Of a stretch of 40,073 nucleotides of DNA, positions 1 through 40,073 are shown piece after piece. Source of the stretch: Desulfobacterales bacterium (GTDB taxonomy: Bacteria > Desulfobacterota > Desulfobacteria > Desulfobacterales > UBA11574); NCBI GenBank assembly GCA_024641825.1, contig JAHECI010000005.1, positions 1 through 40,073 on the forward strand, read 5' to 3'. The position numbers and the translations under genes were made by a program. A model generated the notes under the pieces. That model worked only from the letters and a program-made list of their open reading frames with translations. It had not been told where the DNA came from and searched no databases. Position 1 is the first letter of the stretch; each line of letters starts with the position of its first letter.

Positions 1-1137
1 GGGATCGGCGGATTCAGCCCGCTGACCGGTTTTATGACCCGAGCGGACTGGAAAGGGGTATGTGAAAATTTTCAGCTTGCCGATGGAACCTTCTGGCCAA
101 TTCCGGTCACTTTATCCGCGGGCAAGGACGATGCTGACAGCATCAAGGTCGGCGATGAAGTAGCGCTTTGTGATCCGGATACCGGTGACATAATGGGCAC
201 CATGAAGGTCACGGAAAAATTTGAAATGACCGAGGCCGACAAAAAGTTCGAATGTGAAAAAGTCTATATGGGTGAAGGTACCTCGACTGTCGAGGAATTC
301 TGGAAGATTGCCGGCGAAGATCATCCCGGCGTCCAGATGGTCATGGCCCAAAAAGAATTCAGCCTTGCCGGACCGGTCAAGGTTTTAAGCGAAGGTGAGT
401 ATCCGACCAAATATGCCGGCGTCTATATGCGGCCGGAACAATCCCGAAAAATCTTCGAAGAAAAAGGTTGGAGTGAAATTGCCGCCCTTCAGCTCAGGAA
501 TCCCATGCACCGATCCCATGAATACCTCTGCAAGATCGCAGTGGAAGTTTGTGACGGCGTGTACATTCACTCTCTGGTCGGAAACCTGAAACCCGGTGAC
601 ATTCCCGCCGAAGTTCGCGTAGAATGTATCGACGCCCTTGTGAAGAACTACTTTGTGGATAAAAATGTGGTCCAGGGCGGCTACCCGCTGGACATGCGGT
701 ATGCCGGTCCCAGGGAAGGCCTGCTCCACGCCACCTTCCGCCAAAATTACGGGTGCTCCCGAATGATTATCGGCCGAGACCATGCAGGCGTAGGCGATTT
801 CTACGGCATGTTCGAAGCCCAGACCATCTTTAACAAGATTCCAACCTCTGACGATCCTGGGAAAAATTTGCTTTGCCAGCCTTTAAAGATCGACTGGACA
901 TTCTACTGTTACAAGTGTGACGGCATGGCCTCACTCAGAACCTGTCCCCACGGCAAGGAAGACCGGGTTCTTCTGTCCGGAACCATGCTGCGGAAGATGC
1001 TTTCAGAGGGCGGAGAACTTCCCGATCACTTTGGACGTGATGAAGTGGTTGCAATCCTCAGGAAATACTACGAAGGGCTCACAGAAAAGGTCGAAATCAA
1101 GATGCACGGCGCCGCCACCGGCGATAGTAAAAAATAG
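1..1137 (+). CDS. sat: Sulfate adenylyltransferase (ATP sulfurylase), 5'-truncated by the window edge
   Basis: Frame is open from base 1 ([12 protein letters not shown]...). Motifs [26 protein letters not shown] and [10 protein letters not shown] are present. Adjacent to qmo/apr. Confidence 0.97.
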
Positions 1138-1175
1138 TCGAGCAACCGAAAATGGGTTAGTGTTGCCCGTTAAAT

Positions 1176-1210
1176 AAAAAAGGGGAGACGATGCGTCTCC
1201 CCTTTTTTTT
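1176..1210. terminator. Bidirectional rho-independent terminator between convergent sat and qmoC
   Basis: AAAAAAGGGGAGACG-ATG-CGTCTCCCCTTTTTTTT: GC-rich stem flanked by an A-run and a T-run. Confidence 0.88.
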
Positions 1211-1237
1211 ATTATTTTTTTAAAAACGCCAATTTTT

Positions 1238-1387
1238 GATGGCAAAGTAAAAAGTTTCAAATTCCCCCGCATAAAACCAGCGGGATAAAAAGGCGCGCAA
1301 ATTCCGAGGAACGAGGCGTACTCACAGTACGCCGCAGTGACGAGGAATGCAGCGCAACGCAGAAGTTGGACTTTTTACGAAGCCATC
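1238..1387. mobile_element. MITE-like element, family B (ends GAYRRNNNCGTAAAAAGTC...GACTTTTTACGAARCCRTC), copy 1
   Basis: Imperfect terminal inverted repeats GATGGCAAAGTAAAAAGT / ACTTTTTACGAAGCCATC. Related ends recur at 11641-11704 and 14818-15007. Abuts the qmoC stop codon. Confidence 0.7.
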
Positions 1388-1389
1388 AG

Positions 1390-2529
1390 TTATTGTCTTT
1401 TGGAGTACTCATTATATGTCATTGCCACCGTCCGGTAAACGAGATGGGCCAGTTTTGAGAACGGCAGGAATGCAAACAGGTTGAATACAAAAATCAAATG
1501 GATGAAATACATAAAATAGGTCAAACCGGCCAAACCGGCCAGCCGGGTTCCCTCTGTAAGTATACCGGTGACACCGAGCCCCAATACGAGCCCCAGCAAG
1601 TACCAATCCTTATAAGTGGAGGTCTGGTCTTTTTTCGCCAGACGGTTTTTAATCATTAAAGCACTTCCGATAATGAGGGCCACGCCGCTGGCATTTGCCA
1701 GCCATTTGACAGGATTCAACTGTGAATAAGGACCATGCTGCTGAAAAACATATAGGACAACAAAGAATATGTTGGTTACGATAAAAAGCCCCACAAACGA
1801 CCAGAATACCATGAGGTGGGCTGTGGCACGGTCTTTGTTTTCCGAACATTCAGAAAACTTGTCATGTTTTAATATGGTCGGCAAAATACCGGGCAGTGCC
1901 TTGACAAATCCGATAACATTGAATTCTTTATTCTCGGTCTTGCCTTCCAGGACGGCATTTTCATGGATATTTGCGATAAATCTTTTCAGGCCTAAAGCGA
2001 AAATCACAACCACCCAGATCGCCAATGGAACAAAGATCATATCCACCAGCCATGTGGAAAAGAACTGAGAATGCGAAATCCCGTGTTCACCCAATTCCGG
2101 TGAAAAATCGAGGAGACCTGTGATAAGGCCCAGTACAATAAAAATTACCACGGGAATGGCCATAAGGATAGGGAGTTTTTTGGGATCGTTGACCGCTTTT
2201 CCGATGGCTTTGGGTACGGCATACTCCGCAATGGCATAGGAACGAACAGCGCCCAGCACTTCACCCGGTTTTGCCCCCCGGGGACACAGGGTGGTGCAGT
2301 CCCCGCAATGATGGCACAGCCAGATGTCAAGGTTATTGACCAGTTTGTCCTTTAACCCCCAGGATGCCGCGATCATCTCTTTCCTCGGAAACGGCTTGGT
2401 GTCCGGAGAAATGGGGCAGGCCACCGAGCAGGTCGCACATTGAAAGCATTTTTTCAGGGTGTCGCCCCCGAGCCCGATGACTTCTTTAATAAAGCCGACA
2501 TCAGGCTCTATCAGGTATTTGTCTGTCAT
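1390..2529 (-). CDS. qmoC: Quinone-interacting membrane-bound oxidoreductase subunit C
   Basis: HdrC-like 2x[4Fe-4S] motifs (CFQCATCSVACP, CHHCGDCTTLCP) plus a multi-TM cytochrome b domain ending PFSKLAH. Start moved to ATG 2529, which has a GGAGG RBS. Confidence 0.95.
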   Translation of the reverse strand: MTDKYLIEPDVGFIKEVIGLGGDTLKKCFQCATCSVACPISPDTKPFPRKEMIAASWGLKDKLVNNLDIWLCHHCGDCTTLCPRGAKPGEVLGAVRSYAIAEYAVPKAIGKAVNDPKKLPILMAIPVVIFIVLGLITGLLDFSPELGEHGISHSQFFSTWLVDMIFVPLAIWVVVIFALGLKRFIANIHENAVLEGKTENKEFNVIGFVKALPGILPTILKHDKFSECSENKDRATAHLMVFWSFVGLFIVTNIFFVVLYVFQQHGPYSQLNPVKWLANASGVALIIGSALMIKNRLAKKDQTSTYKDWYLLGLVLGLGVTGILTEGTRLAGLAGLTYFMYFIHLIFVFNLFAFLPFSKLAHLVYRTVAMTYNEYSKRQ

Positions 2530-2560
2530 ATGGATACCTCCTGCTATTAAAAAAATGAAC

Positions 2561-2633
2561 ATTGACGATTGAAGATTTTTAATCTCATCTGGAGACCGAT
2601 TCAACCTTCAATCGCCAATTGAAAATCATCAAT
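2561..2633. repeat. 7-nt-periodic imperfect palindrome in the qmoB-qmoC spacer
   Basis: ATTGACG-ATTGAAG-ATTTT ... CAACCTT-CAATCGC-CAATTGA-AAATCAT-CAAT. Arms ATTGACGATTGAAG / CTTCAATCGCCAAT pair at 13 of 14 positions. Confidence 0.6.
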
Positions 2634-2635
2634 CC

Positions 2636-4972
2636 CTAAAATCCCTTGAACGGATTCGGACCCAGCTCTTCAACTTCTTCTACAAAGTCATTGATCATTT
2701 TGGGAAGCTTGTCATACTCGTCGATGGCAATCGTAAACTGGGTCACCCGTTCTTCTTCCAGGGCCAGGCTTGACAGCGCGTCACCGATTTTCTGCATTCT
2801 GATGTCCGAAAGTTCGCTCCCTTTAATAAAATGGCACTGGTAGTCGTCGCCGTGTTGGCAACCCAACAGAAAAGCCCCGTCCATACCCTGGGCCAGGGCG
2901 TCTTTGATCCAGATGACATTCATGGAACCCAAACAACGAATGGGAATAAACCGAACGTCGGCGGAGTAGACAAGCCGGTTCAAACCGGCGATGTCCAGCG
3001 CCGGATAGGCGTCGTTTTCACACACAAACCCGACAATCCGGAACGGGGGCTCGTCATAATCGTCTTCTGAAGGCACGCCGATGGCTTTGACCATGGAACC
3101 GACACTGTCGATGTTATAATCGGCAAAACCGATGATACGCTCGGGACAGGCGCCCATACAGGTACCGCACCGTCGGCAGCGGGCCGGATTCGGCTTGGGG
3201 GTTCCCTTTTCATCATCATCCAGGGCCCCGAAGGGACATTCTTCGGTACATCGCTTACACTGGGTGCATCTCTGGAAGAAAAAATCCGGAAATGTCATAT
3301 CCCCGGACCTGGGATGGACGGAAACGCCGCGGTTTACCGATTCAATGCACTGGATTGCTTTGAGGGCGGCACCGGTGGCATCTTCCATGGATTCTTCTAT
3401 GGTCATGCTTCGCCGAACGGCGCCGGCCGCATAAATGCCGGTCCGCTGGGTTTCATAAGGAAAGCAGATATAATTGGAATCGCAGTAGCCGTCGAAAAGA
3501 CCGATATCCCGGAACGCCGGGCCCTGCCGATACGCCAGGTTGACCACCGGATCATCAACGGTAGCCGGAACCATACCGGCCGCCAGCACCACCAAATCGG
3601 CCTTGACTTTGACCTTTTCTCCCAAAAGGGTGTTATCGGCTTCGACAATCATGCCGTCGCCGTTTTTGGAAACATTGATCACTTCCCCTTTGGTCATGAA
3701 GATCCCTTCATCCTGCTGGATACTTTTGTAAAAATTTTCCAAAAGGCCGGGTGTCCGCATGTGCTGGTAAAAGATATAGGCCTTGCCGTCGTCATAATCT
3801 TCGCGGACATATTTGGCCTGCTTTAACGATACAAGGCTTGTGACCGAACCGCAGTAGTCAAAGTCGGCATCATCATCTCCTTTGCCGGGACTCTGAACAA
3901 AAACAACCGACTTGGCTTCTTTACCGCCCGAGGTGACGATCTTGCCTTGGGCCGCCATCTCCTCAAATTTGTGGTTGGTAACGACATCCGGAAGTAAACC
4001 GTATCCGAGATGTTCGAGTTCACCGGCTTCGGGTTCAAAGGGGCGCCAACCGGCAGCCAGCACAACGGCACCGAATTTTTCACCATCGGGATCGAACTTC
4101 AGAATATCGAGCTTGCCCTCGTTGTACTCCAGATAACGCTTATGTTGTGCTTCAACATCCAGTTCTTTACCGTTCTCATCGAACTTCATTTTTTCCGGAA
4201 GCGGGAAAGGAACGTCAAACTTCATTTTTTCACCGGGTTTTTTAAGCGTTACGGTGAAATCCCCGGGCTCACCGGCGATACGGGCAACGATGGTTTCGGT
4301 TTTAACGGTAATACTGTCAAAGGCTTCAAGTTCTTTGATTTTGCTTTCAATAACCGGTGGCACCAGGTTTTCATAAGGATCGCCGGTGGGCAGCTGTTTG
4401 CGAATTTTGGCTGCATAGCCGCCAATTGCCGATTCTTTTTCGACAATGGTGACGTCATAACCGGCCTTGGCTGCATCCAGGGCCGCTGAAATCCCGGTGA
4501 TACCGCCGCCGATGACCAGGATTTTTCTGCTCAGGGCTTCCAGCTTGTACGGCTCCGGCAGCTTGATTTTTTCAACCTTGGCCATTCCCATTTTCAGATA
4601 ATCTTCGGCCAGCATCTGAAGGCGGTCAAAGTGTTCTTCATCGTCTTTTTGCTCTTCAGTCAGGGCGGGAAATTCGGATCTGGGATGGGACCAGACCGTC
4701 TGTTCGCGTAAGTTCACCCGGTCGACGATACAGCCCTCAAAGTTAAACACATCATAATTGACCCGGCGGGAACAGGCCGCAATAACCAAGGTGTTGTACC
4801 CATCGTCGGCGATACCCTTTTTGATGAGTTCAACCCCTTCCTTTCCGCATAAGAAAGGATGCGTTTTAACCGGATAACCTTCTTCTTCCGGGACTTCGCA
4901 CAGCGCTTCCATATCAAGGGCATCCCCGATGCCGCATCCTGTGCAAATATATACACAATACTTTTTATCCAT
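2636..4972 (-). CDS. qmoB: Quinone-interacting membrane-bound oxidoreductase subunit B (HdrA-like FAD/FeS plus MvhD-like domain)
   Basis: VIGGGITG FAD motif; CTQCKRCTEECP and CRRCGTCMGACP ferredoxin motifs; C-terminal MvhD-like region (CENDAYPALD...RCLGS...CHF); position in the operon. Confidence 0.96.
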   Translation of the reverse strand: MDKKYCVYICTGCGIGDALDMEALCEVPEEEGYPVKTHPFLCGKEGVELIKKGIADDGYNTLVIAACSRRVNYDVFNFEGCIVDRVNLREQTVWSHPRSEFPALTEEQKDDEEHFDRLQMLAEDYLKMGMAKVEKIKLPEPYKLEALSRKILVIGGGITGISAALDAAKAGYDVTIVEKESAIGGYAAKIRKQLPTGDPYENLVPPVIESKIKELEAFDSITVKTETIVARIAGEPGDFTVTLKKPGEKMKFDVPFPLPEKMKFDENGKELDVEAQHKRYLEYNEGKLDILKFDPDGEKFGAVVLAAGWRPFEPEAGELEHLGYGLLPDVVTNHKFEEMAAQGKIVTSGGKEAKSVVFVQSPGKGDDDADFDYCGSVTSLVSLKQAKYVREDYDDGKAYIFYQHMRTPGLLENFYKSIQQDEGIFMTKGEVINVSKNGDGMIVEADNTLLGEKVKVKADLVVLAAGMVPATVDDPVVNLAYRQGPAFRDIGLFDGYCDSNYICFPYETQRTGIYAAGAVRRSMTIEESMEDATGAALKAIQCIESVNRGVSVHPRSGDMTFPDFFFQRCTQCKRCTEECPFGALDDDEKGTPKPNPARCRRCGTCMGACPERIIGFADYNIDSVGSMVKAIGVPSEDDYDEPPFRIVGFVCENDAYPALDIAGLNRLVYSADVRFIPIRCLGSMNVIWIKDALAQGMDGAFLLGCQHGDDYQCHFIKGSELSDIRMQKIGDALSSLALEEERVTQFTIAIDEYDKLPKMINDFVEEVEELGPNPFKGF

Positions 4973-4982
4973 GAATAACCTC

Positions 4983-6260
4983 CTACTTCCTCACCAGGGT
5001 TTGAATCGCTTTAAGGGCCATTCCGGTGGCATTCTGGTTTGACGAAACCACATCTGCCGGTTTGTTGGCACATCCTGCAGCAAACATGCCACCTTTTTCA
5101 AAGTCGTTGATGATAAAGCCGTCTTCGTTATATTTCAGATCGGAAGGCAGTTTGTCTATCGCTGCTGTCGGCTGCATACCGGTGGCAAGGACTGCCATTT
5201 CAACGGTTTGCTTGATCTTTTCACCAGTGACTGCATTTTCTGCAACCACGGTGATATTGCCGGTCCCTGGATCTTCACTCACTTCGGCAACCTTGCCTTT
5301 GATTAGAAAGACATTTTCATCGTCTTTGATGGTCCGGTAAAATTTCTCATACCGCTGGCCCGGTGATCGGATATCGATATAAAAGATATAAACCTTGGCG
5401 TCCGGATAGGCTTCCCGAATGTAGGTGGCCTGCTTCAAAGAGGCCATACAGCAGATATATGAACAATATGGAAGATAGTTTTCATCTCTGGAGCCGGCGC
5501 ACTGGACAAATGCAATGCTCTCGGGTTCCTTGTCGTCCGACGGACGGATAATTTTCCCTTTGGTCGGACCGTTGGGAGACGCAAGTCTTTCCATCATCAT
5601 GTTGGTAATAACATTCGGATATTGCCCGAAACCGAGATTGTCAATCTTGGTGGCGTCATAAGGCTCCCACCCTGTAGCCCAGACGATGGCACCCACTTTA
5701 AGGTTGGTGGTTACGGCCGCCATGTCGAGATCGACGGCATCGTATTTACAGGCTTCCTTACATTTTTGGGCATCCTCGGTTCCGATAATTTGAGGAGAAA
5801 TTACATAACGGGTCGGAAACGCCATTTCAAACGGCAGATACGCCCCCTTGATCTTGTTCATTCCAAAATTGAAATCACTGGAAATTTCAGTTTCACAGGC
5901 CGCCTCACAATCGCCGCAGCAGGTACAGTTTTCATTGACATATCTGGGGCTCGACTTGACTGCAACCTCATAACTCCCCGGCGTGCCCTCGACCTTTTCA
6001 ACCTCAGCCTGTGTTAAAACGGTTATTCTCGGATTATCTTTTATCCTCCGGAAATTGATTTCCAGACCACAGCTCGGAGGACATAGCTTGGGAAAATATT
6101 TATTTAGCTGTGCCACTCTTCCGCCTAAGTAAGGATTTTTTTCCACCAAAAACACGTCGTATCCGACTTCGGCAGCTTCGAGGGCCGTGGTCAAGCCGCT
6201 TATCCCTCCTCCAACAACCAAAATGCTCCCGTTTGAAGGGGCTGCTTTGTTTTCTGTCAT
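4983..6260 (-). CDS. qmoA: Quinone-interacting membrane-bound oxidoreductase subunit A (HdrA-like flavoprotein)
   Basis: VVGGGISGLTTALEAAE, YFPKLCPPSCGLE and QCAGSRD...YCSYICC motifs; directly downstream of aprA. Confidence 0.96.
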   Translation of the reverse strand: MTENKAAPSNGSILVVGGGISGLTTALEAAEVGYDVFLVEKNPYLGGRVAQLNKYFPKLCPPSCGLEINFRRIKDNPRITVLTQAEVEKVEGTPGSYEVAVKSSPRYVNENCTCCGDCEAACETEISSDFNFGMNKIKGAYLPFEMAFPTRYVISPQIIGTEDAQKCKEACKYDAVDLDMAAVTTNLKVGAIVWATGWEPYDATKIDNLGFGQYPNVITNMMMERLASPNGPTKGKIIRPSDDKEPESIAFVQCAGSRDENYLPYCSYICCMASLKQATYIREAYPDAKVYIFYIDIRSPGQRYEKFYRTIKDDENVFLIKGKVAEVSEDPGTGNITVVAENAVTGEKIKQTVEMAVLATGMQPTAAIDKLPSDLKYNEDGFIINDFEKGGMFAAGCANKPADVVSSNQNATGMALKAIQTLVRK

Positions 6261-6361
6261 GCTATCCCTCCGTACAATATAAATTCAGTGATCCTGACCG
6301 TCGTGGAGCCTGTATAGGGCTCGGAATGTTGTTTGAATAGTTGAGTGATGCTGTCCAGGGA

Positions 6362-6452
6362 GAGTGATGAAGTGATGGCGTGATGGCGTAATGCATTTAA
6401 TGGAAGCGCTGAAATTTCTGATTTTCCATCCAATACTCCAAATTAACCAATA
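6362..6452. repeat. 8-nt-periodic degenerate repeat in the aprA-qmoA spacer
   Basis: GAGTGATG-AAGTGATG-GCGTGATG-GCGTAATG followed by a loosely complementary arm CCATCCAATACTCCAAATTAACCAATA. Confidence 0.5.
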
Positions 6453-6532
6453 TGAAAAATCCCTGGATACCACCCAAATTCCTGCGTGTCAGAAGTTCTG
6501 AAGTTCAGGGGTTTAAAAAAAACGATATCGAA

Positions 6533-6571
6533 TTAATAAAAACCTCCAGGCGTCTTTAAGACGCCTGGAGG
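6533..6571 (-). terminator. Rho-independent terminator downstream of aprA
   Basis: Perfect 13-bp stem CCTCCAGGCGTCT-TTA-AGACGCCTGGAGG, followed on the minus strand by TTTTTATTAA. Confidence 0.8.
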
Positions 6572-6602
6572 CGTATCAGATTAGGTTAAAACCGATTCAG
6601 CA

Positions 6603-8576
6603 TTAATCAGGGATGATCTTGATGTAATCTTTCTTGAAGATATCCCATTCTTTTGCCTTGGGATCAAACTTGGAGTTGACGAAGCAGAACCAGTTCTCGT
6701 CATCCTGTCCCGGATAGTCGGCCTGATAGTAGAATCCCGGATAACGGGTTTCTTTGCGGTACTGGATGTGACGCAGGTGAGACTCGACCGTCCAGATGCG
6801 GTGCTCGATTTCCCAGCAGCGCATCAGCTCATGGAGGTCACCGGCAGCCAGCTTTTCACAGTCTTCGCGCATCATCAAGAGCATATCCATGATGATTTCC
6901 AGACTCTTGGAACTGGTCATGTAGTAGGTGGCCGTACCGGCGCCATACTCATGGGTAGCCTTCATCAAACGATACATCATCCCTTCGGGTTTGAGATAAT
7001 TGGGGTTGATATTGATGGCCGTGGTATAATCTTTATGCTCAAGGAATGTTCTCACCGGCTTGTAAATCAGGTCCACCAGCTCTTCCTTGGACTGGCTAAG
7101 GGTCGGTTTAAAGTCGGCATTGTCACGTACAAACCGGGCCATGGATTTGGCGCAAATACGCCCTTCTGCATGGGAACCGGAGGAGAATTTGTGACCGGAA
7201 GCACCCACACCGTCACCGGAGGTAAACAGGCCGTTGACCGTGGTCATGCGGTTGTACACCTTGCCTTTGTAGCGGATTTTGTAGGCATCGGGGATCCAGT
7301 CATAATCAGGTCCGGAGGTCCACAGCCCGCAGCAGCCGGAATGGGATCCCAGCAGATACGGCTCAGTGGGCATAATCTCTGAGGTCTTCTTGTCCGGCTC
7401 GGTGTTCGTGCCGCACCACAGGTTGGCCTGTCCGCAGGTCATATCCAGGAAGTTTTCCCAGGCTTCTGATTCCAGGGCCTTCATTTCTTTCTTGTCCAGC
7501 TTTCCACCCATTTCTTTAAGGGCTGTGACCGTATCCATCATGACCGGGCCGCGGCCTTCCTTCATCTCAAAGAGCATCAGGTGGTTTCGGAGACAGGTGG
7601 GCGTAATGGCGGCGGTTCCGTAAGGTGCATATCTCTGAAGCTCTTTTTTGGCGGCGTCACTGCCCACGTAGCCTTCACCCAGGCCGTTGACGGTTTTGGC
7701 CTTGAAGAGCAAGAACCAGGCGCCGACCGGGCCGTAACCGTCTTTGTAACGGGACGGGGTGAAACGGTTTTCCATCATGGTAAGCTCGGCACCGACCTTC
7801 ATGCACATGGTGTAGGTGGAACCTGCGTTCCAAACCGGATACCAGGCACGGCCTTTTCCTTCACCGACGCTGCGGGGCTGGTAGATGTTTACAGCACCGC
7901 CGCAGGCAACCATCATGGTGTTGCATTTAATAATGAAGACTTTGTTTTCACGAACGGAAAAACCGACCGCGCCGGCGATTCTGTTTTCTTCATTGGCGTC
8001 CAGAAGAAGCTCGACGATAAAGCAACGTTCCAGAATATTTTCGTCGCCAAGGGCCAGCTTGGCAGCTTCGGCAACGATTCTTTTGTAGGATTCGCCGTTA
8101 ATCATGATCTGCCATTTTCCGGTACGGACAGGTTTGGCGCCACCCTTTAAGGTCCCCATTTTCAGGCCTTTTTTACCGTCCATTTTCTTTCCGTCGTCGG
8201 ACAGTTTCCACATGGGAAGGCCCCATTCCTCGAACAGAAATACGGAATCGTCCACGTGACAGCCCAGATCAAAGATAAGGTCTTCACGGACAATGCCCAT
8301 GAGGTCGTTGCGGACCATACGGACATAGTCATCGGGCGTATTCTCGCCGATGTAGGTGTTGATTGCTGAAAGCCCCTGGGCAACAGCGCCACTACGCTCC
8401 ATAGCAGCTTTGTCACACAGCAGGATTTTTGCGTCAGGTGCCCATTTCTTAACCTCGAAAGCAGTTCCGCAGGCAGCCATGCCGCCGCCTACGATCAGAA
8501 TATCAACTTCGCGCTCTTCAACTTCCGGATCCCTGACAGCTTTGAGTTCTCCCAAAGGTTTATTCGGTAATGCCAT
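6603..8576 (-). CDS. aprA: Adenylylsulfate (APS) reductase alpha subunit
   Basis: RSGAVAQGLSAINTY, WQIMINGESYK, GRAWYPVWNAGS and GHKFSSGSHAEGR signatures. Confidence 0.99.
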   Translation of the reverse strand: MALPNKPLGELKAVRDPEVEEREVDILIVGGGMAACGTAFEVKKWAPDAKILLCDKAAMERSGAVAQGLSAINTYIGENTPDDYVRMVRNDLMGIVREDLIFDLGCHVDDSVFLFEEWGLPMWKLSDDGKKMDGKKGLKMGTLKGGAKPVRTGKWQIMINGESYKRIVAEAAKLALGDENILERCFIVELLLDANEENRIAGAVGFSVRENKVFIIKCNTMMVACGGAVNIYQPRSVGEGKGRAWYPVWNAGSTYTMCMKVGAELTMMENRFTPSRYKDGYGPVGAWFLLFKAKTVNGLGEGYVGSDAAKKELQRYAPYGTAAITPTCLRNHLMLFEMKEGRGPVMMDTVTALKEMGGKLDKKEMKALESEAWENFLDMTCGQANLWCGTNTEPDKKTSEIMPTEPYLLGSHSGCCGLWTSGPDYDWIPDAYKIRYKGKVYNRMTTVNGLFTSGDGVGASGHKFSSGSHAEGRICAKSMARFVRDNADFKPTLSQSKEELVDLIYKPVRTFLEHKDYTTAININPNYLKPEGMMYRLMKATHEYGAGTATYYMTSSKSLEIIMDMLLMMREDCEKLAAGDLHELMRCWEIEHRIWTVESHLRHIQYRKETRYPGFYYQADYPGQDDENWFCFVNSKFDPKAKEWDIFKKDYIKIIPD

Positions 8577-8645
8577 GTTATATCCTCCTTAATCAAAATA
8601 TTCTAAATTGATCATCAAACCGTAGTTTTGAAAACCCGTTACCGC

Positions 8646-9083
8646 TTAAACAGTTGCCTGCGGTTTTGGAATTTCATAACCATCTGCCTCTTGGGTGGAA
8701 AGTAGCTCGCTGTCAAGATTTTTGCCTGCGAGATCAAGATACGCATTGGCAGCGCCTTCAGGCGTTGTCCGGATGGGGAACTTAAAGCGCTTGATGGTTC
8801 CGTTCCTGAACTTACAGGTCCACATGACATCCTCGGTTCCAAGCATCGGCATAATGCTGCTTCCCAGCGGTACAAAGTCGGCATAACCTCTGACTTCGAT
8901 TGCCTGGGTGGGGCAGATCTTGACGCATGAAAAACATTCCCAGCACTGATCAGGCTCCTGATTGTAAGCCTTCATTTCATTGGGTTCCAGAACCATCAGG
9001 TCGTTGGGGCAAATGTACATGCACGCGGTCTTGTCCCCGCCTTTGCAGCCATCGCATTTTTCGGTAATTACGAAACTTGGCAT
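8646..9083 (-). CDS. aprB: Adenylylsulfate reductase beta subunit
   Basis: MPSFV..CDGCKGGDKTACMYICPNDLM, CWECFSCVKICP and RFKFPIRTT; AGGAGGT RBS at 9090-9096. Confidence 0.99.
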   Translation of the reverse strand: MPSFVITEKCDGCKGGDKTACMYICPNDLMVLEPNEMKAYNQEPDQCWECFSCVKICPTQAIEVRGYADFVPLGSSIMPMLGTEDVMWTCKFRNGTIKRFKFPIRTTPEGAANAYLDLAGKNLDSELLSTQEADGYEIPKPQATV

Positions 9084-9272
9084 TTAGTTACCTCCTAATT
9101 TTGTTTTGAAAATAATTCAGCATTTCAATCGGTTCTAAATAGTCTCTGGTACAATTTCTAGGCTATTTGCACCTCCCTTCATAATCTTGGCCCAACGGGC
9201 CGTCTTTTCTTAAGTGTAAAAATCCCTATTCTTATTTTCTAAATCACCTTTCCAAGTGATAAAAAGTTCAGG

Positions 9273-9301
9273 TTGACAAGGTAAATAATTTTCTATAAAA
9301 T
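9273..9301 (+). promoter_or_regulatory. Sigma70-type promoter candidate firing toward ykgJ/SDR (away from aprB)
   Basis: TTGACA (9273-9278), 17 nt, TAAAAT (9296-9301). Confidence 0.55.
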
Positions 9302-9337
9302 CAACAAGATAGCAATGAACCTAAAAGTCAAAAAATT

Positions 9338-9366
9338 TAAATAACAATTAACATTATCCTTGTCAA
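9338..9366 (-). promoter_or_regulatory. Sigma70-type promoter candidate for aprBA
   Basis: Minus strand TTGACA (9366-9361), 17 nt, TATTTA preceded by TGn. The -10 element is weak. Confidence 0.4.
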
Positions 9367-9424
9367 GGACTTTTGGATAAACTAAATTATTAATTTATAA
9401 CCCATAGAATCATCCGTTTGCCAG

Positions 9425-9471
9425 ATCCTATATATAGTCAACAATACTTCGTCATATACCACATGTTGTGG
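9425..9471. promoter_or_regulatory. Tandem NrdR-box-like operator
   Basis: ATCCTATATATAGTCA (9425-9440) and ATACCACATGTTGTGG (9456-9471). Both keep the core positions of acaCwAtATaTwGtgt and start 31 bp apart. Confidence 0.65.
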
Positions 9472-9615
9472 TTAATAGGATTCAGGTTGTGTGTTTCATT
9501 CAGCTAATGAATTTCATACAGAATTTTACAGAATTTTGCTGCTTGTCGAACGGTAAACGTACCAATCATACAGTTTACAAGACACGAACTCGAACAAGGG
9601 AGGCGGTGCCCGCCG

Positions 9616-9699
9616 GTTATTTGTTATTTGTTATTAGAAAATTGAGGTTGGAGGGTGGTGCTGCGCGTAAACCGCTTGGCGCAAAGCGCAGAGAGTAAA
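9616..9699. repeat. Two short heptamer tandem repeats
   Basis: GTTATTT-GTTATTT-GTTATTA (9616-9636) and GCGCAAA-GCGCAGA-GAGTAAA (9679-9699). Confidence 0.45.
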
Positions 9700-9989
9700 G
9701 CAGTTCCCAAAAAAATATTTTCCAATTGAAATGCATGTGGTCACAATTTCGGTAAGCTGTAGGATTGTTCCGTTTTGATCGGGAAGCTGTTTGAGCAAAT
9801 TAGAGCGCGTTAAAGTGAACAGCAAAGAGGTTGGTCAAAATTATGGATAATTATCATTTTCCCGCCGTGCAATCTTAATACGTAAGACCTGTTCGCTTTT
9901 ACGCGGTTTTTTTTGCGAGTTCTTGCCGATCAAAACGGAATTGTCCTGCAGCTGAAACGGGATGTTATTTTAAGAAAGGATGTTGATCC

Positions 9990-10718
9990 ATGGAAAACAA
10001 CATATCCCCCATTTCGTCGAACGACACCTTCACGTTTTCATGCTCCCAAAAAGTCGCCTGTTTCAATGAATGTTGTCGAGATCTGAACCAGTTTCTCACC
10101 CCTTACGACATCCTGCGCCTTAAAAACAGACTCGACTTGACATCGCGTATTTTTCTTGAGCGTTATACCACCCAGCACATTGGTCCTGAAACCGGACTTC
10201 CCGTAATCACGCTTAAAACAGACTACGCTCACAAATTTAAGTGCCCGTTTGTGACCGAGTCAGGATGCAGGGTATACGAAGATCGTCCGTCCTCGTGCCG
10301 GACGTATCCGCTGATCCGGGTTGCATCCCGGTCCAGAGAAACCGGCACGGTCACCGAACAGTACATGCTGTTAAAAGAAGCGCACTGTTTGGGATGTAAA
10401 CAGGGACACCGCTGGACGGTGCAGGATTGGATAGAAAATCAGGAGGTTGCCATTTACAATCAAATGAACGACATGTTCATGGAGATCATCGGCCTCAAAC
10501 ATCACCGCTTGCCCGGTCCGCTGGATGTAAAATCGGGTCTTATGTTTCACCTGGCGTGTTATGATCTTGACACCTTCAGATCCCATATCTTCGATAACGA
10601 TCTTTTAGGTGACTGGAATCTGGACCCAAAGACGATAGATGCCCTAAAACATGACCATGTCGAGCTGTTGAAACTCGGTTTTGAATGGGTCAAAGAGACC
10701 CTGTTTGGAAAACCTTGA
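9990..10718 (+). CDS. YkgJ-family (CxxCxxCC-type) cysteine-cluster protein
   Basis: FSC....ACFNECC, CPF....C.VYEDRPSSCRTYP and a later CLGC; AAAGGA RBS. Confidence 0.85.
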   Translation: MENNISPISSNDTFTFSCSQKVACFNECCRDLNQFLTPYDILRLKNRLDLTSRIFLERYTTQHIGPETGLPVITLKTDYAHKFKCPFVTESGCRVYEDRPSSCRTYPLIRVASRSRETGTVTEQYMLLKEAHCLGCKQGHRWTVQDWIENQEVAIYNQMNDMFMEIIGLKHHRLPGPLDVKSGLMFHLACYDLDTFRSHIFDNDLLGDWNLDPKTIDALKHDHVELLKLGFEWVKETLFGKP

Positions 10719-10737
10719 CAGGATTAGGGATGAAACT

Positions 10738-11553
10738 ATGAAAATCAAAGATAAGGTCGCGCTGGTTCTCGGCGCGATAAAAGGAATCGGCAAAAGCATC
10801 GGACTGGCCCTTGCAGACGAAGGGGCCAAGGTCGCTTTTAACTATTTCGACTGGGAAGAAAGTCTTGTTGAATTAAAACAAGATGTTGTCAAAACCGGCC
10901 AGGATCACCTGCTCATCAAAACAGATTTGCTCGAGGGCGAGAAAATTCCAGAACTTGTCAAAAAAGTCGTGGATCATTTCGGCCGACTCGACATTCTAAT
11001 CAACAACATCGAACGGGGCGGATGGCCGGTGGTTCATGGACCGTATGTTCAGGGACAGTGGGACCTGGAACTGGCCACCACCTTGCGGACAAAAACATGG
11101 ACGTTTGAATCCGCCCTCCCCTATCTTAAAAAATCGGGGGACGGCGTGGTCATAAACCTTTCGTCCATTGCGGCCATCGTGGGCCGGTCGGGTCCTGCCA
11201 GCTACATATTCAACGAAGGCTATGCAGCAGCCAACCGCGGCGTTTCTTTGTTGACCGAGACCTGGGCCCGCATGGGCGCTCCGGAAGTGCGCGTCAATGA
11301 AATCATGCTCGGTTTTGTTGAAACCCGTCATGGGGAAAAAACCAGGGGCTGGGGCTTGCTCACCGATGCACAGAAAGCAGCGATTAGGGACCATACCCTC
11401 CTCTTGCGTTCCGGCACCCTGGCGGATGTGGTGAAAGCCGTTCTTTTTATTATAAAAGACGCGCCCTTTATGACGGGAAGCGTTCTACGGCTTGACGGCG
11501 GTTATGTCCTGGGTGGCGAAAAGGTCGCGCCCATGCCCAAAGGGGTGCTTTGA
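10738..11553 (+). CDS. SDR-family oxidoreductase, atypical (pteridine-reductase/FolM-like features)
   Basis: LGAIKGIG Rossmann motif, GRLDILINN, INLSS, APEVRVN, FMTGSVLRLDGG. Catalytic YxxxK reads YAAAN. Start placed at ATG 10738. Confidence 0.85.
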   Translation: MKIKDKVALVLGAIKGIGKSIGLALADEGAKVAFNYFDWEESLVELKQDVVKTGQDHLLIKTDLLEGEKIPELVKKVVDHFGRLDILINNIERGGWPVVHGPYVQGQWDLELATTLRTKTWTFESALPYLKKSGDGVVINLSSIAAIVGRSGPASYIFNEGYAAANRGVSLLTETWARMGAPEVRVNEIMLGFVETRHGEKTRGWGLLTDAQKAAIRDHTLLLRSGTLADVVKAVLFIIKDAPFMTGSVLRLDGGYVLGGEKVAPMPKGVL

Positions 11554-11580
11554 AATTAAATAGGGTTGAATGAGCACTCG

Positions 11581-11622
11581 TTGAATATCGAATGTCGAAC
11601 AAGGAATTTCGAATAATAAAGG
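11581..11622. repeat. 7-nt-periodic repeat arm between convergent SDR and ykgJ genes
   Basis: TGAATAT-CGAATGT-CGAACAA-GGAATTT-CGAATAA-TAAAGG. Confidence 0.55.
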
Positions 11623-11640
11623 TTTTCATTATCAATACTT

Positions 11641-11704
11641 GAGGTTTTGTAAAAAGTCTTTTGTGAGGGACTTCGAGCAAAATCAGACTTTTTACGAAAC
11701 CGTC
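11641..11704. mobile_element. MITE-like element, family B, short internally deleted copy
   Basis: GAGGTTTTGTAAAAAGTCTTTTGTGAGGGACTTCGAGCAA/AATCAGACTTTTTACGAAACCGTC matches both ends of the 14818-15007 copy in reverse orientation, with the interior missing. Confidence 0.72.
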
Positions 11705-11746
11705 AATATTCTGCGGTTCAAAAATAGTTCGCGTTCCTTCGTAAAG

Positions 11747-12529
11747 CTAACGCATTTTAAAATATTTAGATTGAATCCCCCAGACGTAAAATTTTACCCA
11801 TTCAAATCCGAATTTCATCAATTCCCCATCATCGGAACGGATTTGTTTCAAGATTTTTGATTTTACTTTATAGCGCTTTAAAAAGGTGCTTTTAAACAAA
11901 AATTCACGGAATGGGTCCATATTGTAGGTGGCCATGAACGCCATCTTGGCTTTGGGGCCTTCCGTCCCCTGGGAACCCCAGGGATCCGTTTGGAAAAGGC
12001 GTTTCAATTCCGCCCATCGAGCGGTCATTTTATTATATAAAACAGCATCTTGATCCTTGGCCCATGTTTGGGGGGTCCACTCTTTTTTTTCGTGCTGTCC
12101 CATACAGAAGTCCGGCGGTTTAAAAAAATGAACAACCTCTGTTCGATTCCCCTCGACATCATAAAAAACCCCCTGCTCCACCGGAAAGGTACGGCAGGTA
12201 TCGGGACGATCCGGATACACCGAACAGCCGGAGGCATTTAGAAACGGGCAGGTTTTTTCTTCATTTTCAGACATCTGCAAAAGTACTTCGGGGAAAAAAC
12301 TACCCGGCCGCAAGACAATATCGACGTATTTTTCCAGAAACCGATCCGAGTCCATATTCAGCCGCCGTTTCAGTCGGACAACGTCATAGGGGTACAAAAA
12401 AAGATTGAGATTTCGGCAGCATCGATTAAAACAGGGAATCCCCGGATAACAGTGAAAATTAAAGCTGTCTTCGGTTTCAAGCCGTCTGCCGGGCAGTCTG
12501 TCGAGATCGTCGATATCTATCTGTTTCAT
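11747..12529 (-). CDS. YkgJ-family cysteine-cluster protein (paralog of 9990-10718)
   Basis: FHC.PGIPCFNRCCRNLNLFLYPYDVVRLK and CPFL...GCSVYPDRPDTCRTFP; collinear with the first YkgJ through the C-terminal LMKFGFEWVK. Confidence 0.85.
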   Translation of the reverse strand: MKQIDIDDLDRLPGRRLETEDSFNFHCYPGIPCFNRCCRNLNLFLYPYDVVRLKRRLNMDSDRFLEKYVDIVLRPGSFFPEVLLQMSENEEKTCPFLNASGCSVYPDRPDTCRTFPVEQGVFYDVEGNRTEVVHFFKPPDFCMGQHEKKEWTPQTWAKDQDAVLYNKMTARWAELKRLFQTDPWGSQGTEGPKAKMAFMATYNMDPFREFLFKSTFLKRYKVKSKILKQIRSDDGELMKFGFEWVKFYVWGIQSKYFKMR

Positions 12530-12614
12530 GCTTCACCCAACGAACAACAACCCATTATCTTTAATCCTAGAACCATCGATATGCTCTCCCATACCCCCCA
12601 GGTAACTTTTGTTA

Positions 12615-12904
12615 GTAAAACGTGAAACGTAAAAAGTAAAAAGTTGCTGAAAATCATCATATTAAACCCTAAAAGAGATTAATTATTTGAAGGGTCGGGG
12701 AGTTTTTATTCTAACTTCTTGAGTACCAGCGGAATGGATGATCTTTTTTTAAATCGGATGCGGTTTAAAAAAGATCATTCATGGAGCGACTTTATTAAAA
12801 AAACACCCCGACCCTTCAATTATTTAAGAATGTTATAGATAAACTCAACACATTTTCAAAGAATTTCTTGCCAACTTTTAACCTTTCACTTTTTACCTTT
12901 CACC
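12615..12904. repeat. Large imperfect palindrome with heptamer-periodic arms enclosing a MITE
   Basis: Left arm GTAAAAC-GTGAAAC-GTAAAAA-GTAAAAA-GTTG; right arm CAACTTTTAACCTTTCACTTTTTACCTTTCACC. Confidence 0.55.
12688..12818. mobile_element. MITE-like element, family A, copy 1 (131 bp)
   Basis: TIR TGAAGGGTCGGGG / CCCCGACCCTTCA; 6-bp direct repeat ATTATT on both sides; internal hairpin with a GATG loop; near-identical second copy at 35384-35663. Confidence 0.85.
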
Positions 12905-12934
12905 GTTAACATGTCCGCCAACCGCCCTGCTCAC

Positions 12935-12969
12935 TAAACCTCGAACCCTGAACCATGACACCTGAAACC
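12935..12969. repeat. Heptamer tandem repeat downstream of the third ykgJ-like gene
   Basis: TAAACCT-CGAACCC-TGAACCA-TGACACC-TGAAACC. Confidence 0.5.
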
Positions 12970-12979
12970 CATCCGATCC

Positions 12980-13600
12980 TCATCGATGACCGTATGATCT
13001 TATCATCTCAGCAACGGTCATCTTGATTTTTATCGGCATCCCCACAGCCTGCCTGAGCTCCTTTTCCAGCCCTGCCATTTCCAGATAGAGCGGGGTCCGG
13101 TCAAACTTAAAACGCGGTTTCCCTTGAAACTGTGTGGTGAAAGCGCCACACCCCGAAGCCTGCACCAATCCCCCCCCGGGACTCTGAAGTTCGTGGGGAA
13201 TGCCGTGCAATCTGCATATCATGGGCCGGTAAGCATAAAGGAGACAGACGCTGTCGACACACAGGGGGCACATCATTCGTACCGGAACGCCTTTTGCATC
13301 GGCATGACCGGTTTCCCGGCAAACCTCCAAGGCCCGGCCCGTTATCTGGGCCCGTCTTTCACCATCAAGGGTGTTGAGGCCGTCAAGAATATAGAGGTAT
13401 TCCAAAAGGGTATAATGATAGAAACGGGTGAAGCAGCAGTTGTCGTCGCACCCCGTACAGTTGAAGCCATAATAATCCGCTGCTGCCTGGTATTTTCCAT
13501 CCATGGCTGCGTAGATTTTTTTTAACCGGCCCAGGAAAGGAAGATAGGTGTTCCGGCCGACTCCGGCCAAGAGATCATGGATAGGGTCCCGTGGGTTCAT
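12980..13600 (-). CDS. YkgJ-like cysteine-cluster protein (divergent)
   Basis: FNCTGCDDNCC and CPLC....C.LY.YRPMICRLHGIP. Confidence 0.75.
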   Translation of the reverse strand: MNPRDPIHDLLAGVGRNTYLPFLGRLKKIYAAMDGKYQAAADYYGFNCTGCDDNCCFTRFYHYTLLEYLYILDGLNTLDGERRAQITGRALEVCRETGHADAKGVPVRMMCPLCVDSVCLLYAYRPMICRLHGIPHELQSPGGGLVQASGCGAFTTQFQGKPRFKFDRTPLYLEMAGLEKELRQAVGMPIKIKMTVAEMIRSYGHR

Positions 13601-13618
13601 ATATTGACCTTCACCGGG

Positions 13619-14674
13619 CTAAAACTGCGGCGAGGGGAAAAAGATTTTCTTGTAAAGGTTCAACGCATCTCGATCGGTCATGCTGGCAATGAAATCACAA
13701 ACGATCCTTTCGATGGGAAGTCGGTTGTGATAACAGCCGGCCATCTGCATATTTTCAAGACTTTTCTGAAGCATCTTTTCATTCTCCAAGAAAAAGCCGT
13801 AAAGTTCGGACAAAATCTTTTTGGCTTTTTCAAATTCTTTGTGAACTCGCGGAGAACGATAGACCTTTTCATAAAGAAACTCTCTCAATACGGTCATGCT
13901 GGAATAGACTCGATCGCTCATCTCCAGACACAGCTTACCATCGCGAACACAGGTGGAAAATACCAGATCTTTTATCATGGTGTTGGCGCGTTCCGAATGG
14001 GTGCGTCCGAGAACCTTTATACACGAATCCGGAATCTGGTGGGAAGTGACCACGCCGCTTCTTACGGCATCATCCAAATCATGATTAAGATATGCCATAA
14101 TATCGGCGATCCGAACGATATTTCCTTCGGTGGTGCAGGCCTCCTCGGCGGGATCATCCGGCATAATCTTTCCATACCCCTTGGAATGCTTTAAAATGCC
14201 GTCCCGCACCTCATAGGTCAGATTCAGTCCCCGACCGTTATTCTCCAGAACATCCACCACACGCAAGCTCTGTTCCTTGTGTGAAAAATCGGGGGAAAAT
14301 ATTTCTTTGAGAACCGTTTCGCCGCCGTGGCCAAAGGGCGTATGCCCCAGGTCGTGGCCCAATGCAATGGCTTCGGCCAAATCCTCGTTGAGACGCATGG
14401 CCCGGGCGATGTTTCTCGCAATTTCAGACACTTCAAGGGTATGGGTCAGGCGGGTCCGATACTCGTCGCCCAAGGGAGATAGAAAAACCTGGGTCTTATA
14501 TTTTAACCGTCTGAAAGCATTGGAATATACAATTCGGTCCCTGTCCACCTGAAAAACGGTTCGGATGGGACAGAGGTCTTCTGATCTCCTACGGCCCCGG
14601 GATTCGGCGCTCACACATCCAAAAGGTGAAATAAAGCCTTTTTCACGTTTTTCAAAATCTTCGCGGATACTCAT
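13619..14674 (-). CDS. dgt: Deoxyguanosinetriphosphate triphosphohydrolase (HD-domain dGTPase-like)
   Basis: FQVDRDRI..S.AFRRLKYKTQVF, RTRLTHTLEV, HDLGHTPFGH.GE and DFIASMTD. Start placed at MSIRE (14674); 14692 is an alternative. Confidence 0.92.
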   Translation of the reverse strand: MSIREDFEKREKGFISPFGCVSAESRGRRRSEDLCPIRTVFQVDRDRIVYSNAFRRLKYKTQVFLSPLGDEYRTRLTHTLEVSEIARNIARAMRLNEDLAEAIALGHDLGHTPFGHGGETVLKEIFSPDFSHKEQSLRVVDVLENNGRGLNLTYEVRDGILKHSKGYGKIMPDDPAEEACTTEGNIVRIADIMAYLNHDLDDAVRSGVVTSHQIPDSCIKVLGRTHSERANTMIKDLVFSTCVRDGKLCLEMSDRVYSSMTVLREFLYEKVYRSPRVHKEFEKAKKILSELYGFFLENEKMLQKSLENMQMAGCYHNRLPIERIVCDFIASMTDRDALNLYKKIFFPSPQF

Positions 14675-14817
14675 AATCGGAAAGTTATTCATAGGAAAAT
14701 TAAATTGTAAAGAAATATTTGACCCTTTACATCCTGAAAATCTTATTTTATGCTTTTTTCCGGTTCGATATGAGATTATATTTATAATACACTGGCGCAA
14801 TTTGAAACGCTAAATTT

Positions 14818-15007
14818 GATGAACTCGTAAAAAGTCTGATTTTTCTCGCTCCGCAAGCAATTTTGGGATTCATGACTCGCCTGGCTAAATTGCAAGAACT
14901 CGGGCTAACGCCCTCAAACAGCTTGCAATTTTTAACGCCAGACGCATCATGAATCTTTCTCCAAAATTGCTCGATGTCGCTCACAAAAGACTTTTTACGA
15001 AACCGTC
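14818..15007. mobile_element. MITE-like element, family B, 190-bp copy
   Basis: TIR GATGAACTCGTAAAAAGTC / GACTTTTTACGAAACCGTC; AAATTT repeated on both flanks; internal nested palindromes (AAATTGCAAG...CTTGCAATTT). Confidence 0.8.
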
Positions 15008-15038
15008 AAATTTAGGTTTTATATAATTCCACTACCTG

Positions 15039-15641
15039 TTGACCACCCATCGATCCGGGTTGGAAAGGTTCAATAAAGCGTTGAAAGAGACCCAAGGGCA
15101 TCACCTAGTTCTCGGCGAACTGATCGATTTTGTTACCGGTGAAACAATTCCGGACACTCATGACGAAAGATATCGGCAGCAACTGGCTCGATTGCTGGTG
15201 GCGCATAAAGGATACTTCAAAAACCAAATCCAGCCCCGCTTCGAACTTCGTGTAGCGGCTGAAAATAAACAAGCGATTTTGAAGATCGACTTTGTTGTTC
15301 ACCTTTCCGAAAGGATCTGCATGATCCTAAAATACGGCCCCGGTTCTCTGGTTACCCGGCATCGACCCGCTTTGGCGGCATCGAGACTCGTGGCACCGTA
15401 TCAGGTTCCCATTGCGGTGGTGACAAACGGCGAAGATGCAGACATACTTGAGGGTGCCACCGGCAAAATCATTTCATCCGGTCTCGAATCGATACCCGTC
15501 CAAGCCGAACTTGTCCAACGGGCTGAAAAAACAGACTTTGACCCCATATCGCCAAAACAGGCTGAAATGGAATCGAGAATCCTTTATGCCTTTGAAGTCG
15601 ATGGGAGCTGTCCGTGTGACGACACCATCTGCAGATTATAA
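15039..15641 (+). CDS. Type I restriction enzyme HsdR N-terminal-like (PD-(D/E)xK) domain protein, stand-alone
   Basis: ERYRQ.LAR.L...KGY, IDFVV and AVVTNG pattern typical of HSDR_N-like domains; C-terminal CPCDDTIC. Start codon uncertain. Confidence 0.6.
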   Translation: MTTHRSGLERFNKALKETQGHHLVLGELIDFVTGETIPDTHDERYRQQLARLLVAHKGYFKNQIQPRFELRVAAENKQAILKIDFVVHLSERICMILKYGPGSLVTRHRPALAASRLVAPYQVPIAVVTNGEDADILEGATGKIISSGLESIPVQAELVQRAEKTDFDPISPKQAEMESRILYAFEVDGSCPCDDTICRL

Positions 15642-15681
15642 CCCGCTGAAATTTATTTTATTTTGATGGAAAACCAGATAT

Positions 15682-16182
15682 ATGGACTATGAATATTTCA
15701 TGAAAAAGGCTTTAGACCAGGCAAGAAACGCCTTATCCGCCGGAGAATTCCCGGTGGGATGTGTGGTGGTCCACAAAGACCGGATTCTGACCACCGGTGC
15801 CAGAAAGGGTACCGCCGGAAACATCCCCAATGAAATCGACCATGCAGAAATGATTGCGTTGAAGCGTCTGGCCGACCTGGAGATCCATAGGGATAACCAG
15901 CGAATCGCCCTTTTCACCACACTGGAGCCCTGCCTCATGTGCCTGGGCGCGCTGATTTTAAGCGGTATCAGTGAAATTGTATATGCCTACGAAGACGTCA
16001 TGGGCGGGGGCTTGAGCTGCGATTTGAAAAATTTGATGCCCCTTTACAAAAACAGTCGAATCTCGGTTGTTCCCAACATTTTACGAAAAGAGAGCATCGA
16101 ACTTTTCCAGACCTTTTTTAATAATTCTGAAAATTCTTACTGGCAAGGAAGCCTGTTGGCAGAATACACACTCAAGCAATGA
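15682..16182 (+). CDS. Nucleoside/tRNA deaminase (TadA-like zinc deaminase)
   Basis: GEFPVGCVVV, HAE and TTLEPCLMC motifs. Confidence 0.88.
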   Translation: MDYEYFMKKALDQARNALSAGEFPVGCVVVHKDRILTTGARKGTAGNIPNEIDHAEMIALKRLADLEIHRDNQRIALFTTLEPCLMCLGALILSGISEIVYAYEDVMGGGLSCDLKNLMPLYKNSRISVVPNILRKESIELFQTFFNNSENSYWQGSLLAEYTLKQ

Positions 16183-16382
16183 CCTCCTGGAAATTTTATC
16201 CGGCCGAAGCGGAAAACCACACGCTCCTTGACGGTGATTTATTTATGCCGTCTAAATGAAAGAACCGAATGACAGAAACCCATGGTTTTATTTTCTTGCA
16301 TTTTTTTCTTGCATTTATTAGGGTTTTTATATATTTCAGACTTCGATTTATGTTTGTAATGCCTCACATGGGGTATCTTTAT

Positions 16383-16407
16383 AAAACAGAGGGCTCTCCT
16401 CTGTTTT
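16383..16407 (+). promoter_or_regulatory. Terminator-like hairpin in the infC leader
   Basis: AAAACAGAGG-GCTCT-CCTCTGTTTT about 45 nt upstream of the infC start. Confidence 0.45.
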
Positions 16408-16453
16408 CGTGTGAGTAAAAATGGCAACAATTTATGGCTCAGGAGGTGAAGGT

Positions 16454-16999
16454 ATAGCTATTTCGAAACGTACAACTCGGGGAAACAGATCAAATAGAAT
16501 AAACATCAATAGAAATATAAGGGCAAAAGAGGTCAGAGTCATAGACCCTGACGGCAATCAGATCGGCGTTATACCGACGTACAAAGCAATTGCTGTTGCC
16601 AATGATTTTGGCCTTGATCTGGTGGAAATTTCACCGAACGCCGATCCTCCTGTTTGTAAAATCATGGATTACGGCCGGTACAAATATGAACTGACCAAGA
16701 AAAAGCAGGAGGCCAAAAAGAAACAAACCACATTTCAGCTCAAAGAGATAAAGGTGCGTCCAAAGACGGGTGACCACGACCTTAACACAAAAATCGGCCA
16801 CATCAAGAAGTTTATCAATCGAAAGGATAAAGTCAAGGTAACCGTCATTTTCAGGGGCCGAGAAATTACACTCACCCAACAGGGCCGGATACTGCTCCAA
16901 AAGATTGTTCAGGAAACAGAAGAGATTGCATCGGTTGAACAGCATCCCAAAATCGAAGGCCGCACCATGGTGATGGTCCTTGCACCCAAACCCGTATAA
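16454..16999 (+). CDS. infC: Translation initiation factor IF-3, probable non-canonical ATA start
   Basis: INRNIRAKEVRVI, PPVCKIMDYGRYKYE and KEIKVRPKT. AGGAGGT (16441-16447) sits 6 nt before an in-frame ATA; the ATG at 16421 has no RBS. Confidence 0.95.
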   Translation: MAISKRTTRGNRSNRININRNIRAKEVRVIDPDGNQIGVIPTYKAIAVANDFGLDLVEISPNADPPVCKIMDYGRYKYELTKKKQEAKKKQTTFQLKEIKVRPKTGDHDLNTKIGHIKKFINRKDKVKVTVIFRGREITLTQQGRILLQKIVQETEEIASVEQHPKIEGRTMVMVLAPKPV

Positions 17000-17200
17000 A
17001 AATAATTCTGTCTTGACAACCCGTTATTGTAAATAATAAAAGGCGGTTGATCATCGGAAGCGTCAATTAGCTGTTGATGAATTCATGCCCTTGCGAATTC
17101 ATTAATAATGTTTAACATATTCTGTTTATGTAGATGGCGTGGGCTGGAATCTGTCTATGGTTCACGCCATCTATGTTTGAACCATCGGAGAGGATAAAAA

Positions 17201-17398
17201 ATGCCAAAAATAAAAACAAATCGCGCCGCAGCAAAGCGGTTTAAAAAAACAGGAAAAGGCAAATACGTCTTTGCAAAATCCCATGCAAGTCATATTTTAA
17301 CCAAAAAAACCACCAAACGAAAACGTGGTTTAAGGAAAAGTCAAATCATCGACAAAGACAATATGAAGGAAATCAGACTGTTACTTCCCAATGGGTAA
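17201..17398 (+). CDS. rpmI: 50S ribosomal protein L35
   Basis: MPKIKTNRAAAKRFKKTG...HILTKK. Confidence 0.98.
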   Translation: MPKIKTNRAAAKRFKKTGKGKYVFAKSHASHILTKKTTKRKRGLRKSQIIDKDNMKEIRLLLPNG

Positions 17399-17429
17399 CT
17401 GATTTGACATACTGTTTAGGAGAAAATCC

Positions 17430-17780
17430 ATGCGAGTAAAAAGAGGTTTTAAAGCGAGAAAACGCAGAAAAAAGGTTCTAAAATTAGCCAAAGGATTTCG
17501 TGGCGGCCGCAGCAAATTATTTCGCACAGCCGCGGATGCCGTCGATAAGGCGCTGATGTATGCTTACCGGGATCGCAGAGTCCGCAAGCGTGATTTCCGG
17601 AGACTCTGGATTGCCAGGATCAATGCGGCTGCCCGGATGAACAATCTATCTTACAGCAAATTCGTTCACGGATTGAAGCTTGCCGGTGTTGAGCTGGACC
17701 GAAAAGTTCTGGCGGAATTGGCAATATCCGATCCATCGGGCTTTACTCAGATTGCCAAACTGGCATCAGAACAGCTATGA
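17430..17780 (+). CDS. rplT: 50S ribosomal protein L20
   Basis: MRVKRG...[24 protein letters not shown]...[10 protein letters not shown]. Confidence 0.98.
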
Positions 17781-17873
17781 CCCCAATCCGGATCGGCAAC
17801 ATAGAGAAACCAAAAGGGGTTTTGCTGTTGGCCTTAAATTTGTCCGGGAATGCTTTAGAGATAGAGTTCGAAA

Positions 17874-18881
17874 TTGGAAAAAACCATAGAACAGATAAAA
17901 GAAGACGCGCTCAAGGAACTCGAACACGCATCTGACCCTGAAAGTATCAAGGCCATTTCTGTCCGGTATCTGGGCCGAAAGGGAGCAGTCACCGGGTATT
18001 TAAGGAATGTTTCACAACTGCCCAAAGAAATTCGGCCCACGGCGGGAAGAAAGGCCAACGAGACCAAAAAAACCCTTGAAGCATTATTCAAAAAAACCCT
18101 TAAACAACTTGAAGCATCCGCCGATGAAAAAGATGGCCGGTTGGATGTTTCGCTTCCCGGAAGAGTTGTCCCCCAAGGATCTCTGCATCCGATTACCCAA
18201 ATTGCCCAGCAGATCACCAACATTTTTATCCGGCTGGGATTTGACGTTGCGGAAGGGCCTGAGGTCGAAACCGATTATTACAACTTCGAAGCGCTGAATA
18301 TCCCTAAAAATCACCCTGCAAGAGATATGCAGGATACCTTTTATATATCCCAGAACATCGTTCTTAGAACCCATACCTCTCCGACGCAGCCCCGAATCAT
18401 GGAAAAGCAGAAACCTCCGGTAAGAATAATTTCACCGGGCAAGGTCTACCGTTGTGATTCCGATTTAACGCACACGCCCATGTTTCATCAGGTTGAAGGG
18501 CTTTTGGTGGATAAAAATATATCCTTCGGCGATCTTAAAGGTATTTTGACCACATTTGTCCACCAGATGTTCGACCCGGAAACCAGTCTCAGATTCAGGC
18601 CCAGCTTTTTCCCCTTTACCGAACCGAGTGCCGAAGTCGATATTCGGTGCGTTATCTGCAGAGGCGATGGATGCAGAGTATGTTCAAAAACCGGTTGGCT
18701 GGAGGTCCTCGGTTCCGGCATGGTTCACCCGGCAGTGTTTGAAAATGTCGGTTACGACACCACCCGCTATTCCGGTTTTGCGTTCGGTATGGGGGTGGAA
18801 CGGATTGCCATGCTGAAATACGGGATTGATGATATTCGAAAATACTTTCAAAATGATCTAAGATTTTTAAGGCAGTTTTAA
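17874..18881 (+). CDS. pheS: Phenylalanine--tRNA ligase alpha subunit (TTG start)
   Basis: HPARDMQDTFY, LRTHTSP, FHQVEGL, FPFTEPSAE and GFAFGMGVERIAM. Confidence 0.98.
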   Translation: MEKTIEQIKEDALKELEHASDPESIKAISVRYLGRKGAVTGYLRNVSQLPKEIRPTAGRKANETKKTLEALFKKTLKQLEASADEKDGRLDVSLPGRVVPQGSLHPITQIAQQITNIFIRLGFDVAEGPEVETDYYNFEALNIPKNHPARDMQDTFYISQNIVLRTHTSPTQPRIMEKQKPPVRIISPGKVYRCDSDLTHTPMFHQVEGLLVDKNISFGDLKGILTTFVHQMFDPETSLRFRPSFFPFTEPSAEVDIRCVICRGDGCRVCSKTGWLEVLGSGMVHPAVFENVGYDTTRYSGFAFGMGVERIAMLKYGIDDIRKYFQNDLRFLRQF

Positions 18882-18882
18882 C

Positions 18883-21303
18883 ATGAAGGTCAGTTTAAAC
18901 TGGGTAAAAGAATACGTTAACGTGGATATGGATCCAAATGATCTGGCGGATGCACTCACCATGGCCGGGCTTGAAGTTGAAGCTGTTTCAGACCGTTACG
19001 ATTATTTGAACCGTGTTGTCATCGGCCGGATAACCACCGTTGAACCCCATCCGAATGCCGACACGCTGAAACTCTGCCGTGTAGACGTCGGTGAGCGTGT
19101 CGTCACCGTTGTTTGTGGCGCACCCAATGTCAAAAAGGATATGCTGGCCCCGTGTGCGCTGCCCGGCGCGTGTTTCCCAAAAGGGCCGGTGCTTAAAAAA
19201 ACCAGCATCCGGGGAGAGACTTCGGAAGGGATGCTCTGCAGCGAAGTCGAATTGGGACTCGGCATCAACAGTGACGGCATCATGGAACTTGGCAATAATC
19301 TTTCGGTGGGGGATCCCCTCAACAAGGCCCTGGATCTGTCAGACCCCGTGTTCGAAATAGACCTGACCCCCAACAGACCCGACTGCCTCAGCATCATTGG
19401 AACGGCTCGGGAAATTGCGGCATTCCAGAATAAAAAGGTGTCATATCCTGAAATTTTATTGCCTGAATCCTTTGATGATATTTCCAATCATACCTCTGTT
19501 ACACTCATGGCCCCCGACCTTTGTCCGAGATATGCCGCCAGTCTTATTTTTGATATCACCGTTGGACCGTCTCCAATCTGGCTTCAAGATCGGCTGGTTT
19601 CAGTGGGATTGAAACCCATCAACAATGTGGTCGACATCACCAACTTCGTCATGATGGAGACCGGCCAGCCGCTCCATGCCTTTGACTTTGACCACCTTGC
19701 CGAAAACCGCATTGTGGTTCGGGCCGCCGGCCAGGATGAACCCTTTGTCACCCTGGATGGAAAAGAACGCCGTCTGGACCCGGAAATGCTGATGATTTGT
19801 GACGGTGAAAAGCCCGTTGCCCTGGCAGGTGTAATGGGGGGACTCAATTCGGAAGTCGAAAACACCACCACAAGGATTCTCCTTGAAAGCGCATATTTTG
19901 ACCCGGTTTGCATTCGAAAAACATCTAAAAAAACAGGGTTGAATACCGATGCATCTCACCGTTTCGAACGGGGGGTCGATCACGGCGGTACCCTCACCGC
20001 CTTAAAGCGTGCGACACAACTCATTGTCGAAATCGGCGGCGGCAAGCTCGTTAACGGAATCATCGACGAATACCCAAATCCTTTTTCTGAAAAAACCATC
20101 GAATTCAACGGCACGGATTTAAATCGACATCTGGGCACCCATCTCCCTATAGATGATATCGGAAACTACTTAAAATCCATTGAATTTGAAGTTGAAACAA
20201 TAGACGCCGACCGACTTCGGGTAATCCCGCCATCCTGCAGGGTCGATATCTCCAGATTTGAAGATATTTCCGAAGAGATTGCACGGCTATACGGCTATAA
20301 CAATATCGAAACAACATTTCCGTTGATACCGGCCGAAGCATTCCATCCGTCAAAAAAAATCGAAGCCAGAAATCGAATCAAATTCCTGATGACGGGACTG
20401 GGGTTCAACGAAGCCATAAATTACAGTTTTGTCAGCGAAGGATCCTGCGACCTCCTCGAACTCGCCCCCGATGATCCCAGAAGGCAGATGGTGGGGATAT
20501 TAAATCCCCTGTCCGAAGATCAGTCGGTGATGCGTACGTCTCTGGTTCCCGGGCTTCTTGAAACCATGAAGTACAATTTGTCGGTACAAAATAAAAATCT
20601 AAAGCTGTTTGAGATTGGCAAGGTCTTTATCGACACGGGCGAGGAAGATGCACAGCCGAATGAGATTGAAATGATTTCAGGACTATGGACCGGAACCGCC
20701 TTCGATATGGCCTGGTTTTCCAAAGCAATCGATTGTGATTTTTTTGACTTAAAAGGCGTGGTTGAACAACTGTTAGAGAAGCTGGGGGTTGTGGATACCA
20801 TCTTCACACGAATGCCGCCCGCATCTTGTTTTTATACGAAACCCGGCGCTACGGCTCAAATTTTCGTTAACAACGAGTCCATGGGGCTTTTGGGAGAATT
20901 GCACCCTAAGGTACTTGCCAATTACGACTTGAAGCAAACAGCCTTTATTTTTGAACTTGACCTCGACCGGCTCATTCAGTTATTATCGGATGAAAAGCTC
21001 GCCCGTCCCATCCCGAAATATCCGGCAACATCTAGGGATATTACCCTTATTATTGATAAAAACGTTGAGGCACACAAGATCATTCAAACCGTTAAAGGGC
21101 TTGACGAGGAATTGGTGGAAACCATACACCTCTTTGATGTTTTTGAAGGAAGCCCGATTCCTGAAAAAAGAAAAAGTGTTTCATTGAGAATAACTTACAG
21201 ATCTTTAGATGAAACTTTGGAAGATATCCGGATAAATCATATTCACACGAGCGTGACCCAGCTCCTGGTGGAAAAGTTTGATGCCACCCTGCCGGCCAAA
21301 TAA
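18883..21303 (+). CDS. pheT: Phenylalanine--tRNA ligase beta subunit
   Basis: HPNAD.L, VCGAPNV, DLTPNRPDCLS, GQPLHAFD, RFERGVD and a C-terminal FDX-ACB domain. Confidence 0.98.
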   Translation: MKVSLNWVKEYVNVDMDPNDLADALTMAGLEVEAVSDRYDYLNRVVIGRITTVEPHPNADTLKLCRVDVGERVVTVVCGAPNVKKDMLAPCALPGACFPKGPVLKKTSIRGETSEGMLCSEVELGLGINSDGIMELGNNLSVGDPLNKALDLSDPVFEIDLTPNRPDCLSIIGTAREIAAFQNKKVSYPEILLPESFDDISNHTSVTLMAPDLCPRYAASLIFDITVGPSPIWLQDRLVSVGLKPINNVVDITNFVMMETGQPLHAFDFDHLAENRIVVRAAGQDEPFVTLDGKERRLDPEMLMICDGEKPVALAGVMGGLNSEVENTTTRILLESAYFDPVCIRKTSKKTGLNTDASHRFERGVDHGGTLTALKRATQLIVEIGGGKLVNGIIDEYPNPFSEKTIEFNGTDLNRHLGTHLPIDDIGNYLKSIEFEVETIDADRLRVIPPSCRVDISRFEDISEEIARLYGYNNIETTFPLIPAEAFHPSKKIEARNRIKFLMTGLGFNEAINYSFVSEGSCDLLELAPDDPRRQMVGILNPLSEDQSVMRTSLVPGLLETMKYNLSVQNKNLKLFEIGKVFIDTGEEDAQPNEIEMISGLWTGTAFDMAWFSKAIDCDFFDLKGVVEQLLEKLGVVDTIFTRMPPASCFYTKPGATAQIFVNNESMGLLGELHPKVLANYDLKQTAFIFELDLDRLIQLLSDEKLARPIPKYPATSRDITLIIDKNVEAHKIIQTVKGLDEELVETIHLFDVFEGSPIPEKRKSVSLRITYRSLDETLEDIRINHIHTSVTQLLVEKFDATLPAK

Positions 21304-21381
21304 CCTTTGTTAAGGCACTTAACCCGAGACGCGGGAAAACCGATTCGTTTTCCGGTCGTTTACAAAACCGGCAACTTCAAG

Positions 21382-21729
21382 ATGCAAAACACCCCATCTT
21401 TTCAAAAAGAATTGCCAAACAAACTCTACTTCAAAGTCGGAGAAGTCAGTGCCCTCGTCGGTGTTCCGGCCTATGTCCTTAGATTTTGGGAATCTGAGTT
21501 CAAAAAGATTAACCCCAAACGGACGCCTTCGGGACAGAGACTGTATCGGAAAAGAGATGTTGAGCTGATTTTGAAGATCAAGCATCTCTTGTATGAAAAA
21601 AAATTTACGATTCAAGGCGCAAAACAACACTTGAAAATAGCCCCCCCTGAGGAAAAAATAAAACCATCCGTTAACACCCTCGAGGAAATCCGCCTGGAAC
21701 TGAAAAAAATCCGCGATCTTTTAACTTAA
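21382..21729 (+). CDS. MerR-family HTH transcriptional regulator
   Basis: PNKLYFKVGEVS...VLRFWESEF....P.RT.SGQRLY; typical position after pheT. Start placed at ATG 21382. Confidence 0.9.
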   Translation: MQNTPSFQKELPNKLYFKVGEVSALVGVPAYVLRFWESEFKKINPKRTPSGQRLYRKRDVELILKIKHLLYEKKFTIQGAKQHLKIAPPEEKIKPSVNTLEEIRLELKKIRDLLT

Positions 21730-21783
21730 TCTCTATCAATTCTAATTTGCTAAAAAAACGCAAAAATTTATTATTGAAAAATA

Positions 21784-21812
21784 TTGACAATGAATATTTT
21801 TTGTAATAATTT
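21784..21812 (+). promoter_or_regulatory. Sigma70-type promoter for tRNA-Gly
   Basis: TTGACA, 17 nt, TAATTT, ending 16 nt before the tRNA. Confidence 0.65.
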
Positions 21813-21827
21813 TACTTTCGTTAGTTA

Positions 21828-21902
21828 GCGGGCATAACTCAGTGGTAGAGTACAAGCTTCCCAAGCTTGGAGTCGCGAGTTCAAATCTCGTTGCCCGCTC
21901 CA
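21828..21902 (+). tRNA. tRNA-Gly (anticodon CCC)
   Basis: Acceptor stem GCGGGCA/TGCCCGC, D-arm CTCAGTGGTAGAG, anticodon arm CAAGC-TTCCCAA-GCTTG, GTTCAAATC T-loop, discriminator T and encoded CCA. Confidence 0.97.
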
Positions 21903-21933
21903 TTAAAAGGTCGCCTTTTTATTATAAAGGTTA

Positions 21934-22152
21934 GAGGCCATTGAAACGTGTTCAATTGTGTTCAAGACCACGGCCGGTTCTGAGGAATTTGCAGAACTGG
22001 AAAGCTGTCAAGCTTACCGAAAGGGCGAAGGGCATAAAAGGCCCCGAGTCGACGCGGAAATTTTAACCGCAGGAATTTATGGAGTATCTTAAGGATTAAA
22101 ATTTGAGACTGACACAGGGATTGAACGGAAGGGAACGTTTTTCAAAGACCTC
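21934..22152. mobile_element. MITE-like element, family C, just downstream of tRNA-Gly
   Basis: Imperfect TIR GAGGCCATTGAAACGTGTTC / GAACGTTTTTCAAAGACCTC; flanks GGTTA and GGTTG (4/5 direct repeat); internal palindrome AAATTTTAACC...GGATTAAAATTT. Single copy in this window. Confidence 0.5.
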
Positions 22153-22271
22153 GGTTGCCGAGTGTAGATTTTGGCAATGTACGTATGGTTTGGATTTAAT
22201 TTTTTTCTCATGGGTAATTAAATGAACAGGTAACGTTTTCTATCCACCATAAGATCTACCTGAATGAGAAG

Positions 22272-22293
22272 AAACGGGCGACAGCCCGTTTTT
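22272..22293 (+). promoter_or_regulatory. rimP leader GGGC/GCCC terminator-like hairpin
   Basis: AAACGGGC-GACA-GCCCGTTTTT directly upstream of rimP-nusA-infB; matches the widely conserved rimP leader motif. Confidence 0.75.
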
Positions 22294-22324
22294 GCATTTT
22301 TTTGGGGCGAAAGTTAAAAGGCCA

Positions 22325-22873
22325 TTGAACGGTCAAAGGAAAAAGAAAGGAAAACCGCGACAAAACGTCAAGGGCAAACCCCAGGCGCCTGACCATCGGT
22401 CTTTGGCCAATGAGAAGAAAATGGTCGCCCGGGTAACAGATTTGCTCGAACCGTTGTTCTCCGCCGAGGGGATGGAATTGGTTTGCGTCGAGTATCAGCG
22501 CGAGCCGGGGGGCAGGACACTCCGTCTTTACATCGACAGGCCCGGCGGGGTAACCCTTGATGATTGCGCATATATCAGCCGTCAATCGAACGATCTGCTG
22601 GATGTATATTTAGAAAATACCGGACCCTATCGTCTGGAAGTTTCGTCGCCCGGGCCGAATCGACCGCTGGCGAAAAAAACGGATTTTGAGAAATTCAAAG
22701 GGAATCGCGTGCAGGTCCGAACCGGTCGTCCCATTGACGGTAAAAATAAATTCAAAGGTGTATTGTTGGGCATTTCGGAAGATCAGGTAAATTTGTCGAT
22801 CAATGATCAAACCGTAAAGATTCCCCACGAGGAAATTATAATGGCCCGGCTAATTGACAAAGGGATACCATAA
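22325..22873 (+). CDS. rimP: Ribosome maturation factor RimP
   Basis: LRLYIDRPGGVTLDDC and YRLEVSSPG.NRPL. Start uncertain (TTG 22325 or ATG 22421); the track's 22292 start overlaps the leader hairpin. Confidence 0.93.
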   Translation: MNGQRKKKGKPRQNVKGKPQAPDHRSLANEKKMVARVTDLLEPLFSAEGMELVCVEYQREPGGRTLRLYIDRPGGVTLDDCAYISRQSNDLLDVYLENTGPYRLEVSSPGPNRPLAKKTDFEKFKGNRVQVRTGRPIDGKNKFKGVLLGISEDQVNLSINDQTVKIPHEEIIMARLIDKGIP

Positions 22874-23011
22874 ATTTATACGCCGCCGACAATGAACCCG
22901 TCAAACGTCTTTTGCCAGGGATATTGAGCACCCAAATGTGCACGGCGCGCAAAACAGACGATTTGTCAAACTGTTATGTGTGGGTGGAATAAATAATATT
23001 GGAGAAAATGA

Positions 23012-24436
23012 ATGTTTATCTCGGATATCAAACGTGTCGTCGAACAGGTGAGTCGAGACAAGGGGATTGATCGTGACATACTCATCAAGGCCCTTGAAGA
23101 GGCACTGGGATCTGCCGCAAGAAAAAAATTCGGAAGCAAGGTCGATGTCGAAGTTCAATACAATGAATCGACCGGTGAAATCGAGGTCTTCCAGTTCAAG
23201 GAGGTTGCGGAGGTTGTGACAGAACCCGACCTTCAAATCACCCTTGAAGAGGGACGCAAGTTGGATCCGGAATGTGAAATCGGCGACAGCCTCGGAACAA
23301 AAATGGACACCGCCACCTTTGGTCGTATTGCCGCACAGTCCGCCAAGCAGGTCATCATACAAAAAATGAAGGATGCGGAACGGGATGCGGTCTACGCCGG
23401 TTTTATCGACCGAAAGGGTGAAATTATAAACGGAATTGTCCAACGTTTCGACCGGGGTGATATTATTGTTAATCTGGGGCAAACCGAAGGCGTCCTTCCG
23501 AGCCGGGAACAAATCCCCAAGGAATCCTATCGACGGGGGGATCGAATCCGGGCGCTCATCATGGACGTACTTCATGACACCCGGGGCCCGCAGATCATTC
23601 TTTCGAGAACGCATCCTGAATTTCTGATTTCACTTTTTAAAACAGAGGTGCCCGAAATTAATGAAGGGATCGTTACCATTATGGGTGCGGCTCGGGAACC
23701 TGGAGTTCGGGCAAAATTTTCGGTGACGTCAAACGATTCCGATATAGACCCGGTGGGCGCCTGTGTCGGCATGAAAGGCAGCCGTGTTCAGAACGTGGTT
23801 CAGGAACTCAGGGGTGAAAAAATAGATATTATACCCTGGCATATCGACCCTGCAAAATTTGTGTGCAAGGCCCTTTCACCCGCTGAAATATCCAGAGTGA
23901 TTATCGATGAGGAACATAATTCCATGGAGGTCATTGTTCCGGATGAATTCCTTTCAATCGCCATCGGGAAAAAAGGACAAAACGTCCGGCTGGCGTCGAA
24001 ACTGACGAAATGGCATCTTGATGTCATCAGTGAAACACGATACAGCAATGCCATGCAAGACGGATACGACTCCCTTGTATCGCTGCCGGAGGTTGGAATT
24101 AGTTTGGCGGACGCACTGTATGAAAAGGGCTTTTTTTCTGCAGAGGAACTCAGCAAGGCTTCTGTGGAAGATCTAACCCATATTAGAGATATTACCGAAG
24201 AAGACGCCATCCAACTTATTAAAACCGCGAAAGCCCATATGGTGAGGAAGGTGGATGACGTCGATAAAGCATCCAAGGCGGCTTTGGCCGACGAAAAAGA
24301 CAATGACCATGGCGCTTCAGAGGGTTCGGATGTGCCCAATGGGTCCGAAGAAAAATCGATGGATGACGAAAGTACATCCGGACACGTCTTACCTTCGGAT
24401 AATGAGGGATCAGATCCCATCGATCCGAAAGAATAA
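23012..24436 (+). CDS. nusA: Transcription termination/antitermination factor NusA
   Basis: FGRIAAQSAKQVIIQK, DPVGACVGMKGSRVQ, AIGKKGQNVRLAS; HhH region and acidic tail. Confidence 0.98.
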   Translation: MFISDIKRVVEQVSRDKGIDRDILIKALEEALGSAARKKFGSKVDVEVQYNESTGEIEVFQFKEVAEVVTEPDLQITLEEGRKLDPECEIGDSLGTKMDTATFGRIAAQSAKQVIIQKMKDAERDAVYAGFIDRKGEIINGIVQRFDRGDIIVNLGQTEGVLPSREQIPKESYRRGDRIRALIMDVLHDTRGPQIILSRTHPEFLISLFKTEVPEINEGIVTIMGAAREPGVRAKFSVTSNDSDIDPVGACVGMKGSRVQNVVQELRGEKIDIIPWHIDPAKFVCKALSPAEISRVIIDEEHNSMEVIVPDEFLSIAIGKKGQNVRLASKLTKWHLDVISETRYSNAMQDGYDSLVSLPEVGISLADALYEKGFFSAEELSKASVEDLTHIRDITEEDAIQLIKTAKAHMVRKVDDVDKASKAALADEKDNDHGASEGSDVPNGSEEKSMDDESTSGHVLPSDNEGSDPIDPKE

Positions 24437-24540
24437 CGCTCTTGCTAAAGCATACAAAAGCTGTAAATAAAAAGAATTCGATTAAGGGGAAAAACCTCCT
24501 TCGAGGATTTCCTCTCAATTTTAACCAATAGGGGGGATGG

Positions 24541-27252
24541 ATGGCAAAGATCAGAGTATATGAGCTTGCCAGGGATCTTAACATGACCAATAAAGTGCTG
24601 CTCGATAAGGTGCGGAATATGGACATTGAAGTAAAAAGCCATATGAGTTCTCTGGATGACGATACGGTGGCTAAGATCAAAAAAAATATTCTTGGGATAT
24701 CGGCCAAGGAGATAGAAGAAACGCGTATAAAGCCGACGATCATCCGGAGACGCAAAAAACGCGTCCCAAAAGCGCCCCTTCGTGTAGAAGCGGATGCAGC
24801 ACCGGAATCTCTGCCCGAAGAACCAGAAATTGCGGATCAACCCGCTGAAAAAGTTCTTAAAGATAAAGAACCCGTGGTCGAAAAAGAACCCCAAGAGGAG
24901 AAAAAGCAAGACGCCGCTGTGATGGCACCTGAGGTGACAGCGACCCCAGAACAAAAACCCCTGGAAAAAGTTGATGTTCCTCAAGACAATGTTACACCCA
25001 TCGCCCTTACCAAAGAGGAAGAAAAACCCGAAAAACCGGTTGAGTCGAAACTTAAAAAACCAGCGGTTGTCAAGCCGTTAAAACCCAAGAAGCGACCCAA
25101 AAGATTCCCAAAAGATACGCCGGCAAAAATCATAAAACTCCCTGTGGCACCGCCGCCTGAGAAAAAAGCGCCTGAGATCAAAAAAGAACGGGTTTCTGTG
25201 CTTAAAGAGAAAGTGGCAGACATACCTGAAACGTTAACAGGCAGGCCTGAACCCAGACCACCCGTTGTAGACGTACCAGGAAAAGACAAAAAAAAGAAGG
25301 TGAAACCGGAACCTAAGGATGTAGAAAGTCCCCGGGATAAAAAATTCTTCAAAAAGAAAATTTCCTTCCGTAAAAAGGAGGTTGTCGAAGGGGCGGATCT
25401 ATACACCCGAGCGCATCGGACTCGCAAAGGCCGGAAAATGGCCAAGGGAAAAGCAACGGTAACCAAGCAAAAACCGTTGATAACCATCCCCAAAGCCATT
25501 AAACGCCGGGTAAAAATTGACGACACCATCGCCCTGTCTGATCTGGCAAAACGCATGGGGATAAAAGCCAGTGAAATGATCAAAAAACTAATGGACCTGG
25601 GGGTGATGGCAACGGTCAATCAAATCATCGACTTTGATACCGCTGTCCTTGTGGCGGCAGAATTCGATTATGAACTGGAAAGAGCCACTTTTGAAGAAGA
25701 CCTGGTGTTGAAGGTTGAAAAGGACGACCCCGACAAACTCATAACCATACCGCCGGTGGTGACCATCATGGGACATGTGGATCATGGTAAGACATCGCTT
25801 CTCGATGTGATCCGGAAAACCAAAGTCACCGAACATGAGGCCGGAGGTATTACCCAACACATCGGAGCCTATCATGTCGTCACCAATAAAGGACAGGTTG
25901 TCTTTCTGGATACGCCGGGGCATGAAGCGTTTACTGAAATGCGATCCCGGGGCGCCAAGATTACGGACTTGGTGATTCTGGTCGTTGCCGCCGACGACGG
26001 CGTCATGCCCCAGACCGTGGAAGCGATCAACCACGCCAAGGTCGCGGGAGTGCCGATCATTGTGGCCATCAATAAAATTGACAAACCGGACGCCAATCCC
26101 GAGCGTGTCCAGCGTGAACTTGCCGATGTCGGCCTGGTGCCTGAGGATTGGGGGGGCGATACCATCTTTGTCCAGGTTTCTGCCAAGGAGAATCGGGGGA
26201 TCGACGATCTTCTTGAAATGGTGATCCTCCAGGCTGAAATCTTGGAACTCAAAGCCGACCCGGACCGCCTGGCCCAGGGCCACGTGGTTGAATCCAAGCT
26301 GGATGCAGGCAGAGGCCCTGTTGCCACTGTCCTGGTGAAACAAGGGACCCTTAGGCTCCACGACTCTGTGGTCTGCGGGATACACTACGGTAAAATCCGT
26401 GCCTTGCTCAACGACAGAGGGAAGCAGGTAACGTCTGCCGGTCCGTCCATGCCGGTGGAAATCATCGGTCTTTCCGGTGTTCCCAACGCCGGAGATGAAA
26501 TGATTGCCCTGGCAGACGAGAAAGATGCAAAGCAGGTGAGTGCCCATCGGAGTCAGAAGCAGCGATCCAAAGAATTGGCCAAAACCAGCAGATTAAGCCT
26601 GGAAAAACTTTATGAGCAGCTGCAGGAAAATGAGGTCAAAGATCTGAACCTCATCATAAAGGCCGATGTTCACGGTTCCATCGAGGCCCTTACCGATGCA
26701 TTGACAAAACTTTCCAACGAGGAAGTCCGAATCAGTGTGATCCACTCCGCCACCGGCGCCTTGAACGAATCGGATATCTCACTGGCCGCCGTTTCCGATG
26801 CCATCATTATCGGTTTCAATGTCCGTCCGAGTTCAAAAATTCAGACGCTGGCCAGTGAAGAGAATGTAGATATACGCTTTTATAACATCATTTACAATGT
26901 CATCAAGGACATCAAGGGCGCCATCGTCGGCATGATGGCGTCTACCTTTGAAGAAAGGACCCTGGGCAGGGCTGAAGTGCGGGAAGTATTCCACATCCCC
27001 AAAGTCGGAACCGTCGCAGGCTGCTATGTAACCGACGGCAAAATCGAGCGGGGACAGCTGGCCCGAATCCTGAGAGATTGGGTGGTTTCTTATGAAGGCA
27101 AAATTGCTTCCCTTCGGCATTTCAAAGACGACACCAAAGAAGTACAAAGCGGCTATGAGTGCGGAATCGGAATTAAAAATTACAATGATATCAAAATTGG
27201 CGATATCATCGAATGCTACTACTTGGAAGAGATTAAGCCTGAACTCGAATAG
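24541..27252 (+). CDS. infB: Translation initiation factor IF-2
   Basis: [35 protein letters not shown] and GYECGIGI. Confidence 0.99.
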
Positions 27253-27419
27253 GGTCCCATGGACCTGCGCCCGTGCTCCGCGGCCAACTTTGGATAGATG
27301 CCGTTATTGGGAGTTTGTTTATAAATTTTGTGTTTTTTGGTTTCAATGGCTCCGGATTGGACGTAATGAGCGATCCAGAAAAAGCGTCGAATGTTCTCGA
27401 AGACAGTGAGCGTACGATT

Positions 27420-27707
27420 ATGGTTGCAGGCTTAGGGATCATCACATTTAGACTGCATGACTGCCGCTCTTTAAAAGGTAAGCGCAAGGTTGTAAAATCG
27501 ATTATCGCTCAGTTGCGCAATCATTTTAATGTTTCGGTGGCCGAGGTTGGCGCCAACGATATCCACCAAAAGGCTGTAATAGGATTCGCCATGGTGGGGA
27601 ATAATCGAGGGGTCATCAACTCCAAAATAGACAAAATTTTCAATCTGGTGGATGATCTGAATCTGGCGGAGGTCGTCGACAGTGAAATGGAAATTATCAA
27701 TCTATGA
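27420..27707 (+). CDS. DUF503 (YlxP-like) protein
   Basis: SLKGKRKVVKSII..LRNHFNVSVAEV; conserved position between infB and rbfA. Start placed at ATG 27420. Confidence 0.9.
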   Translation: MVAGLGIITFRLHDCRSLKGKRKVVKSIIAQLRNHFNVSVAEVGANDIHQKAVIGFAMVGNNRGVINSKIDKIFNLVDDLNLAEVVDSEMEIINL

Positions 27708-28084
27708 AACCATTTGCACGATCTGACAGAGTGTGCGGTCACATACATAAAGTGCTGTCGGATGTTTTGCTCAAAAGAATTAAAGATCCTCGTCTTAAAT
27801 CCGCGACCATTACAGACGTAAAGATGTCGCGAGATTTAAGGGTTGCCCGGATCTACTTCACGACAACCGGCAATAAAAAAAGTGTCGAAGAAGCGATTGA
27901 AGGATTTAAAAGCGCCATCGGATATGTAAAACGCACGTTGGCCGGTCAGCTGGGATTACGGTATATGCCGGAGCTTAGATTTTTTTACGATGAATCCTTT
28001 GATTACGGGTCACATATCGATAAAATTTTGAAGGATGTCAAAGCGGATGATGGACTTAATCATACGTCACTTGAAGAAGAGTAG
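27704..28084 (+). CDS. rbfA: 30S ribosome-binding factor A
   Basis: IKDPRL...TITDV.MSRDLRVARIY...LRYMPELRFFYDES. Confidence 0.96.
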   Translation: MKPFARSDRVCGHIHKVLSDVLLKRIKDPRLKSATITDVKMSRDLRVARIYFTTTGNKKSVEEAIEGFKSAIGYVKRTLAGQLGLRYMPELRFFYDESFDYGSHIDKILKDVKADDGLNHTSLEEE

Positions 28085-29018
28085 CCATATTTTAGTTGCC
28101 ACTCACATGAATCCAGACGGCGATGCCATCGGATCTCTCATGGCCATGGGGCTTTCTCTGAACGCACTGGACAAAAAAACAACCTTATACTGTGAAAGTC
28201 CCATACCGGCGGTGTACCGTTTTCTTCCGGAAGTTCATCGTGTCGAACATCACATAAACATCGCTGATTACGACCTGGCCGTTATCCTTGATTGCGGGAA
28301 CCTGCAACGGATCGGAACGGTTGCTTCGGCGGTCAGCGGAATACCGGTCATTGCCAACATCGACCACCATATCACAAACACCGGTTTCGGCCATCTTCAA
28401 CTCATCGACACATCTGCATGTGCCACGGCGGAAATTATATACAAACTGATAAAACAAATGGACATCCCCATTGATAGCGCCATCGCCACTTCAATATATA
28501 CCGGCATTCTTGCGGACACCGGTTCATTTCGGTTTTCCAATACCAACAGGGCGGCCTTTGCAATCAGCCAAGAAATGGTGGAATTTGGCGTCGATCCGTA
28601 CGACATCGCCCAGCATGTATACGGAACATATTCACTGAGTCGCATAAAACTTTTGAATCTGGCCCTTGACTCCATTGAAATTTCAAAAAATGGGAAGCTG
28701 TCCATCATGACACTGACCAAAGACATGTTTGATCAAACCCATACGCAGCCGGAAGACGTGGACGGTCTTATTAATTATGCAAAACGTATCAAGGATGTTA
28801 AAATCGCGGCACTCATACAGGAGAACCAGAACGGCATAGAGAACTCAGAAAATTCCAATCGGTTTCATGTCAGCCTCCGTTCCGATGGAACCATCGATGT
28901 TGCGGTTATCGCATCTTCGTTCGGCGGGGGCGGCCATTCCACTGCTGCCGGGTTTAGCATTGAATCGACACTTTCCGATATTAAATCACAAATTACACGT
29001 TTGGCGGATGAAATATGA
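28035..29018 (+). CDS. nrnA: DHH/DHHA1 phosphoesterase (NrnA-like oligoribonuclease/pAp phosphatase)
   Basis: HMNPDGDAIGS, IDHH, DTGSFRF, VSLRS and GGGGH motifs. Confidence 0.9.
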   Translation: MSKRMMDLIIRHLKKSSHILVATHMNPDGDAIGSLMAMGLSLNALDKKTTLYCESPIPAVYRFLPEVHRVEHHINIADYDLAVILDCGNLQRIGTVASAVSGIPVIANIDHHITNTGFGHLQLIDTSACATAEIIYKLIKQMDIPIDSAIATSIYTGILADTGSFRFSNTNRAAFAISQEMVEFGVDPYDIAQHVYGTYSLSRIKLLNLALDSIEISKNGKLSIMTLTKDMFDQTHTQPEDVDGLINYAKRIKDVKIAALIQENQNGIENSENSNRFHVSLRSDGTIDVAVIASSFGGGGHSTAAGFSIESTLSDIKSQITRLADEI

Positions 29019-29188
29019 TTTAACACCCGAGCAAACCATCGAGGAAGGTTCTTTTAATTGTACCATCGCTTCGCGTCGCAATAGGACGGTCCGGTTAAAA
29101 CGGGCTTTAAAAAAGGAAATTTTTATATTATTAAATTAAATGTCACGCGGGTTTCCGCCCGTATTTCTTGCGGGCTTGGGTTGGAGAT

Positions 29189-30103
29189 ATGCACCGAGAA
29201 TTAAGCGGGGTTTTGGTTGTCGATAAACCTGCAGATATGACCTCCGCTAAAGTTGTGGCCCGTGTCAAGAAGTTGCTCGGCGCAAAAAAAGCAGGACACA
29301 CCGGGACACTCGACCCTTTTGCCACCGGTGTTCTGGTGTGTTGTATCAACCGTGCCACAAAGCTTTCGAGTTTTTTTCTGCACGGCAAAAAGAAATACGA
29401 GGGGGTTCTTCACCTCGGCATTGAAACCGATACACAGGATTCCACCGGAAATATTACGGCCACCTGTGATGATATTAATTTATCTGGAAAAACAATACGG
29501 TCGGCATTTGAGCGGTTTGAGGGGACCATAGAACAATTTCCGCCGGTTTATTCGGCCCTAAAATTTAAAGGAACTCCGCTCTACAAGCTTGCCCGCAGCA
29601 ACAGGCCTGTACAGAAACCGGCAAGACGTGTTTCGATACGATACATTAAAATACTTGAAATTAAGGTGCCGCTCATCCGTTTCGAGGTCGCCTGCTCTGC
29701 CGGGACGTATATTAGAACACTCTGTGCAGACATCGGCACATCGCTTGGATGCGGGGGCCACCTTAAAGAATTAAGGCGGATCGAAAGCAGCGGATTTACC
29801 CTTTCGGAGGCGGCAACGTTACAAGAACTCGAGGATCTGGCCGTATCCGGGAAATTATTCGACCGGATCATACGGATGTCAAACGCGCTGAAGGGCATGC
29901 CGGCACATATTGCCGACACGGTTTTAGAAAAAAAAATAATGCACGGCAACATTCTGATGAAAAATGATTTTAGACATGAAACCTCCGATATTCCGGAAAG
30001 TTTTATCAAGGTCCTCGATACGAACAATGACCTTATTGCCGTATTGAAGGTTACGAAAGGTAAGAACAGATACACGTATTGCTGCGTACTCAACGCCAAG
30101 TGA
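29189..30103 (+). CDS. truB: tRNA pseudouridine(55) synthase
   Basis: GVLVVDKP, KAGHTGTLDPFATGVL, PP.YSALK and CSAGTYIRTL; ATG 29189 has a GGAG RBS. Confidence 0.97.
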   Translation: MHRELSGVLVVDKPADMTSAKVVARVKKLLGAKKAGHTGTLDPFATGVLVCCINRATKLSSFFLHGKKKYEGVLHLGIETDTQDSTGNITATCDDINLSGKTIRSAFERFEGTIEQFPPVYSALKFKGTPLYKLARSNRPVQKPARRVSIRYIKILEIKVPLIRFEVACSAGTYIRTLCADIGTSLGCGGHLKELRRIESSGFTLSEAATLQELEDLAVSGKLFDRIIRMSNALKGMPAHIADTVLEKKIMHGNILMKNDFRHETSDIPESFIKVLDTNNDLIAVLKVTKGKNRYTYCCVLNAK

Positions 30104-30154
30104 GCGAAAACAAAGTTAAAAAAACCATAACTATAAAAGAGGAGGCAAAATAAA

Positions 30155-30424
30155 TTGGTTTTGACATCAAAAGAGAAAAAGGATTTGATTGAGCAGTTCA
30201 AACTTCACGAAGATGATACCGGATCCCCAGAAGTACAGGTCGGGCTGCTGACCCATCGGATTACTTACCTTACAGAGCACTTAAAGGTTCACAAAAAAGA
30301 TCACCACTCCCGGAGGGGGCTTTTGATTCTCGTCGGCAGAAGACGCAGACTCTTAAACTACGTCAAAAACAAAGATGTAAAACGATACCGTACCATCATC
30401 GAAAACCTGGGGATAAGAAGATAA
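30155..30424 (+). CDS. rpsO: 30S ribosomal protein S15 (TTG start)
   Basis: DTGSPEVQV...[12 protein letters not shown]; GAGGAGG RBS. Confidence 0.98.
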
Positions 30425-30641
30425 ATCATATTATATGCCGGAATATCTCAACAGCAGTCGACAAACGGTTCAGGTTGGCAGATTCCTGTATTTTCAAACA
30501 AGCACAAGATCGTATCAAAGAACTTTGCCGTGATAACGGCACAAGTTCTATTAACCCTGCCATCGGCAATCGAAGGAACGAATTTTTTTCGTGAAGCATT
30601 TTACGATGCCCTGGAAATGAACACGTAGAACTCATGAGAAA

Positions 30642-30702
30642 TCCGTGCTAAAATTTTGCAGTCTTTTCCTCCAGAAAGAAAAGGCTCGAGTTGCTGTACG
30701 GG
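30642..30702 (+). promoter_or_regulatory. Long imperfect stem in the pnp leader
   Basis: TCCGTGC...AGTCTTTTC / GAAAAGGCT...GTACGGG pairing; position matches the RNase III-processed pnp leaders known in other bacteria. Confidence 0.35.
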
Positions 30703-30739
30703 AACAGATTTGAAGCTGTTTGGCTTTTAGGAGACATAT

Positions 30740-32833
30740 ATGGAAACTTTATTAAAAACAGAAATCGGAGGCAAAACTCTGAGTATCGAGACCGGCAAAC
30801 TTGCTAAACAGGCTTCGGGATCGGTGGTGGTTCAATACGGAGATACCATGGTCCTTGTGGCCGCCGTATCTTCTTATGAAGAACGGCCGTCGAGTTTTTT
30901 ACCCCTTACCGTCGAGTATCAGGAAAAGGGGTATGCGGCAGGCCGTATTCCCGGGAATTATTTCAGGCGTGAAATCGGCAGACCCAGTGAAAAAGAGACC
31001 CTCACCGCCCGTCTCATCGACCGGCCCATCCGGCCGCTCTTCCCCAAAAACTATCGCAGTGAAACTCAAATTATTGCAACGGTCCTGTCCATGGACAAGG
31101 AAAACGATCCCGACATTCTGGCAATGATCGGCGCGTCTACCGCCCTTGAGATATCAGACATTCCCTTTGCAGGACCGATTGCATGTGTACGGGTCGGTCG
31201 GATCGACGGTCAATTGATCATCAACCCCACCGTCGACCAATACGAAGGCTCTGACATCAACATCATCGTTGCCGGCTCAAAAAGCGGTGTCGTAATGGTG
31301 GAAGGCGGTGGAGATATTGTGAGTGAGGCAGACATGCTGGAAGCCATCTTTTTCGGCCACCAGGCCATGCAGCCGATTATAGATATGCAGGTGAAACTCA
31401 AGGAGACCCACGGGGTGCCGAAACGGCCCTTTACCCCGCCTGAAAAAGATGCGGAACTTGTCAAAATAGTTGAGGAAAAAGGATCTTCAAGGATATATGA
31501 AGCCCTGACGACATCCGGTAAAGTCAACCGCAATGCGGCCCTTCGCACCGCAAAATCGGATATATTCGAAGCGTTGGGAGAAGCGGTCACGGATCGAAAA
31601 GACGAAGTAGATGACATATTGAACGACATCCTTAAAAAATGCAGCAGGGACATTGTCCTTAAAGAAAGACGCCGTATCGATGACCGAAAATTCGATGAAA
31701 TACGACCCATTGACTGTGAAGTCGGCATATTAAACAGGCCCCACGGGAGCGCTCTCTTTACCCGGGGAGAAACCCAGGTGCTCAGCGTGCTGACCCTTGG
31801 ATCGGGTCAGGACGAGCAGCGGGTGGAAACCTTAATCGGAGAAGAACTCAGGCCGTTTATGCTCCATTACAACTTCCCGCCATATTCGGTTGGAGAAGTG
31901 AGGCGCATCGGGGGACCGAGCCGAAGAGATATCGGCCATGGCGGACTGTCCACTCGGGCTATAGAAAAAGTACTGCCGGACAAGGAAGATTTCGATTATA
32001 CCATCCGCCTCGTCTCGGAGGTTCTGGAATCCAACGGCTCTTCGTCTATGGGGACCGTATGTTCGGGCATCATGGCGCTCATGGACGGCGGTGTTCCCAT
32101 CAAGGCACCGGTATCCGGCATTGCAATGGGACTCGTAAAGGAAGGCGACGATATCGTTATCCTGTCCGACATTCTTGGAGATGAAGATCACTCCGGTGAT
32201 ATGGATTTTAAAGTTGCCGGCACCAGCGAAGGCATCACTGCGCTCCAGATGGACATTAAAATCCATGAACTCACCAGAGATATCATGGAAAAAGCGCTGC
32301 AACAGGCCCGTGAGGGGCGGCTTTTTATCCTTAAAAAAATGATCGACGCCATCAAGGTCCCTCGGGAGGAAATTTCTCCGTTTGCGCCTAAAATAGTTAC
32401 CATTAAAATTAATCCCGATAAGATTCGCGAAATCATCGGACCGGGTGGTAAAATCATCAGAGCCATTCAAGCGGAAACCAATACAAAAATTGAAATCGAT
32501 GATTCGGGCCTGGTCAAAATTGCCGCGCTATCCCAAGAAGAAGGGGACGCCGCTTTAAAGATGGTCAATGAAATCATCGTTGAGCCCGAAGTCGGAAAGA
32601 TTTACGACGGCACCGTTGTAAAAATCATGGACTTTGGGGCCTTTGTCCAGATACTTCCCAACGTTGACGGTCTTGTACATATCTCACAACTTGCCGAGCA
32701 CCGCGTAAACAAGGTGACGGATATCGTTAAGGAGGGAGACCAAATTAAAGTCAAGGTTCTCGAGATCAGCAGAGATGGAAAAATCCGCTTGAGTTACAAA
32801 GCCGTTCTGGAAGAAGAAAAACAGGCCAAATAA
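30740..32833 (+). CDS. pnp: Polyribonucleotide nucleotidyltransferase (PNPase)
   Basis: [41 protein letters not shown]; KH and S1 domains. Confidence 0.99.
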
Positions 32834-32834
32834 A

Positions 32835-34100
32835 ATGCGTCGTGAAGTTCATAAAACCATCCTCGATAACGGCATCAAAATTGTAACCCAAAACATGCCC
32901 CATTTTCATTCGGTATCCATGGGCGTGTGGGTGAATGTCGGTGCCCGTGAAGAATCGCCTGAAGAAAGCGGTCTTTCCCATTTTATCGAACATATGATTT
33001 TTAAAGGGACCCAACGAAGAACGGCCTATCAGATTGCCAAAGAGTTTGATTCCATCGGAGGTCAGACCAACGCTTTTACCAGTGCTGAAAATACCTGCTA
33101 CCATGCAAAAGTCATGGACACGCATCTGGAAATCATGGTGGACATCCTTTCGGATATCTTTTTAAACTCTGTGTTCAATGAAAAAGAGTTCGAAAATGAG
33201 CGAGCGGTTATTCTTCAGGAAATCGGAATGATGGAAGACAGCCCGGATGACTACATTCACTTTCTTTCCGGAAGTAATTTCTGGGGTGAAAATTCATTGG
33301 GCCGCTCGGTTCTCGGCAGTCGTGAAAACATCAGAAACTTTGATGCAAATTCCCTTAAAGGATTTTTCCAACGCTTCTATCAGCCTGAACGCATTATCAT
33401 TTCCGCTGCAGGAAATCTGGAACACAACCACTTGGTCGATATTGTCGGACCGGTGTTTGAATCGATTCGTCCAGGCAATGGTTTCCCCGATCGAATGACA
33501 TCTGACGGATGCTCCCAGGTCAATGTGCATTACAAAGATCTGGAACAGGTTCATATCTGTTTGGGAACCAAAGGGATGTCCATAACCGATCCGCGGAAAT
33601 ATGAATATTCCCTTTTGAACACCATCCTGGGCGGGAACATGAGTTCCAGGCTGTTCCAGGAAATCCGGGAGCAAAGAGGATTGGCTTACGCGGTTTACTC
33701 TTTTATATCATCTTATGTGGATACCGGCATGTTCGGGGTCTATGCAGGCGTCAATCCCGACAATGCGTTTAAATCCGTGGAACTGATTCTGAATGAACTC
33801 TTAAAGATTAAAAAAGTGCGAATCGATCCGGACGAGCTGCGGTATGCAAAGGAATTCACAAAGGGCAACCTCATGCTTGCATCGGAAAGTAACGACAATC
33901 AGATGGTTCGAATGGCACAGAATGAGACGCACTACGGACGTTATATCCCTCTGGAAGACGTTGTAAATAACATCGAAGCGGTGACCGAAAATGACATCCG
34001 AAATCTGGCTGAAAGCCTTTTTTCGCCCCATCGATTTGCACTGACCCTGCTGGGACCCGTAACCGATAAAACCGTATTCGATGATATGCCGGCTCTCTGA
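32835..34100 (+). CDS. M16-family zinc peptidase (pitrilysin-like)
   Basis: SHFIEHMIFKGT (HxxEH) and GGNMSSRLFQEIRE.RGLAY. Confidence 0.95.
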   Translation: MRREVHKTILDNGIKIVTQNMPHFHSVSMGVWVNVGAREESPEESGLSHFIEHMIFKGTQRRTAYQIAKEFDSIGGQTNAFTSAENTCYHAKVMDTHLEIMVDILSDIFLNSVFNEKEFENERAVILQEIGMMEDSPDDYIHFLSGSNFWGENSLGRSVLGSRENIRNFDANSLKGFFQRFYQPERIIISAAGNLEHNHLVDIVGPVFESIRPGNGFPDRMTSDGCSQVNVHYKDLEQVHICLGTKGMSITDPRKYEYSLLNTILGGNMSSRLFQEIREQRGLAYAVYSFISSYVDTGMFGVYAGVNPDNAFKSVELILNELLKIKKVRIDPDELRYAKEFTKGNLMLASESNDNQMVRMAQNETHYGRYIPLEDVVNNIEAVTENDIRNLAESLFSPHRFALTLLGPVTDKTVFDDMPAL

Positions 34101-34103
34101 ATT

Positions 34104-34562
34104 ATGAACGCGTCTCCTGTCATCAAATTCCTCCGTTTAAGACCTGACTCGGATGCAGATATGCCCCTGCCCTGCTACATGACGCCCAGGGCCGCCGGGA
34201 TGGACATATGTGCTGCAATAGAATCCGATTTCATACTCGAAAAAAGGGCGGTTGCTTTGATACCCACCGGTTTCGCCGTTGCCATTCCAGAAGGGTTTGA
34301 AATCCAGATCCGTCCCCGGAGCGGACTGGCGATAAATCACGGAATATCGATCATTAATTCCCCCGGAACCATAGATGCCGACTATCGCGGAGAGATAAAG
34401 ATTGGGGTGATAAATCTTGGAAACAAAGCCTATGTGATTCACCGGGGGGACCGCATCGCCCAGATGGTGGTTAAAAGGGTTTATCAGGCACACTTAGAGG
34501 TTGTGGAACAACTCGATGAAACCGACAGAAATACCGGCGGGTTCGGGCATACCGGGCGTTAA
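34104..34562 (+). CDS. dut: dUTP diphosphatase
   Basis: AAGMDI, RPRSGLA, GTIDADYRGEI, RIAQ and RNTGGFGHTG. Confidence 0.97.
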   Translation: MNASPVIKFLRLRPDSDADMPLPCYMTPRAAGMDICAAIESDFILEKRAVALIPTGFAVAIPEGFEIQIRPRSGLAINHGISIINSPGTIDADYRGEIKIGVINLGNKAYVIHRGDRIAQMVVKRVYQAHLEVVEQLDETDRNTGGFGHTGR

Positions 34563-34563
34563 C

Positions 34564-35382
34564 ATGAAAGGATCGCCATGCTCGGAATCCTCTCTTGCAG
34601 CGTCTGACTTCAACCTTGCCGTGTGCATACTGGCCAGCGGAAGCAAGGGGAACGCCATTTTTGTGTCCAGCGGTTCCACCTCCATACTGATCGATGCCGG
34701 CCTTTCAGGAATCGAAATCGAACGCCGGTTAAAGTCCAGAGGACTTTCCCCCAAGGATCTCGATGCCATTCTCGTATCCCATGAACATACGGACCATATC
34801 CAGGGTGTCGGCGTTCTTTCCCGCCGTTTCAACCTGCCGGTTTATATGAATTCAAAAACAGAGGGGATTGCCTTTCCACAGATCGGAAAGGTCCGTAACG
34901 TCAAAAACTTCGCGTGTGGTTCGACCTTTCGAATCGGCGATCTGGCAATACATCCCTTTTCCATATCCCACGATGCAGAAGATCCGGCGGGGTTTACCGT
35001 CAATCGGAACGGAGCCACCATCGGCATCGCCACCGACCTCGGCATCGCCACCGCTATGGTCAAAGAACATCTTAAAGGGTGCGGCCTATTGATCCTTGAA
35101 GCCAACCATGACGAAGAGATGCTCATCAACGGCCCCTATCCGTGGTCGGTCAAACAGCGGGTAAAAAGCAGAACCGGCCACCTGTCCAACGCGGCATCGA
35201 AAACCCTCCTCAGCGAGATCCAACACGACCGCTTGAAGCATGTCATTCTGGCCCACCTCAGCGAAACCAACAATACACCCCAGAAAGCCTTAAATGAAGT
35301 CGGTCAGGCCCTGACCCGCAGTAAAGCGCGCCTGGATGTTGCCGTCCAGCATGAATGCGGAGCGCTCCTAAGACTTAAATAA
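34564..35382 (+). CDS. MBL-fold metallo-hydrolase (YycJ/WalJ-like)
   Basis: LASGSKGN, LIDAG, SHEHTDH, SHDA.DP, EANHD, GHLSN and AHLSETNN. Start placed at ATG 34564. Confidence 0.9.
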   Translation: MKGSPCSESSLAASDFNLAVCILASGSKGNAIFVSSGSTSILIDAGLSGIEIERRLKSRGLSPKDLDAILVSHEHTDHIQGVGVLSRRFNLPVYMNSKTEGIAFPQIGKVRNVKNFACGSTFRIGDLAIHPFSISHDAEDPAGFTVNRNGATIGIATDLGIATAMVKEHLKGCGLLILEANHDEEMLINGPYPWSVKQRVKSRTGHLSNAASKTLLSEIQHDRLKHVILAHLSETNNTPQKALNEVGQALTRSKARLDVAVQHECGALLRLK

Positions 35383-35383
35383 T

Positions 35384-35663
35384 TGAGGGGTCAGGGAGTT
35401 TTTATTCTAACTCCTTGAGTACCAGCGGAATGGATGATCTTTTTTTAAATCGGATGCTGTTTGAGTGGCTTAGGGATCGTTAGAAAGAACAGGCGCATGT
35501 AGAAATCTATCTATAAAGAAATATTAAAGTTATGCAATTAACCTATTGATATTTCAAGGATAATTTCCTGTTCTTTCTCTAGGATCCCTTGCCGCGAGTT
35601 CATGCGGTTTAAAAAAAGATTATTCATCGAGCGACTTTATTTAAAAAACACCCCGACCCTTCA
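35384..35663. mobile_element. MITE-like element, family A, copy 2, interrupted by a nested insertion
   Basis: Collinear with 12688-12818 apart from the insert; flanked by AATAAT direct repeats (35378-35383, 35664-35669), the left one overlapping the MBL-gene stop codon. Confidence 0.85.
35458..35601. mobile_element. 144-bp element nested in family-A copy 2
   Basis: Absent from copy 1; bounded by ATGC direct repeats; subterminal inverted repeats GGCTTAGGGATCGTTAGAAAGAACAGG / CCTGTTCTTTCTCTAGGATCCCTTGCC. Confidence 0.75.
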
Positions 35664-35706
35664 AATAATTGAGGGGTCGCGGTTTTTCCGTTTCCCCTCG
35701 CTTCGC

Positions 35707-36021
35707 TTATGACCTGGACAGTTTGATGGACACGTCGGCAGGAACTGCCAACTTGGCTTCCACTTCGACGGCTTTGATGATACCCACCGGGACAGGACAC
35801 GCCGCATGGGGGCAATGTTGCATGCTCAACTGGATCGTTTGAGGTATTGACTGGCGGAATGAGATTTCCTCAAACGGATTGACCTGCTTAAGATTTTGTG
35901 CCAACTTTTGAATGGACTCACAATCACTATTGATGACCAGGTTGCAGGCCTTACCGTTCATTTTCGCCTCAACCACGGTTGTGAAACCACAAATTCCCGA
36001 ATGTATTTCAGCTTTAGACAA
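35707..36021 (-). CDS. Small Cys-containing conserved protein (DUF6951-like), TTG start
   Basis: GICGF...SDC...CPHAACPVPVGIIKAVEVEA; AAGGAGG RBS. Confidence 0.7.
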   Translation of the reverse strand: MSKAEIHSGICGFTTVVEAKMNGKACNLVINSDCESIQKLAQNLKQVNPFEEISFRQSIPQTIQLSMQHCPHAACPVPVGIIKAVEVEAKLAVPADVSIKLSRS

Positions 36022-36206
36022 GACTTCCTCCTTAAGACAACGTGTCCGTATTTCATATTTGCGTTAAATTTCAATATCTAATTTTTGTAGAACATGACAT
36101 CTAATACGTCATCATCTGATTGGCAAGTTATTTTCGAAAACACTGCTTTTAAAACAAATCGTTATAATTTTTCGTTTGTGTCATCTCAGGATGTACCTCA
36201 TGATCA

Positions 36207-36278
36207 TCCTAACGATATCATCACCAGTGGGCATGGAGCGCCAGCGGAATGACCATCTGGTGGATGAAGTTATTAAGG
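36207..36278 (-). mobile_element. attC site (last in array; R'' degenerate)
   Basis: Minus strand CCTTAAT-AACTT-CATCCACC...GGTGATG-ATATC-GTTAGGA. L''/L' pair with one extra C. R'' has AAT instead of AAC. Confidence 0.75.
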
Positions 36279-36327
36279 CCAAGTTTTTCTCTCACAACCT
36301 CTCACGATCTACAAGCTCAAAGATGGC

Positions 36328-37461
36328 TTATTGTAAAATTTTAATTGTATCGGTTATATGCTTCAATATTTGTTTTTCTTTTTGAAAATGCTTTCCTTCA
36401 TCGGTGAGATTTAAGAGCAGAACTTTATACGGCTCGCCAGGTTTTGATAGTGAAACTGCGTAAATAGGTCCCTCTTGTGATTTTTCGATTTCTTTATCGC
36501 TTTCCTTTTCTTCTTGACCGTCCTCGTAAAGCGGCCAGGATTCTCTAACGACTGTCAGATAGATTTCAAGCGCCTTAAGATTATTAAGCGTCGTGAAGAT
36601 GTTCCTTTTGATAACATCGGTTGCGTACTGGGAACCGTTGGGACCGTCGGCAGAGAACATTATTTTCGCCATTCGTATTACGAAATCTTCAAAAGTCATT
36701 TTTTGCGGATTGAACTCTTGGTTTGGATATTGGGACATATCTTCGAAGTTGATCTCAATAAGCCAGCCAGTGCCGTTTCTTTTAAGTAAAAAGCCGCCCT
36801 TATTCATTTCATAATCGTTAGGATAAGCGAATTCGAAACAGTTCATAAAATCCCTGTAAGTTTTAAAGTCTGAAGGTACTTTTCCTTGCTCTTGTCTGAA
36901 CTCTACTTTCGTTCCGGTTGTGGGATCAAGCATAAGTATTTGATTTTCAACTGTTTCAGCCACAAGATAACCGGCCTCGTTAAATCCTTTCAAATTTCCC
37001 CATCGTAAGCCTAATTGCGTTTTTTCCAACGTTGAAAGATCGCTGATAATTTCACTTAACCCAAGATCTCCTATAGGTTTCCCATTTTTGAAGAAAGAAA
37101 AAATGATCTCTTCCTTGGTGTAGTTTGAGGGAAGTGCACCTTCTGCATAACTAGCGCCTATTATATGTTGTCCATCATTTGCCACCCAAACCTCCTCGAA
37201 ACATGCTTCTGTCGACCACATCGGATTTTTTTCTCTCCTTCCTACGTTTCCATGCCAGTTTACTTTGAAAACGAAAATGTTTTTGTCATCTGGGCAGACG
37301 ATTGCCGTGAATTTGTGATTTTTAGAGTGGAAGGTTTTCAATGGAAGTTTGCTTACGGGCACTTTAAAAGCGGGTTCAACAAGTGTTGGTTGGGCAAAGG
37401 CTAAAAGTGTTTGACCGATTATAAGAAAGCTTAATCCAATATTTCTGAGTTTTAGCTTCAT
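36328..37461 (-). CDS. Cassette-borne secreted hypothetical protein
   Basis: 377-aa ORF with an N-terminal signal peptide (..LLAFA|QP); AT-richer than host genes; bounded by attC sites. Confidence 0.8.
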   Translation of the reverse strand: MKLKLRNIGLSFLIIGQTLLAFAQPTLVEPAFKVPVSKLPLKTFHSKNHKFTAIVCPDDKNIFVFKVNWHGNVGRREKNPMWSTEACFEEVWVANDGQHIIGASYAEGALPSNYTKEEIIFSFFKNGKPIGDLGLSEIISDLSTLEKTQLGLRWGNLKGFNEAGYLVAETVENQILMLDPTTGTKVEFRQEQGKVPSDFKTYRDFMNCFEFAYPNDYEMNKGGFLLKRNGTGWLIEINFEDMSQYPNQEFNPQKMTFEDFVIRMAKIMFSADGPNGSQYATDVIKRNIFTTLNNLKALEIYLTVVRESWPLYEDGQEEKESDKEIEKSQEGPIYAVSLSKPGEPYKVLLLNLTDEGKHFQKEKQILKHITDTIKILQ

Positions 37462-37493
37462 ACTCTTAGCTTCCTCTATTTTTTCTCAAGTAT

Positions 37494-37557
37494 CCTTAAC
37501 ACCGCGGTTCACAGGCCGCGAGGTACGAGCGGTCCTTTGTGAAACCGAATGTTATGC
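37494..37557 (-). mobile_element. attC site
   Basis: Minus strand GCATAAC-ATTCG-GTTTCACA...TGTGAAC-CGCGGT-GTTAAGG: canonical 7-5-8...7-6-7 layout with one extra base in L''. Confidence 0.88.
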
Positions 37558-37576
37558 GAGTTTCTGTGATCTCTGA

Positions 37577-38026
37577 TTAAGACGAGTTTCGGCAAGCAAT
37601 AATATATCGATAGCCATACTCAATTACAGGTTCCCCTTTCTGATTTGTAACTTTGCATTTAATCCCTGCGAATCCTAAATCCGGTTTGCTTTTAGATCGT
37701 CTGAGATCGGTCCACCAAGCTTCGATAGAAAGGACGTCTTTTGGTCTTACTGGATTAAACATTTTGGCCTCATACATTCCAACCCCACTTAAAATTGCCA
37801 CGTCACCCTGCGCTTCTACAACATTACGAGTACAGGCGGAAATGGTGTGAAGCGATGAAGCGACAAGACCTCCGAAAATTGATTCCTTTGCTGCGATCTC
37901 ATCAGTATGAAATGGCTGTGGATCAAATCTTTTGGCGAATTCAATGATGTCCTTTTGGGTAAAAGCAAGCTTTTGGCAATGGAGATGCTCACCATCAGTA
38001 ATATCCTCAAAATATCTTTTTCCCAT
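37577..38026 (-). CDS. Cassette-borne MaoC-family (hotdog-fold) dehydratase
   Basis: YFED...IIEFAKRFDPQPFHTDE.AAKESIFGGLVAS..HT...F.NPVRP.D. Confidence 0.88.
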   Translation of the reverse strand: MGKRYFEDITDGEHLHCQKLAFTQKDIIEFAKRFDPQPFHTDEIAAKESIFGGLVASSLHTISACTRNVVEAQGDVAILSGVGMYEAKMFNPVRPKDVLSIEAWWTDLRRSKSKPDLGFAGIKCKVTNQKGEPVIEYGYRYIIACRNSS

Positions 38027-38050
38027 ACTTGCCTGCTCTTTACTCTTGGC

Positions 38051-38113
38051 GCATAACGTTGCTTTTCAGCGGCCGCGGCTTTTTTGCGATCCGCTGCAAA
38101 AGCCTTGTTGGGT
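38051..38113 (-). mobile_element. attC site
   Basis: Minus strand ACCCAAC-AAGGCT-TTTGCAGC...GCTGAAA-AGCAAC-GTTATGC; starts 7 nt after the stop codon of the upstream cassette gene. Confidence 0.88.
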
Positions 38114-38120
38114 GTTTTTA

Positions 38121-39026
38121 TTAATTCACACCTTCAAATCTTTCCCATTTGAAATTAGAGCTTTGAGAATCTCCGGAACGATAAATATTCATTAACGCTG
38201 CCAATGAATTATCATTGCAATCGTCATCACAATCTTTACCAATCTTTCTAAACAAAAATGTAACATCAGGATATGATGGAAACCGAATCGGAAAATTTTT
38301 AGGAGGGCCAATAGAGTTAGGCGAGAATCCCTCCGGCATTGCAGTCCATTCACTCTTTGAAGTATTGATTAGTATCCACTTGGCATCAATTTTAGCTATT
38401 ACAAATTGGTGGCCATTTATAGTCATTTCGCTATCATTTTTTTCAAGAGCTTTATTATAGTCATCCGCCTTACTTGAAATAACGTATCGAAGGTCTTCAG
38501 GTTTATCCATCAAACCGAGTGCTTTCACAACGGCGATAAATGAACGGGCATAATGGGAACAGCCAAAAGCAGCTTTGTATTTAATAATCTCATCAGCAGA
38601 TGGTGCGAAGAAGACATCTGCTGGAGTTTTTTTCATATATTTCTCATGCCAATCCTTTAAATTCCGTTTTTGTTCAGCTGACATTTTAAAGGAAACAAGA
38701 AAACCAAGCTTAACTTTTTCTAATAAATCATAGTAGATATATCTACTTGGCTTTATAGAATTTTTGTTGACGCCTGTGTTTTCGTCGATCAGTATTTTGG
38801 ATACCTTGATAAGTACTGATAATTTATCTTTTTCTGGGTAGGAATCAAGAACAGGTTTTACAACATTAGATACATAATCATTTACAACTGGGGTGACTTC
38901 TATAAGATTTTCTTTCTTATCATTGTGTTTCAACGATTGAATCGACGTAGCAGAACACGATAAAATGGCAACAAATAGTATGGTTAAAAGCACTGTAATA
39001 TTAATTGATTTCAGTATATGTTTCAT
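38121..39026 (-). CDS. Cassette-borne lipoprotein with a transglutaminase-like (Cys-His-Asn) domain
   Basis: Lipobox ILS-C after a hydrophobic stretch; GCSHYARSFIAVVKALG and GHQFVIAKIDAKWILINTS. Start placed at ATG 39026 because the longer track ORF runs through attC. Confidence 0.72.
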   Translation of the reverse strand: MKHILKSINITVLLTILFVAILSCSATSIQSLKHNDKKENLIEVTPVVNDYVSNVVKPVLDSYPEKDKLSVLIKVSKILIDENTGVNKNSIKPSRYIYYDLLEKVKLGFLVSFKMSAEQKRNLKDWHEKYMKKTPADVFFAPSADEIIKYKAAFGCSHYARSFIAVVKALGLMDKPEDLRYVISSKADDYNKALEKNDSEMTINGHQFVIAKIDAKWILINTSKSEWTAMPEGFSPNSIGPPKNFPIRFPSYPDVTFLFRKIGKDCDDDCNDNSLAALMNIYRSGDSQSSNFKWERFEGVN

Positions 39027-39079
39027 ACTCAATTCCTGATTATGAAATGATCGATCTGTTTTATTTGATTGATCGCAAC

Positions 39080-39147
39080 ACCCAACGGCCGGGCTAACAG
39101 GTTCGCGGCGGGTTTTCCGCGCATCCTTGTTCAGCACGATGTTGGGG
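39080..39147 (-). mobile_element. attC site
   Basis: Minus strand CCCCAAC-ATCGT-GCTGAACA...TGTTAGC-CCGGCC-GTTGGGT: canonical layout with one extra G in L''. Confidence 0.88.
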
Positions 39148-39226
39148 AACAATCGTTGTCCACGGCCTGATTATAAAGATTGTCTAGTCCCCCAATCCGC
39201 TCAAAAAAGTTGCAGCCGCAGCCGAC

Positions 39227-39865
39227 TTACTTGACCAGCACCAGTCCCGCCAGATTGCCCACCGGGATATCCTCTGGATTGGCGTCGCTACCATAAGGAT
39301 AGATCTCCCACCCCGACGAGGCGATCAAACGGTACACATCCATACCCACCGCCTCCATGGAGGGCCGGGCTTTGAGGGGGAAACGGCATTTTTCGCCTTT
39401 TAGCACTTGGCAGCCCAGGTTGGGGTCGCAAAGAGACGAGAAGCAACTGCCCGCACTGAAACCTACAGCCAAGTAATGTCCGTCGTAGAAAGCCGCGGAC
39501 TCCAACTTGCTTACAATTTCCAAAATGCTCTTGAAGGCGGCCCTACGCTCCTTGTCGTTTCGGTCACGTTTCAGTACCTCGGAGTGCACCCTGCGAAGAA
39601 AAAGCAGACCATGGCTGTAGCTTTTCAGCAATTGTCGTATTTCAGATGGCTTGGGCGCATGGGGCGGGCATTGGGCGCAGGTGTTGTATCCGAAACACTG
39701 GGGAACCCTACACTTGAAAGCGACCGCGTCCTCCACCGGTATTTTAGAGGCATCCACCACCCGTGCTTCGTCGGCCCCGAGTTTTAAGGCATATTGACAA
39801 TACTTGTCGAGATCTTTGAGCAATATTACCCGATCGCGGTCTTCGGCTATTTTAGCTATTGGCAT
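39227..39865 (-). CDS. DUF2284-family predicted metal-binding protein (first cassette)
   Basis: KCRVPQCFGYNTCAQCPPHAP, AGSC...C...C and CRFP..ARPSMEAVGMDV; GGAGGAG RBS at 39872-39878. Confidence 0.85.
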   Translation of the reverse strand: MPIAKIAEDRDRVILLKDLDKYCQYALKLGADEARVVDASKIPVEDAVAFKCRVPQCFGYNTCAQCPPHAPKPSEIRQLLKSYSHGLLFLRRVHSEVLKRDRNDKERRAAFKSILEIVSKLESAAFYDGHYLAVGFSAGSCFSSLCDPNLGCQVLKGEKCRFPLKARPSMEAVGMDVYRLIASSGWEIYPYGSDANPEDIPVGNLAGLVLVK

Positions 39866-39874
39866 AAATGTCTC

Positions 39875-40073
39875 CTCCAACATTATATATTATACGGCTG
39901 CATCTTTTTTACAGGATTTATTAATATGAGACAATTATACAAAAATAGTGGAAAAACGAAAGAAAAATCAAAATATATAATGATATTAATTTTCTATGCT
40001 TATTTTTGACGGCGGAAAACTTATACAAAATTGTAATAAATACATCTTTTTGCTCTTATTATGGGAATTATGA
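39875..40073 (-). other. Candidate attI / cassette-promoter region
   Basis: GTTGGAG (39881-39875) matches the complement of the first attC R'' at 6/7. It is preceded by very AT-rich DNA with TATAAT hexamers and no attC hairpin. Confidence 0.4.

Follow-up and report, generated by a model that had tools for sequence, protein, structure and literature searches.

The spacer between aprB and a divergently oriented ykgJ-like gene in a 40,073-bp stretch of Desulfobacterales DNA (the whole stretch analysed, here termed the window) contains two 16-bp boxes of the NrdR type. As judged from sequence comparison, the aprBA promoter includes this pair as a genuine cis-regulatory module that is conserved among relatives. 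Motif and spacing are those of NrdR operators, both are conserved in related loci, and the pair lies at a fixed, helically phased distance from the promoter. The boxes thus probably form a conserved NrdR-type double operator of a sigma-70-type aprBA(-qmoABC) promoter, which dATP-loaded NrdR would modulate from upstream. What appears to be new here is the regulatory context in which a canonical NrdR-type pair is found, and its position is unusual.

Genes in the window were called from an ORF list and Pfam scans of the ORFs (Table 1). The three genes following aprA are presumably qmoABC, going by the gene order and by known sat-aprBA-qmoABC loci, and aprA was named from its position and size. 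The qmoABC genes (1390 to 6260, minus strand) share the strand of aprBA and probably belong to one transcription unit with it. A second CxxCxxCC gene often lies near the ykgJ-like and SDR genes. The sole Rfam match in the whole window at the gathering threshold was a tRNA at 21828.

Table 1. Features of the window, with coordinates, strand and the basis of each assignment.
Feature	Position	Strand	Sequence, size or basis
sat, 5'-truncated	34-1137	+	Pfam/ORF scan
putative qmoC	1390-2604	-	Pfam FAD/NAD-binding, FlpD and Fer4 domains across qmoABC
putative qmoB	2636-4972	-	Pfam FAD/NAD-binding, FlpD and Fer4 domains across qmoABC
putative qmoA	4983-6260	-	Pfam FAD/NAD-binding, FlpD and Fer4 domains across qmoABC
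putative aprA, APS reductase alpha subunit	6603-8576	-	657-aa ORF directly 3' of aprB, FAD_binding_2
aprB, APS reductase beta subunit	8646-9083	-	Pfam APS-reductase_C 1.4e-31 and Fer4 domains
Spacer, aprB to ykgJ	9084-9989		906 bp
Predicted aprB 5' leader	9084-9331	-	~248 nt; ends in AGGAGG and ATG; leader blocks kept in 7 sequences
Predicted extended -10	9338-9346	-	TGT + TATTTA; 17 bp after -35; conserved as TGaTAtt across loci
Predicted -35 hexamer	9361-9366	-	TTGACA; invariant in seven-sequence alignment; strongest block in promoter-anchored profile
A-rich block	9367-9376	-	CCAAAAGTCC; directly upstream of -35; invariant in seven-sequence alignment
Box 1, promoter-proximal NrdR-type box	9425-9440		ATCCTATATATAGTCA; centre ~-102 from predicted aprB start site
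Linker between boxes	9441-9455		15 bp
Box 2, promoter-distal NrdR-type box	9456-9471		ATACCACATGTTGTGG; centre ~-133 from predicted aprB start site
ykgJ-like (CxxCxxCC), divergent from aprB	9990-10718	+	Pfam
SDR gene, divergent from aprB	10681-11553	+	Pfam
HD/dGTPase-like gene	13619-14800	-	Pfam
dut	34104-34562	+	Pfam

The box sequences, their coordinates, the 31-bp distance between their starts and the 15-bp gap given in the first-pass annotation of this DNA were exact on re-reading. Its description of both boxes as 16-bp palindromes was overstated: 5 of 8 position pairs are symmetric in each box (for box 2, in the NrdR register), and box 1 is perfect only in its 10-bp core, CTATATATAG. The boxes were compared with the NrdR consensus acaCwAtATaTwGtg, as quoted in PMC4009431, to which a symmetric t was added at position 16. 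Box 1 matches this consensus at 12 of 16 positions and box 2 at 11, and all six capital positions (C4, A6, A8, T9, T11 and G13) are kept in both, in agreement with the core match first claimed. No other single box in the 40,073 bp scored as high as boxes 1 and 2 in a consensus-weighted scan; as a pair they scored 35, compared with 28 for the next independent pair.

The upstream regions of nrdAB, nrdDG and nrdHIEF of E. coli K-12 were used for calibration. Their pairs scored 35, 38 and 36, respectively, in the consensus scheme, all with a start-to-start distance of 31 bp, and the nrdAB pair found by the scan is 'box 1+2', the true binding site according to PMC12176259. With a symmetrised log-odds matrix made from the six boxes of these three operators only, the window pair scored 28.8 bits (16.4 bits for box 1 and 12.5 bits for box 2), compared with 30.3-33.9 for the training pairs and 8.4 for the next independent pair in the window. 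Both window boxes carry the G·C pairs at positions 4 and 13 that are critical for binding according to PMC9110341, and their separation of 15 bp falls in the range of 14-17 bp, usually 15-16 bp, given in PMC12051234. Thus, the window sites look like NrdR-type boxes at canonical spacing that score like validated E. coli operators, as had been proposed. The departure from such operators is in the location, a ribonucleotide reductase (RNR) operon promoter being replaced by that of aprBA; neither the window nor the 80 related loci described below contain an nrd gene.

The window pair also fits the regular expression for NrdR pairs, 'short' spacer class, published in PMC12051234. This expression alone is loose, with 2 other places in the window and an average of 1.36 places in shuffled windows. 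That ~1.4 places are expected per shuffled 40 kb, and that the region is AT-rich, would suit an origin of the boxes as chance AT-rich palindromes without function in an AT-rich spacer. However, none of 300 mononucleotide shuffles, in which the composition was kept in 500-bp blocks, scored as high as the window pair (28.8 bits; the shuffles averaged 11.4 and peaked at 22.2), and the pair recurs at a specific position in dozens of loci that cannot otherwise be aligned. A chance origin, which this conservation already contradicts, is therefore given a negligible probability.

Between the boxes and aprB, the minus strand contains the elements of a sigma-70 promoter, namely TTGACA, a 17-bp spacer and TGn + TAttnn, kept across species, and this arrangement predicts a start site. 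A generic promoter scan omitted this -10 because the hexamer ends in A. The position of the -10 places the likely aprB start near 9331. In 14 loci that mostly cannot be aligned, the A-rich block abutting the -35 is kept as CgAAA.TTC; going by the UP-element consensus, it may resemble a proximal subsite. No sign of structured RNA was found in the predicted aprB leader (fold z-score -0.06), and no RNA family matched the intergenic region (9000 to 10050) in Rfam at E<=1. Within the leader, the block at 9133-9183 (minus strand), GAAGGGAGGTGCAAA.AGC.TA.AAATTGT.CC.GA, is nearly invariant in seven sequences; it had no Rfam match, and its fold energy was not unusual. A promoter-like site on the plus strand at 9273-9301 (11/12) was rejected, as its -35 is not kept in relatives and its -10 lies inside a conserved block of the aprB leader.

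For comparison, the AprB protein of the window was scanned against one genome per species, giving 80 loci, mostly from Desulfobacterales MAGs, with AprB identities of 85-97% to the window. The loci are ~4-12 kb each (mean ~10 kb) and comprise 819,274 bp in total. The set of 80 sequences used below consists of the window and the 79 loci having at least 470 bp upstream; L067, with 178 bp only, was dropped. By blastn, one locus only (L001, 93%) aligned over the whole spacer, and five further loci aligned at ~70% over 9084-9526, the remainder being unalignable. In the resulting alignment of seven sequences, the distal box of close relatives is GCACAATATATAGTGT, which matches the consensus at 15 of 16 positions; it is exact in L002 and L014, one end position off in L004 and L013, and one core position off in L011. 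The proximal box is weaker than the distal one, and the spacing is free of gaps.

Across the 80 loci, pairs scoring at least 32 lie nearly all 300-470 bp upstream of the aprB ATG, and 43 of the 80 sequences have such a pair at -520 to -250 from the ATG. The upstream pair outscores all other pairs of its locus in 53 of the 80 sequences in the consensus scheme. When the E. coli matrix was used instead, the best pair of the locus was in this 271-bp span in 53 of 79 loci, compared with ~2 expected by chance. The published expression has 43 places inside the span (21.9 kb), in 40 of 81 sequences, and 26 elsewhere (~837 kb), the latter being mostly recurrent conserved coding positions.

Counting pairs that score at least 30, plus those of L036 and L079, the module is present in 55 of the 80 sequences; hence the conservation of boxes and spacing in relatives, on which the earlier reading depended, holds for about two thirds of the loci. 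The start-to-start distance in the 55 sites is 31 bp in 40, 32 bp in 8 and 30 bp in 7. In the distal box, A8, T9, T11 and G13 are kept in 55/55, C4 and A6 in 54/55 each, T14 in 49/55 and A3 in 42/55. The proximal box has C4 in 47/55 and G13 in 51/55, the homologous position being kept as ..C.A.AT.T.G; in both box matrices the sites were picked with the consensus, and conservation at the weighted positions is thus partly circular. The E. coli matrix and a promoter-anchored profile serve as independent checks on this circularity. The profile was made from 14 mostly unalignable sequences, with the clade of the window reduced to one, and showed, in order,.cAC.A.ATaT.GTa, ca.C.A.AT.T.G, CgAAA.TTCTTGACAAgg and TGaTAtt as conserved blocks. 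In the same profile the linker sequence is not conserved (mean 0.31 bit), and the 60 bp beyond the distal box, on the ykgJ side, have essentially no conservation (0.17 bit).

The remaining 25 of the 80 sequences have no pair scoring at least 30; they include the complete genome of Desulfosarcina variabilis (L016), which has a different promoter. L016 belongs to a Desulfosarcina-type group (with L012, L020, L021 and L077) that has no box pair and shares a different promoter at ~-132 from aprB, with the context TAGACAAAAC ATTGACA ... CATGAT and a short leader. An inserted 194-aa ORF with no Pfam match separates aprB from the pair and an ATTGACA promoter in L036 and L079, where both lie ~1.1 kb upstream of aprB (the region ~-1150 to -300). 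L037 has a duplicated 129-bp segment with the box pair (1326-1454 and 5511-5639, 95% identity); the copies flank ~4.2 kb with three ORFs, two of them of the OmpA family, between alr and aprB, an arrangement suggesting that an insertion duplicated its target region.

In the window, 58 bp separate box 1 from the -35. A TTGACA sequence follows the proximal box after 55-60 bp in 49 of the 55 sites (58 bp in 21), and the six exceptions, at 36, 46, 47, 47, 70 and 70 bp, are displaced from the mode by about one or two helical turns. Helical phasing of the boxes with the promoter is suggested by these distances, and no more than suggested, because the six exceptions probably arose in just three or four independent events.

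The aprB gene starts at 9083 (minus strand), 342 bp from the boxes, and ykgJ at 9990, 519 bp from them; the ~340 and ~520 bp given at first were thus close. The boxes might accordingly control the divergent ykgJ-SDR genes, alone or in addition, the association with aprB being a by-product of the shared intergenic region. The ykgJ-SDR genes are indeed the divergent neighbours of aprB in 51 of the 74 sequences with enough upstream sequence, 42 of these 51 have the pair, and in many loci the distal box is only ~100-250 bp from the ykgJ start. Nine sequences with an adjacent ykgJ lack the pair, though, and ten keep it with no adjacent ykgJ detected. In six of these ten, the upstream gene is unrelated and codirectional: alr, for alanine racemase, in L007, L032, L040 and L056, a DegT aminotransferase gene in L046, and OmpA-family genes in L037. 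In L007, the alr stop is only 16 bp from the start of the distal box. Between the distal box and the ykgJ start there are anywhere from 42 to 541 bp, with two negative values (to -126) that come from over-long ORF calls, in contrast to the fixed distance to the aprB -35.

Because of this fixed distance, the retention of the pair where ykgJ is missing and the lack of conservation on the ykgJ side, the boxes are assigned to the aprB promoter, and control of ykgJ-SDR, alone or in addition, is considered improbable. Footprinting, which the first-pass annotation had proposed for deciding between the two genes, hence favours aprB. Its suggestion that the ykgJ and pteridine-reductase-like (SDR) genes belong to dNTP metabolism gains no support. 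The HD/dGTPase-like gene and dut both encode dNTP-pool enzymes, and no NrdR-like pair was found near either, all other pairs in the window scoring 28 or less.

The part of the spacer beyond the boxes has further repeats. An inverted repeat, TTCATT-N5-AATGAA, is present at 9495-9511, 24 bp beyond the distal box; a version of it, ATTCA-N5-TGAAT, is kept in the seven alignable sequences and not conserved in the wider set, and it may be a second, clade-specific site. A tandem TACAGAATTT (two copies, 9517-9536) and a terminator-like hairpin with a T-rich tail on the plus strand (9602-9614) belong to ~300 bp of additional sequence that separates the boxes from ykgJ in the window and in L001 alone. 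No sign of structured RNA was found on the plus strand of 9472-9632 (fold z-score -0.46).

We know of no other motif that combines the 16-bp consensus and the tandem spacing of the NrdR pair. NrdR is named here, with fair confidence, as the most likely protein to bind the aprB pair; curated databases reportedly list NrdR for several Desulfobacterales. Counting against an NrdR operator are the absence of an RNR operon next to the pair, the lack of overlap with the promoter, the third of the loci in which no pair is present, and a review stating that another sulfate reducer, Desulfovibrio, is without nrdR (PMC4009431). As the first-pass annotation had stated, there is no nrd gene in the window: neither nrd genes nor nrdR were found in the 40 kb by Pfam or by local tblastn with E. 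coli NrdR, NrdA, NrdD and NrdG, and the same queries gave no match in the 819,274 bp from the 80 relatives.

A less likely alternative, yet one to be taken seriously, is that another Desulfobacterales regulator binds the double site, either a diverged NrdR paralogue or an unrelated tetrameric upstream activator; aprBA would be regulated in this case as well. Helical phasing and a position at -102/-133 fit an upstream activator better than a repressing NrdR, and the tblastn searches of the window and the 80 loci gave no nrdR match. Paired boxes are moreover confined to RNR operons genome-wide in E. coli and P. aeruginosa, non-RNR genes having single boxes, according to a preprint (10.1101/2025.03.28.645925). 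Against a different regulator are the 30-32-bp spacing, the high score obtained with the E. coli operators and a match that extends beyond the core, A3 (42/55) and T14 (49/55) fitting the 'aca...tgt' arms.

With NrdR as the preferred binder, the aprB pair can be compared with known sites. It shares with the operators of RNR operons (nrdAB, nrdDG and nrdHIEF of E. coli; nrdRJ and nrdAB of S. coelicolor) the 16-bp AT-centred palindromes with C4 and G13, the 15-16-bp spacer and the distance of about three helical turns between centres, with scores equal to those of E. coli. Unlike those operators, it precedes aprBA-qmoABC, and its boxes are ~58 bp upstream of the -35 rather than over the promoter or start site. 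The single boxes at topA of Pseudomonas and dnaA of Shewanella are likewise NrdR-type sites outside RNR genes; the aprB site differs in being a full pair with canonical spacing, conserved across many species.

NrdR boxes upstream of both promoter hexamers, plus a distal pair, have a precedent in PMC12051234, and a third box >200 bp upstream of the start site of P. aeruginosa nrdAB is reported in preprint 10.1101/2025.03.28.645925. The distal pair of L. monocytogenes nrdAB and box 3 of P. aeruginosa nrdAB are like the aprB pair in lying well upstream of the promoter elements. However, both are found in addition to a promoter-proximal pair of an RNR operon, and no more than a weak function is known for them, whereas aprB has no pair besides the distal one, which keeps a locked phase with the promoter. 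Upstream sites with helical phasing are otherwise known for bending or class I factors, such as Fis at rrnB P1 and CRP at -61.5, -72.5 and -92.5. The aprB pair has in common with these a fixed helix face at an UP-element-type promoter and distance variants in ~11-bp steps, but its motif is unrelated.

According to PMC9110341 and PMC12176259, loading with dATP plus ATP or ADP is required for the NrdR tetramer to bind two boxes spaced by three turns, and the tetramer kinks the DNA by ~90 degrees at each box. In the same sources, ATP alone gives non-binding oligomers and AMP with dATP gives very weak binding, and in E. coli the replacement of ATP or ADP by AMP abolishes binding (PMC12176259). The first-pass suggestion that AMP-producing APS reduction is tied to adenine-nucleotide pools through NrdR finds no direct support. 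At aprB, an NrdR tetramer loaded with dATP and ATP or dATP and ADP would bind both boxes, as it does at RNR operators, and would kink the DNA at each. The first-pass annotation had called the factor a repressor, which can be no more than a candidate role here: boxes whose centres lie ~102 and ~133 bp ahead of the predicted start are too distant simply to occlude RNA polymerase. Because occlusion is impossible from -102/-133, the bound NrdR is expected to act by reshaping the upstream DNA, altering its path on one helix face. The promoter, with its UP-like block, TTGACA and extended -10, is predicted to be very strong and would be modulated rather than blocked.

The sign of this control is a best guess, close to a coin toss, as activation by bending fits the geometry equally well. 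We lean to negative control because every validated paired operator represses, and the sole claim of activation concerns the single topA box, from a reporter study (PMC4409342) whose effect RNA-seq did not reproduce according to preprint 10.1101/2025.03.28.645925. With a negative sign, aprBA would be damped when dATP accumulates, i.e. when replication and growth stop.

NrdR has been described as a repressor specific to RNR genes, and a 2016 regulon survey places it solely under deoxyribonucleotide biosynthesis (PMC5343134). In full-text literature searches, which did not extend to the 2005 founding paper on NrdR boxes, no paper was found that links NrdR with sulfate reduction, and none on an aprBA promoter or start site; the one co-mention of NrdR and APS reductase was in an unrelated expression table. 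The 2016 survey reportedly did not cover Desulfobacterales, and to our knowledge the transcriptional control of sulfate respiration in this order has been little studied.

More broadly, it is quite possible, and is put forward tentatively, that in many Desulfobacterales NrdR is not specific to RNR genes and also occupies a full, tetramer-type double operator at the APS reductase/Qmo promoter, where it bends DNA remotely, locked in helical phase, possibly as an activator, and couples the dATP/ATP/ADP state to sulfate respiration. If so, aprBA would be without precedent both as an operon outside RNR genes that has a canonical NrdR pair and as the location of an NrdR site working by architecture rather than occlusion. 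The phase-locked remote position would offer a natural system for studying whether the DNA U-turn that NrdR induces is able to regulate remotely. With a canonical pair at aprBA, conserved in dozens of sulfate-reducer species, energy metabolism would become part of the NrdR regulon, and nucleotide or growth status would be linked, in a testable way, to the rate-setting machinery of sulfate respiration.

Follow-up and report, generated by a model that had tools for sequence, protein, structure and literature searches.

This locus raises the question of whether four minus-strand genes (36328-39865), in DNA from an uncultured sulfate reducer of the Desulfobacterales, are integron cassettes and, if so, what kind of integron holds them. 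Integration of circular cassettes at G|TT by the integron integrase, IntI, leaves a footprint of chained core sites, and a preliminary description had proposed such a footprint here. We analysed the whole stretch of 40,073 nucleotides, referred to below as the window. The locus is very probably the attI-proximal end of a chromosomal integron, consisting of a probable attI and four minus-strand cassettes (Table 1). The array illustrates a known gene-capture system well without being a novel element type, and it leaves current knowledge of integrons unchanged.

Table 1. Coordinates of the cassettes, their genes, the attC sites and the flanking features in the window.
Feature	Position	Strand	Description
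AT-rich region upstream of cassette 1	39882..40073	-	probable attI and probable promoter region
Cassette 1, 795 bp	39086..39880	-	DUF2284 metal-binding protein; attC A
Cassette 1 ORF, 212 aa	39227-39865	-	Pfam PF10050, E 1.2e-35
attC A, 68 nt	39080-39147	-	CCCCAAC...GTTGGGT
Cassette 2, 1029 bp	38057..39085	-	lipoprotein-like protein; attC B
Cassette 2 ORF, 301 aa	38121-39026	-	no known family
attC B, 63-64 nt	38051-38114	-	(C)ACCCAAC...GTTATGC
Cassette 3, 557 bp	37500..38056	-	MaoC-like hot-dog dehydratase; attC C
Cassette 3 ORF, 149 aa	37577-38026	-	Pfam PF01575, E 4.4e-18
attC C, 64 nt	37494-37557	-	GCATAAC...GTTAAGG
Cassette 4, 1287 bp	36213..37499	-	secreted protein; degenerate terminal attC D
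Cassette 4 ORF, 377 aa	36328-37461	-	no known family
attC D, 72 nt	36207-36278	-	CCTTAAT...GTTAGGA
72 bp from the last R' core to the resumption of similarity with L001 (36134)	36135..36206		blastn of the window against L001

Each of the four genes is followed by a 63-72-nt imperfect palindrome with the architecture of an attC site, as had been described. The four attC-like sites lie within 2.9 kb in one orientation (minus), each 3' of an ORF and 6-79 nt from its stop codon on the minus strand, and the cassettes are compact (557-1287 bp), with one ORF each and the attC at the 3' end. All four sites had been described as having canonical spacing. In A, B and C, R'' closes with AAC and R' opens with GTT; site D reads AAT...GTT, with AAT in place of AAC, so that three of the four are fully canonical. 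The single extra base in L'' that had been ascribed to every site was found in B and D, and two such bases in A and three in C were counted by eye against the folds. Mismatch between R'' and R' within the composite site is only 1/7 in A and reaches 3/7, 2/7 and 3/7 in B, C and D, respectively. The sites do differ from one another in sequence (48-60% alike in pairwise comparison), and a MAFFT alignment of A-D is out of structural register. Folded as single-stranded DNA, their bottom strands surpassed dinucleotide shuffles (z = -3.29, -2.56, -2.75 and -2.65 for A-D; 1, 1, 1 and 3 per 200 shuffles folded as well). These DNA folds consist of an R stem, spacers of 4-6 nt and an L stem whose 1-3 unpaired bases are confined to the L'' side, and the R stem is missing from the minimum-energy fold of site D. 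Rfam, searched at gathering thresholds over the whole window, found tRNA only; thus no curated family covers the four sites.

A covariance model, R1, and its structure line were built for the present analysis with 16 attC sites, all from class 1 integrons of plasmids, and R1 is distinct from the model of IntegronFinder. With filters off, R1 gave seven matches at E<=10 on both strands of the whole 40-kb window, and the best four, each full-length and on the minus strand, are sites A-D. Site B scored 22.1 bits (E 0.0018), A 18.1 bits (E 0.018) and C 14.8 bits (E 0.13); D scored 9.6 bits (E 2.7), no more than noise though fourth-best in the window, and the other matches scored 9.3, 8.1 and 7.6 bits. 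As controls, R1 was run with filters off on 91,117 bases of six related loci (10.9, 10.5 and 10.1 bits, and 27.4 bits for an attC-like site in the relative L016) and on 87,079 bases of six further loci (11.1, 9.5 and 9.2 bits, and 18.9 bits for a site in the relative L004). Noise thus extends to 11.1 bits in 178 kb of related genomes, which places site D at noise level. True attC sites read on the wrong strand scored only 8-11 bits under R1. With default filters, R1 returned one match in 81 sources (1.17 Mb), the site in L016, and the sites of the window went unreported.

The chained cores are exact as quoted in the preliminary description. The leading core of cassette 1, GTTGGAG, matches its own R'', CCCCAAC, at 6/7 positions; those of cassettes 2 and 3, GTTGGGTGTT and GTTATGCG, match theirs at 10/10 and 8/8, and that of cassette 4, GTTAAGG, matches CCTTAAT at 6/7. 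At core positions 4-10, own pairs agree at 4, 7, 5 and 5 of 7 positions and composite pairs at 3, 2, 2 and 3, giving totals of 21/28 versus 10/28, and the own assignment alone among the 24 permutations reaches the observed sum. This test of own against composite cores is clear for cassettes 2-4, and for cassette 1, which gives 6/7 both ways, it does not discriminate. The start of the gene in cassette 1 was corrected to ATG 39865, the listed full-coverage homologues being nearly all 212 aa long; with this start, GTTGGAG falls 16 nt before the start codon, in non-coding DNA. In summary, a model trained on class 1 integrons ranks the four sites highest in the window, and the attC sites bear the chimeric signature that one-by-one insertion at G|TT leaves, both of which support the proposed integration by IntI.

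These data are consistent with the following course of events. An integron integrase would have inserted each of four promoterless cassettes on the minus strand as a circle by recombination at G|TT, next to a probable attI at 39879-39893. Each resulting attC would be chimeric, with R''-L''-L' from the upstream cassette and the final six bases of R' from the downstream one. Cassette 1, with the DUF2284 gene, adjoins attI and would be the latest arrival, and cassette 4, with its degenerate terminal attC, would be the oldest.

How stable the array is can be seen from relatives, 80 of which were gathered by a genome scan with the MBL-fold protein encoded at the locus as query. The four cassette genes are in none of these 80 loci. 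L001, which is 97% identical to the window over 5389 nt (blastn), has the MBL-fold gene, the DUF6951 gene and the amidohydrolase gene in this order and none of the four cassette genes; since the array is missing from so close a relative, it is not fixed. Rejection of all four sites by a covariance model, together with fixation of the genes in relatives, had been named as what would speak against a cassette array; neither was observed, with R1 as the model and these 80 loci as the comparison. DUF6951 was also considered as a cassette and was rejected, as it has its own terminator, has no R1 match and is present in L001. Likewise, we rejected the idea that the interval separating the MBL-fold gene from the amidohydrolase gene, which ranges from 170 bp to 8 kb, is a general insertion hot spot: in distant relatives it holds ordinary genes (35 ORFs; chemotaxis and metabolic genes, no integrase).

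In L004, a more distant relative, the same interval between the amidohydrolase and MBL-fold genes contains the truncated remnant of an integron integrase together with an AT-rich region, a single cassette and a single attC. The order is amidohydrolase, the C-terminal 57 aa of an integrase, an AT-rich stretch of about 220 bases, the junction ATAATATATAAT|GTTAGCTC, the ORF and the attC, which begins GAGCTAAC and whose own match is 8/8. Integron integrases are tyrosine recombinases with an IntI-specific additional domain. The fragment in L004 is a C-terminal remnant from outside this domain; it has 67% identity to IntI1 residues 277-328, and its best NCBIfam match is the integron integrase family TIGR02249 (90.1 bits versus 77.2 for XerC). 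The 15-mer ATAATATATAATGTT (39879-39893, minus strand) recurs exactly at the L004 cassette junction and nowhere else in the 81 sources (1.17 Mb, both strands). Immediately before GTT, the window and L004 agree at all 12 nt, and similarity stops at GTT, where the putative crossover lies between G 39881 and TT 39880-39879. When the 192 nt upstream of cassette 1 were aligned locally with L004, the score did not rise above shuffles (97/500 reach it), and a scan for promoters and terminators was not above chance (13 promoters found versus 10.0 +/- 3.6 expected). From the 15-mer and its position, the region upstream of cassette 1 is probably attI, and the array cannot extend past it.

No integrase was detected inside the window: PF00589 was found in 0/34 ORFs scanned, with only 192 bases lying beyond cassette 1, and tblastn with IntI1 gave nothing. 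Judged by L004, the integrase stop codon would be expected about 70 nt past the end of the window. An integrase gene, whether intact or decayed, is thus predicted shortly after base 40073; it would be on the strand of the cassettes, a co-oriented arrangement known from Treponema. The remnant in L004 resembles that arrangement, as it is on the strand of its cassette and its 3' end points towards the AT-rich junction, although Treponema belongs to a different phylum and the orientation comes only from the 57-codon remnant of L004.

The state of that gene matters, because the array could be a frozen relic, that is, a CALIN whose adjacent intI has since been truncated or lost and whose cassettes move only if an integrase acts in trans. 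We regard this as a real possibility of somewhat less than even probability. L004, the sole relative with an integron at the locus, has intI reduced to its final 57 codons, the 80 loci and the window yielded no further integrase, the terminal attC D is degenerate, and CALINs outnumber complete integrons in genomes, as stated in the cited parts of PMC4889954 and PMC9668308. On the other hand, sites A-C keep their AAC/GTT triplets, their L-box stems and, among their own cores, perfect ones of 8 and 10 nt, which argues for recent insertion or little decay.

The cassettes had been thought to come from different donors, and this is still an inference. The low GC3 of cassettes 2-4 (0.29-0.38, compared with 0.49-0.64 in 11 core genes), the divergence of the attC sites and a homologue of cassette 2 that is 98% identical and labelled Balneolales support it; cassette 1, however, with a GC3 of 0.62, has a host-like composition. 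The same data might come from an artefact of assembly or binning, in which foreign cassettes were joined to a Desulfobacterales contig: GC3 of cassettes 2-4 is far below that of the flank, the best homologue of cassette 2 bears the Balneolales label, homologues of the cassettes are mostly on short contigs, and L001 lacks the array. If the source is a metagenome-assembled genome, as the closest relatives are, 36134-36207 could in principle be an assembly join. However, the independent assembly of L004 has an integron remnant in the same place with the same junction 15-mer, and low GC3 is expected for captured cassettes; such an artefact is thus very improbable. That the palindromes are ordinary intergenic hairpins (terminators or REP-like repeats) resembling attC by coincidence is scarcely credible: they are G+C-rich and at 3' ends of genes, and D alone is below any model threshold, but none of the four is followed by a T-run, a terminator scan lists 0/4 whole sites (only the inner hairpin of A, on the opposite strand), the neighbouring DUF6951 gene has a true terminator of quite another appearance, the sites share N4AAC...GTTN4 ends, a model trained on plasmid attC sites finds them on one strand only, and the chained cores would be left unexplained.

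The chromosomal integron that we favor carries genes of mostly obscure function. Cassettes 2 and 4 have no family in Pfam, NCBIfam or PADLOC, and PADLOC gave no family for the five proteins scanned. Foldseek returned weak fold matches of cassette 2 to transglutaminase-like cysteine proteases, with nothing at E<=0.001. In the AF2 model of the cassette 4 protein, the N-terminal part is beta-rich and the C-terminal domain is PsbP-like, and searches of PDB sequences with profiles of cassettes 2 and 4 gave 0 matches. Pfam and NCBIfam gave no resistance family, in agreement with the earlier remark that resistance genes are not recognisable.

Integrons have already been reported in Desulfobacterota, according to the cited parts of PMC8618304 and PMC9668308. 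The array resembles the chromosomal integrons and CALINs treated in the relevant sections of Cury et al. 2016 (PMC4889954) in its tandem short ORFs in one orientation, with an attC after each, and in its lack of resistance genes, most of the proteins there being of unknown function. Its sites share with the attC sites described there the AAC/GTT triplets, R and L boxes, unpaired spacers, extrahelical bases, a variable centre and a chimeric make-up. A CALIN has at least two attC sites in that account, and four lie within 4 kb here. Unlike in chromosomal integrons, the window ends before any integrase comes into view. A sedentary chromosomal integron, in the same sections, is in all genomes of a species or has more than 19 attC sites, whereas L001 is without the array and four sites are visible; the attC sites of sedentary integrons also tend to be homogeneous, as far as the cited part of PMC8618304 goes, and those of the array are not (48-60% identical). 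Class 1 mobile integrons, such as In2 of R100 (L081), are similar in that R1 finds sites A-C, the array is short and its attC sites are heterogeneous, but the array is without intI1, attI1, the 3' conserved segment and a transposon or plasmid context, and its cassette genes are unrelated to resistance. Its putative attI is AT-rich, unlike the region upstream of cassettes in plasmid loci.

Taken further, the locus could be an integron that is still active, its integrase co-oriented with the cassettes and its attI AT-rich, serving as a strain-variable capture platform that accepts attC sites as dissimilar as those in mobile integrons and draws cassettes from other phyla, cassette 2 with its Balneolales-labelled homologue being an example. 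We put this forward tentatively and consider it rather unlikely; if true, it would be a chromosomal integron acting like a mobile one in anoxic sediments. At the least, an environmental sulfate-reducer lineage gains a well-delimited integron with a candidate attI and four complete cassettes of mostly unknown function, and L001 provides a natural empty-site comparison for the array. The candidate attI and the attC sites also offer defined substrates for the recombination range of a non-proteobacterial integrase. Arrays such as this one show the uptake of accessory genes by uncultured anaerobes.

The window is from a sulfate reducer, and ATP sulfurylase, QmoABC-like genes and AprBA are encoded in it. 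Near the window end, four minus-strand ORFs (cassettes c1 to c4) are each followed on the 3' side by an imperfect palindrome (attC-like sites A to D, respectively) that starts with N4AAC and ends with GTTN4. Along the genes, the parts of each site follow as R'' (7 nt), spacer (4-5 nt), L'', variable centre, L', spacer (4-6 nt) and R' (GTTRRRN). The preliminary description had claimed an integron cassette array at 36207..39881, and reading and folding the four sites showed that its coordinates, sizes and core sequences were correct. It had also given every L'' one extra base relative to L'; this holds for B and D, but A has two and C has three, and the L' arm carries no extra bases in any of the four. 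Bottom-strand folding was better than that of shuffled sequences (z = -3.29, -2.56, -2.75 and -2.65 for A, B, C and D). Immediately behind the c1 stop codon, ahead of site A, there is a short hairpin with a T-run that resembles a terminator (39214-39227), which is unusual for a promoterless cassette within an array.

Features of the window and of the related locus L004
Feature	Positions	Strand	Remarks
ATP sulfurylase, QmoABC-like genes, AprBA	1-9083		Pfam
infC-rplT-pheST	in window		Pfam
nusA-infB-rbfA-truB-pnp, then M16 peptidase, dUTPase, MBL-fold hydrolase	to 35382		Pfam
DUF6951 gene	35707-36021	minus	small, own terminator hairpin
Site D	36207-36278		72 nt
c4 ORF	36328-37461	minus	377 aa
Site C	37494-37557		64 nt
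c3 ORF	37577-38026	minus	149 aa
Site B	38051-38114		63-64 nt
c2 ORF	38121-39026	minus	301 aa
Site A	39080-39147		68 nt
c1 ORF	39227-39865	minus	212 aa
Truncated integron-integrase remnant, last 57 codons only	L004 12045-12215	minus	directly after amidohydrolase stop codon

In recombination at G|TT, the last six bases of R' travel with the next cassette. Therefore, the leading core of a cassette should be complementary to the R'' that the same cassette carries rather than to that of the composite site in which it lies. Over positions 4-10 after the G, own core pairs matched at 4, 7, 5 and 5 of seven positions (c1 to c4), as compared with 3, 2, 2 and 3 for composite pairs, and of the 24 permutations none but the own assignment attained the observed sum. 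The contiguous own-core match is 10 nt in c2 and 8 nt in c3. In c4 it is 6/7, with AAT in R'', and the c1 core matches 6/7 in own and composite pairs alike. Thus the chaining of R-box cores, already proposed from the sequence, is borne out by the permutation test, with the c1 pair being non-discriminating. Terminators or REP elements, considered as the identity of the palindromes, would not yield chained cores. The pattern is the chimeric-attC pattern of integrons, as described in PMC4889954.

No Rfam family matches sites A-D. We built a covariance model (R1) from class 1 integron plasmids, of which 13 stretches were fetched and attCs delimited in nine loci. The training set was 16 distinct attCs, each 3' of an annotated cassette gene; aac(3)-IIg, an NTF2-like gene, the arr gene of locus L084 and aacA34 were left out as having no clear site by rule, and others as duplicates (e.g., aadA15, arr-2 and further aac(6')-Ib copies). 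The structure line, with seven R-box and nine L-box pairs, was hand-assigned on the 16-site alignment. With filters off, R1 gave seven matches at E<=10 on both strands of the whole window. The top four, all full-length and on the minus strand, were sites B (22.1 bits, E 0.0018), A (18.1 bits, E 0.018), C (14.8 bits, E 0.13) and D (9.6 bits, E 2.7), in this order; the remaining three (9.3, 8.1 and 7.6 bits) were collapsed, most of the model being skipped. Controls with filters off gave 10.9, 10.5 and 10.1 bits plus an attC-like site of 27.4 bits in six related loci (91,117 bases), and 11.1, 9.5 and 9.2 bits plus one L004 site of 18.9 bits in six further loci (87,079 bases). In four plasmid loci, training sites scored 35-76 bits and one untrained attC 42.7 bits, and plasmid attCs read on the wrong strand scored only 8-11 bits. 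Judged against these controls on real DNA, A, B and C are clearly above R1 noise, and they are strand-specific. Site D scores at noise level and is counted only for its position, which is precisely that of the expected fourth site. Two results count against the R1 test. R1 failed on three cassette ends in L084 and is therefore not very sensitive, nor is it equal to a curated tool; with default filters on 1.17 Mb it reported none of the window's sites.

The 27.4-bit match (125 nt) is the highest R1 score outside the training and untrained sites of the plasmid loci. It follows a HEPN (RiboL-PSP / MAE_28990) ORF in a Thermodesulfobacteriota MAG (L016, 3994-4771), and an HNH-domain ORF comes next. 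The HEPN ORF is ~0.5 kb downstream of an MBL-fold gene on the opposite strand; neither integrase nor attI motif was seen on this 6.2-kb contig.

Cassette c1 encodes a DUF2284 metal-binding protein (Pfam, E 1.2e-35) with 595 homologues; among the matches listed, those with full coverage are almost without exception 212 aa long, and the named ones span several phyla. c3 is a MaoC-type hot-dog dehydratase (Pfam). Neither c2 nor c4 matched a family in Pfam, NCBIfam or PADLOC. c2, with a lipoprotein-like N-terminus, has 282 homologues, the top one 98% identical and labelled Balneolales, others from Desulfobacterales and Smithella, and Cys156 and His206 are invariant. Its AF2 model (pLDDT 77) gave only weak fold matches (E>=0.013), which point to transglutaminase-like cysteine proteases. 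Lipoproteins of this unnamed c2 family are common among Desulfobacterales. c4 carries a signal peptide and has 32 homologues, metagenomic and unnamed; its predicted structure combines a beta-rich N-terminal part with a PsbP-like C-terminal domain (pLDDT 78; target-normalised TM about 0.5-0.6). GC3 is 0.29, 0.34 and 0.38 in c2, c3 and c4, whereas it is 0.49-0.64 in 11 core genes; c1 (0.62) is host-like. Pairwise identity of sites A-D is 48-60%. No resistance, defence or mobility families were found among the cassette proteins.

A genome scan using the MBL-fold protein as query yielded 80 Desulfobacterales loci, the source contig not being among them. One of them (L001) is 97% identical to the window over 5389 nt. 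The common flank extends to window base 36134, and 10 nt on, L001 enters an amidohydrolase gene (PF04909) at its stop codon. The c1-c4 genes were not found in L001 or the other 79 loci. Since L001 is so similar yet lacks all four genes, the array is, judging from this alignment, present in one and absent from the other of two very close relatives. The 72 bp (36135-36206) that separate the last R' core from the renewed similarity to L001 had no match in anything examined; they may be left over from the integron's distal flank. Two other differences lie nearby. L001 has a 152-bp insert (11299-11450) between DUF6951 and the amidohydrolase gene, missing in the window, with terminal inverted repeats (...CGTAAAAAGTCC ... 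GGACTTTTTACG...), and it looks MITE-like. Conversely, a 286-bp stretch (35377-35677) between the MBL-fold gene and the DUF6951 terminator is missing in L001. It is flanked by a 15-nt direct repeat, AAATAATTGAGGGGT (35377, 35663), of which L001 has only one partial copy, contains a perfect 12-nt inverted repeat (35482-35493 / 35567-35578), and may be a small insertion or MITE-like element.

The same locus in L004, a more distant relative with an MBL-fold protein 85% identical to the window's, contains on the minus strand, in order, the amidohydrolase gene, an integrase fragment, ~220 AT-rich bases, a cassette junction (CATAATATATAAT|GTTAGCTC), an ORF (111 aa, CxxCxxCC domain) and the 18.9-bit attC, which begins GAGCTAAC and matches its own leading core at 8/8. 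Against IntI1 residues 277-328, the 57-codon fragment shows 67% identity (tblastn E 1e-15). Among NCBIfam models it scores highest with integron integrase TIGR02249 (90.1 bits), the alignment running to the very end of that model, as against 77.2 bits for XerC and 73.1 bits for XerD. The remnant is an example of intI decay beside a one-cassette array. CxxCxxCC (PF03692) proteins are also encoded by two window core genes (9990-10718, 11747-12529) in addition to this single cassette of L004 (L004 11450-11785).

In the window, c1 starts at ATAATATATAAT|GTTGGAG. The junction 15-mer occurs exactly at two places only in 81 sources, this start and the L004 junction, and similarity between the two stops at GTT. 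We read the shared junction as a candidate attI crossover point, a reading weaker than it sounds. Alignment of the 192-nt upstream region with L004 was not above dinucleotide shuffles, 97/500 of which reach its score. In alignment A2, the window ends ~70 nt short of the L004 integrase stop codon position; thus an integrase gene or remnant, co-oriented with the cassettes, is expected just past 40073. In the window itself, PF00589 was found in 0/34 ORFs and tblastn with IntI1 was negative. A perfect 11-nt inverted repeat, CATTATATATT / AATATATAATG (39881-39891 and 39972-39982, 80 nt apart), has the conserved junction motif as one arm; L004 does not conserve the other. The repeat may serve in integrase binding, or it may have arisen by chance, the DNA being AT-rich.

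The working that we propose consists of steps of established integron biology. A cassette would arrive as a circle, the integron integrase folding the bottom strand of its attC and recombining it with attI at G|TT. Because each new cassette would enter beside attI, c1 would be the newest and c4 the oldest. Transcription of the array would come from the attI side, possibly jointly with a co-oriented intI; a promoter scan gave no support for or against this. Site D has AAT and its R boxes pair weakly; it may have lost the ability to recombine, and the array's distal end would then be fixed.

Structurally, the element qualifies as an integron cassette array, and as a CALIN (an attC cluster without integrase) while the integrase is out of view. 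It differs from typical sedentary chromosomal integrons (PMC8618304) in having a heterogeneous set of attCs and in being missing from a near-identical relative. The co-oriented integrase remnant of L004 recalls the Treponema arrangement (PMC3607928). Integrons are already listed for Desulfobacterota in PMC8618304 and PMC9668308, whose supplementary tables may include elements closely akin to this one. Therefore, the window array is a further example of a known system.
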